Shown piece by piece: positions 1-64,000 of a stretch of DNA of 64,000 nt. How positions within the stretch are numbered: the stretch's first letter is position 1; each line of letters begins with the position of its first letter. The notes beneath the pieces were generated by a model, which saw only the letters and a program-made list of their open reading frames with translations, did no database searches and was not told the origin of the DNA. The stretch is from Octopus sinensis (Eukaryota), in NCBI RefSeq assembly GCF_006345805.1, contig NC_043000.1, forward strand, positions 102,176,001-102,240,000. Reading direction: 5' to 3'. The position numbers and the translations under genes were made by a program.

Positions 1-73
1 TTTCTCCACTTGCCTTTTCATTTTTCATATATTTACCCAATTCTATTTCTCTGTCTCTCATATCATACATGCA

Positions 74-126
<53 letters not shown>

Positions 127-510
127 ATATATCCTCAGGATATTAACACGCAGACGCACGCATACACACACGCGCGCACTAGTCCTCCTCTGTCCAGCTC
201 AAACTCACGTATCGACTCTCAATTATACATATACCACCACATATTCTCTCTTTCCCTTTCATCTTTGTGCCTTTGTTGCATAACTGAACTTTCATATGCC
301 CCACACATGCATACATATATAGACATATTCCTATACCTTTGACCACTTCATCAAAAATAATACAAAGACAGACATTAAGCGTGGAGGTTTAAATATAATG
401 AAATGATAAAAAACTATTTTTAAACAGGTATACACATATACACTGAAAAAGAAGGGACATATGCATAGCATACAAACGTTGAAAAAGAGTAGCGGGGAGG
501 AGTATGAGAG

Positions 511-656
511 AGATGTAACTCTCCTGATACAGGACAGCCTCTAGGGATAATACGAAAAGCTTTCTCAACTATAAAGATCTGCAAATTGAAATCACAATAA
601 CATGGAAGCTTAGTACTAAGGCCGCTGAAATAAAGTTATAATGAAAAGAAACCATA

Positions 657-721
<65 letters not shown>

Positions 722-725
722 TAAT
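511..725 (+). mobile_element. R4/Dong-like non-LTR retrotransposon 3' fragment (RLE region) with (TAA)n tail
   Basis: Manual translation gives EKLSNYKDLQIEITITWKLST, resembling the K..KY.DL.IEI..W segment of restriction-like endonuclease domains; followed by a (TAA)n run. Confidence 0.6.
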
Positions 726-2086
726 AAAATACGATAGACGATAATTGATAATAATGCAATAGCTAGAAGTATTTTCATTAGGAAAACTTTTACGTATAAA
801 TGTTTGATTTTTATTGAAGATGGTTCCAATTTTGCAGATTATTCTTTACCATTGTGATTTTAGCAAAATTTTTGATTAGTAAAACAAGTAAAAAAGTTCT
901 TACATTTTTCATTTCGGTATTTCTTATATGAATGTGCATTTTTACATAATTGCAGATATTCGAACACACATATACACTAGTATGGTAAATTTTAGAATTT
1001 AGAAATGATCGAAATTTATGAAAATTTACTAGCTTAAAAATTTATTGAACATTTACAAAGAATTTTCTTTGAATTCATCTAAAGAAATATACTTGCAGTC
1101 GTAACTGATGGAACAAGTTTTATGATTAAATGTAACAAGAATATTAACTGCAAGCATCATTTATGCTACGAACATGGAGTTCATTTATCCGTTTGTGATG
1201 TTCTTTACAAGAAATCTATGATGAAGTAAGTTTAACTAATCACCAATGCAACCATAGCGACGAGTTGGAAGATAAATTTGTGGCTGATTCAGATGTAGAC
1301 ACTGCGTTTATGAATGCGGCTAATATCTATGTCGATCAGCAACAAATTTAATATTGTGAAATAATTCTTATTACAGAAGACCCTTCCACTGAAAAGAAGC
1401 CATGCATTGGCAATGTCATAATTGTCAGTTTATTTGGTAGATTTCCAACAAAAAATTGAATGCTTCGGAATTATGTTATAGAGGAGAATGGTCATAAATT
1501 GCACATAGTCAATTGTATTAACACATGATGGAATGATTTATTTGTAACGTTAGAACGAATCTTGTTCCTTAAAAGCTAAATTGCAAAAGTTATGATGGAT
1601 GTAAGGCAACCTATCGACTTTCCAGACATTGAATTAAATGGTATTCATGCTGCTGTGCCAGTACTGAAACCAATTAAAACTGAAGTTGAAAAACTAAAGC
1701 GGAAGGATGCAACACTGATCTCTGCAGAAGGCGTAGTTGCTTTTATTTTAGAAGAAATGAATTGACAAATAAGTCCAATGTTCCTCTTGCTGGTAGAATG
1801 GATCAAGAAACGAACTGAAAAACACAGGAATAAACATCTGAGAGGATCGAAGAACGACTTAAGAAACTCTCTTTTAAATTTGGAAGAACTTTACTCCTTT
1901 CAAATTTTCCTCTATACACTTCACATCAAAATAGTGCAAAACAAAACTGTATAAAAATGTTCGTCCATCATTTTGTCAGAAGTTTCTCTTATTTCCCATT
2001 CCGAATCTGAACACCCTGGTAATTGAAGCACTCACTCCTTCAAAAAGAAATGTTCCAACTACCGAGATTATATGTTATCACAATTA

Positions 2087-3351
2087 CGAGGGGCGTTCAA
2101 TAAGTAATGCCCCTGACCCACTTGCAGTTGTTTGATCTAGCTGAAATTTTGCATGTGCACTTATTTATACCTCTATAGATTAAGTGGTGAATTACAGCTC
2201 TGAACTAATTGTGGTTTCTGATTTACAGGTGTTTGAACTGAGTCAAGTGTGAAATGGAGCCTGTTGAGTGTCGAGCAGTGATCTGGTTTTTGTATTTGAA
2301 AGGACGCACACCACGGGAGACTTTTGATGATATGAAAGTAACTTATGGTGATGATGCCCCAACATATGACCTTGTAAAACGCTGGCATTGTGAATTCAAA
2401 CATAGTCGGAACTCTGTGGAAACAGCTCCCAGATCTGGTCGCCCCCTTCTGCCGTTGATGAGACGTCTGTCCGTCAAGTTGAGGCTGCCATTTTGGAAGG
2501 TCAACGCATAACTATTCGCCAAATAGCCCATAAGGTCAAGATTAGTACCGGGTCTGTGGAAACTATCATTCATGACCATTTGCATATGCAAAAGGTGTCT
2601 GCCAGATGGATTTCCAGGTTGCTCACACCTTTCCAGAAGCAAGAACGCGTTGAGTGCTCGAGGATGAATTTGGAGATGTGCCAAGAAGATGAGTCAAAAC
2701 TTTTCAAAAGACTGATCACACAGGATAAAACCTGGGTCCATCACTATGATCCATAGACCAAAGCCCAGTCAATGCAGCGAAAGCACCGTGACTCACCTCC
2801 TCCAAAGAAGGCAAGGGTGCAGCCCTCCGCTGACAAGGTTATGCTCACAGTCTTCTGGGACCAGGACGGAGTAGTGATGACAGATTTCCTGGCAAAGGGT
2901 ACCACAATTACAGGAGCCTATTATGCTTCCCTTTTGAGGAAATTAAGAGAAGCTATCAAAATCAAGAGGCGGGGCAAGATCAGCAAAGGCATCCTCCTCC
3001 TGCAGGACAACGCTCCGGTCCACAACTCGCGTGTCGCCAGATCAGCAGCACATGCGTGCAGCTATGAACTCCTCCCCTTGCACCCTCTGATTTTCACCTC
3101 TTCCCAGCCATGAAGTTGATTTTTGAAAGGAAAGCGTTTCCCAGATGATGCAGCCTTGATTTCTGAAGTCACGTCGTGGTTGGAGGACCAAGCTGGGGTC
3201 TTCTACAAAAACGGTCTCCAGAGCTGTATCAAACGATGGGAGAAATGCATAACTCTGGGTAGTTCCTATGTAGGAAAATAACTGTGCCAAGTGTCGTTGC
3301 TCTACTGCTATGGGAAGTGGGTCAGGGGCATTACTTATTGAACGCCCCTCG
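2087..3351 (+). mobile_element. Full-length mariner (DD34D-type) element, 1265 bp
   Basis: Perfect 37-bp TIRs (2087-2123 and 3315-3351), TA TSDs at 2085-2086 and 3352-3353, transposase inside. Confidence 0.97.
2254..3281 (+). pseudogene. Mariner transposase pseudogene
   Basis: ORFs 2254-2511, 2493-2756 and 2772-3113 give the HTH/RSGRP, ITQDKTWVHHYDP and LLQDNAPVH motifs. Lesions: frameshift near 2450, TAG at 2754-2756 (YDP*TK), and a deletion removing YSPDL near 3075. Confidence 0.93.
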
Positions 3352-4059
3352 TAAGAAAGCTGTTGAAAACAAACAGAATATTCATTCGTCTTATGATCCA
3401 AAAAACATTGTTAGAGATGAAAACGTTTGAAATTACAGAAGATAAATTATTAACTTCCAGAAAGTATTCTTTTCTCTCAGTACCATTTCTCTAACTTCCA
3501 TTGAAACGATAATAGCCTGTTCTGCTCTACAGCTTTTTGTTACAATATGTCGGTCAAGTTTGAATGACATCACCCACAATGTCAGCCTCTTGAGAGAATA
3601 CTAACAATCTGATTGAGTTAATCTTAATATACACGAACATTTTAATATTTTTCGTAAAATACTAGTTTTCTACACAAGTGTACGTTTTATATTAGAGTAT
3701 TTTCGTGTTCATTATTCTTCTTTTTAGTATACAAATCAGTAGCTCATTAAATAAGAAAGAAAAAATATGAGAGATAAAAATTGCAATCTATTCCGGGAAA
3801 TTCCCGGTAATCCTGGATCTTTTATTTTAAACTCCTGATTTCTGCTAATGTCAATTTTCGGGAAATTCAGAAACTCTAGTCAACTCAGGCTTTAAGTAGC
3901 ACTTTTTCTGTAATTATACTATTGTTTCGAATGTAATACCACATACATACACACACACAGACACACACACATACACGTATATGTGTATGTATATCAGTTG
4001 GTCATGCAATAAGTATTTATTGCATGAAATGAATTAATTTCGGAATTAATTCATGAAGA

Positions 4060-5800
4060 GAAATCATAGTTTCATAACGTAGCTTTAGAGAATGTTTTAT
4101 ATACGGAAAATATAAAAAAGAGACTCGCAAATATATATTTACTTACCTCATTTACAAATTGATTGAGTTCTTCGATCTTTCAGGGCAAATATATATTTAT
4201 TACATTTCCTTTTAATTATTTGTGCGAGAATCTTTTTTAACTGACATGAGACAAAGCTGAAAGTCTTTTCTTTCCTATTGAAGTTCATTTAATTCTCTTC
4301 AATGCAGAAAAGTACCACTCTACTCAAGCAGAATTGTAGACAGAATTGTTAAAAGCAAATTCCAAAGATCGATGAGTTCTGGTAGAGTATCAAGAAGGTC
4401 ATTGATATAAATCTAAATGATTATATTACATATACTTTTGCTTCTTAAAATTTTCCATTATTTATATAACATGTACTTCATTGCACGCTTCAAGATTCTC
4501 GTAAATACTTTCAAAAAGGCAGACTAGGAAATTACAATTTTCTTTTGTATTATTAATGAAATGAAGCTAGTAATTTCATCTTTTTTAACAATGTTATTTA
4601 ACTCATTGGCTATTTTGGGTGATTGTATAAGAAACGTACCCAATCCATTTGTAGAAAAAATATCTTGCATTCTTTTATAGCAGAGCATGCTTGTGAAATA
4701 ACTAAATTACAGACTATTGTCCTGCCTCTGTTGTGGCACCATCATAGGTCTGTGTAATTAAGAAGGCGGCGAGCTGGCAGAAACGTTAGCACGCCGGGCG
4801 AAATGCGTAGCCGTATTTCGTCTGCCGTTACGTTCTGAGTTCAAATTCCGCCGAGGTCGACTTTACCTTTCATCCTTCCGGGGTCGATAAATTGAGTACC
4901 AGTTACTCACTGGGTCGATATAATCGACTTAAACCGTTTGTCCGTTCTTATTTGTCCTCTCTGTGTTTAGCTCCTTGTGGGTAGTTAAGAAATAGGTTTG
5001 TGTAATTAATTTATTTTCACTCTTCCATGTGTGAACGTATTTAAAAACATGTTCAGATGAGGCATTTTCTGAACGGTTAAAAATAGATAAATCATTCTTT
5101 AGCAACGCATCTTCTGCAAAACAGCGCAAAGAGTTTGCTTAAATTCATTTTCTATTTACTTCAATATTACTTTCTTTAATTGTATCACTCAGGTCATTTT
5201 GAATTCCATTTGAACGACATGAGAAAATAAACTGTGCCTTTTTTTTGCCGATTTTTCATCACACTGATTAAATATAAAAGTTTCTTACTCTCCCGTAATT
5301 ATCAGCTGGTTCAGACTTGATATGACCACGATATGATAATTCATGATGATCTAAAAAAATAGCTGCAACAATAAATCATCGCAGAATAGCACTGTTTCGC
5401 TTAACTTCATTATGCTGTTGTATGCTCAGTCTTTTTATGCGCATCTAAATGTAAGTCTATGCGAACATTTCTTAATGTTTTAAGATCGATCCGGATTTTA
5501 TGTCTTTGAGAATGTTTATATTTTAGCATGATCTGATGTAGATTATTTAAATCATCGTAACCTTTATCATTCCAAATAATTATTTTTCCTAAACTATATA
5601 ACAAGTTTACCAGCAAAATAACTTATTTAGCTAAGCATTTTTTTCCTTTCATATATAATAGTTTGAAACTGTTTAACACATATTTTATTGGAGCCTTGCA
5701 AATTAGATAATTTTGGCATTGGTCTGTCATAATTTATAATTAATTGCTTCTCTTTAAAGTTTTTTTTCTGGAGAAACTAGTTTTCAAAAGTTCTACAACA
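4060..5800 (-). mobile_element. Decayed hAT transposase remnant of ZMYM1/DUF4371 type
   Basis: Minus-strand peptides WNDKGYDDLNNLH, HNEVKRNSAILR..FLDHHELSYRGH, SNGIQNDL and C-terminal FSALKRIK..SIGKKRLSALS. Interrupted by the SINE at 4762. Ends not identified. Confidence 0.65.
4762..4991 (+). mobile_element. tRNA-derived SINE family 1, tail type A (Tx1-like tail)
   Basis: A-box-like TGGCAGAAACGTTAG, B-box-like GAGTTCAAATTCC, tail ...TTGTGGGTAGTTAAGAA. 18-bp TSD ATAGGT(C/T)TGTGTAATTAA at 4744-4761 and 4992-5009. Confidence 0.9.
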
Positions 5801-6080
5801 CACAGTTTATTCATTTGGGTTAATATTTCGAAAGTTCAAAAGATATTCAAGAAACAAATAAAAGTGGCAACGTTTTGATGCAACTGCATGTGTGTAAGTG
5901 TATGCGAATCGTGTGAGAGAGTGAATGTATGTGAGTTGTGTGTGTGTCCTTTCTATGAAATATAAGGAGTTACTCTAAAAGCTAACTTGATTAAAGGAAA
6001 GATAATATTAGTAAATCAAGGTTTAATTAACAATAGTAACAAAAGAAAAATAACAGTATGTTTCTCTTTCAAACGTTACA

Positions 6081-6502
6081 AGGCGCAGGAGTGGCTGTGT
6101 GGTAAGTAGCTTGTTTACCAACCACATGGATCCGGGTTCAGTCCCACTGCGTGGCACCTTGGGCAAGTGTCTGCTACTATAGCCTCGGGCCGACCAAAGC
6201 CTTGTGAGTGGATTTGGTAGACGGAAACTGAAAGAAGCCTGTCGTATATATGTATATATATATATAAGTGTGTGTGTATATGTTTGTGTGTCTGTGTTTG
6301 TCCCCCTAGCATTGCTTGACAACCGATTCTGGTGTGTTTACGTCCCCGTTAATTAGCGGTTCGGCAAAAAGAGACCGATAGAATAAGTACTGGGCTTACA
6401 AAAGAATAAGTCCCGGGATCGAGTTACTCGATTAAAGGCGGTGCTCCAGCATGGCCGCAGTCAAATGACTGAAACAAGTAAAAGAGTAAAGAGTAAAGAG
6501 TA
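6081..6502 (+). mobile_element. tRNA-derived SINE family 2 (CORE-like ACCTTGGGCAAG, internal microsatellite, (GAGTAAA)n tail)
   Basis: Pol III-like head GGCTGTGTGGTAAG...GGGTTCAGTCCC; closely similar copy at 36743-37175. Confidence 0.85.
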
Positions 6503-6949
6503 TATCAAACATATGATATCAAACGTTAAATAAATATGTGCTTCCCGAGTGAACTTTCTTTTACAGTCGGCAATGCGTGTGTGCTTCTGGTCACTGAATC
6601 TCACAGAGTATTTTGGTTAGATGGGTTAAGTTATCACTATTTTAGCGATTTTTCACGTGTTTCACACGGGATCGATCTACCAACGCCTTTTGTCATTCAG
6701 CCATCGTTTTTAGGCCAATCGACTATTTAGCGGCATCAGATACAAATAAATAGCAGAGAGATATTGACGCATGCAGAGAGAGCGGCAGAGAGGTGAAGCT
6801 ACATGTATTTTAGGAACTGCATACCTTTCAACGATATGTAATGATATGCAATGACATCACAGTGAAAGGGATTTTTTATGGTTACACTAATGCAAATATA
6901 TTGGTTGCATTGTTGTTCAATAGCATGGATAAGTTTTTTCTTTATTTCA

Positions 6950-7560
6950 TTTCTCACTCGAATTATTTTCAACGATTGTACATGCAAATAAATCCATGAC
7001 CATGCAATCTACGGTCATACAAAACAAGACTTGCATACTCAGAATGATACCACTGATATACTGTCCTCCTGCCTTTGGTGTGACAACATAAATACGACCA
7101 AGTGTTTCTTATTCGAGAACGTTCAAATGGCCTTCAACTTTTTTCCTTGCTTTCTTCTTTGCCATTCTTTGCTACTACTGTTCCAAATGAAATACATGGG
7201 TACTTCAGCATAAAGCAATGTTGTTGCAAAGTCATCATTGATGCACGATGAGAGGAATTTTCTCATATGTCACTAATTTACAGCCACGTATATCCTGATA
7301 ATTTCTTAGCAATATTCTTTGTTCATCTGGTAGATGAACCTGCAGTTTCACTATTGTAGGTGCTCTTTCATGAACTGAAAATCCTAAAATAGATGCAACT
7401 GCTTCGGATTGTCCATTATACCTACCTATTAGACATTGAAAAATTTCCTATCATATCATTTCCTTTCAGTGTGTACTGGATGACGTATTTAATTGACCTC
7501 ACTGAGGCAACGATTTCAACGTTGCAGTGACATTTGAATGTTCTTAAAAGAATCTCATTA
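6950..7560 (-). mobile_element. Helitron RepHel remnant (region after the Rep catalytic motifs)
   Basis: ORF 7422-7619 VVPYNEILLRTFKCHCNVEIVASVRSIKYV; next frames EAVASILGFSVHERAPTIVKLQVHLPDEQ and LYAEVPMYFIWNSSSKEWQRRKQG, typical Helitron motifs. Confidence 0.85.
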
Positions 7561-8573
7561 TAAGGTACAACACATTCGTTGTTTGTTTTTACAATCTTAT
7601 GAGATTCAACTCCACCCATTGCAACTGATCATCGTCTATAAAGAGGTATCTCCCTCTCTCTCTCTCTCCCTCTCTCTGTTTTTCTTTTTTTTTCATTAAG
7701 ATGATAAAGATTAATATTTTATTTTGAAAAAAAATAGTAATTTTCCCCTTTAAGAAAAAAAAAAAAATCAAGTAGACGTGATTCAAAATTGTCTCATAAA
7801 AATATAGGGAGAATTTCTATCTTTCAAGCCTACAGCACTCGCAAAAAAAAATTAAGAAAAAGGACGGAGGGCGGTAGCTGACAGGATTCTTTGAAGTATC
7901 GACATTTTCAACTTGATTTTTTTTCTTAAAAAGAGAAATGACTATTTTATTTGTAATCTTTATCTTCTTAATCAAATGGTAGGAAAACAGACAAACTGAG
8001 TTTTAGTGTGTGAGTGTGTGTGGTGTGTGTACGTGTGTGTGAGAGAGAGAGAGTAGTTAAAGAGAAGAAGAAAACAGAGAGAAGAGAGACGCAGTAATTT
8101 ATTAGATCTTAGATATATTATAGATATTAGATATATTACAGATACATATTCAAGTTGCAAGGTAGAAATAGCCCTTTAGAGCTATTTTTAGAGCTTGAAA
8201 GATTCAGCAACTGATCGAGGCTATATTGCAGATTATGCAACACTGTGTATATAATGGGAAAACGATTATACATAGCAAAGCAAACAAGCGTATAATCTAC
8301 TAGCATGAAGCATATGTGTATATTCCACCACATCTAATCTTGAGATCATGATATTAAGTAGTTGGAAGCTTGTTTTTGAGTTCAAGTGTATCTAATAACA
8401 GTAATTACAATAACCCAAGTAATTATAATAACTTTAATAATGCCAGTAGTAATAATTGCGCTACTAGCTGCTCCAACAACAATATTTATCATAGTAATTA
8501 CTGCAATAATTCTAATTGTAATAATAACAATAATAATAATGATAATAATAATGATGATGATGAGGATAATAAC

Positions 8574-8605
<32 letters not shown>

Positions 8606-8644
8606 TAATAATAATAATAATGATAATAATAATAATAATAATAA

Positions 8645-8711
<67 letters not shown>

Positions 8712-8712
<1 letters not shown>

Positions 8713-8835
8713 CATACAGTGTCATTAGGAACAGCTAGAATACTTAGGAGTGTTATTGGCATTTAAGGTTACTTGTTAGAGGCTGATTTTAGGAATTTTT
8801 CTTTTCCAGCAGTCTAATATGTAATGCGTATATGA

Positions 8836-8895
<60 letters not shown>
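8712..8895 (+). mobile_element. R4/Dong-like extreme 3' fragment with 3' UTR and (TAA)n tail
   Basis: TVSLGTARILRSVIGI* matches the C-terminus of R4/Dong-type ORFs; about 70 nt of UTR, then (TAA)n. Confidence 0.75.
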
Positions 8896-8896
<1 letters not shown>

Positions 8897-10470
8897 TCAT
8901 CAGTGACCTTAGGTTCTGACACTGAGCGCAAAAAGTCTTTAAATCAGGACCAACCTCCTCAAGGAGGATATTCCCGAAACTGACGCTCAGGATCAACTAC
9001 CAAGCCTATCTCAAAGAAACCTATCTCAAAGAAATAGAAATACAAGACAGAAGTGGACTAAAGAGGAATATAACGAAGTTATGCATGCTTATTATTATTC
9101 AACATTAAACCCAGTAACATCAACCACACGAAGAGAGACCTACAATATCTAGAGATGCAAAAACCCGCATACCAGGCTGTACATGGACAGTATAATAAAT
9201 TTGGAGTGGTGAGCCTTAATATCATAAAAAGTAAAAGACTAACTATCAGTGAAATTGACAAAATAGTCAGATAAGTCAATAGTCAGCTCAGTATAAAACA
9301 CACGCACTTATGCTCACAGGCAAAAAGCTCTGAAATCATTAATTCAAACCAGGAAACTAGGTGCACAAAAAACTAAGAAGGTGGACCATCAGTTGATACT
9401 AAAAACACTATAAATGATCACGTCAACAATGAACTGCTAGATGGAATACTAGTACAATATCTAATACAACTACATCAACCTTTCCACAAAAGAGCCCCAC
9501 TTCCCAAAATTATTAATAGTAATAAAAACAGAAAAGTAATCAAAGACGTTGATCAAGCACTTGGAAAGCTGATACTACAACTCCTTGAGAATAGTAGAGA
9601 AAATGCCCTCGATATGATTGATCAACTCATTTACTCAGCTACTTTTGTTGCAACTCAGAAATGCGGTATTAAAATTAGAGATAGAAAAAAGTGCAACGTA
9701 CACAAACAGCTTGCATGTCTGAAAAGAATAAGCCGGCAACTAATCCAACTAAGAGCAGATTTATATTTTCTACTTGAAGCAAGCAAAGGGTAAACTAATA
9801 AACTAATAAATCCAACAAACTAATAAGAATAATTGCTAAACATAACCTTTACAAGAAAACAAAGGATACACAGATTGAAATCCTCAAGCAAAAACTACAA
9901 TTAGAAACCAGACGACTGGCAAGATACAAAACAACGCACATCATTTCATAGACAAAACATACTATTCAAGGAAACACAAAGAAATTCTACAACACCTCCT
10001 CCCCAGCAACAAATTGAAGATTTTTTGAAAATATTTGGAGTAATCCAGAGGTGTTTAATTAGAATGCACATTGGGCCAGGGACATCGAAGAAGCCAAAGC
10101 TCACCTCAAACATCAAGAATGGCAGAATATAACAACTGAAGAAGTGAAAGCGGCGCTCGCCAAGTCAAAGAAATGGAAATCCCCAGGTATAGAGAAGATT
10201 CCAATTTTTGGCTAAACTCTTTAATGAGCACCCACCACAACTTAGCCGAAGCACTCAATGAAGTCATATCAAACCCTGCGAAAGCTCCAAAGTGGCTTAC
10301 AGAAAGGATTATATATATCTTACCAAAAAACAGAAGAAAGTACTAACCCCACAAAATACCGACCGATACCATGCCTCACCACCATATATAATCTATTAAC
10401 ATCTATAATAGCGAATAGAGCATATTAATTCTTGGACAATAGGAAATTATTCCCAGTGGAACAAACTGTA
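8896..10470 (+). mobile_element. R4/Dong-like retrotransposon 5' half (N-terminus to start of RT), 3'-truncated and decayed
   Basis: RQKWTKEEYNEVMHAYYYS, LKQKLQLETRRLARYK, EWQNITTEEVKAALAKSKKWKSPG, KYRPIPCLTTIYNLLT, FPVEQ. Starts directly after a (TAA)n run. Confidence 0.8.
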
Positions 10471-10744
10471 TGAACAGGACTTCATATGAAAAGTATGTTC
10501 ACATTTCCGAATATTCAGGGAAAAAGGAAACTATAGATATTCACAGAAATTGTAAATATCAAAGTTTTAAGAATTTTTAAAGATGATCCCCCAGATAAAG
10601 TTGTGTGATCGCCCAGATGAAGTTGCAGATATGTAAGTTTCTAACCATATTTTGGGAGAAGAATCCATGCGACTTTGGAACCGAACCAAATAATTTTAAA
10701 TATTACATGTAGCTCCTACTAAATTTACTGAGTGTCCTTTTCTT

Positions 10745-11080
<336 letters not shown>

Positions 11081-11084
11081 TATT

Positions 11085-11330
11085 TTTCCCTCACGGGCTA
11101 CTTTTTACTGGAAGGCAATACTTTGTATTGCATTACTGATATTTTGAAACTTCTTCACCGTTTCTCGTACTGTTAGCGTTCCGTATTTCAGTCGAGTGTG
11201 TTAGTATTTATGTGGTAACATCGTAGTTTCGTCTTGGTATATGTTTGGCTGAAGAAGGTAAAGCAAATATGGGTGAGAGACATATCTTGCAAAACCTGAA
11301 ACCTGCAGGTACCACATTATCCATTTTATA
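11085..11330 (+). mobile_element. Short hammerhead-bearing non-autonomous element (Penelope pLTR-like) between (TA)n tracts
   Basis: Its first ~90 bp closely match 56405-56500; contains the hammerhead at 11236-11322. Confidence 0.6.
11236..11322 (+). ncRNA. Type I hammerhead ribozyme (candidate, intact core)
   Basis: CTGAAGA 11249-11255; stem II AGGT/ACCT extended by GCAA/TTGC and ATATG/CATAT; GAAA 11298-11301; stem III ACC-TGCA-GGT; GUA cleavage after 11311; bulged stem I. Confidence 0.75.
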
Positions 11331-11427
11331 TATATATATATGTAAAACCTTAGGGCTGCAAGACAAGACAAAAGTGGGTAACACAAAGTAGAAATGAAAA
11401 ACTATAGACACGACATGGGGTAGAGCG

Positions 11428-11735
11428 AAGTGCTCAGAAAATCGTGACCAGTCCGGTCGAAGGCAACGTGAAAAAGAAAGACACCGCCTTAGGCCGTCAG
11501 GGATCACGCGATAGTGGGAGGTTGGTAACAGAGAAAGGCAGAGAGAGACAGATAGACAGACAGAGATACAGAGAGAGAGGGGGGAAATTAAGAGACGCGA
11601 TGAGCTCAGAAAGTCGTGACCAGTCCGGTCGAAGCCATTGCGAAAAGAATGATACCGCCTTAGGCCATCCCGGATCACGTGATAGTGGGAGGAGGGTAAC
11701 AGAGGAAGATAGACAGCGAGAGAGAGAGAGGAAAT
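11428..11735. repeat. Two diverged tandem copies (~170-bp period) of a GC-rich unit plus a GA-rich microsatellite
   Basis: GCTCAGAAA.TCGTGACCAGTCCGGTCGAAG...CCGCCTTAGGCC..GGATCACG.GATAGTGGGAGG occurs near 11432 and near 11604. Confidence 0.85.
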
Positions 11736-11874
11736 AAGCCAAGCAATATAAAGGAAAGAGACAGAGTAGCACAAAAATATTCCAAGAATATATATGATTA
11801 GAATTATTTTTTAAGTTATTAACTATTTAACAGGAATTTCTTTACTTTGACAAAATGTCGCCATTGTGGAGGAA

Positions 11875-12165
11875 GTTCGTATATAATATGTATGTTATGT
11901 CGAGAGTGTATTTTTTTTTTCTGTACGCGCTTTCGTTTTCCAAATATTCAAACACATGTTCCGGGCTAATGCATAAAGAGGAAGTTGATTTTTTTTTACA
12001 CCACTACAAAAAATGAAATAATTAAATAGACAAATAAATACATAAATAAATAACAAATTACTTCTTTATGCATTAGCCCGGAACACGTGTGATTGAAATG
12101 TTGAAAAACGAAAGAGCTTACATACAAAACACACACAAGACATAATATACACATTATATACGAAC
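11875..12165. mobile_element. Foldback/MITE-like element, ~110-bp imperfect inverted arms
   Basis: TGTTCCGGGCTAATGCATAAAGA (11957-11979) is inverted at ~12063-12085; the similarity extends outward to GTTCGTATATAAT / ATTATATACGAAC. Confidence 0.8.
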
Positions 12166-12182
12166 AAAAGCTTTTATATATA

Positions 12183-12218
<36 letters not shown>

Positions 12219-12422
12219 TGTATGTATGTATGTATGTATGTATGTATGTATGCATGTATGTATATATATATATATACATATATTTATACATATATAATAT
12301 ATATACGTATATATATATGCATATATATATATATATATATACGTATGCATGCATATATATATATATATATACCTATATATATACGTATACATATACATAT
12401 GTATATATATATATACATATGC

Positions 12423-12459
<37 letters not shown>

Positions 12460-12501
12460 ACATATGTATATACATATATATATATTATACATATATATAT
12501 A

Positions 12502-12545
<44 letters not shown>

Positions 12546-12614
12546 ATTTACATATATATATATATTAGATATATATAAATACATATATATATACACATAT
12601 ATATATATATGTGT

Positions 12615-12671
<57 letters not shown>

Positions 12672-12872
12672 TAATATATGTATGTATAGTAAACAAACAA
12701 GAAATGAATAGCTCAAATCTCTGTGAGTACCGCTAGACTAACAGGGCTAGGTGAATGACAAAGAACACTTTGTTTCGGAGTCAATTAGAAGATGGACATA
12801 GGGTAGCTAAATCTACGCGGGCATTCTTCCAAGTTAACATGCCCAGATCTCTTTGATCCCCATTGCATTCAA

Positions 12873-12903
<31 letters not shown>

Positions 12904-13552
12904 ATGAGTAAGAATATGTCAAAATGGCATATAATAGTTACAGGTAATTAATGCTAAGACGGACTAAATACCTAAAATCCAACGTCGAAGGAATCGGGGC
13001 GAGGTTCACGCAAATAAGAGTTGACTATACGAGATAATATACCACTGGCGCAAATGAAAGTACAATAAAATAGATGGACATATGCTTGTTAATGGCCTCA
13101 AAGCATCTATGAAGTAATTTCATAGAAGTGAATATAAAAATAGAGTAAAAGCAGGAAAAGAAAAATCTAGAAAACAAAAGTTCATAGTAATTCTTAGTAG
13201 ATATGAATATAACCTAAAACTTCATACTGTAATATCACACAGATAAAATAGAGGAGGATCTGCGTAGCTCTTCGTTGTGTTTCATTCCGTATAGGGACGT
13301 AAATCTCCAGAGAGTTCAAATTCGTAACTGACAAATAAGAAGATGGAAAATACAGGTAGTTCTTGACAGGTGATTCTATGATTTGCCGTGCCGTAATGTG
13401 CCTTGTGTTTAAATGAGGCACATTGCTGTGAGCGAAAATATAAGAAATAACACAAGTTTAAATTATATGAACTCTCACCCTACACTACCTTAATCCTCTA
13501 CTCTCTTATTTGTGAAGTTCGAGTTTGAACTCTCCGATTATTTCCACATACA

Positions 13553-13640
<88 letters not shown>

Positions 13641-13641
<1 letters not shown>

Positions 13642-14024
13642 TAGCAGTATCGCCCGGCGTTGCTCAGGTTTGTAAGGGAAAATAACTATAAAGCATTTTT
13701 AGAGAGTTATAGCCAAAAAATAGCAAAAAAATGGGAAAAAAATGATGGTAAATTTTTTTTAGAGTTAAAAAAGGTGGAGTTGCGTCCCCTAGACGGTCTG
13801 TGGTTTGGGTTTCTGATTCTCGACCCCATGTCGAATTTATCGATTTTTTTCAGAACTGGGGGAACTTTTCAAAATTTTCGCTGCGTTAGTTTTGAATTAT
13901 GACATTGGGCTATGTGTGTGTCAAGTTTCATCAGAATCGGTTGAAAGCCGTGGTCAGAGTGAGGGTACGAGAAAACAGACACACAGAAAACGCACAGACA
14001 AACTGCCGTTTATATAGAGAGAGA
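13641..14024 (-). mobile_element. Non-autonomous Helitron (Lep1/DINE-like)
   Basis: On the minus strand: 5' TC, 3' GC-rich hairpin plus CTAG, inserted between A and T; internal AAGTTTCATCAGAATCGGTTGA and ACAGAC motifs. Confidence 0.8.
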
Positions 14025-15019
14025 TATATATAGGTTGAGCTACTACGGAGGGCTTCTTGAAATCTCCTCTATTTTATCCGTGTGAAATTAGAGTATGAAC
14101 CTTCAGGTTTTATATCTATCTATGAAGAGTTACTTGGAATTTTCGCTTTCCTAATTAATCAGTTTAATTAATATGTTTTTACTTATTTCTGTGTAACAAT
14201 ATTATAAATGATTTTAATACCTTTGACAACCGCATTACACACACGCATGTGTATATATGTGTTTATGTGTGTGTATGTATATATACATATATATATATAT
14301 TATATATATATATATATTATATATATAATATATATATATATATATAGATATATATATATATTATATATATATATATTTCTGTGTGAGTTAGAGGTTGAGA
14401 AACTAGCTAAGGGATAGTACCTATCCAATATACTGTTGGTAGTGTACCCATTTATTCATTTTCAGGTGCTAGTTATTGCATGACAATCTCGCAATTAAGC
14501 ATCATATATGGGCTCGGGTAAAAAAAGGATTTACCCACGATTTATACGGCAAATAAGAAAAAGGAGAGGATATATATGTTTGCTCATTTGCTCATTTGTT
14601 TCTCTATACTTATATGTATTCACATCCTTGTCTATGCAGTTACCAGCTTTTTCCACTCGCTAATCAGTATAACGCATACATGTGAGTGTATTCATCCTTT
14701 ACAATTAAATAAATAGACATACATGAATGTTTACTGGCTGATGTCTGTCGATTTTATATCCCCTCCGTTTTCTTATTTGTCATATATATATATAATAGTA
14801 GGGAATATAATTCCAAACTTACAGGGAAACATTCAATTTAGCAATTCTAAATCAAATTTCACAATATATAATATATGTATAGAATTAAGAGAAATAACCT
14901 CTATTAAGTAATTCAATAGTGAAAGATATTATCCATACAATATAGAAAAAATTTAAATATACTATAATACATATTATCACTAAATTAAATAGACATTAAA
15001 TTGACTACGCGCGTTTCGT

Positions 15020-15076
<57 letters not shown>

Positions 15077-15079
<3 letters not shown>

Positions 15080-15636
15080 CTACTAGTAGTTTCGTGCTGT
15101 TGAGGTACCATAATTGGCAGATTTATATAACATTCCATGTGTCTCCAAGCAATCTTTAATGTTCAGTAGATACTGTTTGACTATTTTAAAGTCAGGATGC
15201 TGATCTATGAGAAAACATGAGGAAAAACGAAAAGATAATGCGAAGTATGTTGATGCAAAAAGTGAAACAAGAAGAAAAAGAAAATTAAGGAAACCAAGAT
15301 CTTCGTACCCTTTGTCTGTCGAAATCATAATTAATCTAGCTCCGTTATATTATTCTACATCAGCAAGATTAATTATGATTTCTACAGACGAAGAAAACAA
15401 AGATCTTACTTTTCTTCATTTTCTTTTCTTTCCTCTCAATCCACTTTTTACACGAACCTTCTTCGCGTTTTCTTCTCGTTTTTTTTTCTCTTGTTTTCTC
15501 ATAGACCAGCATCCTAGGTTTCAAACAGATCGAACGGTATCCGCTGAACCTGAAATCTTGCTTGGCGACCTGTGACATGTTATATAAATCTGCCAAATTA
15601 TTGTATCTCTACAGCATGAAACTATTAGAAGCGCTT
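15077..15636. mobile_element. Large foldback (palindromic) element, ~270-bp arms
   Basis: Arms align throughout (e.g. TTGGCAGATTTATATAACA / TGTTATATAAATCTGCCAA; GAAATCATAATTAATCT / AGATTAATTATGATTTC) around a ~20-nt spacer; TA repeats on both sides. Confidence 0.88.
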
Positions 15637-15700
15637 CTAAATTATATATATGTATGTGTATGACTGAGTGCGTGCGTGTGTGTATGTATGTGTGTATGTA

Positions 15701-15763
<63 letters not shown>

Positions 15764-16238
15764 TTTTATCTTTACTTGTTTCAGCCATACTGGAGCACCG
15801 TTCTGACCATGTGTGTATGTGTCTGTGTTTACGTATACTGGTGTAAAATGATGCAGTGAATTTTATTTTAACATTTAATCAACAGAGATCGTTAACATGT
15901 TTCGTTCGGTGCAGTACTTGACATTTTAATTCATTAAGTAATTTAAAGCTTTACAAATATAATTTTTATTACTAGACCAAGTGAACTAATCCTAATAAGA
16001 GGGACGTAATTTATCCCGCGTGACAACAAATGGCTATTCATTCCATTGATGTTGGAAATGAAATAGAGTCGTTAATGGCTAAATCTGAATGAATAATCTT
16101 TTTAAAAAGATGTTCAACCCGAATGGTGTGCTATTCAGCTGTTGAAATTTTTACTAGTAGCTTTAGCCAAACTGTAAACAACTGCATTAAATTATATAAT
16201 TAATCTGTATTAATCTTTCCTACTCCACACAAATTACA

Positions 16239-16304
<66 letters not shown>

Positions 16305-16305
16305 A

Positions 16306-16353
<48 letters not shown>

Positions 16354-16365
16354 TATATTATATAT

Positions 16366-16485
<120 letters not shown>

Positions 16486-16533
16486 GTGTGTGTGTGTGCG
16501 TCTGTGTGTGTGTGTGTGTGTGTGTGTATGTCA

Positions 16534-16710
16534 GATCGCTCTTGAGTGCTACTGGTAACATGTAATCCAGTACAACCTGTCGCATGGTCGGGTCGTCGGC
16601 GACTAAACTGGCAACCTCACCAGGCTTGCTTGGTGAGGAGAGTTATGTTCGACACTCTACGTGATGAAAAAATAAGACCTGTCAAAGGGCGGATGAACTT
16701 CTGAACAGTC
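16534..16710 (+). mobile_element. Probable 5' end of a non-LTR retroelement with a decayed HDV-like ribozyme
   Basis: GC-rich structured block starting right after (TG)n; P1/P2/P1.1/P4/CTAA pattern (see findings); cut off by the Tx1 insertion. Confidence 0.4.
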
Positions 16711-19360
16711 AATTTCTTTATTAACCATGAGGTTGACAAAAAGAGGGGACGATACAAGGACAGACAAAACAAACATTGGGGTCAGGGGATCGAATGAGAC
16801 GAAACGTATGAATAAGCAAACAATTAAAATATATATACAATTAAATGAGAATGATTGATTTACAAAAAATGAAGCAGAAGACGCGGTTGACCCCCACAAA
16901 CCACATACTCACACTGAAAACTTTTCTTTGTCCTGTTTTGGTTCTCATTTAGACAGGTTCTTTCCCTCGCAACATACTTGCTACAGACTTCCATCTTTTA
17001 CCAAACACACTTTGCGACAGGCAATTCTTTTCCAGCCTTACTTTCCGTTTCATGTGGAAAACGAAAAAGTCGATTAGCTCGAGACTGGATATGAACATGC
17101 CTGTTGCAGTTCCTTTCACTCTCGTCTTCCATACTACCTCTTTCGCAACAGCAACTACCGACAGAAAACAGGCTCGCTCCTCCCTATTCAGGGAGAGGCG
17201 GCGGAACGATCTTAAATACGGATTCGCTCGACAGTTGTACTCTTCTCAAATGCGACAGGAGGTGTTTGACATAAGCCCAGTGTTCAGTCACCTTGGAGAT
17301 TTTGCACAATCGCGTACAGGGCACTTTCACTGTCCTGCTCGCATTTTGCACAAACCGGCGAAGGCGCACCCCCATGTCCAAAGAGCTTATCTAGAACCGG
17401 TAAAACTCCTCTGTAACATTGCCAGGCCAGGGACCTTTGGTAATTATCCATAGGCCCCGGCCCGAATATTCTTTGGAATAGGTTGACCAGTTGATCTTCG
17501 TCGAAGCCTAGGGTTTCTCCCAGGACGTCGTTACACTTGAACTCTACTAACCCTCTATAGAAGAACATAGAAGTACCCTCGCCACCGGCGTTGTCCGACT
17601 GGGAAATTAGCATGAGTGCCTGATGGCACTCTGCATGTCACATGCCTAACCTCGGTCAACATTTGATCCATGGGGCCAGTTCAGTAAACGATGTGAACTG
17701 TGGAAATAACAGCTAGACGAAAGGAGACCACACCTGCTCACCGTCCAGGTAAAGCCAGAGGTACCTAAGCCTCAGCGCAGTTTTAGCCACGGCATCCCTA
17801 GACCACCCTTCAGCGGCTTTTGGCAGCTGAGCGCCTTACAAGAGGTGTGCTGCCCCTCCACAAAAAGCGAAAGAACATGCGTTCCAGCTTGTTCAGCCAC
17901 GAATCGGAGCAAGGCACGACGGTCAGGCGGTAAGTGATTACAGGAGTGATAAACACCTCTACAACCTCCTCCACCCTGGTCATGCTAGGAATGGCGCAAG
18001 TATGCGCCTCGCCAACAAGTCCACCCACGACCCGCGCCAACCTTTTTGCTAAAATCATGGCCAAAATCTTCAACTCTGCGTTAAGCAGAGTGATGGGCCG
18101 AAAATTATGAATTAAATCACCCATTTTTGGACCTTTCTTAACGGCTCCACGACCCCTCGGCTCACAGACTTGGGGATTCTCCCATTCTGCTGCTAGTTGG
18201 TGTACACGCATGCAAGTAGGTGCCCAAATAAGTCTAGCATGCTACTATAGAGTTTGTAATGGAGACCATCGAGTCCCGGCGATTTGTCTCCGCCGCAGTC
18301 TTCCAACACATTCTCGACCTCCTTGGCGCTTCACACGATTTCGCATTCCGCCCTGAGAGACGCTGAGAACCGGCCAGGAAGTCTGCGAGCTTCTCCCCAC
18401 GCTCGAGTCCGCCGCTCCTCCTGAATAGCTGGGCGAAATGATCGTGAAACACCTTGCACATCTCCTCGGGTTAATTTATTGATCGACCATGTGCGTCCGT
18501 CAAAGATCGAATGGTTGAGTTGTTGCCACGCTGGCTCTCTACCACCTGGGCCTATCCGGTCCCGCTGATCCAATCCTGTCTCTTTGTACGTATCTTATCC
18601 CTGACAATGCACCCTTCGTGTTTAGCTTTGAGATGTTGGTCCAGTGCCAACCTCGCCGCTAATACTTTCGATGCCCGCCTGACCTCATTGCCTTGTCTAC
18701 TGCCTTAACTAGTTTCTTTTCCACTTTGTTTCTAGCACTAGCTAATTCTTTTCTAAACCTAATCGACTCAAATTTGATGACTCTTTTGAGGGCGTACCAC
18801 TATTTGTCGTTGATAATGTATCCGGTTAACGCCTTCATCAGTAACTGTCTAATCCGCTTCCTGTAGGCTTCACAGTCTACACATGCTATCTAGGTCGAGC
18901 GTACAGGTCACTAATTTGTGATCGCTGTACCTGACGATATGGTGTTGTGGACAGCTATTTTCTTATCTTTCCTACTAGTAATGATTCTATCTATGTAAGA
19001 TATAGACGACCCATCGTTTCTTCACCAGGTCCACGCTGGAACGTCTGGGTGGTCCAGTCTGAATCGATCTGCCAACTCGAAACGACTTAGCATTTCGTTG
19101 AGGCAAGGAAGTGCTCTCCTATTCTTTCTCGAGCCAACATAATCTACGCGTGCATCGCAGAATGTGAAAAAATTCACCTAGCAATACTAACGTGTGCGAC
19201 GTGCCGAGAAAATTCTCTAGGCTTTTGAAGTAATCGTACTGTCCGCCTCTTCCTTAGCGTGGAGCATAGACAGCGACCACCCTAAACACTTTACCACTGC
19301 TGTGCGTCACATGCAAAACGACCAACCTGCCTTCCGGATCTATAAAGACAGTTCTAAAGA
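16711..19360 (-). mobile_element. Tx1/L1-clade LINE, 5'-truncated with an internal deletion of the RT core
   Basis: APE motifs GRLVVLHV..FRVVAVYAP, SYIDRII, YSDHKLV; RT start FRPITLLNAELKILA fused near 17983 to post-RT VFITPVITYRL; LPVLDKLFGHG..CAKC knuckle; 3' end AATAAAGAAATT. Confidence 0.88.
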
Positions 19361-19674
19361 CAAGGTAAAAATAAGACAAGGTAGAAAATGGTAAAATAAT
19401 TTTAGCATGAAGAACATTTTACTACCGTTTTCAGTCTTTCCGACTTTTTCAGCTTGGAGTAAGGCATGAAAAACAATTAAACTGTGGAAAAATTAAATGA
19501 ATTGTGTTTTTTTTTTATATTTCCATAGTTTTCAAATGCAAGGGACATTTTCCTTTTTTCTGGTTGTCTCTGTCTCTCTGTTTTACTCTTGTGGGTTCTA
19601 GGTGTATATACACATACATACATGCAAACATACATGCATACATACATACACACACAAACACACATAAATATATA

Positions 19675-19725
<51 letters not shown>

Positions 19726-19728
<3 letters not shown>

Positions 19729-20755
19729 GCCGAAGTACCTTGCAATGCCTTCGTGTCTGATCGAAAATCCGGAAACTTTGGCATACAAAATATATGAGCA
19801 AGAAATTAAGACCCTTGTCTACTAACGCTGATGTGGGAATAACGGCAGAATGGTCCTGTTCACTTACATACTAATTGCAAAGCCTCAGGCGAGACAATAT
19901 TGCTGGTTTTGACAATCAGTGTTCACAACACAAAGCTGATCATATTAAAAGGCAGGATCTATCAGGTTCAGTGCAACAACTTTCAATAGTTGTTCTTGAA
20001 ATTTATTGATAGTCAAAGTGAAACTGCATGACAGGAAATTGGCTTTGAATTTTTAATAGAAAATGTGTTCACTTTAATGGTATTCTGGGAATGAATCGAC
20101 TGCCAACAGCAAATTTTCTTGCCATGATTGTAACTTCTAGGATATGAGTCATCATATGTAAGAGAGTAAATCTTGTGCTATTGCCAGTTTTTAGAGGATC
20201 TAGCTTACGAATTTGTGTAATTACTGTTACAAGCTTAATATTAATTTCAGTAGAAGTAGTAGGGTTCATGCTGGTTCAAAACTGTTCAGAAATTCAGTTG
20301 AGTTATTTACAACTTGGGCCTGCAAAGTAACTGTATCACATGTTTCGTAGCATCTTTTTTATGGGCTGCATATCCAGAAGTTCTCTGTTGATTTCGCACA
20401 GAGCCACATATTTTGATGCGGGTCTTGCTCGTTTGCAGAAGCATTTTCGATCATATTGTCTGATGTGATAACTAGGAAGCATGGATAACCAATATTTGTT
20501 GTTCCACTATCTCTGAACAACAGAATTTGGTCGCTTTCAAGAAGTCCAAACTTAGCAACAAAATTATAACAAGTGAAATGCCTTCACGTATTGATTGTAA
20601 GGCTCGGTCTGTGAACAATGGAGCCAGATATAAGAGGTTTTTACACAGGTATTTAATTGATTGGCACGACTGAGCAAAACTAATGATAAATCTTCTTATT
20701 GTACGTGTGGTTTCCATCAGATCCTGCATTGTCCGATCTAAGAAACAAGCGTAAA
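19726..20755 (-). mobile_element. Helitron 3' portion (PIF1-like helicase remnant plus 3' hairpin end)
   Basis: LDRTMQDL, CVKTSYIW, RKLDPLKTGNSTRF..ILEVTI..GSRFIPRIPL, LTINKFQEQLLKVVALNL; terminal hairpin with degenerate CTAG at ~19726. Confidence 0.85.
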
Positions 20756-20764
20756 ATGCAATCA

Positions 20765-20890
20765 GTTTGATTTAAGTTTATCTCTCAAATAAGCCATCGC
20801 TGGATTTGAACTCAAGAGCGTAGCATCGGAAAAAATACTGCCAAACATTTTGTCTGGTTCTCCAACGACACTGTTAATTCGCCGGTTCAT
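20765..20890 (-). mobile_element. tRNA-derived SINE head fragment
   Basis: Resembles the family-1 head; B-box-like GAGTTCAAATCC. Confidence 0.55.
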
Positions 20891-20924
20891 AAATACACAC
20901 ACACACACACACATGTACTCACTC

Positions 20925-20973
<49 letters not shown>

Positions 20974-21737
20974 TATATATTATATACACACACACATGCA
21001 TACAATCATACATGCATACACTTATTTAAACATATAAACAATTTGTTTCTGTATACATTAATGTGTGTGTGTGTGTGTGTATGTAATTTGTTCATACATA
21101 TTTACAGAGATTTTTTCCATATATATATTAAATCTGAGCGTGTACCTCTATGTAGACAGGAAATATGGACAAAGAAAATCGAGTGAATGCAACGTACGAC
21201 CTACCTTCATACCACTCATGTTTCGCTTATTTTTTATTATTTTTTCTTCATTTGTATGGCACTGACTTTTCCAGGATATGTGTTTATGTCTGTACGTATA
21301 TGTGATTAAATATACCACTTGGAAAGAACTTAGCCAATCTCAGTCAATACATTTATTAAAGTTTTAATAAACCAAACCCATATAAGTTTATAATATAAGA
21401 AATGATTGCTAGCAAGTGTGAAACACTCTTGAACGTATCAGCAATAACTTTACACTCTCTCATAGCACATTGTTTTCCTTCACTTGATTTCATTTTTTTT
21501 TTTGTTTATTCATACTATTAATTCATTTAGCAATACATGTAATTTTGGCTAAGTGCGACGTTGAATATATGTGTTGATTTTAAATCAATACACCATGATT
21601 ATTTTTTTGTGAAATGTATGTAAATACAATTTGCGCATGTGTATTTTACGTATGGGTGTATACATACATGCATGTGTATTTGTATATATATACTTATATA
21701 TATATAAATATATATATGAATATATATATGCTTATAT

Positions 21738-21800
<63 letters not shown>

Positions 21801-21867
21801 GATATATATATATATAGATATATTTGCGGGTGTATGGATGCACATTAATGTATGGGTGTATATCTAT

Positions 21868-21909
<42 letters not shown>

Positions 21910-21980
21910 GCATATGTATATATATGCAGGTATATCAATGCACAGTAATGTGTGGGTGTATATATATATACATGTGTGTC

Positions 21981-22021
<41 letters not shown>

Positions 22022-22033
22022 GTGTGTATGTAT

Positions 22034-22068
<35 letters not shown>

Positions 22069-22313
22069 CACATTTGCACACAAACGTTCATACAAAACTT
22101 CAATTTATAATTTTCTTTCCACGTTATATAATATTGTTTTATTTTTCAGCTGAACAATATTGGAGTCTTTCAGTTTTCAGAGTTTTTTTTTTCTTTCTTT
22201 ATTACATACACATGATTTTGTGACGTTCATCTTTTTTTCCAGAGTAATTACTGAAAAATTTAATCAGAAATATCTGTAACTGAAGATTTATGCAACATAT
22301 ATATATATATATA

Positions 22314-22445
22314 TGACGGGTTTCTTTTTGCTTCCGTCTACCAAATCGACCTTGGTTGGCCCCGTGCAATAGTAGAAGATACCCAAAGTACCATGCGGTA
22401 GGACTGAAGCCGAAACCATGTGATTGAGACGCAAACGTCTGCTAT
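22314..22445 (-). mobile_element. SINE family 2 fragment
   Basis: Reverse complement of GATTTGGTAGACGGAAGC..AAAGAAACCCGTC and GGTACTTTGGGTATCTTCTACTAT, shared with 6081-6502. Confidence 0.65.
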
Positions 22446-22467
22446 CGGAAAGTAAAGGATCAAAACA

Positions 22468-22838
22468 ATTATAGCAAGAGCACTCAGAGAGTGCAATCCT
22501 CCGCCAAGGTAACACCAACGTCTTCTCAACGATTAGCCAAAGACGATTTCTAAAATGAGAATATCTGAAATAAACTCGACTCTCTCACAAACGAGAATAC
22601 TAAAAATGAACCCGACCGCACTCAAAAATTAAGTAAAAATAAAACGGAAAAATAATTCAGAATCTTTGTCTAATACCGGATTGATCCCAAAATCTAATCA
22701 ATTTTGTGCTAGTCACGAGGCCAAACATCCTTGAAAGTTTCATCACAATCCATCCAGCGGTTCTTGAGATATCTTGTCTACGGATAAACAAACAAACACA
22801 ACTGAAAACAATACCTCCGGCTTAGCGAAGCCAGTAAG
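22468..22838 (+). mobile_element. Non-autonomous Helentron-like (HINE/DINE-type) element
   Basis: 5' CCTCCGCCAAGG, internal AAAGTTTCATCACAATCCATCCAGCGGTTCTTGAGATATC, 3' AAAACAATACCTCC plus hairpin GGCTT-AGCG-AAGCC. Confidence 0.55.
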
Positions 22839-23051
22839 GATAATGACTAAGACACAAACTTCCTATAATTTTTTAGGAAAAAGTAGGTGTTTTTATTGAT
22901 GTTCGCGTGTGTGTAAGAATATTACATCAGAAATGCAGTTTCCCTTCATTAATTTATGTATATCTTGTCGCAGTGCATTCTAATGGTTTAAGAATGACGA
23001 AATATTTTTGTTGTACTCGAAATGAAACGTCTCATTATAAATATCCTGTTT

Positions 23052-23268
23052 TTCTTTTCTACTCTAGGTACAAGGCTCGAAATTTTGGGGGAGAGGGCCA
23101 GTTGGTTATATCGATCCCAGTACGCAAATGGTACTTAATTTATAGACCCCGAAAGGATGAGAGGCAAAGTCGACCTCGGTGGAATTTGAATTCAGAACGT
23201 AAAGACAGAAGAAATACCACTAAGCATTTTCGCTCGGCATGCTAATGTTTCTGCCAGCTCGCTACCTT
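23052..23268 (-). mobile_element. SINE family 1, tail type B
   Basis: Family-1 head/body with tail CCCCAAAATTTCGAGCCTTGTACCTAGAGTAGAAA. Confidence 0.85.
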
Positions 23269-23329
23269 AAAAATATCCTTTTTAAAAAAGTAAAACATCT
23301 AATAGCAGTAAAATAAAATGTAATGGTGC

Positions 23330-23622
23330 TCTTTTATGAGGAAAGAGCAATGCCCAAGGCCTTTTAAGGAGACTCCTTGACTGCCAGGATGGAAGGAGAA
23401 AGGTGTCTGAAAATCGGAGGCCTCGCTAGAATGCTTGCAACAGAGTGGGCTCAAATAATGGTACCCAAAGACATCGCAGTGGTAATAAACCAGGCGACGG
23501 ACTAAGTCTACCGCTTCAGTAGGGCGTGGCAAGATTTGAACTCAGAGTGCAATGAGCCGAAGCATGTGACGATAGTTACGCGAACCCGACGCCCTAATGA
23601 TTCCGCCAGTCAGCTGCCATAG
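23330..23622 (-). mobile_element. tRNA-derived SINE-like element (other family)
   Basis: Head TGGCGGAATCATTAG...CTGAGTTCAAATCTTGCC on the minus strand; body unlike family 1. Confidence 0.5.
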
Positions 23623-23954
23623 ACTGGTATTTTATCTATTTACCCCGGAAAAAAATGAGTAATGTAAAACCGATTCCGCTTCACTTCTGAACAAAAGAAG
23701 CGGGAATATATACTGTCCAAACCGATAAACAATGCTTAATTTTATTCAGCAAATGTAAAAACTAAGAAACCATTGATAAGATATTCCGATTGCGGTTCTG
23801 TGTTTGTTTTCAGGAATTCAAGGCGAGAACCTGCTTTGTAAGAAGTAGCATTTCAATATACGCTTTTGAATTCGGGAAGTAAAGATTAATAGAAGACAGG
23901 TTACCCTTGCAAAATCGTCTATAATTCTTATTTTTATTTTTATTCTCATTCGTG

Positions 23955-24140
23955 GAGTCGTGTGGTTAAGATTGTGGTTTCGATTCCTGGACCGGGTGAT
24001 GCGTTCTTGGGCAAAACACTTCATTTCGCGATTCTCCAGTCCATTCAACTGGCATAAAGGAGTAATCTTCGACGGAACGGCATCCCTTCAATGTGGGGAA
24101 TATATACGTCATGAAACCGAGGAAACTGGCCATATGACAC
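23955..24140 (+). mobile_element. V-SINE-like tRNA SINE fragment
   Basis: TTCTTGGGCAAAACACTTCATTTC and CGACGGAACGGCATCCC; same family as 29800-30021. Confidence 0.65.
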
Positions 24141-24188
24141 TATATTACTCGGGAAGAAGCTTTTATCGTTCTTATTATTATCATTATT

Positions 24189-24654
24189 AAGGCGACAAGC
24201 TGACAGAATCGTTAGCGCGCTGGCCGAAATGCTTAGCAGCATTTCGCCCGTCGCTACGTTCTAAGATCAAATTCCACCGACGTCGACTTTTGCCTTTCAT
24301 TTTTCGGGGTCGATAAATTAAGGACCAGTTGAGTACTGGAGTCGATGTAATCGACTACTCCCTCCCCCAAATTCCAGGCCTTGCACTTATAGTAGAAATG
24401 ATTATTACCATTATTACAGCGGTGAACTGGCAGAAACGTTAGCACGCCGGGCGAAATGCTTAGCGGTATTTCGTCTGCCGTTACGTTCTGAGTTCAAATT
24501 CCGCCGAGGTCGAATTTGCCTTTTATCCTTTCGCGGTTGATAAAGTAAGTACTAGTTGAGTACTGGGATCGATGAAATCGACTAGTCCCACCCCCATGCC
24601 ATAATTTCAGAACTTGTGCCTATAGTATGAAGGATTACTATTATTACTACTAAT
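24189..24654 (+). mobile_element. Two tandem family-1 SINEs, both tail type B with (ATT)n ends
   Basis: Copy 1 24189-24416, copy 2 24418-24654; copy 1 follows an ATT-rich run, copy 2 starts in the ATT tail of copy 1. Confidence 0.88.
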
Positions 24655-25149
24655 ACCATAAAGGCAACGAAATAGCAAAATAAATAAGTTCCAGGTCTAG
24701 TCCTTCCCTTTGGAAAAATAACGCACTTAAAGTGAAGAGATAAAACAATTTAACGGAATTAGTCAAAATAGAGTTATCTCCCTCTACATAATACAAATGC
24801 ACTGCAAAAATTATTATCAAAAATAAGAGGTTTCTAAGCTATTTCTTTTTCTTTTTTTCCTAAAGTGTAATTTGATTCAATTTTTCATTTCGTAATTATG
24901 AACAGCACGCGTCAACAAGTTAATTGTTATGGAGAAAAACAGTAAAATTTTCATAGTGCCAACAAGTCTGAGCCCCCTAATCATCTAATAGCAAATGGAT
25001 TCAACAGCAACAGATGTGATGTTAACCGTGCAAGAGCAAATAGTCTGCGCCAAAATGTGCGTATATGAATAAATGTGTGTGTGTATACGTGTGTGAATAT
25101 TTGTATAAATATGTATAAATATGTGTGTGTATGTGAATATTTGTGTAGG

Positions 25150-25475
25150 TGCGAAGGGGCGTGGATTAGTGCTTTGAGTATACGGCTCTCGACTGTAAGG
25201 TCGTGAGTCTGACACCCGGCGGCGTGTTGCATCCTTAAGCAAGACGCTTTATTTTACGTTGCTCCAGTTCACTCAAATGGCAAAAATGGGATGTACCTAT
25301 TATTAAAAGGGCCAACCTCCTCAGTATTTCATATCACAATGAATCTCCTTGACAATTACGTTAAGGGTATGCGTGTCTGTGGAGTGCTCAGCCACTTGCA
25401 TGTCAATTTTAAGAGCAGGCTGTTTCATTGATCGGACCAGCTAGAACCCTTGTCAACATAACCGACAGATTGCCT
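25150..25475 (+). mobile_element. tRNA-derived SINE (further family)
   Basis: tRNA-like head GGGGCGTGGATTAGTG...GGTCGTGAGTCTGACACC, then CCTTAAGCAAGACGCTTTATTTTACGTTGCTCCAG. Confidence 0.6.
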
Positions 25476-25829
25476 GTTATATATGCATGTATGTATAAAC
25501 ATATGTAATTGTGTATATGTATATATACAGACGTAACTATAAATATATATGTAAGTGTGTATCTATATATGTATGTGTGTGTATATACATATATATATAA
25601 ACTAAATGTGTTTATATATATATATTATGTGTGTGTGTTAACACTAATATATATTTTATGTGTATGCATGTACAAATACACACGGCCACATAGACAGATA
25701 TACTACACACACATACACGCATACACATGCATACATAAAGTCATACATTCACACTTTTACTTCTATCAGCCTTCCAACTCTGTCCATTCTTGGGCTCTGC
25801 GATTAATTCCCCTTTCATTTCACTTTCGT

Positions 25830-26880
25830 TTTCCCTATGTTGCTGGCTTTTGGCGTAAGAGAGAGTTGGTCATAGCTGCCATTTTTGTGTTTCTTGATAT
25901 GAATTAAGTTTTTCTAGAATCTGTTTTGATATTACTTTTAAAAGACATACAACCTTTTCGAACAGATCCTATCAGTTTTTGGCAAAGTATTGAAGAGTCA
26001 TGACTGCTTGAACCTTAAGTTGTTAAAGCGCTGAGTTTTGATTCTAGATCGAGAGACACGCTTTGGTAGTGTGTAATAACTTTCTCTTTGGAGATCAGTT
26101 TAGCTTACAATCTCAAAATTTGACACTACAAGATCCGTAACCTTCCGAAACATAACGAGAAAGACAATAGTCTACCAGTAGTAATATTATTCATTTTATT
26201 TTTTTTTCATTTCCTAGTCCGGTTTGGTTAAGCAAGTGAGAAAAAGAATCTCTTATCATCTAAACCGTTCTGTTGATATTTATTTTGAACTGGAATATAC
26301 ATTACGTTTTTGAAACATCTTGGACTTTTTCATCTTCCTAAGTTAATGGAACGTTAATTCCTCAGTTTCTGTTGCATTGCAGCAAACAAGAATGATAAAA
26401 CCTTGTTTGGAGTTCTTTCTTCCTTTGCATGGATATCCTATGGCTGCTAGAGTGCAGCGAAATAAAAAATCACCAGTCTTATCATTATTAAATGTTTTAT
26501 TTAGTGTAACAAGAAATTATTTCTTTTATTTTCCTTTCTGTCCTCTTGGTTGTTTTTTGAACTGGAACGTCAACTACTTCAACTCAAATAACTTGATCTC
26601 TTATCCCATAGCGGTCATCAAATCAAGTCAGCCTGAAAACCCAAGAGATTTGACATATCTAGAGAGTTAGTCGTACTTTTTACTTCGCTTTGGTTCGTAA
26701 ACAAAACAAAAAAATGTCTTTTCAACATCGCAGCCCCTATGTGTTTTCTTTGTGGACTAAAATTTGTCTTTCGATTTTTCTTTAACTTTAGACTAATTCA
26801 TAGTTGTCGTGAACAATATCAATTGTCTTCCTCTTCTTTTAACTAGAATCAACAACTTTCAGAGTTTACTACTTGAAATA
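25830..26880 (-). mobile_element. pogo/Tigger-like (CENP-B HTH + DDE_1) transposase remnant
   Basis: Minus-strand fragments RKTN...CDVEKTF, GFSG*LDL, FNNDKTGDFLFRCTLAAIGYPCKGRKNSKQGFIILVCCNATE. Highly decayed; no TIRs found. Confidence 0.65.
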
Positions 26881-27286
26881 AAAACTATTTTGTTCTTCTC
26901 TTTGTATTTTCTGATTTGAAGGATGCCCTCGTTCGGCTGTGGTTTTGCGTTCTCTGATTTACACAGAAGCACAGCAGAATGTGGGCATCGGCATCCTTCG
27001 TAGCTCGAAATAGAAATGTCATAAAACCAACGCAAAACAGTTCCATTCACGTTTTGTGTATGTGTGTGCGTTAGCGTGCATGCATGTCTGTTTGTCTGTC
27101 TGTCTATTTATATGTATGTACGTATGTATACCTTAAAGATATGAAAATTACAGTATTCATATTGGCAGAGAATCGGTTGAACGTTAGAACAGCCCATTTC
27201 TTTTTCTTCAAATCCGTGCTCCAATAGATATTCTCTAGATCTGGTTTTAATGGATTGTTCTCTACAAACAACAAATTTAGCTTATA

Positions 27287-27453
27287 AATTATTTCTACAG
27301 GAAGCACAAGGCCTCAAAATTTGGGGAAAGTGATTAAGTCGATAACATCGACCCCAGTAAGTAACTGGTACTAATTTTATCGACCCCGAAAGAATGAAAC
27401 GGAAAGTCGTCCTCGGCAGAATTTGAACTCAGAACGTAAAGACATGAAATACC
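27287..27453 (-). mobile_element. 3' half of host family-1 SINE (tail B), split at its GGTATTTC site
   Basis: Begins (minus) GGTATTTCATGTCTTTACGTTCTGAGTTCAAATTC and runs to tail B. Confidence 0.85.
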
Positions 27454-29178
27454 AATTTCTTTATAGTCCACAGGGAGCCAAACACAGAAATGGACAAAAC
27501 AACAGATTGGGATCAGGAATACGTTATGATTTTACATAAAATATAAATATAAAAATTATATAAAATATTAAAAAAATCGAATGAAATTATCAATACAAAG
27601 ACAACACAAATGTAGCGATGATCAGGCCACGCTCCGACCCCATAAGCCCGATCTATCGCTGGTACCTTGTTTTTGTTCTTCTTTTATAGCCTATTCACAC
27701 GGTTCCTTGCACGCACAACACTCGTGCAACATGCTTCCATCTCTTTTTGAATATACTCTCCGATAGACACCTCTTCTCCAGACACACCTTCCTTTTCAAA
27801 GGAAAAGTAAAACATGATCGTAAATAAAGTTGCCTGTCTTAATCCCTTTTATTCTAGTCTTCCATACTGCCTCTTTCACTATTGCTACAACCGTGAGAAA
27901 ACAATTCTTACCTTCGTTTGTAAAACTTCCGGTGGGTCGATTTTTATAATTGACTCAATCGACAGATGTACTCTTCCTTCGCCGGACAACAAGTGTTCAG
28001 CATAAACCCACATTTCAGATATCTCCAGACACTGGGCAATAGCGTGAGGGACGGTTTTTCTGTGTCCCTCTCATCTTGGACAGGTCGGAGACTGACGCTT
28101 TCCATGTCTTGCGAGCTTATCGCAAACGGGCCATTTTTCTCTTGTTGTTAGTTGCTATCTCTTCTCCTCCTCCTCACCATCGGATTCTTCCTCGCCGTCT
28201 CTACAGTGCTTTTTTTTTATATGGCCCAGCTGGCCACACTGGAAACATCGGGGCTTACGTCCCTCGATGAATACGTTAAGGAATTCCTCCCCAATTTCTA
28301 TTTTCTCCTGGAACTGTTCTAAAATTGATTGTTCGGCTTCTTTTAGGTGAACCGTTTGACCGGTCCAATAAGCCTTTTCTGTGACGGTAACCTGAAGGAG
28401 TGTTATATTATCTTCCTTTTTTGCCCGGACTGTCGCCATCAACCACATAGGGTCGACTTGAGGTAGGACCCTTGGTATGCGTATCTTTGACGTCCTCATT
28501 CCCATATATATTGGAATTAAAACAACGTCCTCCGTTTCTAAAGATGTAACTGAGTGCATTTGTGCAGTTTCTATATCTTTTAGTCGTACCTCGATAGTAA
28601 TATCCTGCCAGATGGGTTTCAAGCACTTCTCAACTTTCTCTTCGCTCACTCGATCATTTTTTTCCTTTTAGACAGTAAGATTTTAAAATAATTGTTTTTC
28701 TTTTTTCTAACAGTAATAGTTCTTCCGATGTGTTGAACTTTCACAACACGTCTTCAATTGTTATCATATCTTTGTATTTTATCAGATCATTTTTGTTTGT
28801 CGACAGCTGGCGGGTTCCACCTCCAGCCGCCGACGCAAAACTTCAATATTCCTCTTTGCAACAGCACACATTGATGGTTGAGGAAATTCACTTTCAGAAG
28901 AATACGAAATATCACCAAATATTAAATTTTTAATCTTTTTTACCTCTCTGCCGGTTGACGACTCTTCACCAGACGAAGTTACACTTTTCGGCAGCTTGCC
29001 AGCAATTAATGTTTCCCCCACAATGGAAAACACACGATAGTTTTCGAGCGAAGACTATCACACAAATAATTATAACAGGAACAATAATCATAAGAGGAAA
29101 TAACACAAAAACATTCAATAGAGACTTGCACTTACTATACAGACGCACTTCAATAATTACCAATAAATCCAAACTCAC
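27454..29178 (-). mobile_element. ORF1-only (HAL1-like) Tx1 derivative: 5' UTR + ORF1 + ORF2 C-terminus + 3' UTR
   Basis: ORF1 with zinc knuckle; join near 28131-28154 straight to PVCDKLARHG..CPR..HAIAQC (ORF2 C-terminus); end TATAAAGAAATT; TSD-like ACAGACGAAATACC (29179-29192) versus A--CATGAAATACC context (27440-27453). Confidence 0.82.
28155..28649 (-). pseudogene. Tx1/L1-type ORF1 (gag-like) fragment with CCHC knuckle
   Basis: 164-aa ORF ending VFIEGRKPRCFQCGQLGHIKKKHC plus an acidic patch. It probably extends upstream through a frameshift in an A-run (~28660) and stops toward 29033 (inference). Confidence 0.8.
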
Positions 29179-29192
29179 ACAGACGAAATACC

Positions 29193-29382
29193 TATTTCTT
29201 TACTACCCACAAGGGACTAAACACAAAGGAGACAACAAAAGATTATATCGACCCCGGTGCGTAACTGGTACTTAATTTATCGACCCTGAAAGGATGAAAG
29301 GCAAAGTCGACCTCGGCGGAATTTGAACTCAGAACGTAATAGCAGACGAAATACCGCTAAGCATTTCGCCGGCTCGTTGCCT
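29193..29382 (-). mobile_element. Family-1 SINE, tail type A, ending at the GGTATTTCGTCTG target
   Basis: Minus strand: head (small deletion), body, ...CCCTTGTGGGTAGTAAAGAAATA|GGTATTTCGTCTGT. Confidence 0.85.
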
Positions 29383-29412
29383 TGGATAGAGTATTAAATA
29401 TTTAAAAAACAA

Positions 29413-29634
29413 TGACCCTTTCTACTGAAGACAGAATGCCATGAAATTTTTTTGTTGGGCGGGACTAGTCAATTACGCTGACTCCAGTGTTTCACTGGTA
29501 CTTAATTTATCGACCCTAAAGGGATGAAAGGCAAAGTCGACTGCGGTGGAATTTGAACTCAGAACGTAGCGGCAGACGAAATACCGCTAAGCATTTCGTC
29601 GAGCGTACTAACGATTCTGCCAGTTCGCTGCCTT
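29413..29634 (-). mobile_element. Family-1 SINE, tail type B, with ~30-bp duplicated flank
   Basis: Complete head/body; flank TTG(G/A)ATAGAGTATTAA(A/G)TATT(T/C)AAAAAA at ~29381 and ~29633. Confidence 0.85.
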
Positions 29635-29682
29635 GAATAGAGTATTAAGTATTCAAAAAAATAATAATAACAGAGATATTTA

Positions 29683-29770
29683 CAAGGGTTGCCTGAAAAG
29701 TTCACAGGCTGACAAAGATAATTTCATGGAATGTGACCAAATGAGGGTTATTTTTCAACGTAGCCCCCCT
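29683..29770 (+). mobile_element. Mariner-type left end fragment
   Basis: TA|CAAGGGTTGCCTGAAAAGTTC resembles the TIR of the 30651 MITE; no right end seen. Confidence 0.45.
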
Positions 29771-29799
29771 TGTTACTATGTATATGGTTTGTCCACATT

Positions 29800-30021
29800 A
29801 GTCCGTGTAAGCACAGAGTTGGTTTCCCGGGCGTATATATTCTTCCCTGGATGGGATGCCAGTCCGTCGCACGATCACTCACATTTAACAGCTGAGTAGA
29901 CTAGAGAAATGTGAAATGAAGTGTTTTGCTCAAGAACACAAAGCATCGCACTGTTCAGGAATCGAAACCACAATCTTACGATCATGAATCCAACACCCTA
30001 ACCACTTAGCCACGCACCTCC
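29800..30021 (-). mobile_element. V-SINE-like tRNA SINE
   Basis: tRNA head GGAGGTGCGTGGCTAAGTGGTTAG...GGTTTCGATTCC; GCGACGGACTGGCATCCCATCCAGGG resembles the V-domain. Confidence 0.75.
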
Positions 30022-30650
30022 ACAACTATGTGTATAAATGTGTAGAACTGAGCGTTGCGTTTCTGTATACCGTGGGATATCAGTATCTTTACAGGATGAC
30101 AAATGTGCGACGAGAAATTAGAAACTTTTTAGCTTTTTATTGTTTGTTTCCGCTTTGACGTAAATTTTGCAGCTAGGATTTAATTTTCTTCCGTTATACT
30201 GAAATATTCGTAACAAATTTCATTATAATGAGATTATTTTAGTGTGGTTTTAACAGGCTTGTGCCCCGGAATTGAATTTAAAAAATCACTATAATTATAT
30301 GCGTTAAACGGAAATTCACCGATGCAAGGAAAATACGAAAGACGTTTAGAACAAATTCTCCTCTCAATTTATTGACAATTTTGAGAGATTCGAAGAAACA
30401 GTGGAGATTATTTCAAGTGAAATAAAAGCGATTATTCCCATCAATTGCACATTAATGTTTCTATCAGTGGTTTCATTGCGGTCGCTAATCCTTGAACTGA
30501 TCAACTCATTTATTCCCAGTCGAAATGAAATCCCTGGTTACTATGAATTACTGAACGTCCAATTACTTTGATAAAGGTTCTTTTCTTCAATTCATCTTCT
30601 ATTGAGCTTCCTTCTCTCTTGTAGCACTGTGATGTACATATATACATATA

Positions 30651-30867
30651 CAAGGGATGCAGAAAAGTTCCTGGCTTTGGATAGAAAAAATGTAGGAGGA
30701 TCAGTTAATTATGATTTTATTTAACATATTTCCCTCTCAGATTCATACACATATTGTAGCATTCCTTAAGTTTTCCTAAGCTCTGTAAAAAATAACTTGG
30801 AATGTTGGACCTCCAACCAGACATTTCGCGGCACCCTTAAAGCCAAGAGCTTTTCAGCATCCTCTCG
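30651..30867. mobile_element. Mariner-derived MITE, 217 bp
   Basis: ~28-bp imperfect TIRs CAAGGGATGCAGAAAAGTTCCTGGCTTT / AAAGCCAAGAGCTTTTCAGCATCCTCTCG; TA on the left, TG on the right. Confidence 0.75.
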
Positions 30868-32886
30868 TGAGTGTGTGTATTATCTTTTTCCCAAAATTTA
30901 AAGGTCAAAATCCCTAGTACGCACTATATACGAGGTTAAAAATGAAAATCATTTTCTAAGCAATGTTCAAGTCTCTATTTGCTGTCTGGCTATGTTTATT
31001 CAGAAGCATTTTGTGGTGTCGGGCGCGAAAATACATTAAGCTAAGCCTGAAAGCAATGAAGTCATAAAAGAATCATCCATAACTTGCAGTAAGCAACATT
31101 TATTAAACGTTATTACTGTTATTACTGTTATTTCTTTATTTTCTGCAAACAAAATGCACAAAAAGCTACACGTTTCCATTATGTTATATATACAATAATA
31201 ATAAAGGACGTTACCGTATACATTTTTACAAACCAAGGACGTTATATAGACCTCCTTGACTCAAGTTAGAGAAGAGGTGCGTATTATACACAAGGTTTCG
31301 ATTTTTCAGAGGTACAGTTCCCTAAATATCCCCTGCGTATTATACTCAAGAACGGACTATACTGGAGGATTTACGGTATATATATATATATTAGCGAACA
31401 GCAGAGAAGGATACATTTTATATATGATTCATAATCTAATTGTTTTCGACAGCGGTTGTTTGAGCGGAGTAAAAACCTCATTCATATAATTACGTAATTA
31501 GCAAGTATAAGTAAGTCATTTAAATGTGATAAATTACCCATTACGTCAGAAGAAAAGGATTAAAATGTAAAAACTACAGAACAGGCTATAAAAAGCATCA
31601 GTAATTCACGAGTCTCCTTTTCTTATGAATTAATTATTGTAGGACGTTGACTTGGTCTTGTTTCTAGGAGAACCAAAATGCATGTAGCAGCCATCATTTA
31701 TCTTATTTACGCTACATCTCGTTATTTTACTTACCCTACACCTTGTTAATAAAGAACGGATATGTTTGAATATGTTGAATGAGAGGGGAGGACATTAATA
31801 CTAATTGATAACATTACTCTCCGACAGAATTATAAATAATAATTATCAATAAGACTTTTATATAAACAATTATTATATCACTTATTCATATCTCTCTTTT
31901 CTAGCTGTCATGTGACATATTCAATGGAGAAACGCTTCTATGTGACCTTCTCGCACGACTCCCATAAAAACTTAATACATGAACGTTGACTAATCAATTT
32001 GTGCGCTAACGGATGGCGTCCTGAGTCACATTCGTACTTTAAAAAACAAAGTATTTTTATAAAGGCTAGAACTGACATAATTCGCGCCACAGCTCCATAT
32101 AATATATGCTGTTGAAAATCTAATGTGAAACCGGTGAAATTATTTCCTATATTTTATGATACAATTAGATTCTAATTAATTCTACAATATTCACTGCGCA
32201 TTTTCAACTTCATTTCTTCTATTTTTCCACTTGTTTGTATTTATAACAATTTGTATACATATATATATGTGTGTGTGTGTGTATTGATGCATGCTAACAG
32301 ATGTACGCACAAATATTGCTGTACATAGGCACACAAGCACAAACACACACACATGCACATACACATACACATACATGTCCTTGTCTACATAACTGGTACA
32401 CCTTTTGTTTTGCCTTGCATGATATTTTTCTGAGATATTTTCTCAATAATAGCTATCACTAAAGATTTTCAGGCGCTATTCTCACATCTGTATACAACAG
32501 AAAAACTATAAAAAAAGAAAGATGCATATCAGTTCAGTAATTTTATACTTTATGTAATTGCGTATTATATTTATCACACTTCTGGCATAAATAATTGATA
32601 AGCAAAAGAATAGTCTTTGTATTTTAACTATAATATCATGACACAAAATGCCGTTTAATAAAAAAAAGATATTCTGATATATAAAATAAAGCATTTGTAA
32701 AAGTGTAGGATTACTTGTTTTATATAATAAGATAACAAGCTAGACATGAGAATCTTCCGTTTTGGATATTATAACTCGAACATAGATTGTGGCCCTTCCT
32801 AGCTTCTTGTGCTTCTCTCTCTCTCTTTCATTCTTTCTCCACTCTCTCTCTCCCAATGTGTATATATATATACATATATATATATG

Positions 32887-32928
<42 letters not shown>

Positions 32929-33044
32929 TATTATATATATATTACATATATATATACACACACATATATATATATATATATATATGTCTCTGTGTGTGTA
33001 TGTATGTATGTATGTATACACCGCATTGTTAGATGAAGAATCTT

Positions 33045-33384
<340 letters not shown>

Positions 33385-33577
33385 GTATGTATGCATGTAT
33401 GTATGCATTTAACATTGCCTACAATTGTTTCACTTCGCACACAATTTAAATTACAAAACAAATATAATAATATAAGTTTGCCTTTTGAGTATGCTGGGTG
33501 TAAGATTTACAGAGCAAAACGGACATTTTGATCAGATGAAATACTCCAACAGATGAAAACGTGTTTATTGTGTGTGT

Positions 33578-33626
<49 letters not shown>

Positions 33627-34859
33627 CGCGCATACGTTGATATTTTTATTTTTTATTTAAATACGTTAATAATAATAATTATAACGAATTAAAGTATATA
33701 AAAATGAAAATAAGGATAAAAATAAAGATTGATAGTAAATCATAAAAAAATGAATAGAATAAAAATGAAATAAAAGTTTTTTTTTTACAAAACATAGACG
33801 TCCGTGGTCCATTTTGTTTTATGTGTGAATGCATGATCGTGCGTTTATATGTGTGCTCGTATGTGTATGTACGTATATTTACTGCCTAAGTTAATTTATG
33901 TGCATGTATGTGTGTATGTGTGTATGTGTGTCGGCATAAGATTATTGAATACGAGTATGGAAGTCATCGTATGTATGAATGTGTATGTGTGCGTTTACAG
34001 GTTGTTACTTCTTAAGTTCCTTTATTAGTGCGTAAGTGTGTATATGTAGTAGTAAAAGGTTATCGAATATTTCTATAAATATATACGTATTTATAGGTAT
34101 GGATATTCATAGCCCATTTCAGTTTATGTATGATTGTTTATGTGTGTGTGTGTGTGTGTATAGATGTTTACTGTCTCATTTGATTTATTTGTGTGTAAGT
34201 ATGCATGTATGTTAGTAACCTGTTATGAAGTCAAATCAGTTTGTTAATATACATATATATTCCCTTATATTCGTTTATCTAATTCATGAAGAAGTCAATC
34301 ATAAAAGTCAATCATAATTATTATAATATGAAACGGTAAGATAATTAGTAAAGTAATTATATTTATATTTAGCTATTGATTCATAGATTATTCTATTATA
34401 ACATTATAAATTTGTATGTGAAAGATAACACATATATGGATATGGCCTTACTTTACATGCATGTTAAGATTAATACGTAGATATATTAAGTATATTACGT
34501 CTTCAATATTGGTGCTATCGATAGAATTATAATATTTGAAGCTAAAATAAGATGCATTATATTATCTGATTAATTAATAAAGATCAGCATTTAATATAAT
34601 TATCAAATTGATATTCAAGTATTATCTTATATAATATATAGTATATATTATTTATATTTATATTATTTTTATCCTATGTTTGGTCTGTAAAATAAGTTAT
34701 GCCCATTATATTATGCTTATACCGTTAATGTTTATTTTCATTATTATTTATTAAATTTTAGAAATGTTATAATTTCTAAATCTCTCTAAAGGAGAAATAC
34801 AGCAGCAGTACAGAGTATTAATATTTATTGCCAAACTAACGTGGCAATCCAGAGAAATA

Positions 34860-35480
34860 GGACGAATGCTGATGATTAGCTCCAAGAGGCGATCGCCTCT
34901 AGCTAGATATATGACGCACAAACCTGCGTTTATAAACCTTCGAACAGGGCAGGTCATCAACTTCTCCTTGCTGGTTTGACATCCGCAGACCGGTTTCGGG
35001 GTAGTTGCTCCTTATCAAGGTGGAGCAGCCACATATTTCTAAAATATACTTAGGTTCATTCTAACAAGTTAAAATATTCACTCTTCCTGGATTAATTTGT
35101 GCTTAGATTGTATATATTATACGTATTATATATTGTATATCTAATGTTCAGCTTTGTTATTAATTATTTATTTAACTATTAAATTTTCTAAAAATATACT
35201 TCGAGTAGTGACAGCAAACTAAATAATTTCTTTCCAGGGGTTAATCAATCTATGTTTGAATTCTATTATCCGAAAATTTTCTTCTGTATGTAATTGATAT
35301 CTATCTGAAATTTGATCGGCTCTGGCATGGCTTACAACCTCCCATTTAATTTTATAATTTTCCCCATTATCTTTTAACATCCATATAAGTTCGCTGAGAC
35401 TAATACTGTTGATTTTATGCTTATTTCTAAAAGAATTCTCATGGATCGCGATTCTCCGTTTAAATTGTATTTTCAACCTA
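34860..35480 (-). mobile_element. Penelope-like element 3' end: GIY-YIG C-terminus plus pLTR region with degenerate hammerhead-like motifs
   Basis: ORF 35219-35476 FKRRIAIHENSFRNK..SLSELIWMLKD..YKIKWEVV; downstream TTGATAAGGAGC...CGAAACCGGTC. Confidence 0.75.
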
Positions 35481-35596
35481 TGTAATGGTATATATATATG
35501 TGTGTGTGCTTGTGTGTGTGTGCATGTATGTATTTATGTATGTATATATAATTTAAACAAGGATAAAAATCCTCTTAAAGTGATTATAAAAATAAT

Positions 35597-35636
35597 ATTA
35601 TTATTATTATATTATTATTATTATTATTATTATTAT

Positions 35637-35677
<41 letters not shown>

Positions 35678-35736
35678 CTAGCAGCAGCAGCAGCAGCAGC
35701 AGTAGCAGCAGTTGCAGCAGCAGTGGCAGCAGTAGC

Positions 35737-35785
<49 letters not shown>
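35597..35785. repeat. Compound trinucleotide tract (TTA)n-(TAG)n-(CAG)n-(TAG)n; analogous tracts at 8390-8711 and 37470-37740
   Basis: Read directly. Confidence 0.95.
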
Positions 35786-35789
35786 TTTG

Positions 35790-36520
35790 GTACATTATTC
35801 CATTCGCTAAGCAAGCTAAGAACAATTTTGTTGGATCTTTATACAAACTGTTTTGTAAACATTCCACCAAAGAAAATAGATATTAGGGTATAATTAACGC
35901 CTGCTTCTTGTGGCTTTTTCTGTTTCGAAAAATACGTCCCAAATTATTTCTTCCTTTAAAGAGAGGAAATTATCCAATTTTTATAACAATAAAGACCAGA
36001 TTAAATGCAAAAATATTAATGCTCTAAGATGTAATGTCAGTAATAAATGTATAATGTACATTAAATCTGACATTAATCCACATTAAATCTCACCCTAACC
36101 TGAAGAAAAATATATATCGTGATGGCAAGGTTAGAAATAACTGTTTCATAAATATTCTGAGCAAAAAACTGTATTATATAGATGTAGAGTGAAATCTGAA
36201 TGTAAGAATTTCTTTTACATCGGTGCAACGGAAAACTTTATCAAAAGAAGCATCCCCAGTCACAATTACACATTTAATAATAAAAATAAGCTCTCTTCTA
36301 CAAGCCTTATTAAATTTCTTTGGGACTTAAAGGACAAAAATGAAACGTTTACTGTGGAATTGGAAATAAGCAGGGCCAGTGTTTATAAGATTGGAAATGC
36401 CTGTTGTTTTCTTTGAGTGGAAGAATTATTCCACATCTTAAATTCTTGATGTAGACTCCTTAACATAAAAAAAGGGTGGGTTATCATGTGTTCACGCCTG
36501 TAAACATATTTTCAAAAACT
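35790..36520 (+). mobile_element. Penelope-like element fragment (linker + GIY-YIG)
   Basis: ORF 36189-36416 FYIGATENFIKRSIPSHNYTFNNKNKLSSTSLIKFLWDLK; Cys-rich linker upstream. Confidence 0.75.
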
Positions 36521-36742
36521 TCCATTAAATTAAACATCATGTAAGGATTACTATGACTATAAATTAGGTGGTATCATAGGATTACTATGCCAAAAATTGT
36601 AACTAAAATTATTAAATAATTCTTAGTAGATATACTATTATTATTAAAATATAAAATAAATGGTAAATATAGATATAAGGTTTTACTTACGGGTAACTGT
36701 ATTATATAAAGGTTGCTAGTACGTTAATTTAAGTACGTGTCT

Positions 36743-36886
36743 CAGGAATGTGTGATTATTCAACCACATGGTTCCGGGTTCAGTCCCACTGTGTGGCACC
36801 TTGGGCAAGTGTTTTCTACTATAGTCTCAGGCCGACCAAAGCCTTGTGAGTGGATTTGGTAGACGGAAACTGAAAGAAGCCCGTCG

Positions 36887-36959
<73 letters not shown>

Positions 36960-37175
36960 TTGTGTGTCTGTGTTTGTCCCCCCAACATCGCTTGACAACC
37001 GATGCTGGTGTGTTTACATCCCTGTAACTTAGCGGTTCGACAAAAAAGAGCGATAGAATAAGTACTCGGCTTACAAAGAATAAGTCCTGGGGTCGATTTC
37101 CTCGACTAAAGGCAGTGCTCCAGCATGACCGCAGTCAAATGACTGAAACAAGTAAAAGGGTAAAAGAGTAAAGTA
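36743..37175 (+). mobile_element. SINE family 2 copy
   Basis: Colinear with 6081-6502, including the internal microsatellite and GTAAAA tail. Confidence 0.88.
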
Positions 37176-37478
37176 ACGGGTAATTCTAAGTTAAAGATAC
37201 TACGTGTTATCATAAAGGTTTTAATTTTTATTAATTTTGATTTGTTAGCGTTAATGCTTTTCTCAGTTATGATCGTTGGTATCTATTGTCACTGTTATAA
37301 ATAGATATATTGTGCACTTATATTGATGACGTAATATTCAACTTAGCTAAATTAAGTAGTTTTGATTCGTCATCGTCTAGTAACTTTCAACACATTAACA
37401 AACGCACCCACAAATGCAGTAAAAATATTATATACAGGGAACTATGGTTAGAAATAAAAAATAAATAAATAATGAATA

Positions 37479-37531
<53 letters not shown>

Positions 37532-37629
37532 CAACAACAACAAATACTACTACTACTAATAGTAATAATGATATTAATAATAAATTCTACTACTGCGACT
37601 AATACTACTGCTATTACTACTACTACTAT

Positions 37630-37718
<89 letters not shown>

Positions 37719-38399
37719 ATAATAATAATAATAATAATTAGTAAAGATTACAACTGAGTGAATTATAACAAACTGCTTAAGTCATTAAAAACTTTACTGA
37801 CATTTCGATTTATCATAACTAATAATATAAATTAGGAATATTGTTTTAATTTCTAAGTAATCGTATCAAAATATTGATAATTTTGTAACCGATACTACTG
37901 TTTTTCCACACATTACACGCACACGTGAACAAATGCATTAACAAATATGCACATACGTATACAAAAGTAACGGTTATTTAAATATACTGGTTGCTGGAAC
38001 GCAATAATATCTTCATCAAACAAAGTAATTTGCGAGGCGCGAAACCATGTCCACGAAACAGATGGTAAATATTTTATTTTTAATTCCCTTTCGAAATTAC
38101 CCCTATTTGTGGTTTTGGATTTTAACTACTCCTTCTAGCGGTTTAGATGTCCGATTATAGCCTTCTCTTATGTGTTTAAATGTACACTGTATGATATCAT
38201 GAATAATATATAGTCTATTGACTAGTTTTTCTACACGCTAGGTGGTAAAAAAAATATTTTACTACCCTGAAATTTAATAATAATAATAATTCTTTTGGCT
38301 AATTGACAGATGTTTTGATGGGAATATGCCACCAGCATTCGTTATGCTGATATTTGTGTACATATTCAATAACAGAGAAATTCTCTATACTTACTCCAA

Positions 38400-39230
38400 A
38401 ATTTTTTTCTCCTCCGATTGGCATTGTATATTGTTTTTGCGACAATCTCATGTCGCAAAGGGAGGTAGTACCTTGATGACATTTCTGAGCAGCTGCTAAT
38501 CACCTGTGTGATATCTTCAACAGAAATATGACATAATATATATTAACGGTTGCATCTTAGAACGCCAAGGGCTTCTCTGTCTCTTTTGTTGACTAGATAT
38601 TTTGTAGCAATCTCATTGGATTGCAAATGCATGGCCTTCAAAGTGTGATGTGATGTAACGATCACGAGTGCAAGAGAGGCTTCGCTTCATGTCAATGTTA
38701 ATATCTTCTTCAAGTCAACGAGAAACAGACCCATGCATGGTCTTTTTCTGGTATAATGAGCGTTTCATCTCCAGGTCTTCTTTGAGGTCTGCTAATCCAT
38801 CTGACTTGGGGTTGCATGGGAGGTCATCAGGAAGAGAATATTTCCTGATGAACTCACTTCCAACACGCAGGATATCGTTTTCTTCACTTTTCAGCACTAA
38901 GTTAATGTATTTATTTTTGATGCTGTTGTTTAGCAAGTGCTGTCTGAAAGAGACTATGTGACATTTAAAGGCTGTCTGCACTGATCTCAAACCCCTACTT
39001 CCTTTATCTATTCTTAGGTAGAGCCTGTCGATATCACGATTATTGTGGAGATTTCCTGTTGATGTTAGTATCTTACGGGTTTTAATGTCTATGGAGTGGA
39101 TTTCTTTTTCAGACTAGTTGAGTATCCCAAATGTTGGAATCAGTACTGGTACTGAAAATGCATTATGGGATATTGTCTTGTAGTAAGAGGAGAGTTCAGG
39201 CTGCATGTATGTATTTATATTACCACAGAC
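38400..39230 (-). mobile_element. RLE-type non-LTR retrotransposon (R4/Dong/NeSL-like) post-RT and CCHC fragment
   Basis: NAFSVPVLIPTFGIL..IDIKTRKILT..DIDRLYL..GSRGLRSVQ (leads into ORF 38715-38990); EDITQVISSCSEMSSRYYLPLRH. Confidence 0.8.
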
Positions 39231-40509
39231 GCTATAATTTGATTCGACGTGATATAGTAAATTGATAAGGAGTTTGCTTCAGAGCCATTTAGATGCTACA
39301 GATCTTTATCTACTAGATTACTTTTGCTTGAATAAATATTTGATATGATAATATTACAAGGCAGGGAGTCCCTGAGTAAATGAATAATATGGATTCTGTG
39401 TAATGAGAAAAATTACCACAAAATTATAACTAAAACAGATATTCTTAACAAACAATCCAAATAAACATCCAAATGCTGCTTCCAGGGGATAAAAAATTTA
39501 ATCTTCAAGTATAGTAATACACTTGAACTGAATTAATTTGGACAATAAAGATTGTCTCTTTTCCGGAATTTTTCTAATAAACACACCGGAAATTTGCAAA
39601 AGTTGTTCTATTCCTGCTTTATAGTCGGACCATACATTTCCTATCACCATTAATCATCCTCGCCTGAGGTTGGTCTCCTAGCATACGACTTTAACTAATG
39701 AGGTGTGAAGTAGCGTATGTTAATAGTAACACTAAATTTAATACCACTCAATATTAATCTTTTTTTTTTTCGTGTGTGTTGCATGTAGTCCGATAAGTTA
39801 TTTTGGAACTGGAAACGCTTGCAAATACAACGCCGTGACACTCGCACACATGAATAGGCAGACAACCAGATGCTCAAACATATACATCTTTCGGTTGGTA
39901 TGTACGAATATAAATAGAAAAAGTTTATTTATTCGGAAAGTACTGATGGTTCGTTCAATTGTTACGCAAAACTTAAAACGTTGAACGATTGTACGTAGCG
40001 AGAAAATTCCGAAACTTCCGAAGCCACTGGTACATGCAACACATTATGTACGTCAATGTAATGTATGCGTATATGTTTATATATTACTTATATTTTATTC
40101 TTACTGGAGCATCATGATGATGAGTTTAGTCGATCAAATTGCCCTCTGTACTTATTTTAGTTTTAACATTTCTTCTATAGACCGATTTTTGTCGAACTGC
40201 TAACTTGACAATCAGTGAAACAAGCAAGCACACATATACACATAGAACATTGGATCATATTCTATAAGCGCAGGCATGGCAGTGTAGTGGATGACACTTT
40301 CCAAATATTTGGTTTCGGGTGCAATCACAGAGTGCGGTACCTTGGGTAAGTGTCGGGTGGTTCCAAAAGATGTCAATTTTGACATTTAAATATTGCTCAC
40401 AAAGAAAATCTTTCGTAAAGAATCGATCAACAGGTTTCATCGATTTGCGGCCATTGTAGAAGACTTGTTGCTCAAGATACCACACACTGTGACTGAACCT
40501 GAAACTAAG

Positions 40510-41440
40510 CAGGGCTACGGAATTTAAAGATTAATTAGTGATTAATCATTAATTTATTTCAACGATTAATTTTTTGTTTTAACGATTGATGTTTTTATTA
40601 ATCGGTTTCAAATTTAATTTTCTACCCATCACTAATAAATGTGCCGGAAGTCAGGAAGCGATAGTAACAACAATAAAATAATCCAGGTTATATAACTAGA
40701 TTCAAGGCAGTAACTGTTAATGACTTCAGCAAACGTGTAGCTGACATGAAAAGAATTGAAATATTACAGATTGCAACAGCACTTGATCCACGTTATAAAA
40801 ACCTGAAGTGTTTATCAGACGATTCCAAATAACAAACTTGGTTACTTATTGGACAGCAAATAGCAGCTGATGTTAATGATGATCGATTGAAGGCTAATGC
40901 ACAAGATTATACTGACAGTGTCAGTAAAACTATATGCGAACCGAATGAAAAGCTTATTATGTTATAATGCTGATGGAGTCTGACTCAGACTTAGAAGAGG
41001 ATGTCGAAAATGCTTCGGATGAAGTACAGCGATATAAAATGGAGAAAAAAGTTGCTGAATCAGTTGATCCAGTACAATAGTGGAAACTTAATGAAAATCA
41101 ATACCCGAAATCGGCATTTTTTTTGCCAAGACTGTTCTGTGCATACCAGCTACCTCACTTCCCTGTGAACGATTATTTAGCTCTGCAGGTTACATTGTTA
41201 GCAAGACGCGCTCATCACTAAATACTGTTAACATGCTGGTGTGTTTGCGTGACTGGTTATCCAACAACATTTGAGTAAGAAAACGGCTGTGCTATTTCTT
41301 CTTTTTAACTGAATTTTAATTGAAATGTCATAAACTTGTCAATAAATGTAACTGCAGACATTTTTTGTGTTTTAATCGGAATTAACTATTAATTTCTCAA
41401 AAGTTAATAATTTAAATTAAATTAATCGTAACAACCCCTG
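40510..41440 (+). mobile_element. Internally deleted hAT (ZBED1-like C-terminus)
   Basis: IATALDPRYKNLKC, WKLNENQYP, VLCIPATSLPCERLFSSAGYIV..NMLVCLRDWL. CAGGG...CCCTG ends with TTAAT-rich subtermini; no 8-bp TSD seen. Confidence 0.75.
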
Positions 41441-41480
41441 GTTTGCAGAGCAAACTTTTTCACCAAACCACCATACACAT

Positions 41481-41512
<32 letters not shown>

Positions 41513-41533
41513 CACACACACACACACACACAC

Positions 41534-41617
<84 letters not shown>

Positions 41618-41630
41618 ATTTATATATATA

Positions 41631-41668
<38 letters not shown>

Positions 41669-41689
41669 CATGTATATGTACATATACAT

Positions 41690-41935
41690 AATAAAAAACG
41701 GATAAAAAAAACAAGAAAAAAAGTAACATGATACATGAAAAGTATTAATAAGACGCTCAGGAAAGGAAAGTAAGGGTTTTTTACGTTTCGAGCAAAGCTC
41801 TTCTTCAGAAACAGGAGACAGAGCAAAGTCCAAAAGGAAAGCAAGACGGATGAAAAAAAACGCCAACAATCCACATGTAGTTACATATTATGTATATCTA
41901 TCTAGTCCCGTCTGTGTTCAGCCCTGTGTGGCTAA
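41690..41935 (-). mobile_element. Short hammerhead-bearing pLTR-like element
   Basis: Minus strand CTGAAGA-A-GAGC-TTT-GCTC-GAAA-CGTA (41782-41808); shares TTCCTGAGCGT..TAATAC with 51325 and 55340. Confidence 0.6.
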
Positions 41936-41965
41936 TAAAGAAACATATCTATCTATCTATCTATC

Positions 41966-41998
<33 letters not shown>

Positions 41999-42209
41999 GG
42001 GGGGAGATATATATATAATATATAATATATAATATATAATATATAATATAATATATATATATGTATATATATGTACATATATGTATATATATGTACATAT
42101 ATGTATGTATATATATATATATATATCTGTGTGTATATATGTATATATATGCATATATATATGTGTGCATATATATATATATATATATATACATATGTAT
42201 ATGTACATG

Positions 42210-42247
<38 letters not shown>

Positions 42248-42250
<3 letters not shown>

Positions 42251-43825
42251 AGAACTTTGTACACCCCTAAAAAATTTCAGTAATTTGCCATTACTCTGAT
42301 AATATCAAAGGAAATCAAACGAAATTTATACTGAATAAAATATATTATACATGCAAACATTATACAAATTTGGAATACAAAATAATAAACATTTTCAAAG
42401 ATATGAGCGATATATTAATTTCCAAACGATACAAAAATATGTACACTCTAAAGGATTATTTACTATATTCAATATTTGATGTGACTGCCCTTGCTTTTTG
42501 TGACTGCATTAAATCTTCTGGGCATATGGTCGACTAGATTTCCGCATATAATCAGTGAAATTGACCTTCATTCATCCTGAATGATGTCTTTCAAGTATAA
42601 TACTTTACAGGTTTTTTCTCCTCAACCTTCTTTTCAAAAGACCCCACAGATATTCTATTGGATTTAAATCAGGTGACATGGTAGGCCAAGGTAATACTTT
42701 TACCTTTTTATCTGATAAAAACTTAGTCATCACCTCTGAAGTGTGTTTAAGGTCATTATCATGTTGGAACATGGAATGTCTTCCTAGTTCCTTGATGCTT
42801 TTCAACATTGTTTTCTGCAATATGTCACAATAAAGCTTTGAATCAATTTGTTCTCTCAATAAATGTGAGTCCTCCCACACCAGCCGCACTCATGCACTTC
42901 AAAAGCATTACACTTGCGCTGCTGTGTTTCGGTGAATTTGTCGCCATTATCTTCACCTGGTCGTCGCCATACTCTTTTAATACCAAGCAAGGTGATTTTA
43001 GTCTCATTGTTAGACAAAGAATTTTATTCCAAAGCTCCACCTTACTCTTCGGCAAAAGAAAGACGACTTGATTTATTCCTGGTAGTGAGGAGACGCTTCC
43101 TATGAAGCAATGCGTCCATGAAGATCACACCGGTCCAAACTTCAGCGAACTATTTGGGCGGATACATTCTTTCCACTTCTTGAACCAAAGATGAAACGGT
43201 ACGACGCCTGTCGTTCATCACGCAACGTTGGATGTGGCGAATATCACGCGCAGTTAAAATGGAAGGACTACTTGGACGATGTTTATTGTTTTGCCGTTCA
43301 GTAGCTTTGTACTTCTGGATTACTTTGGCAACTGTGTTTACGCTAATATGTATTCGTTTGCTAATTAACTTGTAACCATCCTTGTGCAAATTAAAAATAA
43401 TTTTCTTCAAATCTCAAACAATTCTTTTCCTTTTGGTGCCAGTTTAATGACGATGAAGAAGATTTTTCACCACGGTACACAAATCAGAATTCCTGCAGAT
43501 GCAATAACAATGACAGGTGGAAAAATGCCAGAAAAAATAATTTATTAGAATTGAAATTATCAGCAATATCTGAATTCAGTAAAAGAAAAGTGGATAAAAT
43601 ACTGAATATAGCAATTTTCCTTTAGAGTATACATATGTTTGTAACATCTGAAAATTAATATTTCGTTCATATCTTTGAAAATGTTTATTGTTTTGTGTTC
43701 CAAATTTGTATAATGTTTGTATGTATATTTTATTCAGTATAAATTTCGTTTAATTTCCTTTGGTATTATCAGAATAATGGCAATTTTACTGAAACCTTTT
43801 ACGGTTGTACATACTTCAGTGAGTG
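42248..43825 (-). mobile_element. Tc1 (DD34E) element with ~200-bp IR-DR type TIRs, decayed transposase
   Basis: ORFs 43150-43410 (HTH), 42843-43055 and 42605-42889 (FQHDNDLKHTS...WPTMSPDLNPIEYLW). TIRs 42248-42450 and 43620-43825, each with an inner/outer TGTACAC direct repeat. Confidence 0.92.
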
Positions 43826-44729
43826 TTAAATTCCCTAAGGCACATAATATATGGATGGATAGATGGATGGATGCATCGATGAATGGATTGATGGATCTAT
43901 ATAAATTTCTCTATCGGGATTTCTCGTTCTCGAATTTCTGGGGAAATTTGGCTAAAAATGCAATCAGTATTCTTCGGGATTGTACTGTATTTACAGGGAA
44001 TTCCCGGCCGGCTATTCAGAAACTACTTACATATTAGAATACCATCTTAAAGCAGTGATGTTGTGGCGCAATAAGGATTCCGTTATAACATTGACAAACC
44101 GTTCACGTAGACATTGCATTAGAAACAAGTACAATTAAAGAATCGGCTAAGAGAAAATAAGCTTCTTTATGCAGAAGCAGGTTGAAACTGTAGAAGATAT
44201 TCGAATTAATCCCTATTCACATATTTTCTGTGAATACAATTGTGATAAGGGCTTTTTGTTAGGAAAAATTATTTCAGATGATAAAACTTTGGTTTTACCA
44301 AAGAATAGTTCTCATTCAATGCAGATGCTTCAGTGTCAAAATGATATGAGCAAAGAAATTGTAATTAATGATATAACTAAAAGAATGTTGCAATCTAAAA
44401 TATTCAGTATTTCTTTAGAAGAATATGCATATTGGAATGAATGCAGATATTTAAATGTAAATGTACACCCGTCTGATAAATTTTCGGATTAGGAATGATC
44501 CGAATTTATGGAAACTGACTTGATGAAAAATTATTGAACTTACAGATATAAAGCTTTCTGAATTCAAACTTGAGATGGAAAAATATAGTTGCAGTCGTAA
44601 CAACTGGAGTAATTGCTATGGTGAAATTTGTAAAGAAACTAACTGCCGGCATCAACGGTGTTATGTAAATCGATTTCATTTATCTGTTTTCTTTTTAAAG
44701 TCCATTACAAGAAAATTTGATCAAATTGT

Positions 44730-45501
44730 TATACATATTCATGCTTAATACGCTCCAACAGGTGAATATACTAATCGCTGTTGTAGTTTGTATATTTAGA
44801 GCGACTTTCTTTCATACAATGTGTGTTCAGAGAATACTCGATTCACAGATGTAAGAGGGCTTGGAAACACCCTGATGTTTCGATATACTTGTGTCTCTTC
44901 AGTTAATGCTACTTCAAATCATTGAATCTAATTTTTGTTTATAGAAATTAGCAAACAAATTATTTGCTGATGCGCGATGTCTGCTAAACCGATAATAAAT
45001 CGTCATCTGCAGGAAAAACAGCGGAAGCCAAAATAATGATGTAAATATTCATTTTTAATATGCTGCAGCAGATTCAAGTGTGAATATGTTAATCGTTTTT
45101 GTATTTAACCTTCGGAAAGCAATTTTCCTTGGAGACAATCTATTCACAACATTCGATTCATTGAAGTAAGGAACACGTGACATTTTATAATCGATTTGAC
45201 AAACATTAGCACGAATCAACAAGTTATTTCTTTGCTGATTTCTACATACAAGAACCAAAATTCTTGTTCAGGTATCTTTGACTGAAGAGACACAATTACG
45301 CCAAAACACGGCGGATTCTCAAAGTACTACAACAATGAGTTAAATGTGCTGTGAACACACACTGTCTGAACGGAGAAATTGTTCTCTGTCGACAAAAGAC
45401 AACAGCGTTTGGCTTATCCACGTTGGTGGAGCATATAAAGAATGAGTATGTTTGTCATTGTTTTGATTCTCACTGTTTACGGTGCACGTGGTAATTTATT
45501 A
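44730..45501. mobile_element. Non-autonomous long-TIR element with 10-bp TSD (MULE-like)
   Basis: ATCAAATTGT at 44720-44729 and 45502-45511; imperfect ~180-bp inverted arms 44734-44912 and 45272-45450; hAT sequence resumes on both sides. Confidence 0.7.
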
Positions 45502-46285
45502 ATCAAATTGTAATTAAGATAATCTAATCAACACCTTTCACAACGACGTCGACAAATTTGAACGTAGATTCATGCATGATCAAAATGTAGGTTCTGCAAT
45601 TATAAACGTGCTTAATAATTATGTCGACCGACAGCAAATTGAATTTAGCGAAGTAACTCCTATTGCAGGAAAGTGTTCATTGAAGAAAATTTAAAGATTA
45701 GCAATGATATTAAAAAATGTGGGAACATTGGTCAGTTCATTTCGTAGGTTTCCTAGAAATATATTAAGAGGCGCATCGTCATAAACTGCTATTATCAGGA
45801 CAAGATGGAATAGTTTATTTGCAATGTTTGAATGAATCGTGTGCCTTAACAGTTGTATTGTAAAAGTTATGATGGATATAAAGCAACCTTCAGAATATTC
45901 AGTCAATGAATTTAATGCTGCTCAAGCTGTTGTATCAGCAATGGAACTATTTAAAGTTGGAATTGAAAAACTAGTTCGAAATGCTTCAACATTGATCTCA
46001 ACGGAAGGCATAGTTGCTATTATTCTAGAAGCAGTAAATTGGCAAAATACCTCAGTGTCCCTCTTAATGAGAGAATGTATCAAGAATGGAATCGAACTGG
46101 AAAGGTATAAAAATCTGATTGGATTGGTGAAGTAATGAGATAAGATGTCGTTAATTTTTGATTCACCTGACTACTTTCTAATTTTGCCCCCAGAAACTTC
46201 ACTGCAAAATGTTGCGAAGAAATCTTTATGAAAGAATGTTCATAACTTTGTCATAGTTTCCATTCCGAATCCAAACCTATTATAA

Positions 46286-48126
46286 CACAATGTAACACAT
46301 GTTTTGTTTATTTGTATTTTTAATGTTCATATATGCATTTTTTTTGCCACTAAATTCAAAGATCACATTCGTTTTGAGATAACATCGATAGTTATTTATT
46401 TATTTATTCCTAATTTCATATTTGCTCGTTATATTTGTAACTTTTCTCTACAGCATTTTGTTGGTTCAATTTATTCTAGTATTGTAAGGATAATTACACA
46501 ACATTTAGTAATTTTTCATATATTGACAGGTATTTAGGAAGTATAATATTAGTTAGAACAAAAAGAAACAATAAATCTCTGCACTGTAAATGCCTTGATG
46601 ACTCTTTTCTTAAGACGAGAAGGGTTTTGACGATCGAGATTTTCGGAAGTGTATTCCATCATGTCTTCTCTCTAGAGACCTTATATAATCTCCCATCATA
46701 GCAGTATCCCATCGCACTTGGTATCTTCTTTCCATAGTTGCGATGTCCTGATGAAGTCTCTCACCATGCTCCTCACTGACATCACCCAAAGTGAGAGTGC
46801 AAAAGATGAACCTTTAAGGACATACGACAACCCATTTTCTTGAAGTTTTCAATAAGCTTTGCTACCAGCTGTTTGTAATTAGGATCCTTGTGATTTCCTA
46901 GGAATCCACGAACTACATCACGAAATGCACATCAAGGTTCTTTTTCAACTTTTGTCATCGCTCTTTACAGTTTCTTCGACCTTAACATTGCATTTACTTG
47001 CGGCCCAACAAATATGCTACTCTTGATCTTAGCCTCAGCTATGGAAATATAAGACAAATTTCTTGAAAAGCTTCTCCTCTAAAATCTAAGGCCTTCACAA
47101 GCTGTTTTACCAATCCGAGTTTGATATGAAGTGGAGATAATAAGATTTTGTTGAGACTGTTTGAGAACATTTAACATTCCTGGCTGTAGTTCCACTCGTA
47201 GGGGCCAATGTACTCTCTGAGAATGATCATCATCAGCTCTGCTGTCCCATAATCAAAGGAAACATGAATACTTGCAGTCTTCCCCCAGAAGATTCCATTC
47301 CTTCTATCTTGATTAAAGAAGTTCAGCTCCTGACTTAGTAAGTCCCAGATCCCTGATTAAATCATCTAACTCACTCTGATTTGGAAAGTGAGGCTCCGAA
47401 GTCGTTCTTGGTACGAAAGCTTCCTCCATTTCTTTGCTGCTGCTGCTTGTTGACTCTTCAGATGAAATATATTCTGGTAATAGTCGTACTCGTAAGCTGT
47501 CATCATTTTTGGACAGGTGTTCTAGATGATGGTATGTCTGGATACTGAAGAGCTTGTCTTCCTTTCATTTTTCTGTACTTTGCCGTGTCGATCATACAAA
47601 AGTAAGTCATCGTGATGGTTCTTTGTCTCTCTCCATACACTTGGAATGGCAAATGGCATTGACCTTCCTGTACCTCTTAACCATCCTTCTAGAGTAGATC
47701 GACAGCTTCCACGTATCACATGTGGGACTCATGGTTTGTCCTGGTCACCCATGGGCATTCCGAAATAGAGTCTGTACGCTACTCACAATTTGGAACCTTT
47801 CACGATCTTATGTAATACCTGCTTTTTTTCCAATATAATAACCACACACATTGCAAAATGTATCTGGAGAATTTTTACATACTCTAGTAGCCATCCTGAA
47901 AGTAGCAGAACTTAGTAACTGGTCTGAAAGAGAAAATTAGACATACATTTAGGAGTAGAACATTATAACAATACCGAATATATAATAACATTGAAAGTCG
48001 ACATACTTTTTAACTGTTGATGATACACAAAAAATAATTTCATTTTTGGAATCAGCAGAAAAAATGGATTGATAAACAATAAGAAAATACAATAAACAAT
48101 TTTTTTTTGAAAATTGCTACGTTGTG
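46286..48126 (-). mobile_element. Chapaev3-like (CMC) DNA transposon, internally deleted
   Basis: TAA TSD (46283-46285, 48127-48129); CACAATGTAACA/CACAACGTAGCA TIRs; motifs FCNVCG, YFGMPMGDQDK, PSVWRE.KNH, CFL.LWDSR, PLHIKLGLVKQ, GDVSEEHGERLHQDIATMERRYQ. Confidence 0.78.
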
Positions 48127-48394
48127 TAATTGAAGACATCAGCATAAACGTCCATACCAATCAAAAGCGTATTCTATCATCTCAATAATCAAACAAACAT
48201 TGTCAAAGAGATGAAAATGCGAAAATGTTTGGAGTTACAAGACATAGGAACTGTTAAGTTGCAAAGAATGTTCTTTGCCCTCAGTAATATTTCTTCAAAT
48301 TCCATAGAAGTAGAGAGTGAGATTCTTTGATAGAACTATTTCTTACGAAATTGCAACCAAGTTTAAGTAACAAGACGACCAGCAATACTTTTTT

Positions 48395-48603
48395 CTTAAG
48401 TCATTTCACTGCAGCTATGCGAGTGCACCAGCTCGAAATATTTAGTCGAACAAATTGACCCCAGTACTCAATGTTTTAAGTCTGCTACTTATTGTGTCGG
48501 CCTCTTTATGCTGAACAGCTAACTTATGGTTACGTAAACAAAGCAACACCGGTTGTCAAGTGGTGGTGATGGTGATGGTGGTCGTGGTCGTCGTCAGACA
48601 CAA

Positions 48604-48605
<2 letters not shown>
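48395..48605 (-). mobile_element. SINE family 2, 3' part (similar fragments at ~40100-40225, ~50945-51075 and ~62945-62990)
   Basis: Reverse complement of CTTGACAACCG.TG.TG..TGTTTACGT and the GCAGT.AAATGACT.AA tail. Confidence 0.6.
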
Positions 48606-48642
<37 letters not shown>

Positions 48643-49204
48643 AAGTAAAGTTGTAAAGTATCGCAGGAGTTGAAATACATATGAAAGAAGGTTTGAAAAT
48701 GCAATATTAAAGCTGTTTATTCACTTGACCTGTTTCACTTTTTTAGAAAATGATTGTCAAAAGTAAAATGTAAAGGTTTGTCTGAGCTTTGTTGTGTTAG
48801 TTACTGGTTATCACAAAAGTATTAAAATACAGATATACATTATTTGATAATAATAAGAAAATGTTAAAAACAGTTTACAAGAATGTATTTAAGAAAGTAA
48901 TGAGAACGGGACTCCAAAAAGCATTTTGAGTTCAAAAACAATCATGTTTTTTGGTAGTATATATATATATATATACACAAAGGAGATATATTTAAGAATC
49001 TACAAAAATTGTAGAGGAATAACTGACCTGTCTTTGTAGCATTTTTTTTATGTGTAGCTAAAGGATATTTGCTATTTTAAGGGACAGTGTGGAAGTTGGG
49101 GGGAAGGAAGAGGGATGTGGATTCAAGAGGATTACATATATATATATATATATACATGTGTGTGTCTCTCTATGTGTGTGTGTAGTGTGTGAGCAAAATT
49201 CTAT

Positions 49205-50015
49205 TAGTGGGAGGTGACGCTATCCTTCCTGAACATGTGTGTAAATTTTCGAACCGCTGTGGCGCATCAGTTCTTGGCAATTACGCCGAGAGTAATGACG
49301 TGTAGTGCCCGCTCGTCGAATTTTCGCTTTCACTGAACGCATCGAGCAGAAATATTGCATCCAGTTTTGCCCAAAGCTTGGTGATACTCAAGCTCAAACT
49401 ATGCAGAAGATTCAGCAGCTCTTTCGCGATGATGCCATGAGCAAAACTCAGATCAAGAAATGCTAAAATTACTTCAATCATGGCTGCACCTCAGTGGAGA
49501 ACGTGGTGCGATCAAGCAGGCTATCCACAAGCCGAAACGAGGAGCAGATTGAAAAGGTTCGTGAACAGTCATGGAAAACCATCATGTAGCACTAGAAAAT
49601 TGATCACGAAGTGAGAACACGTACAGGATAGGTGTATTTCATTTTAACGGATGATTTGTGCATGCGAGAGCGTCGGCGAAATTCGTCGATAAGGTGCTGT
49701 CGAAGCAGCAGAAGCAACTCTGCAAGGAAATCGCTCAGTACATACTGGACTGTGCAAACAACCATGATCCAGACTTCATGAAGTCACTGGTGATGAGACA
49801 TGGGTTTGTGGTCTCTGCTCGATGTCTTCAGTTATCTTGCATGAAAACGAAAATCCGACGAACGCGCACTACTCAAGGCGGTCACAGCCGGCAACTGACG
49901 CGGCCTACCAATGCGAATATTTTCACGCATGCACAAGAAGGGTGGCGTCATCTCCTACCCTAAGCATTGTTTTTGGTGGAAAAAAATAAAGTTGGATACA
50001 TTTTGGACGCACCAT
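49205..50015 (+). mobile_element. Internally deleted mariner element
   Basis: ERIEQKYCIQFCPKLG..RSSRLSTSRN and ORF 49658 ASAKFVDKVLS..DPDFMK; catalytic domain missing; right TIR AAAGTTGGATACATTTTGGACGCACC; subterminal inverted GGGAGGTGACGC/GCGTCATCTCC. Confidence 0.82.
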
Positions 50016-50075
50016 GTTTGTGTGTTTGTATAGTTTTATATGTGTGTGTGTGTGTGTGTGCATATATATACATAT

Positions 50076-50328
50076 ATATTTTTTATCGTGTCTAGGGAGA
50101 GTCATTCTCATTTAGTGCCTTATTACTTAACACACTCACCGGTTCGATTTCCATTCATTTACTTATTTATTTTTTCTAAAACTTTCGTTGCGACTATTGA
50201 AAAGTTTGCAAGACGCAACGAAAATTTTAGAAAAAGTAAATAAGTAAATGAGTGGAAATTTTAACGGTGAGTGTGTTAAGTAATAAGGCACTAAAAGAGA
50301 ATGACTCTCCGCAGACACAATAAAATAT
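50076..50328. mobile_element. Foldback (palindromic) element, ~115-bp arms, 21-nt loop
   Basis: GGAGAGTCATTCTC.TTTAGTGCCTTATTACTTAACACACTCACCG is nearly perfectly inverted; ATAT ends. Confidence 0.9.
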
Positions 50329-51216
50329 GCTTCAACACACGAATTCACATAAAGAATCTTGCAAACCTAAAACAAGCAGGAAATATATATATGCATAGCT
50401 ACTTCAATAGTCTACACATATATACAATCATAAGTAAATATAAAGTCGTATATGTGTGTGTGCGTGCGTTTCATATGTTTCATACATTTGTTAACAAACT
50501 GTCTTACGGATACACTCATATTCCTTAATTGACTGCTAATACTAATATCCACATTATCCAAAACGTGTAAGTGTATCAAGCACTCATTTGAACTTTGGTT
50601 ATCCGAATAGCATACTGGTGCCATCCCTCATATAATCACACATACACACACATTCACATACGCAAACAAACACATATATACACACACACATACGCACACA
50701 AACACACACACACATGTGTGCGTACACTCATAAAAACACACGTACGCACAAGTAGAATTAGATTTCAATACGGATTTGCCTTACGGCTTATTCAGCAAGT
50801 AGAGAAAATTTTTCCTTTGAATATTTATTTATACAGCGAAAACTAAGAAGCTTGTTTTGGTGGTAAATTAAAATTGTTTCGGCGATAATAGAAAATTCTA
50901 TGAGAAAAATAGCGAGTTTTTATCTTAGCTATATTGTTTACGTGTTTCAGTTATTAGATTGCAGCCGTAGTCGAATGAATCGACTCCAGTAAATTTTTAA
51001 AAGCCTGGTAGTTATTCTATCGTTCCCTTTTGTCGAAGCGCTAGTTTACGAGACGCAACCCGCCAACACCAGGTGTCACGCGAGGTGGTGGTGGTGGTGG
51101 TAGCGGGGAGCAAATACTGGCACAAAGAAAAGCACACATTGGTGTATATATTGATATATATATATGTGTGTGTGTGTGTTGTGTGTGTGTGTGTGTGTGT
51201 TGTGTGTGTGTGTGTG

Positions 51217-51255
<39 letters not shown>

Positions 51256-51324
51256 TAGCGCTTTATGGATGCGAAACCATTGGTCACTGTATGACCGGAC
51301 CCACACACACACACACATATATAG

Positions 51325-51520
51325 CGCCATGACTGAACGCTAACTCCAAAAGAGTTTTCTTTCTCTCCGTTTATTTTCTTGTGTTCCTTTCTGTTGAAGA
51401 GCGTAGGCTCGAAACGTAAAAGACTTTCTCACCTTCCTGAGCGTCAAATTAATACACCTGCCTATTGTTTATACACATGTCTTCGTTTTTTTTGTTTTTC
51501 TGTAAACTTTCAACTATATA
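51325..51520 (+). mobile_element. ~200-bp hammerhead-like pLTR element in (TA)n
   Basis: CTGTTGA-A-GAGC-GTAG-GCTC-GAAA-CGTA (51391-51418); colinear with 55340-55555 (minus). Confidence 0.65.
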
Positions 51521-51529
51521 TATACCATC

Positions 51530-54440
51530 ATTATCATCATCATCATCATCATCATCATCATCGTTTAACGTCCGCTTTCCATGCTAGCAGGGGTTGGACG
51601 ATTTGACTGAGGACTTGCGAACCAGATGGCTGCACCAGGCTCCACTCTGATCTGGCAAAGTTTCTACAGCTGGATGCCCTTCCTAACGCCAACCACTCCT
51701 AACGCCACCAGCACGAGGGCCAGTCAGCCGGTACTGGCAACGGCAACGCTCAAATATTGTTTTTTTTTTTTACGTGTCATCTGCACAGGAGCCAGTCCAG
51801 CGGCACTGGCAACGACCTCGCTCAAATGTTTTTTTTCCCGTGCCAATTAGGCGACGCTGGTAACGATCACGCTCGAATGGTGCTTTTTACCTGCCACCGG
51901 CACGGAAGCCAGTCAGCTGCTCTAGCAACGATCACGCTCGGATGTTGCTCTTAGTGCTCCACTTGCACGGATGCCAGTCATCGAATTTGATTTCGATTTC
52001 GATTACACTTGCCTCAACAGGTCTTCGCAAGCAGAGTTTAGTGTCCCATGAAGGAAAGGCACGTATAAGTTGGCTCGTTACATAGGCATAGGCTTGCCGG
52101 GTCTTCTCAAGCACAGCATATTTCTGAAGGTCTCGGCCACTAGTCATTGCCTCGGTGAGGCCCAATGTTCGAAGGTCGTGCTTCACCACCTCATCTCAGG
52201 TCTTCCTGGGTCTTACTCTTCCATAGACTCCCTCACCCGCTAGGGTGTGGCACTTTTTCCCACAGCTAGCTTCATCCATTCTTTCCACATGACCATACCA
52301 GCCCAGTCGTCTCTCTTGCACACTACATCTGATGCTTCTTAGGTCCAACTTTTCTCTCAAGGTACTTACACTCTGTTGAGTATGCACACTGACATTACAC
52401 ATCCATCGGAGCATACTGGTTTCATTCCTTGAAAGCTTACGCATGTCTTCAGCAGTCACGGCCCATGTTTCGCTGCCATGTAGCATGGCTGTTCGTACAC
52501 ATGCGTCATACAGCCTACCTTTTACTCTGAGCGAGAGGCCCTTTGTCACCAGCAGAGGTAAGAGTTCTCTGAACTTTGCTCAGGCTCTTCTTATTCTAGC
52601 AGCTACACTTTCAGTGCACCCTCCCCCGCAACTAACTTGGTTACCTAGATAACGGAAGCTATCAACTACTTCCAGTTTTTCTCCCTGGAATTTGGCGGAA
52701 GTTGTTCTCTGCACATTTTCAGTGTTTAGTGCTCCTGAGCACCTGCCACATGCAAAAACTATCTTCCCAGTTAGCCTTTTTTTATATTGCTGCACCTCTT
52801 ATGTGTCCATAGCTTACACTGGGTACATCTTATAGAGTATCTACCTACGCCTTTTCTACAGATCGAGCAGGGCCATCTACCTGAAGGGATTTGTAGTTTG
52901 TCTGCCTTCCTACTTATTAGACTTTGGTCTTAGCCAAGTTGACTCTAAGGCCCTTCGATTCTAATCCTTGTTTCCACACCTGAAACTTCTCCTCTAGTTC
53001 TGATAGTGACTCAGTAATTAGAGCCATGTCATCAGCATAGAGGAGCTCCCAGGGGCATCCTATCTTGAATTCCTCTGCTATTGCCTGGAGGACTATGATA
53101 AATAGTAGGGGGCTGAGGACTGAACCTTGGTGGACCCCTACCTCTACCCAGAATTCTTCACTGCACTCGTTGCCAATCCTCACCTTACTGACAGCGTCCC
53201 TGTACATGACTTTCACACCTCTCACTAACCATTCATCTATCCCTAGTTTTCTTATTGACCACCAGATAAGGGATCGGGGGACCTTGTCAAAGGCTTTCTC
53301 CATGTCAACGAAACACAGGTACAGAGGTTTATCTTTGGCTAGGTATTTCTCCTGCAGCTGTCTAACCCGAAATATAGCATCAGTGGTGCTTTTCCCTGGC
53401 ACGAACAAAAACTACATCTCATCTGACTCTCTTCCTAATTAGTTGGGCTATGACCCTCTCCGTGACCTTCATTACCTGATCCAACAACTTGATACCTCTG
53501 TAATTATTTGTATCTAAAGCGTCACCTTTACCTTTGTAACAGTTGACTATGGTGCTGCTACACCAGTCATTGGGTATGACTCCTTTGTGTATCACCTGGC
53601 TAACTATACAGGTGACCTAGGCTATAGCTGACACTGCCAGATATTTTAAGCATTACTGTAGTGATTCCTGATGGGCCGGGGGCTTTCCCTGTCTTCATAC
53701 TCTTAATTGCTTTATCTACCAAGGTACTGTCAACTCGGATAACTGGTCCCTCTGTTGGGTCGACATTCGGCAGGCTCTCTTTTTCCCATTGATTTTCTTT
53801 ATTGAGCAACCTTTCATAGTGGCGTCTCTAAACCTTTCTCTTTGCAGCCTCGTTTAGTGCAAGTGAACCATCATCGATGCGGACACATTTCTCTCCTACA
53901 ACATCACGATTCTCTCTCACGCAGTGTTGCATCATGAAATAACTCAAGTTTTTGTTCCTCACGGCGCAGAACATTGGCAAATCTTTTCTTACCTGTTTCC
54001 TCTCTGGCTAAATAAACATTGTTCCACCAACCCGTTATTTTGGGTCGAGAGGGGGCTTTGCACCATCTACAGATCTGGTCAGTTGCCCTCAGCAGGTTGT
54101 CCCGTAAAAACCTCCAGTTGTCTTCTACATCGTGTGAAGCTATATCATCTTCTATTTCATGGAAAGCTTCGAGTAATATGTCTATAAATCTCTGTTCATT
54201 CGCAGGATCTTTAAGTTTCCAGCGCCTTCTCCTCCATGCTGGTCGTCTTCTGGGCATTCACTTAGCCATGATCCTACAGTTGCTAACTACCAGTCCATGT
54301 TGTAGGTTACATTCTTCGCCTGGGAAGGTTTTGGTAGCCATCTTTCCTTTTTCTGGCGATGATATAGTCAATTTGGCTAGTGTGTTTGCCAGAACGGTAG
54401 GTGACTAGGTGACTGGCAGGTTTCCTGAAGTGGTAGTGGT
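51530..54440 (-). mobile_element. RTE-clade LINE (APE C-terminus, RT, 3' UTR, (GAT)n tail), 5'-truncated and frameshifted
   Basis: SHLVTYRSG..SQIDYII; ORF 52917-53408 (FVDMEKAFD, GVHQGSVLSPLLF, LLYADD); ORF 52196-52549; 3' UTR GAAGGGCATCCAGCTGTAGAAACT; ends GGACGTTAAAC(GAT)n. Confidence 0.93.
52917..53408 (-). pseudogene. Reverse transcriptase core of the RTE LINE
   Basis: 163-aa ORF with intact RT motifs including YADD; flanked by frameshifts. Confidence 0.92.
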
Positions 54441-55184
54441 GGAGGAGGAAGTCTTGGCGAGGCCGAGAGAGAGATAGAGACAGAGTGAGGCAGAGAGAAA
54501 AAGAGAGAGAGAGAGACAGAGTGAGGCACAGAGAGAGACAGAGTGAGGCACAGAGAGAGAGGAAGGAGTGGTCAGGACACGCGGTAGAAAAGTATTCTTA
54601 TGGGATTTGAGAAGCATAATTTAACGAGACAGCAAATGTTGATAAAAGTAAAATAGAATTGAAAAATCTGAGAGTTTTCGTTCAGCTAATCTTTGCAGCG
54701 TGTTAAACTTTAATAGATGAATGAATGAATAATTTGCGGTTAAAGGCAACAACGAGGAAGACAAAACTATTAAAACTATATTTACATGATACATGGTAAT
54801 GAAATAGACAGAATAATGAAAAGAACTAATAAGGAGTTTATGATCTGCGCAGAAATAGAAGAGTAGATGAACGAGGTTGAAAAGACAAAACTTCTTACCT
54901 GAGCATCTTCTGCGATTCGTATTTTTCGGCCGAGAAATTAAAATCGTGTAGCTATATATACATATATATATATTTATATATATATATATAATGTTATATA
55001 TAATTGCAATAATTTATAATGCCTTTTCAACTACGATAAAAATCTCCGAGACAAAAACACACTTTTTTTTGTATGTAAAAAGAAAAATGATGAATCCAGG
55101 CGACTTCGGTTAACCACAGACGCGTTTCGAATTTAAATCTACCTATACATGTATATATTTAAATCTACCTATATATATATATAT

Positions 55185-55276
<92 letters not shown>

Positions 55277-55339
55277 TATGTATATATATATATATAAATA
55301 TAAATGTTATATATATAAAACATATATATATACATATAT

Positions 55340-55554
55340 ATAGTGAGAGTTTATAAAAAAAACAAAAGACCGAAGACAGGTGGTGTACAAAACAAACAGA
55401 TGTATTAGTATAACGCTCAGGAATAGAAAAAGTCTCTTACGTTTCGAGCCTACGCTCTTCTACAGAAAGGGACACAGAAAAAACAAGGAGAGAAACAAGG
55501 AGAGAAAAAAAGGGAGAGAAAAATGTGTGTAGTGGCTAACGATCTATCATGGCG

Positions 55555-55555
<1 letters not shown>
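55340..55555 (-). mobile_element. ~200-bp hammerhead-like pLTR element in (TA)n
   Basis: Minus strand CTGTAGA-A-GAGC-GTAG-GCTC-GAAA-CGTA (55438-55465); same family as 51325-51520. Confidence 0.65.
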
Positions 55556-55605
<50 letters not shown>

Positions 55606-55786
55606 GTTATATTAAATTAGAGATAAAACCACTATTAGGCAAATCAAACAGTGAAAATCATAAGCCAATACATAGAAATAAAATTAATTAATAAAATATA
55701 TAAAAAATATAAAATATAAAATTCCAAATTAAAATATCTAAAATTTTAAAAATTATTTAAATGAATAATTTAAACTTATAAATTTT

Positions 55787-55862
<76 letters not shown>

Positions 55863-55946
55863 TATTATTTTATTTATTCATTTATTTATTTTAATTTTTT
55901 TATTTTTAATATAACTATCAAAAAGTATTAAAAGTTTAATATATAC

Positions 55947-56067
<121 letters not shown>

Positions 56068-56392
56068 TTCAATAATATACATATGGAAAATCCTAGAAGG
56101 GCTAGTACCTAACTTCGGCATTGAGTGTTATACAAATGCCAGACCTGGTCGCCATTGTATTGTACCAAAGGTACCATCCACTCCATCTGAATTCAAGATT
56201 AGGTACTGCAATAGTCTAGAGTTCAAAGGCCCACAGCTCTTCCATGCCCTGCCACAAAATTAAGAAATCTGCACAAGGTGGAAGTAAGAGGTCTTCAAAA
56301 AGGAACTAGCTATCCTCCTCTGCATAATACCAGATGAATCAACAGCCCGACAAGTGGTGCAGACGAGGGCAGCAAAATCAAACTCCTTTTAC
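56068..56392 (+). mobile_element. CR1-like LINE ORF2 C-terminal fragment
   Basis: WKILEGLVPNFG..NSLEFKGPQLFHALP..LRNLH..FKKEL..IPDE..RAAKSNS. Confidence 0.75.
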
Positions 56393-56402
56393 ATACATAT
56401 AT

Positions 56403-56760
56403 ATACGGGGCTATCTTTTACTGGAAAGTAATACATTTTGTATTGCATTATTATTTTCATTGAAACTTCTTCGCTGTTCTCGTTCTGTTAACGTTTTGGC
56501 GCTCAGACGAGTATACTGGCATAGATGCGGCAACATTTGATATTTTGTCTAGGTAAATGCAGCTGATGAAGACTAATCAAATTTACGTTGTCAAACGTAT
56601 TTGAAGAGTTAGACACCGGTCCTGCATTAATCGATTCTTGGTTGTCCGTTTATCGAATGTTCTTCCTAGAGGTAAGACAAATATTTTTCATGTTTGTTGC
56701 ACACACGCGTCTTTGGTAGTATATTCGCAGTGAAGCTATACAATAGCGTCGTATTTATTA
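56403..56760 (+). mobile_element. Sibling of the 11085 element with a decayed type I hammerhead (56556-56628)
   Basis: Perfect stem I AATGCAG/CTGCATT, CTGATGA, long stem II hairpin, ACCGGT-C; GAAA altered to GACA and the 3' strand of the stem II base missing. Confidence 0.6.
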
Positions 56761-56818
56761 TGATTGCTATTTTCCAGTAATATTGGTGCCTTGTACCATT
56801 TATCTACTTTTATATGTA

Positions 56819-56863
<45 letters not shown>

Positions 56864-57884
56864 ATACATACATAACAAATATATAAATATGTATAGTTTA
56901 TGCATATCTGTGCATATGTATATATGGGTATACAAATATGCCTACATCTGTACATGTATGCCCATTTACGCGAGTGTGGGGGTATATGTAGATGTAGTTG
57001 ATATATATCTCAATATATTATAATACTATGTAATTAAAATATAATAGTGTATATTAATATATATTTTTTTTTTGTATCCACCGTCGAATTGAACCCACTG
57101 AAAAAATATAAAGACATGCGTACGAAAGCGCATTATTTTATATCTGTTTAATATCAATATATATAATACACAATGTGTTTTTGTATATATATATTTTTTG
57201 TGAGCAGCACTTATCGTTTAAGGCTGTTGAATTTGTTCCAATTTATAAGATTTGCTTTCTAAATCATTCGATACGATCTGGAGTCGTTCTGTATATTTTG
57301 ATTGTTATTGTTTTTCTTATTTGTTTCATAATGCTTACTGAAACAGTTTGGAGTTTTCTAAATTAACTACGTTTCTACTTTGTTACTGCAAGAGAGGTCT
57401 ATTTAGTTGTTCTCTTTTTCTTTCGTGTTTGAAAGTTCATTATGCTTTCCAAATGCTCATCTAATGTTTTAATATTCATAAACTTTGACGATTTGCCGTG
57501 CATCGCAATATTTATAAGAGATTTGTTCATCATTATCGTAGCCCGAATGGATCTTTTGATAAACGTTGCAGCCATACTATAGAACAATGACTCTTAATTT
57601 TGATTTGATTTTTCTCCTAAGACCGAAAAAAATGTGTCTCTCTTCATTTTTTAACAAGGTCTCCACTTACATGCTGAAGTTGTTCTGTCTACTTTTTGTA
57701 TTCGTAAGTTCATTTTGCTATCTTCATTGACTCATAATGTCATAATGTTCATAAGTTCAAACGATTCTCGCAGCATCACAACAGTCATAAGGAATTTCGA
57801 TGCTACTTTATGGGGCAGTATTTGTAGTCTACGTTGTGAAATGACCTGATCTGGGTTTGGGGTTAGGATAAGGATCACTTTGAA

Positions 57885-58205
57885 ATTGGTTTAAAAAAAG
57901 GGATAAAGACCCCCTTCGGTTATAAATGACCATGGGATACACTTAGAAAGTTCTCCTCTGAGGCACAAATCTGCGTAATTTTGTTTATGGAAGACCAGCA
58001 ATCTTGTATAGTGAATCTCCCATGCACACCAGTGTCCATGCATTCCAGTCTCCCCTGTCCACGCCACCGATGTTTTCCAAGGGAAAGGCAATGGCCGATA
58101 CAGTTTCGTACCAGTACACAACACAGAGCCCGGTCCGCGAATCGAACTCATCACCTCAAAATTTTGTGAACCCGATGCTCTAACCACTGAGTCATGCGTC
58201 TTCAC
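57885..58205 (-). mobile_element. tRNA-derived SINE
   Basis: Head GACGCATGACTCAGTGGTTAGAGCATCGGG...GAGTTCGATTCGC with A/B-box-like motifs and a non-tRNA body. Confidence 0.7.
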
Positions 58206-58934
58206 ACTTTGAAATTACAGACTGAAAATTCAGTGGGGCCAAGGTGTGCAAGTTCCTCATGTCTACGCAATAAATGTTGTTCTTTGTGAACTTGTATAGT
58301 GAATCATCTGGATAGTATTTTAGGAGTGATAAATATAACTTTCTTATTTTCCTGTTATTTTTGCATTTTTATTTACTTCCTCATCTTCTAATTGCTAACT
58401 TTCCTCTGGTAACTTTTTCAACAATAGGTTAGTTACTCTAGTGTCTATATAGTTTAAACTGTTTTGAATATTACAGTTAAAGTCTGTGTATATATTCATA
58501 TATATATGTATGGATATATTCAAACGCATAAACATGTGCATGTATATATTCATTAGCAAATAGTTGAAATGCATGCATAGATATATAAAATAATCAAAAT
58601 GTCATTTTCACCTACATGTTGGTACATCTGGAAAAATGACATACGTATAAGCAAATGTGCATACAGAGAAATAAATGCACACAGACACATTCATTCATGT
58701 ATACACACGCACGTGCGTATGTATATATATATATATACCTATCCATATATATACACGTATATGTGTGTATATATCCATATATATAAACATATATATGTGT
58801 ACAAACCTACCTACCTACCTACCTACCTACCTACATACATACATACATACATACATACATACATACGTACGTACGTACATACATACATACATACATACAT
58901 ACATACATACATAAATACAAAAATACATGGTGGA

Positions 58935-59275
58935 ATGTCCCAGTGAAAACCTTACTAAAATTTAAACAAAATACACCTGATAAATTGATTTGGGATAGAG
59001 AACTGTATACAGTTATAGAAACCAGATGCCCAGTGAATTTTAATGGAAAGCTGAAGATCAGTGAAAAAGAGAATACCTACGCTGAACCCTGCAGTTACTC
59101 TTCCAGATTACAAGTTCAAGCTTATACCTGTAAATATTGGGGCGCTGAGATATGTAACACACTGCCTAAATACCAATCTTGAGAAATTAGGCTTCTCAAA
59201 ACCAGGAGAAAGCTGATTCGAAGACTAATGATCCAGTTCATCACTGGAACTATAAAAATCTATAACACAAATCAG
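58935..59275 (+). mobile_element. RLE (PD-D/ExK) endonuclease fragment of an R4/Dong/NeSL-like element
   Basis: TPDKLIWDRE..VIETRCP..KISEKENTY / LFPDYKFKLIPVNIGAL..LEKLGF..TGTIKI. Confidence 0.72.
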
Positions 59276-59834
59276 TTTATCAATCGAGTATGTATGAGCA
59301 TGTCTATATGTGCAAGTATATGCATGAGAAGACAGACATAAAACTAAACATACAAATCTGTATGTATAAATACATACAAAAATGTCCTGTTGTTGATGTT
59401 GATATCTCGATGAAGGAGCCTTGAATTTAGGTTAGAAACCGGCTTTTTCTCTATTGGCAAGTAATTTTGAAATAAACCTGAATAAGGAGATACATACATA
59501 CATACATACATACGTACGTACGTACGTACATACGTACGTATGTACATGCATGCATGCAGACATATATAGGATACATACATTTATAAGATATCAAATAAAG
59601 GATTGTTGAAAAGTGAAGGTCTTATGTAAATGGTAGCAAATAATATACCTTTTCACAGATCAATAAAAAAGATTAAGTCTGAATAACTCAGTAGATCCAT
59701 GAATATATTTATTTAAATGACAAACTGAAAGGTTTCAGTAAATATGTATATATTTATATATATATATAATATATATATATAATATATATATAATATATAT
59801 ATATAATATATATATATATATAAATATGTATGTA

Positions 59835-60213
59835 CACTTGCGTCAGAAATTAATTAGCACTTCTCAAATTTCTACATTAAATAGGTTAAATCAATTAACC
59901 TATGAGCTGTTCAAAACGTCTTACGCGATGAGAAAACTTAGTATGGTGTGATTTCGGTCCTGCGAGGCGCTACCTATATCTATTAAACAAAGGAAGATTT
60001 GTCTGCATCCGCACTCCAAGTTGTTGTTGCACTGCTATGTCAACATCATAAGGCTGTAGACTCTCAAACTGCTCTGCAAACAAAGTTACGTCATCGTTCT
60101 GCGCAACAGTGAACTCGCAACAAAGCAATAGTTCGAGATATGGCCACTAGGTGACAGCACATACCTTGAGTGAAGAGCAAATCAAGGGTGCTAATTAATT
60201 TCTGACGGTAGTG
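59835..60213. mobile_element. Tc1/mariner-derived MITE, 379 bp
   Basis: 26-bp TIRs CACT(TG/AC)CGTCAGAAATTAATTAGCAC (24/26 match), TA TSDs at 59833-59834 and 60214-60215. Confidence 0.88.
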
Positions 60214-60243
60214 TATGTGTATGTATATGCATGTGTGTATATG

Positions 60244-60289
<46 letters not shown>

Positions 60290-61246
60290 CCAAAAAGTTT
60301 ATATTACGTAACTTGGTACACCCACCTTCAATGAAACAGTGTAAACATGAAATGGTTGAGATGCAGCAGTTTTATTTACATTTCCTGAAATATTTTTCTC
60401 TTTTCTATGAGCTTGTTAAACATTTTTGTTTATCATTCTCACAGTTTTTAATTGAGACGCTGTTATCAAACTTTACCTAATAGATTCTGAATAGATTTCG
60501 GTTATTATGCCCTTTATTACATTAAAATTGTATTCTTTTTTTATTTTTAGAGAAAGGTTTTTTAAAAAATATTCAATGTAATTTTAATGCTCAACTGTTC
60601 AGTTTACAACTTTGTGGTTTATTCGCAAATGTTTACTCCTTTAAACACATTTTGTAGTTTAAGATTAAGAAAGCATTAAAATTTTTTTCCTTGAATGTTC
60701 AAAGCATAAATGGAATTAAAAGTTAATCAATTCCTTGGCGCTTCATTCAAATCGTATTTCTTGGTTTACAGAGGCTGTACAAGTTAACCATATAAACAAA
60801 CGCAATGAACATCCTTGTGACTAATAGTAAAATAACTGACAGGTTACTATAATTACATAGTACATACATACGTACATTTGTAGACAAACTCACTAGACTC
60901 TGTATCGAAATCCTCTAAACCAGTAAAATGGATTGATAGAGTTCTATAATTGTGTGAAATACAAATTTACCCTATATTCATTATATTAAGTGCCCTCCAG
61001 TTTGAAATATATATATATATGATTTACAGGATCTCTAAATTAGTGTGTGTGCGTGCGTGTGTGCGTGCGTGTGTGTGTGTGTGTGTGAGTGACCGCCTGT
61101 GTGTACGTATGTTTGCACATATATAGTGATACATGCATGCATATACATGTGCGTCTGATGTATATATATATATATATATATCATATAAACGTATATGTAT
61201 GAATGTATATATAAAATATAAACGTATATGTATGAATGTGTGTGTG

Positions 61247-61307
<61 letters not shown>

Positions 61308-61900
61308 TGCAAGTCAGAGAGTAAGAAAGAAGTACAATGGAAACGTGATATTGCTAAATTATTTAGATTTTCTTTCACTTCTAAAATTCGGAGGAAAAGT
61401 AACTTTGTTAACACGATAATGGAAAGATAATGGGAAAATGGTTGCTTGACTGTAGTTTTAATAAATAACTTATGACATATTATATAGTTACATTAATGTA
61501 TGAGTTAGAATCATTGAAAATGTAATTTACGTTTCAAAAAATTACTATATAGTTAGAATGAGAAAAATTAATCAAATAGTTATTGGAATCTGAATAGAAA
61601 ATGGTGATGTTAAAGGATATGTGTGCGCTAACATTCGTTTCATCGGAAATACTAATAAATCTGTCATCGTGCATGTATCTTTTAAGAGAGATTTAATGCA
61701 TTCACAAAAACAGAAACATGCTTAAAATTCGCCAGAATGAAAGCGGAGAAGACGGTGTACAAATATTCCTTCTAACATGTAAGTGAATAATGCATCAAAG
61801 TGTATGGATGTATGTGTCTATGCATGTATGTATATGTATGCACGTACGTATGTATATATATATATATGCATTATATATATATTATATGTATATATATATG

Positions 61901-61967
<67 letters not shown>

Positions 61968-62269
61968 ACACACACAGAGATATATGTATATATACATGTA
62001 TGTGTGTTTGTGTGTGTGCGTGTGTATGTATGTAAGTGTGTATATGTACACCGATGGTTTCGTGCGTTAGCACTTATCAATCATATAATTATATTTTCAG
62101 TTTTATTTGTTCAGTTTGCATCAACGTTTCTATATACATGTATATATATAGATAAAACTTACTTGGAAATGAATGCGTGGCGTTCAATCATATAATAATA
62201 TAAATAATATATATACATATGCATGTATACATACATATATGTACATACTTACATATATATGTATATAGA

Positions 62270-62900
62270 CATGCATATATGGGTACAGGACGTCATAGAA
62301 CGTAAACAACATGAAATACAAAATACGAAAACCTGAAATACGAACAAAGAAAAAAACAAATGGAAAACAAGACAAGCAACATATAGAACGACCCTTCATC
62401 AATTTTCGGCTGTTTTATGTACTCCACATTTTGAGCATTTACGACAAGATGTGCCTTCGTCAAAACAGTTGCTCCTGCAAAGCAAATTAAGTAAAATTTA
62501 GGATTTGCGGAATGTCAAAGTTGATAACAAACAAAGGACAGTGAAAACGGTAAGAGCTGTTAAGTCATGACGAGGTGAGGTGGGGAGCGCTGGAGAAGCA
62601 AGCTTTGACAGAAGACAGACAAGGATCGGATGAAAAGAAAGAAGTTCAAGTTATGAAAAGCAAGATAACCGATGGTCACGTGTGCGCAACGAGAGAGTAA
62701 AGGGGGAAGAGTGAGGAAGAGAGAGGGACAGATAGAGAATGGTGAAGGGGAAAGGAAAAGAATTAGAGAAAGGATGAGAGAGAAAAAAGCTAAAGGGGGA
62801 GAAGAGGAGAATAAAAGAATTAGAGAAAAGAAGAGAGAGGAGACGAAAGAGAAATAGAAATAGAATAGAACATATATCGCATCAAAATTATTAAGATAAA
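62270..62900 (-). mobile_element. pLTR-like repeat with CT-rich tract and degenerate hammerhead-like motif
   Basis: Minus strand TTGACGA-A-GGC...GCC-GAAA near 62405-62465; general layout like the 11085 and 56403 elements. Confidence 0.4.
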
Positions 62901-63347
62901 ACTTACTTGGAAATGGATACGTGGCTTTATATATGTGCAACTTTTTTACTAGTTTCAGCTCCAGAACTGCGGCCATGCTGGGCACCGCCATTAACTTTGT
63001 TACACCATCACTACTTGAAACCTCTTCTGATGTGTGTGTGTGTGTGTATTTATCTTTATATATTAGGTTTAGATAATACTTTGATATTAGTGTTTAGTGT
63101 GGAGAGCTTCTGGGGCATATATAAATGCATAAATAGATATCAATGTAAGTAATATAAACACTATCGAACACACATGCATAATGTATGTGTTCTGCCAGTT
63201 GGAGGTCAGGCTGCGATTATAGGCGCAACAGAATATATTCTCATCAAATCACCTACGCCTATAATCCCAGCCTGCTCACGAAGTGGAAAAACATACCGTG
63301 TGTATGTCTTCGATATTGCTTATATCCCTCGGGCTGCTTCTCGTTCC

Positions 63348-63382
<35 letters not shown>

Positions 63383-63610
63383 ACAAAACCTTGCAAAGTT
63401 AGATACCAATATCTTAGCCTCGTCCAAGCCTAATTAGGTTACCTATGAAGACAAAACCAGACAATACTAATGTGAGTGATCCCCCACAAACTGTGTCCAC
63501 AAATACTTTTCCCTTCACAAGAATGAAGGACGACTTAGAATAACGAGACATTCACAAACAAGCGTAACATATGTGTATTCCTATCATGTGTATGTGCGTG
63601 TGTACGTGCA

Positions 63611-63659
<49 letters not shown>

Positions 63660-64000
63660 TAACCATATGTATACATTTAGTGTGTATACTATTGGAAGCC
63701 TTCTAAACTGCGGTATTCATCTTGAGAAAGTATTTCTTACAGACATACTGTGTTACAAACTGCAGCAATGGGGATCCAGATTTCTGTTTAATCGTGAACT
63801 TCTATCCACCCTGCAGGCGAAATCCTGGATTCATTGATCTTTCAATAACCGTTTAACTAAGTCAGCTAGCAACCGATGTTATCTTGACTCGGGATGACAT
63901 GGATATTTACAACTAATGAACATAACGACCAGATGTTCTAATCTAGCAACTTCACCATCAATGCTAAGCGACCTTCGCCTGCTGCTTATATCACACACTA

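What the first reader, a model, noticed from the sequence alone, without database searches (positions are those of the whole stretch)
27287..29382. Tx1 / HAL1-like / SINE stack: two Tx1-tailed insertions at the same site inside a SINE head
Seen (minus strand): SINE head and body, then tail A ending AAAGAAATA, GGTATTTCGTCTGT, a 1725-bp Tx1 derivative ending AAAGAAATT, GGTATTTC(A)TGTCTTTACG, and the rest of a SINE with tail B. GGTATTTCGTCTG lies between the A and B boxes of this SINE family (also intact near 24466 and 29580). Both 3' junctions fall at the same |GGT position, and the motif is duplicated around the Tx1 derivative as a TSD. Known: several Tx1-clade families are target-specific (e.g. 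Keno in U2 snRNA genes, Tx1L in a DNA transposon). Inference: a Tx1 lineage prefers the Pol III head of the host's most abundant SINE, while a subfamily of that SINE borrows the Tx1 3' tail. The SINE would therefore be both passenger and landing pad. Caveat: the tail-A SINE at 4762 landed at a non-SINE site that shares only GGT (GGTCTGTG), and the Tx1 at 16711 landed at GACTG, so specificity is not absolute.
Basis: partly seen in the sequence, partly recalled or inferred. Interest (0 to 1): 0.8.

Follow-up and report, generated by a model that had tools for sequence, protein, structure and literature searches.

The report
LINE and SINE reuse one SINE site
In an octopus-type genome, a dead L1/Tx1-like retrotransposon and a SINE carrying its 3' tail both inserted at the same nucleotide inside another SINE copy, and the same site is hit twice more in an unrelated Octopus vulgaris locus, so this element family has a sequence-preferring insertion site, a known kind of behaviour with a new target.

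Summary
On the minus strand, 29382-27291 is a nested stack. It reads: one SINE head, T1 (GGTATTTCGTCTG), a SINE body ending in a Tx1-type tail (AAAGAAATA), T2 (GGTATTTCGTCTGT), a 1725-bp ORF1-only L1/Tx1-like derivative ending AAAGAAATT, T3 (GGTATTTCATGT), then the rest of a SINE with a different tail. There is only one head. The best reading is therefore one host SINE hit twice at the same nick site, each time with a 14-bp target-site duplication.

A non-orthologous O. vulgaris locus repeats this. It has the same derivative family and a tail-A SINE, each inserted at |GGTATTTCGTCTGT of two other SINE copies. In 106 kb of Octopus DNA, all 7 tail-A/derivative junctions are followed by GGT (two read from the 5' duplicate copy or the SINE consensus, one of them tentative). 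Five are followed by GTATTT and 4 lie at the SINE-head site. None of 8 tail-B SINE junctions is.

This matches the known pattern of target-preferring Tx1 LINEs with dependent SINEs (Tx1-Mar/SINEU). The sample is small. Preference for the SINE head beyond a short GGTATTT core is only suggestive (p about 0.03-0.1). No autonomous partner was found, and Tx1-clade placement was not tested phylogenetically.

The parts
29356..29382 (-). 5' head of the host SINE (AGGCAACGAGCCGGC..GAAATGCTTAGC). It carries an internal deletion of about 21 bp that removes most of the A-box region. It is the only head in the whole stack.
   Evidence: Alignment with six other SINE copies; sequence extraction.
29343..29355 (-). 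T1: first copy of the target motif, GGTATTTCGTCTG. It is either the 5' duplicate of the tail-A SINE insertion or the homology junction between host head and SINE-A cDNA.
29193..29342 (-). Tail-A SINE insertion: SINE body from the B-box region onward, plus a Tx1-type tail of about 50 nt ending AAAGAAATA.
   Evidence: BLAST and alignment with the full-length tail-A copy at 4765-4994. Tail identity to the Tx1-derivative tail is 39/45.
29179..29192 (-). T2: second copy of the target motif, GGTATTTCGTCTGT. It is the 3' duplicate for SINE-A and the 5' duplicate for the Tx1 derivative.
   Evidence: D2.
27454..29178 (-). Non-autonomous L1/Tx1-like derivative, 1725 bp. It contains a 5' UTR, a degraded ORF1, an internal deletion of the endonuclease and RT, a remnant of the ORF2 C-terminus, and a 3' UTR ending AAAGAAATT.
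   Evidence: Same family as L001 9226-11435 (67-84% identity, different deletion). The ORF2 C-terminal remnant matches the Tx1-like element at 16956-17170 at 66%.
28155..28649 (-). Longest open piece of ORF1 (164 aa). It has one CCHC-type zinc knuckle, CFQCGQLGHIKKKHC. The N-terminal part of ORF1 is out of frame at 28782-29033.
   Evidence: Pfam zf-CCHC E=0.003, below the gathering score. The only database relative is an O. vulgaris hypothetical protein at 62% identity.
27442..27453 (-). T3: third copy of the target motif, decayed to GGTATTTCATGT (one G>A change at a CpG and a 2-bp loss).
27291..27441 (-). Remainder of the host SINE: B-box region, body, and tail B ending ...CCTGTAGAAAT.
4765..4994 (+). 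Full-length tail-A SINE at a non-SINE site. Its duplication is ATAGGTYTGTGTAATTAA and its 3' junction is ...TAAGAAATA|GGTTTGTG. It shows that the tail ends before GGT and that GGT belongs to the target.
16711..19360 (-). 5'-truncated, internally deleted copy of a second Tx1-like family. It keeps the C-terminal half of the endonuclease, the start of the RT, and the C-terminal zinc-finger region. It ends ...GGTTAATAAAGAAATT|GACTGTTCAG.
   Evidence: Six-frame translation. 38% identical to P0002, E=7e-66. tblastn with full-length relatives.
29412..29632 (-). Intact neighbouring SINE whose head site (GGTATTTCGTCTG at 29585) is unoccupied. It shares a 29-bp 5' flank with the host SINE.

Best explanation
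The region is a fossil stack made by target-primed reverse transcription at one re-used site.

**Order of events (inferred from the anatomy).** A tRNA-type SINE with tail B first inserted here. An L1/Tx1-like LINE family then nicked the bottom strand of this SINE's head between ...GCTTAGC and GGTATTTCGTCTGT, and nicked the top strand 14 bp downstream. This family is seen here only as an ORF1-only deletion derivative. Reverse transcription of a template ending ...AAAGAAAT(A/T) from that nick gives element|GGTATTTCGTCTGT, with a 14-bp duplication on both sides.

**Why the site is re-used (inferred).** Each insertion recreates the 14-bp site on both flanks, so it can be cut again. One event inserted the 1725-bp derivative. 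The other inserted a SINE subfamily (tail A) that carries the last 45-50 nt or so of the derivative's 3' end and is therefore mobilised in trans by the same enzyme.

**Why there is one head (inferred).** The SINE-A cDNA is homologous to the host SINE, so its 5' end was resolved by annealing inside the shared motif.

**Nature of the preference.** It is sequence-based, with the core ^GGT, usually ^GGTATTT. The SINE head is the commonest carrier of the full 14-mer. The SINE family is therefore both a passenger of this LINE and its most frequent landing site.

**What is shown and what is inferred.** Shown: the anatomy, the duplications, the shared tail, and recurrence at the same nucleotide in an unrelated locus. 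Inferred: that the endonuclease sets the specificity, the order of events, and the homology-mediated 5' joining.
For: **Anatomy.** Three motif copies bracket the two inserts.

**Chance.** The 17-nt junction occurs twice in the window and 0 times in 100 shuffles.

**Independent replication in O. vulgaris L001, which does not align with the window outside repeats.**
- A host SINE head (9162-9220) plus GGTATTTCGT(acgt)CTGT is followed by the derivative ending AAAGAAATT, then |GGTATTTCGTCTG and the SINE rest. The whole is flanked by the host's own 17-bp duplication AATATATTTTGCARTCT.
- Separately, a tail-A SINE ends AAAGAAATA|tGTATTTCGTCTGTCTTTACG, followed by the rest of another tail-B SINE.

**A third kind of site.** A 5'-truncated tail-A SINE lies antisense in a SINE body, with duplication (G)GTATTTATTTCATCTAT.

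**Tally and control.**
- 7/7 tail-A/derivative junctions begin with GGT, 5/7 with GTATTT, and 4/7 are at the SINE head. None of 8 tail-B junctions begins with GTATTT, p=0.007.
- Occupancy is 3/6 for head GGTATTT sites against 1/19 for other GGTATTT sites, p=0.03.

**Shared tail.** Tail A matches the derivative tail at 39/45 and 40/47, against 35/47 for the other Tx1 family.

**The composites are not copies of one master.**
- The host SINE halves are 76% identical, and they differ in the tail-proximal segment (CGACTTAATCAC against GACTGGCCCCC).
- The 5' ends differ.
- The internal deletions differ by about 430 bp.

**Enzyme type.**
- The second family in the window keeps endonuclease and RT remnants.
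- A full-length relative has Exo_endo_phos, RVT_1 and zf-RVT domains.
- Its best match among solved structures is human LINE-1 ORF2p at 2e-73, against 3e-25 for R2.

**Precedent.** Tx1-clade families with sequence-specific targets, SINEs that share the target, and tandem insertions sandwiching a duplication are described in PMC4494074.
Against: - **Small sample.** There are ten Tx1-type 3' ends in 106 kb of Octopus DNA, and two of them are the finding itself.
- **Specificity is relative.** Three of seven tail-A/derivative insertions are outside SINE heads. Three ends of other Tx1 families lie at GACTGT, (ATT)n and (TA)n.
- **Weak excess over a short core.** The excess of SINE-head use over a GGTATTT core is weak statistically: p=0.03, or 0.10 without the finding.
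- **One call is tentative.** The GGT at the L003 junction is read only from the 5' duplicate copy, because the 3' copy lies in a (TA)n tract.
- **No enzyme in hand.** No intact autonomous element carrying this exact tail was found, so the endonuclease could not be examined.
- **One case lacks independent duplication evidence.** In L001 case 4, T1 is ordinary SINE sequence, so the duplication cannot be shown separately.
- **No tail structure.** No conserved RNA structure was found in the shared tail; only a 3-bp hairpin was predicted.
Confidence: 0.75

Rival explanations
1. Homing is guided by RNA-DNA homology rather than by the endonuclease. Source copies already sit in SINE heads. Their transcripts read through into GGUAUUUCGUCUG..., and this 3' extension anneals to the same sequence in other SINE copies. 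It positions reverse transcription there, as described for R2 and R1 templates that carry downstream target sequence.
For: - All junctions are exact to the nucleotide, with no untemplated bases.
- The single-head structure shows that homology between cDNA and target is used at least at the 5' end.
- Co-transcription with the target is discussed as reinforcing specificity in PMC4494074.
Against: - Copies at non-SINE sites end at exactly the same tail position, with no trace of transduced SINE sequence (4994...AAGAAATA|GGTTTGTG; L003 2652).
- The antisense SINE-body site shares only GGTATTT with the head site. The shared feature is therefore a short motif at the nick, which is what an endonuclease preference predicts.
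- The two mechanisms are not mutually exclusive.
Confidence: 0.1
2. The recurrences are not independent insertions. A composite such as head-T-derivative-T-rest, or a dimer SINE-A-T-rest, arose once. It was then spread as a unit by retrotransposition through tail B, by segmental duplication, or by recombination between SINE copies.
For: - The composite in L001 is flanked by a 17-bp duplication that could equally belong to a composite moved as a unit.
- One BLAST alignment runs colinearly from the derivative's 3' part through the junction into the SINE rest (L001 10745-11593 against window 28130-27292, 82.6%).
- SINE pairs in tandem are common here.
Against: - The window composite has a SINE-A between head and derivative. 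L001 does not.
- The host SINE halves are only 76% identical, while the derivative's 3' part is 84% identical. They also carry different subfamily-type sequence near the tail.
- The 5' ends of the two derivatives and their internal deletions differ.
- The outer flanks are unrelated.
- A Pol III transcript of about 2 kb through many T-runs is unlikely (established knowledge).
- Even if SINE-A-T-rest were a dimer family, the window would still need a derivative insertion exactly at tail A|T.
Confidence: 0.06
3. The downstream pieces are the insertions. 5'-truncated tail-B SINE cDNAs stop at one position, for example at a modified base or a structure in the tRNA-like head, so they all begin at GGTATTTC. 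They were inserted just behind A-rich Tx1 tails.
For: - Tail-B SINEs prefer A/T-rich sites, and AAAGAAAT(A/T) is A-rich.
- A weak repeat exists between the derivative's end and the sequence 5 nt after tail B (TATAAAGAAATT against TATAAGCTAAATT).
Against: - It cannot explain T2, the 14-bp SINE-derived motif upstream of the derivative, with SINE sequence upstream of it.
- It cannot explain the L001 composite, where head and rest of one SINE share a clean 17-bp duplication around the whole structure.
- No isolated SINE fragment starting at GGTATTTC was seen at any other kind of site in 106 kb.
Confidence: 0.03

Closest known systems
Tx1-Mar LINEs and SINEU SINEs of crocodilians (Kojima 2015, PMC4494074)
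   Same: - An L1/Tx1-type LINE group prefers a defined position inside another interspersed repeat.
- A SINE mobilised by it inherits the same target preference.
- Tandem insertions sandwich a target-site duplication of about 16 bp.
- Specificity is graded: 13-90% of copies are at the target.
   Different: - There the target is a DNA transposon (Mariner-N4_AMi) unrelated to the SINE, and the SINE heads are snRNA-derived.
- Here the target lies inside the tRNA-type head of the same SINE family that supplies the passenger. A SINE-in-SINE insertion is therefore resolved by homology and keeps a single head.
Other target-specific Tx1-clade families: Tx1L in Tx1D (Xenopus), Keno in U2 snRNA genes, Kibi/Koshi in (TC)n/(TTC)n, and crocodilian Tx1 families in LTR retrotransposons or Harbinger (as summarised in PMC4494074)
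   Same: They use an APE-type endonuclease LINE with a defined, non-poly(A) 3' end, and they insert at a specific sequence of a multicopy target. Microsatellite targeting may also occur here: an (ATT)n flank follows a second Tx1 family and several tail-B SINEs.
   Different: No SINE is listed as a target in the texts I could read. Clade membership of the octopus elements was not tested phylogenetically.
R2/R1 elements in 28S rDNA
   Same: They insert repeatedly at one sequence in a highly repeated, largely neutral target. Downstream target sequence may play a role in positioning (established knowledge; also discussed in PMC4494074).
   Different: R2 uses a restriction-like endonuclease, and R1 belongs to a different APE clade. 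Their specificity is near-absolute. Here it is partial, and the target is itself a mobile element.
HAL1 (half-a-LINE), the ORF1-only L1 derivative of mammals
   Same: It retains the 5' UTR, ORF1 and 3' end, and lacks the endonuclease and RT.
   Different: HAL1 is a propagating family with a defined structure. The two octopus copies have different deletion breakpoints and both ORF1s are broken. A propagating ORF1-only family is therefore not demonstrated.
Alu and L1 insertion into A-rich tails of earlier Alus (L1 endonuclease TT|AAAA preference)
   Same: A short endonuclease motif that happens to be carried by an abundant SINE makes that SINE a frequent landing site for later SINE or LINE copies (established knowledge).
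   Different: The motif here is G-containing, is longer in most cases (GGTATTT up to 14 bp), and lies between the Pol III A and B boxes rather than in the tail. An insertion therefore splits the host SINE's promoter.

Membership tests
L1 superfamily / Tx1 clade of non-LTR retrotransposons | ORF2 with an N-terminal APE-type endonuclease, an RT, and a C-terminal zinc-binding domain | tested here: met
   - Remnants of the endonuclease C-terminal half, the RT start and the Cys/His C-terminus lie at window 16711-19360.
- That element is 38% identical to P0002, which has Exo_endo_phos plus RVT_1.
- The full-length relative P0007 has Exo_endo_phos, RVT_1 and zf-RVT.
- The best PDB match is human LINE-1 ORF2p at 2e-73, against 3e-25 for R2.
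- The 1725-bp derivative itself keeps only the ORF2 C-terminus.
L1 superfamily / Tx1 clade of non-LTR retrotransposons | RT phylogeny places the element inside the Tx1 clade rather than L1 proper | not testable with these tools
   - No named Tx1 reference sequence could be obtained. Cluster names of 30 relatives gave only 'hypothetical' or unnamed proteins.
- Indirect support: L1-Tx1 is the only L1-like group listed among O. vulgaris LINEs in PMC13282606.
L1 superfamily / Tx1 clade of non-LTR retrotransposons | ORF1 with CCHC zinc knuckle(s) | tested here: inconclusive
   - One knuckle-like motif, CFQCGQLGHIKKKHC, is present.
- Pfam zf-CCHC gives E=0.003 and 18 bits, below the 20.8-bit cut-off.
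- The spacing is one residue longer than canonical in the window copy. It is canonical in L001, where His is replaced by Arg.
L1 superfamily / Tx1 clade of non-LTR retrotransposons | Defined 3' end without a poly(A) tail; sequence-preferring integration | tested here: met
   All copies end ...AAAGAAAT(A/T/C), or with (TATC)n, directly at the flank. See the flank tally above.
tRNA-derived SINE with a LINE-derived tail | Internal Pol III A and B boxes in a tRNA-related head | tested here: inconclusive
   - A-box-like TGGCAGAAACG and B-box-like GAGTTCAAATTCC are conserved in all copies, about 50 nt apart, with the motif between them.
- ARAGORN finds no tRNA, and Rfam gives no tRNA match at E<=1.
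tRNA-derived SINE with a LINE-derived tail | 3' tail shared with a partner LINE | tested here: met
   Tail A matches the derivative tail at 39/45, 40/47 and 37/48. It matches the other Tx1 family in the window less well (35/47).
tRNA-derived SINE with a LINE-derived tail | Dispersed copies with target-site duplications | tested here: met
   - The duplications are 14-18 bp.
- Examples: window 4765-4994 and 23056-23268, the L001 host SINE, and L001 5404-5545.
- About 20 copies occur in 106 kb.
Target-specific LINE/SINE pair (Tx1-Mar/SINEU type) | More than 20% of flanks fall in one repeat family (criterion used in PMC4494074) | tested here: met
   4 of 7 tail-A/derivative junctions are in the SINE head, or 2 of 5 without the finding itself. 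The sample is far too small for a family-level statement.
Target-specific LINE/SINE pair (Tx1-Mar/SINEU type) | LINE and dependent SINE use the same position of the target | tested here: met
   Both derivative copies and two tail-A SINE copies sit at GCTTAGC|GGTATTTCGTCTGT.
Target-specific LINE/SINE pair (Tx1-Mar/SINEU type) | Insertions shown to be independent (different hosts, truncations, flanks) | tested here: met
   - The outer flanks are unrelated.
- The host SINE halves are 76% identical and differ in their tail-proximal sequence.
- The 5' ends and internal deletions differ.
- Only four events are available.
HAL1-like ORF1-only non-autonomous LINE family | A propagating family with one shared internal deletion and an intact ORF1 | tested here: not met
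   The window copy lacks about 430 bp that are present in L001. Both ORF1s are interrupted by frameshifts or stops. The architecture is ORF1-only, but a propagating family is not shown.

The most novel reading that the evidence does not exclude
A Tx1-family endonuclease has evolved extended recognition, about 14 bp, of the Pol III head of the genome's dominant SINE.

Its dependent SINE subfamily exploits this reflexively. Because cDNA and target are homologous, every insertion into a sibling SINE is completed by annealing. The insert thereby acquires the landing pad's head, so even 5'-truncated cDNAs regain a promoter.

Source copies of the subfamily escape self-disruption by carrying a mutated site. 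They have CG, GC or GA instead of GG at the nick (0/3 against 8/11 copies with GG, p=0.055).
Probability: 0.2. Interest if true: 0.7.

Novelty: new member of a known kind. Interest (0 to 1): 0.5.

Why it matters
- **Genome structure.** If a genome-wide census confirms it, part of the SINE-in-SINE and LINE-in-SINE nesting in octopus genomes would be explained. SINEs make up about 12% of O. vulgaris DNA (PMC13282606).
- **A new target type.** It would add a SINE head to the list of targets chosen by Tx1-type endonucleases.
- **Competition between elements.** Each hit separates the A and B boxes of the host SINE. The LINE and its passenger would therefore inactivate sibling SINE copies while landing in neutral DNA.
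- **A testable enzyme.** The system offers a short, defined target for biochemical study: GCTTAGC|GGTATTTCGTCTGT with a 14-bp staggered second nick. This could show how APE-type endonucleases gain sequence specificity.
- **If it fails.** It remains an ordinary nested-repeat fossil.

Tried and rejected
**Getting more octopus DNA**
- Exact-pattern scans for the SINE core (TACGTTCTGAGTTCAAATTCC) found nothing in viral, metagenome or prokaryotic collections.
- A six-frame translation of the SINE consensus, used as a protein query, returned only two O. bimaculoides UniRef proteins. Neither is on record in the contig index.
- The ORF1 query found one relative. A stop-free pseudo-ORF2 query found one JGI fragment.
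- Ids from the representative search can be looked up. They gave one Argonauta locus, one O. bimaculoides locus, one unknown ENA contig and two short Logan contigs.

**Clade naming**
- Names of 30 relatives' clusters gave no Tx1 or L1 label.

**tRNA origin of the head**
- ARAGORN and Rfam gave no call.

**Tail structure**
- A search for a conserved RNA hairpin in the shared tail found only a 3-bp stem with no real covariation.

**Readings considered and rejected**
- GGTATTTCGTCTG as part of the element's 3' consensus. It is duplicated on the 5' side, and it is absent after other copies of the same tail.
- A chance coincidence of junctions.
- An assembly artefact. The same arrangement occurs in an independent assembly of another species.
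- 5'-truncated tail-B SINEs inserted behind Tx1 tails. This cannot explain T2 or the L001 host duplication.

**Side check**
- The RT ORF at 52917-53408 is only 23-30% identical to the Tx1-like relatives. It was set aside as another LINE clade.
Full report
**1. What is there**

Read on the minus strand, window 29382-27291 has the following parts.
- A SINE head, AGGCAACGAGCCGGC..GAAATGCTTAGC (29382-29356). It has a deletion of about 21 bp relative to other copies.
- T1, GGTATTTCGTCTG (29355-29343).
- SINE body from the B-box region, plus a tail of about 50 nt ending AAAGAAATA (29342-29193).
- T2, GGTATTTCGTCTGT (29192-29179).
- A 1725-bp element ending AAAGAAATT (29178-27454).
- T3, GGTATTTCATGT (27453-27442).
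- The rest of a SINE, from CTTTACGTTCTGAG to a second tail type ending CCTGTAGAAAT (27441-27291).

The 17-nt junction AAAGAAATWGGTATTTC occurs twice in the window and never in 100 dinucleotide-preserving shuffles. The repeat finder reports the same pair (D2).

The window carries seven copies of this SINE. A consensus built from twelve SINE copies or fragments in the window and L001 shows A-box-like TGGCAGAAACG and B-box-like GAGTTCAAATTCC, with GGTATTTCGTCTG between them. ARAGORN and Rfam do not call a tRNA.

**2. The 1725-bp element**

It holds a 5' UTR, a broken ORF1, and then the last part of an ORF2 and a 3' UTR. The longest open piece of ORF1 is 164 aa with one CCHC-like knuckle. Pfam zf-CCHC scores E=0.003, below the cut-off. 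The endonuclease and RT are missing.

The ORF2 C-terminal remnant is 66% identical in DNA to the corresponding part of a second, 5'-truncated element at 16711-19360. That element keeps endonuclease and RT remnants.
- It is 38% identical (E=7e-66) to an endonuclease-RT fragment, P0002.
- Full-length relatives of P0002 have Exo_endo_phos, RVT_1 and zf-RVT domains.
- They match human LINE-1 ORF2p far better than R2 (2e-73 against 3e-25).

The elements are therefore L1-superfamily. 'Tx1' is plausible, for three reasons: there is no poly(A), the 3' end is defined, and L1-Tx1 is the only L1-like group listed for O. vulgaris in PMC13282606. I could not test the clade, because no named reference was retrievable.

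**3. One head, three motif copies**

If a complete tail-A SINE had inserted into a SINE head, two heads would be present. There is one. The simplest account is:
- one host SINE (head 29382-29356 plus rest 27441-27291);
- two insertions at the same nick, each with the 14-bp duplication GGTATTTCGTCTGT;
- a SINE-A cDNA, homologous to the host, joined at its 5' end by annealing within the motif.

T3 differs from T2 by one CpG transition and a 2-bp loss. The order of the two events cannot be read from the sequence.

**4. Replication elsewhere**

The ORF1 has a single database relative, an O. vulgaris hypothetical protein. Its locus, L001 (OX597817.1), shares only repeats with the window, so it is not orthologous. 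L001 shows three relevant structures.
- **A second derivative at the same site.** It reads SINE head (9162-9220), GGTATTTCGT(acgt)CTGT, the same derivative family ending AAAGAAATT, then |GGTATTTCGTCTG and the SINE rest. The whole is bracketed by the host SINE's own 17-bp duplication AATATATTTTGCARTCT. This is an unambiguous nested insertion at the same nucleotide, again with a 14-bp duplication.
- **A second tail-A SINE at the same site.** About 5.5 kb away, a tail-A SINE ends AAAGAAATA|tGTATTTCGTCTGTCTTTACG, followed by the rest of another tail-B SINE. Again there is a single head.
- **A related site in a SINE body.** A 5'-truncated tail-A SINE lies antisense in the body of another SINE. It is flanked by (G)GTATTTATTTCATCTAT on both sides.

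The two derivative copies differ in three ways: their 5' ends, a difference of about 430 bp in the internal deletion, and host SINE sequence. The host halves are 76% identical, against 84% for the derivative's 3' part, and their tail-proximal segments differ. They are therefore not copies of one composite.

**5. Tally**

Adding an O. bimaculoides locus (L003) gives 106 kb of Octopus DNA with ten Tx1-type 3' ends.

| Type | Location | 3' flank or site |
|---|---|---|
| Tail-A / derivative | window (two) and L001 (two) | SINE-head site, four junctions in all |
| Tail-A / derivative | L001 | GGTATTTATTTC, antisense in a SINE body |
| Tail-A / derivative | window 4994 | GGTYTGTGTAATTA, a unique site |
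| Tail-A / derivative | L003 | Probable GGTATATATGATAAA, read from the 5' copy only because the 3' copy lies in (TA)n |
| Other Tx1 families | window 16711 | GACTGTTCAG |
| Other Tx1 families | L003 | (C)ATTATTATT |
| Other Tx1 families | window 41900-41965 | A (TATC)5 tail followed by (TA)n |

- The eight tail-B SINE junctions are followed by A/T-rich or (ATT)n sequence. None is followed by GTATTT, against 5/7 for the tail-A/derivative type (p=0.007).
- Of GGTATTT sites, 3 of 6 in SINE heads are occupied, against 1 of 19 elsewhere. This gives p=0.03, or p=0.10 if the finding itself is left out.
- Tail A and the derivative tail agree at 85-87% over 45-47 nt. That is better than with the other Tx1 family.

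**6. Interpretation**

The data fit target-primed reverse transcription by an L1/Tx1-like enzyme. Its endonuclease prefers a nick just 5' of GGT, usually GGTATTT, with a second nick about 14 bp downstream. The SINE head carries the full GGTATTTCGTCTGT and is very abundant, so it is the commonest landing site. Duplication regenerates the site, which explains the stacking.

The tail-A SINE subfamily is a passenger of the same enzyme, so this SINE family is both passenger and target.

It remains open whether the enzyme reads more than the short core, and whether read-through RNA helps positioning. The rivals are a composite spread as a unit, truncated tail-B SINEs landing behind Tx1 tails, and chance. 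All are disfavoured by T2, by the L001 host duplication, and by the differences between the composites.

**7. Comparison with what is known**

Target-preferring Tx1 families are described for crocodilians and other animals in PMC4494074. Their targets are DNA transposons, LTR elements, snRNA and 5S genes, and microsatellites. Dependent SINEs that share the target, and tandem insertions that sandwich a duplication, are described there too.

I found no report of a SINE head as a Tx1 target, nor of this behaviour in octopus.

I therefore class this as a new member of a known kind. It has a possible variant, reflexive SINE-in-SINE insertion with head capture, which is inferred only.

**8. Limits**
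- The sample is small.
- Two of the ten junctions are the finding itself.
- No autonomous partner or endonuclease was recovered.
- All copies seen are old and dead.
- The source species of the window is not identified. SINE copies are 75-90% identical to those of O. vulgaris and O. bimaculoides.

Noticed in passing
window 24174-24640; window 29375-29700; L003 1750-2260: Tail-B SINEs occur as head-to-tail pairs that sandwich a repeated flank.
- ATTATTAYCATTATTA occurs three times around 24198-24403 and 24422-24630.
- A 29-bp flank, TTTTTTRAATAYTTAATACTCTATYCAAG, lies before both the SINE at 29632 and the host SINE.
- L003 has a pair in (ATT)n.
Together with a Tx1 end at L003 11874 that abuts (ATT)n, this hints at a second, microsatellite-preferring Tx1/SINE pair.
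   Followed up: partly
L002 (Argonauta hians BAAFZT010000021.1) 9856-12965 and 15359-19074: Two Tx1-like elements are only 67-70% identical to each other. Both end ...GTGGCTAATAAAGAAA followed by (TATC)n of different lengths. Each is then followed by a 179-bp flank that is 98.9% identical between the two and starts GTATTTACTTATTTATCGAAT. This suggests target-specific insertion into a repeated sequence in a distant octopod. The flank again begins GTATTT.
   Followed up: partly
window 41900-41965 (+): A heavily 5'-truncated Tx1 3' end (...GTGGCTAATAAAGAAACA) carries a (TATC)5 tail and runs into a (TA)n tract. It has the same tail type as the Argonauta elements.
   Followed up: partly
window 29185-29201 and 27446-27462 (-): Each insertion junction forms an inverted repeat. 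The tail GAAATA, then GG, then the target TATTTC gives GAAATAGGTATTTC. As a result, the nicked bottom strand ends ...GAAATACC, which resembles the RNA's own 3' end rather than complementing it. This may be chance, or it may reflect what the protein recognises.
   Followed up: no
window 4812-4824; L003 about 2828 (-); L001 about 16933: The full-length tail-A SINE copies carry CG, GC or GA instead of GG at their own head site (CGTATTTCG, GCTATTTCG, GATATTTCG). Of the other SINE copies, 8 of 11 keep GG (Fisher p=0.055). Source copies of the passenger subfamily may therefore be poor targets of their own enzyme.
   Followed up: partly
L004 (ENA ERZ26052130 ctg11195c) 1-16180: Tx1-like elements, each with two ORF1-like genes plus endonuclease and RT, lie in a head-to-tail array. 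The period is 7547 bp and the units are 94.7% identical. The contig is of unknown eukaryotic origin.
   Followed up: no
protein P0014 (WP_347046857.1): A 133-aa 'hypothetical protein, partial [Escherichia coli]' on a 404-bp contig is 58% identical to the Tx1 RT region of the O. bimaculoides locus L003. It is most likely eukaryotic contamination in a bacterial assembly.
   Followed up: no
window 52917-53408 (-): A 163-aa ORF has a clear RVT_1 domain (E=5.5e-23). It is only 23-30% identical to the Tx1-like relatives, so it belongs to another LINE clade in the window.
   Followed up: partly
window 27262-27278 (-) compared with 27497-27510 (-): The sequence just after the host SINE's tail B (AAATTTGTTGTTTGTAG) resembles the start of the Tx1-type tail (ATCTGTTGTTTTGTCC; the repeat finder D10). 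It may be a remnant of yet another Tx1-type 3' end, or it may be chance.
   Followed up: no
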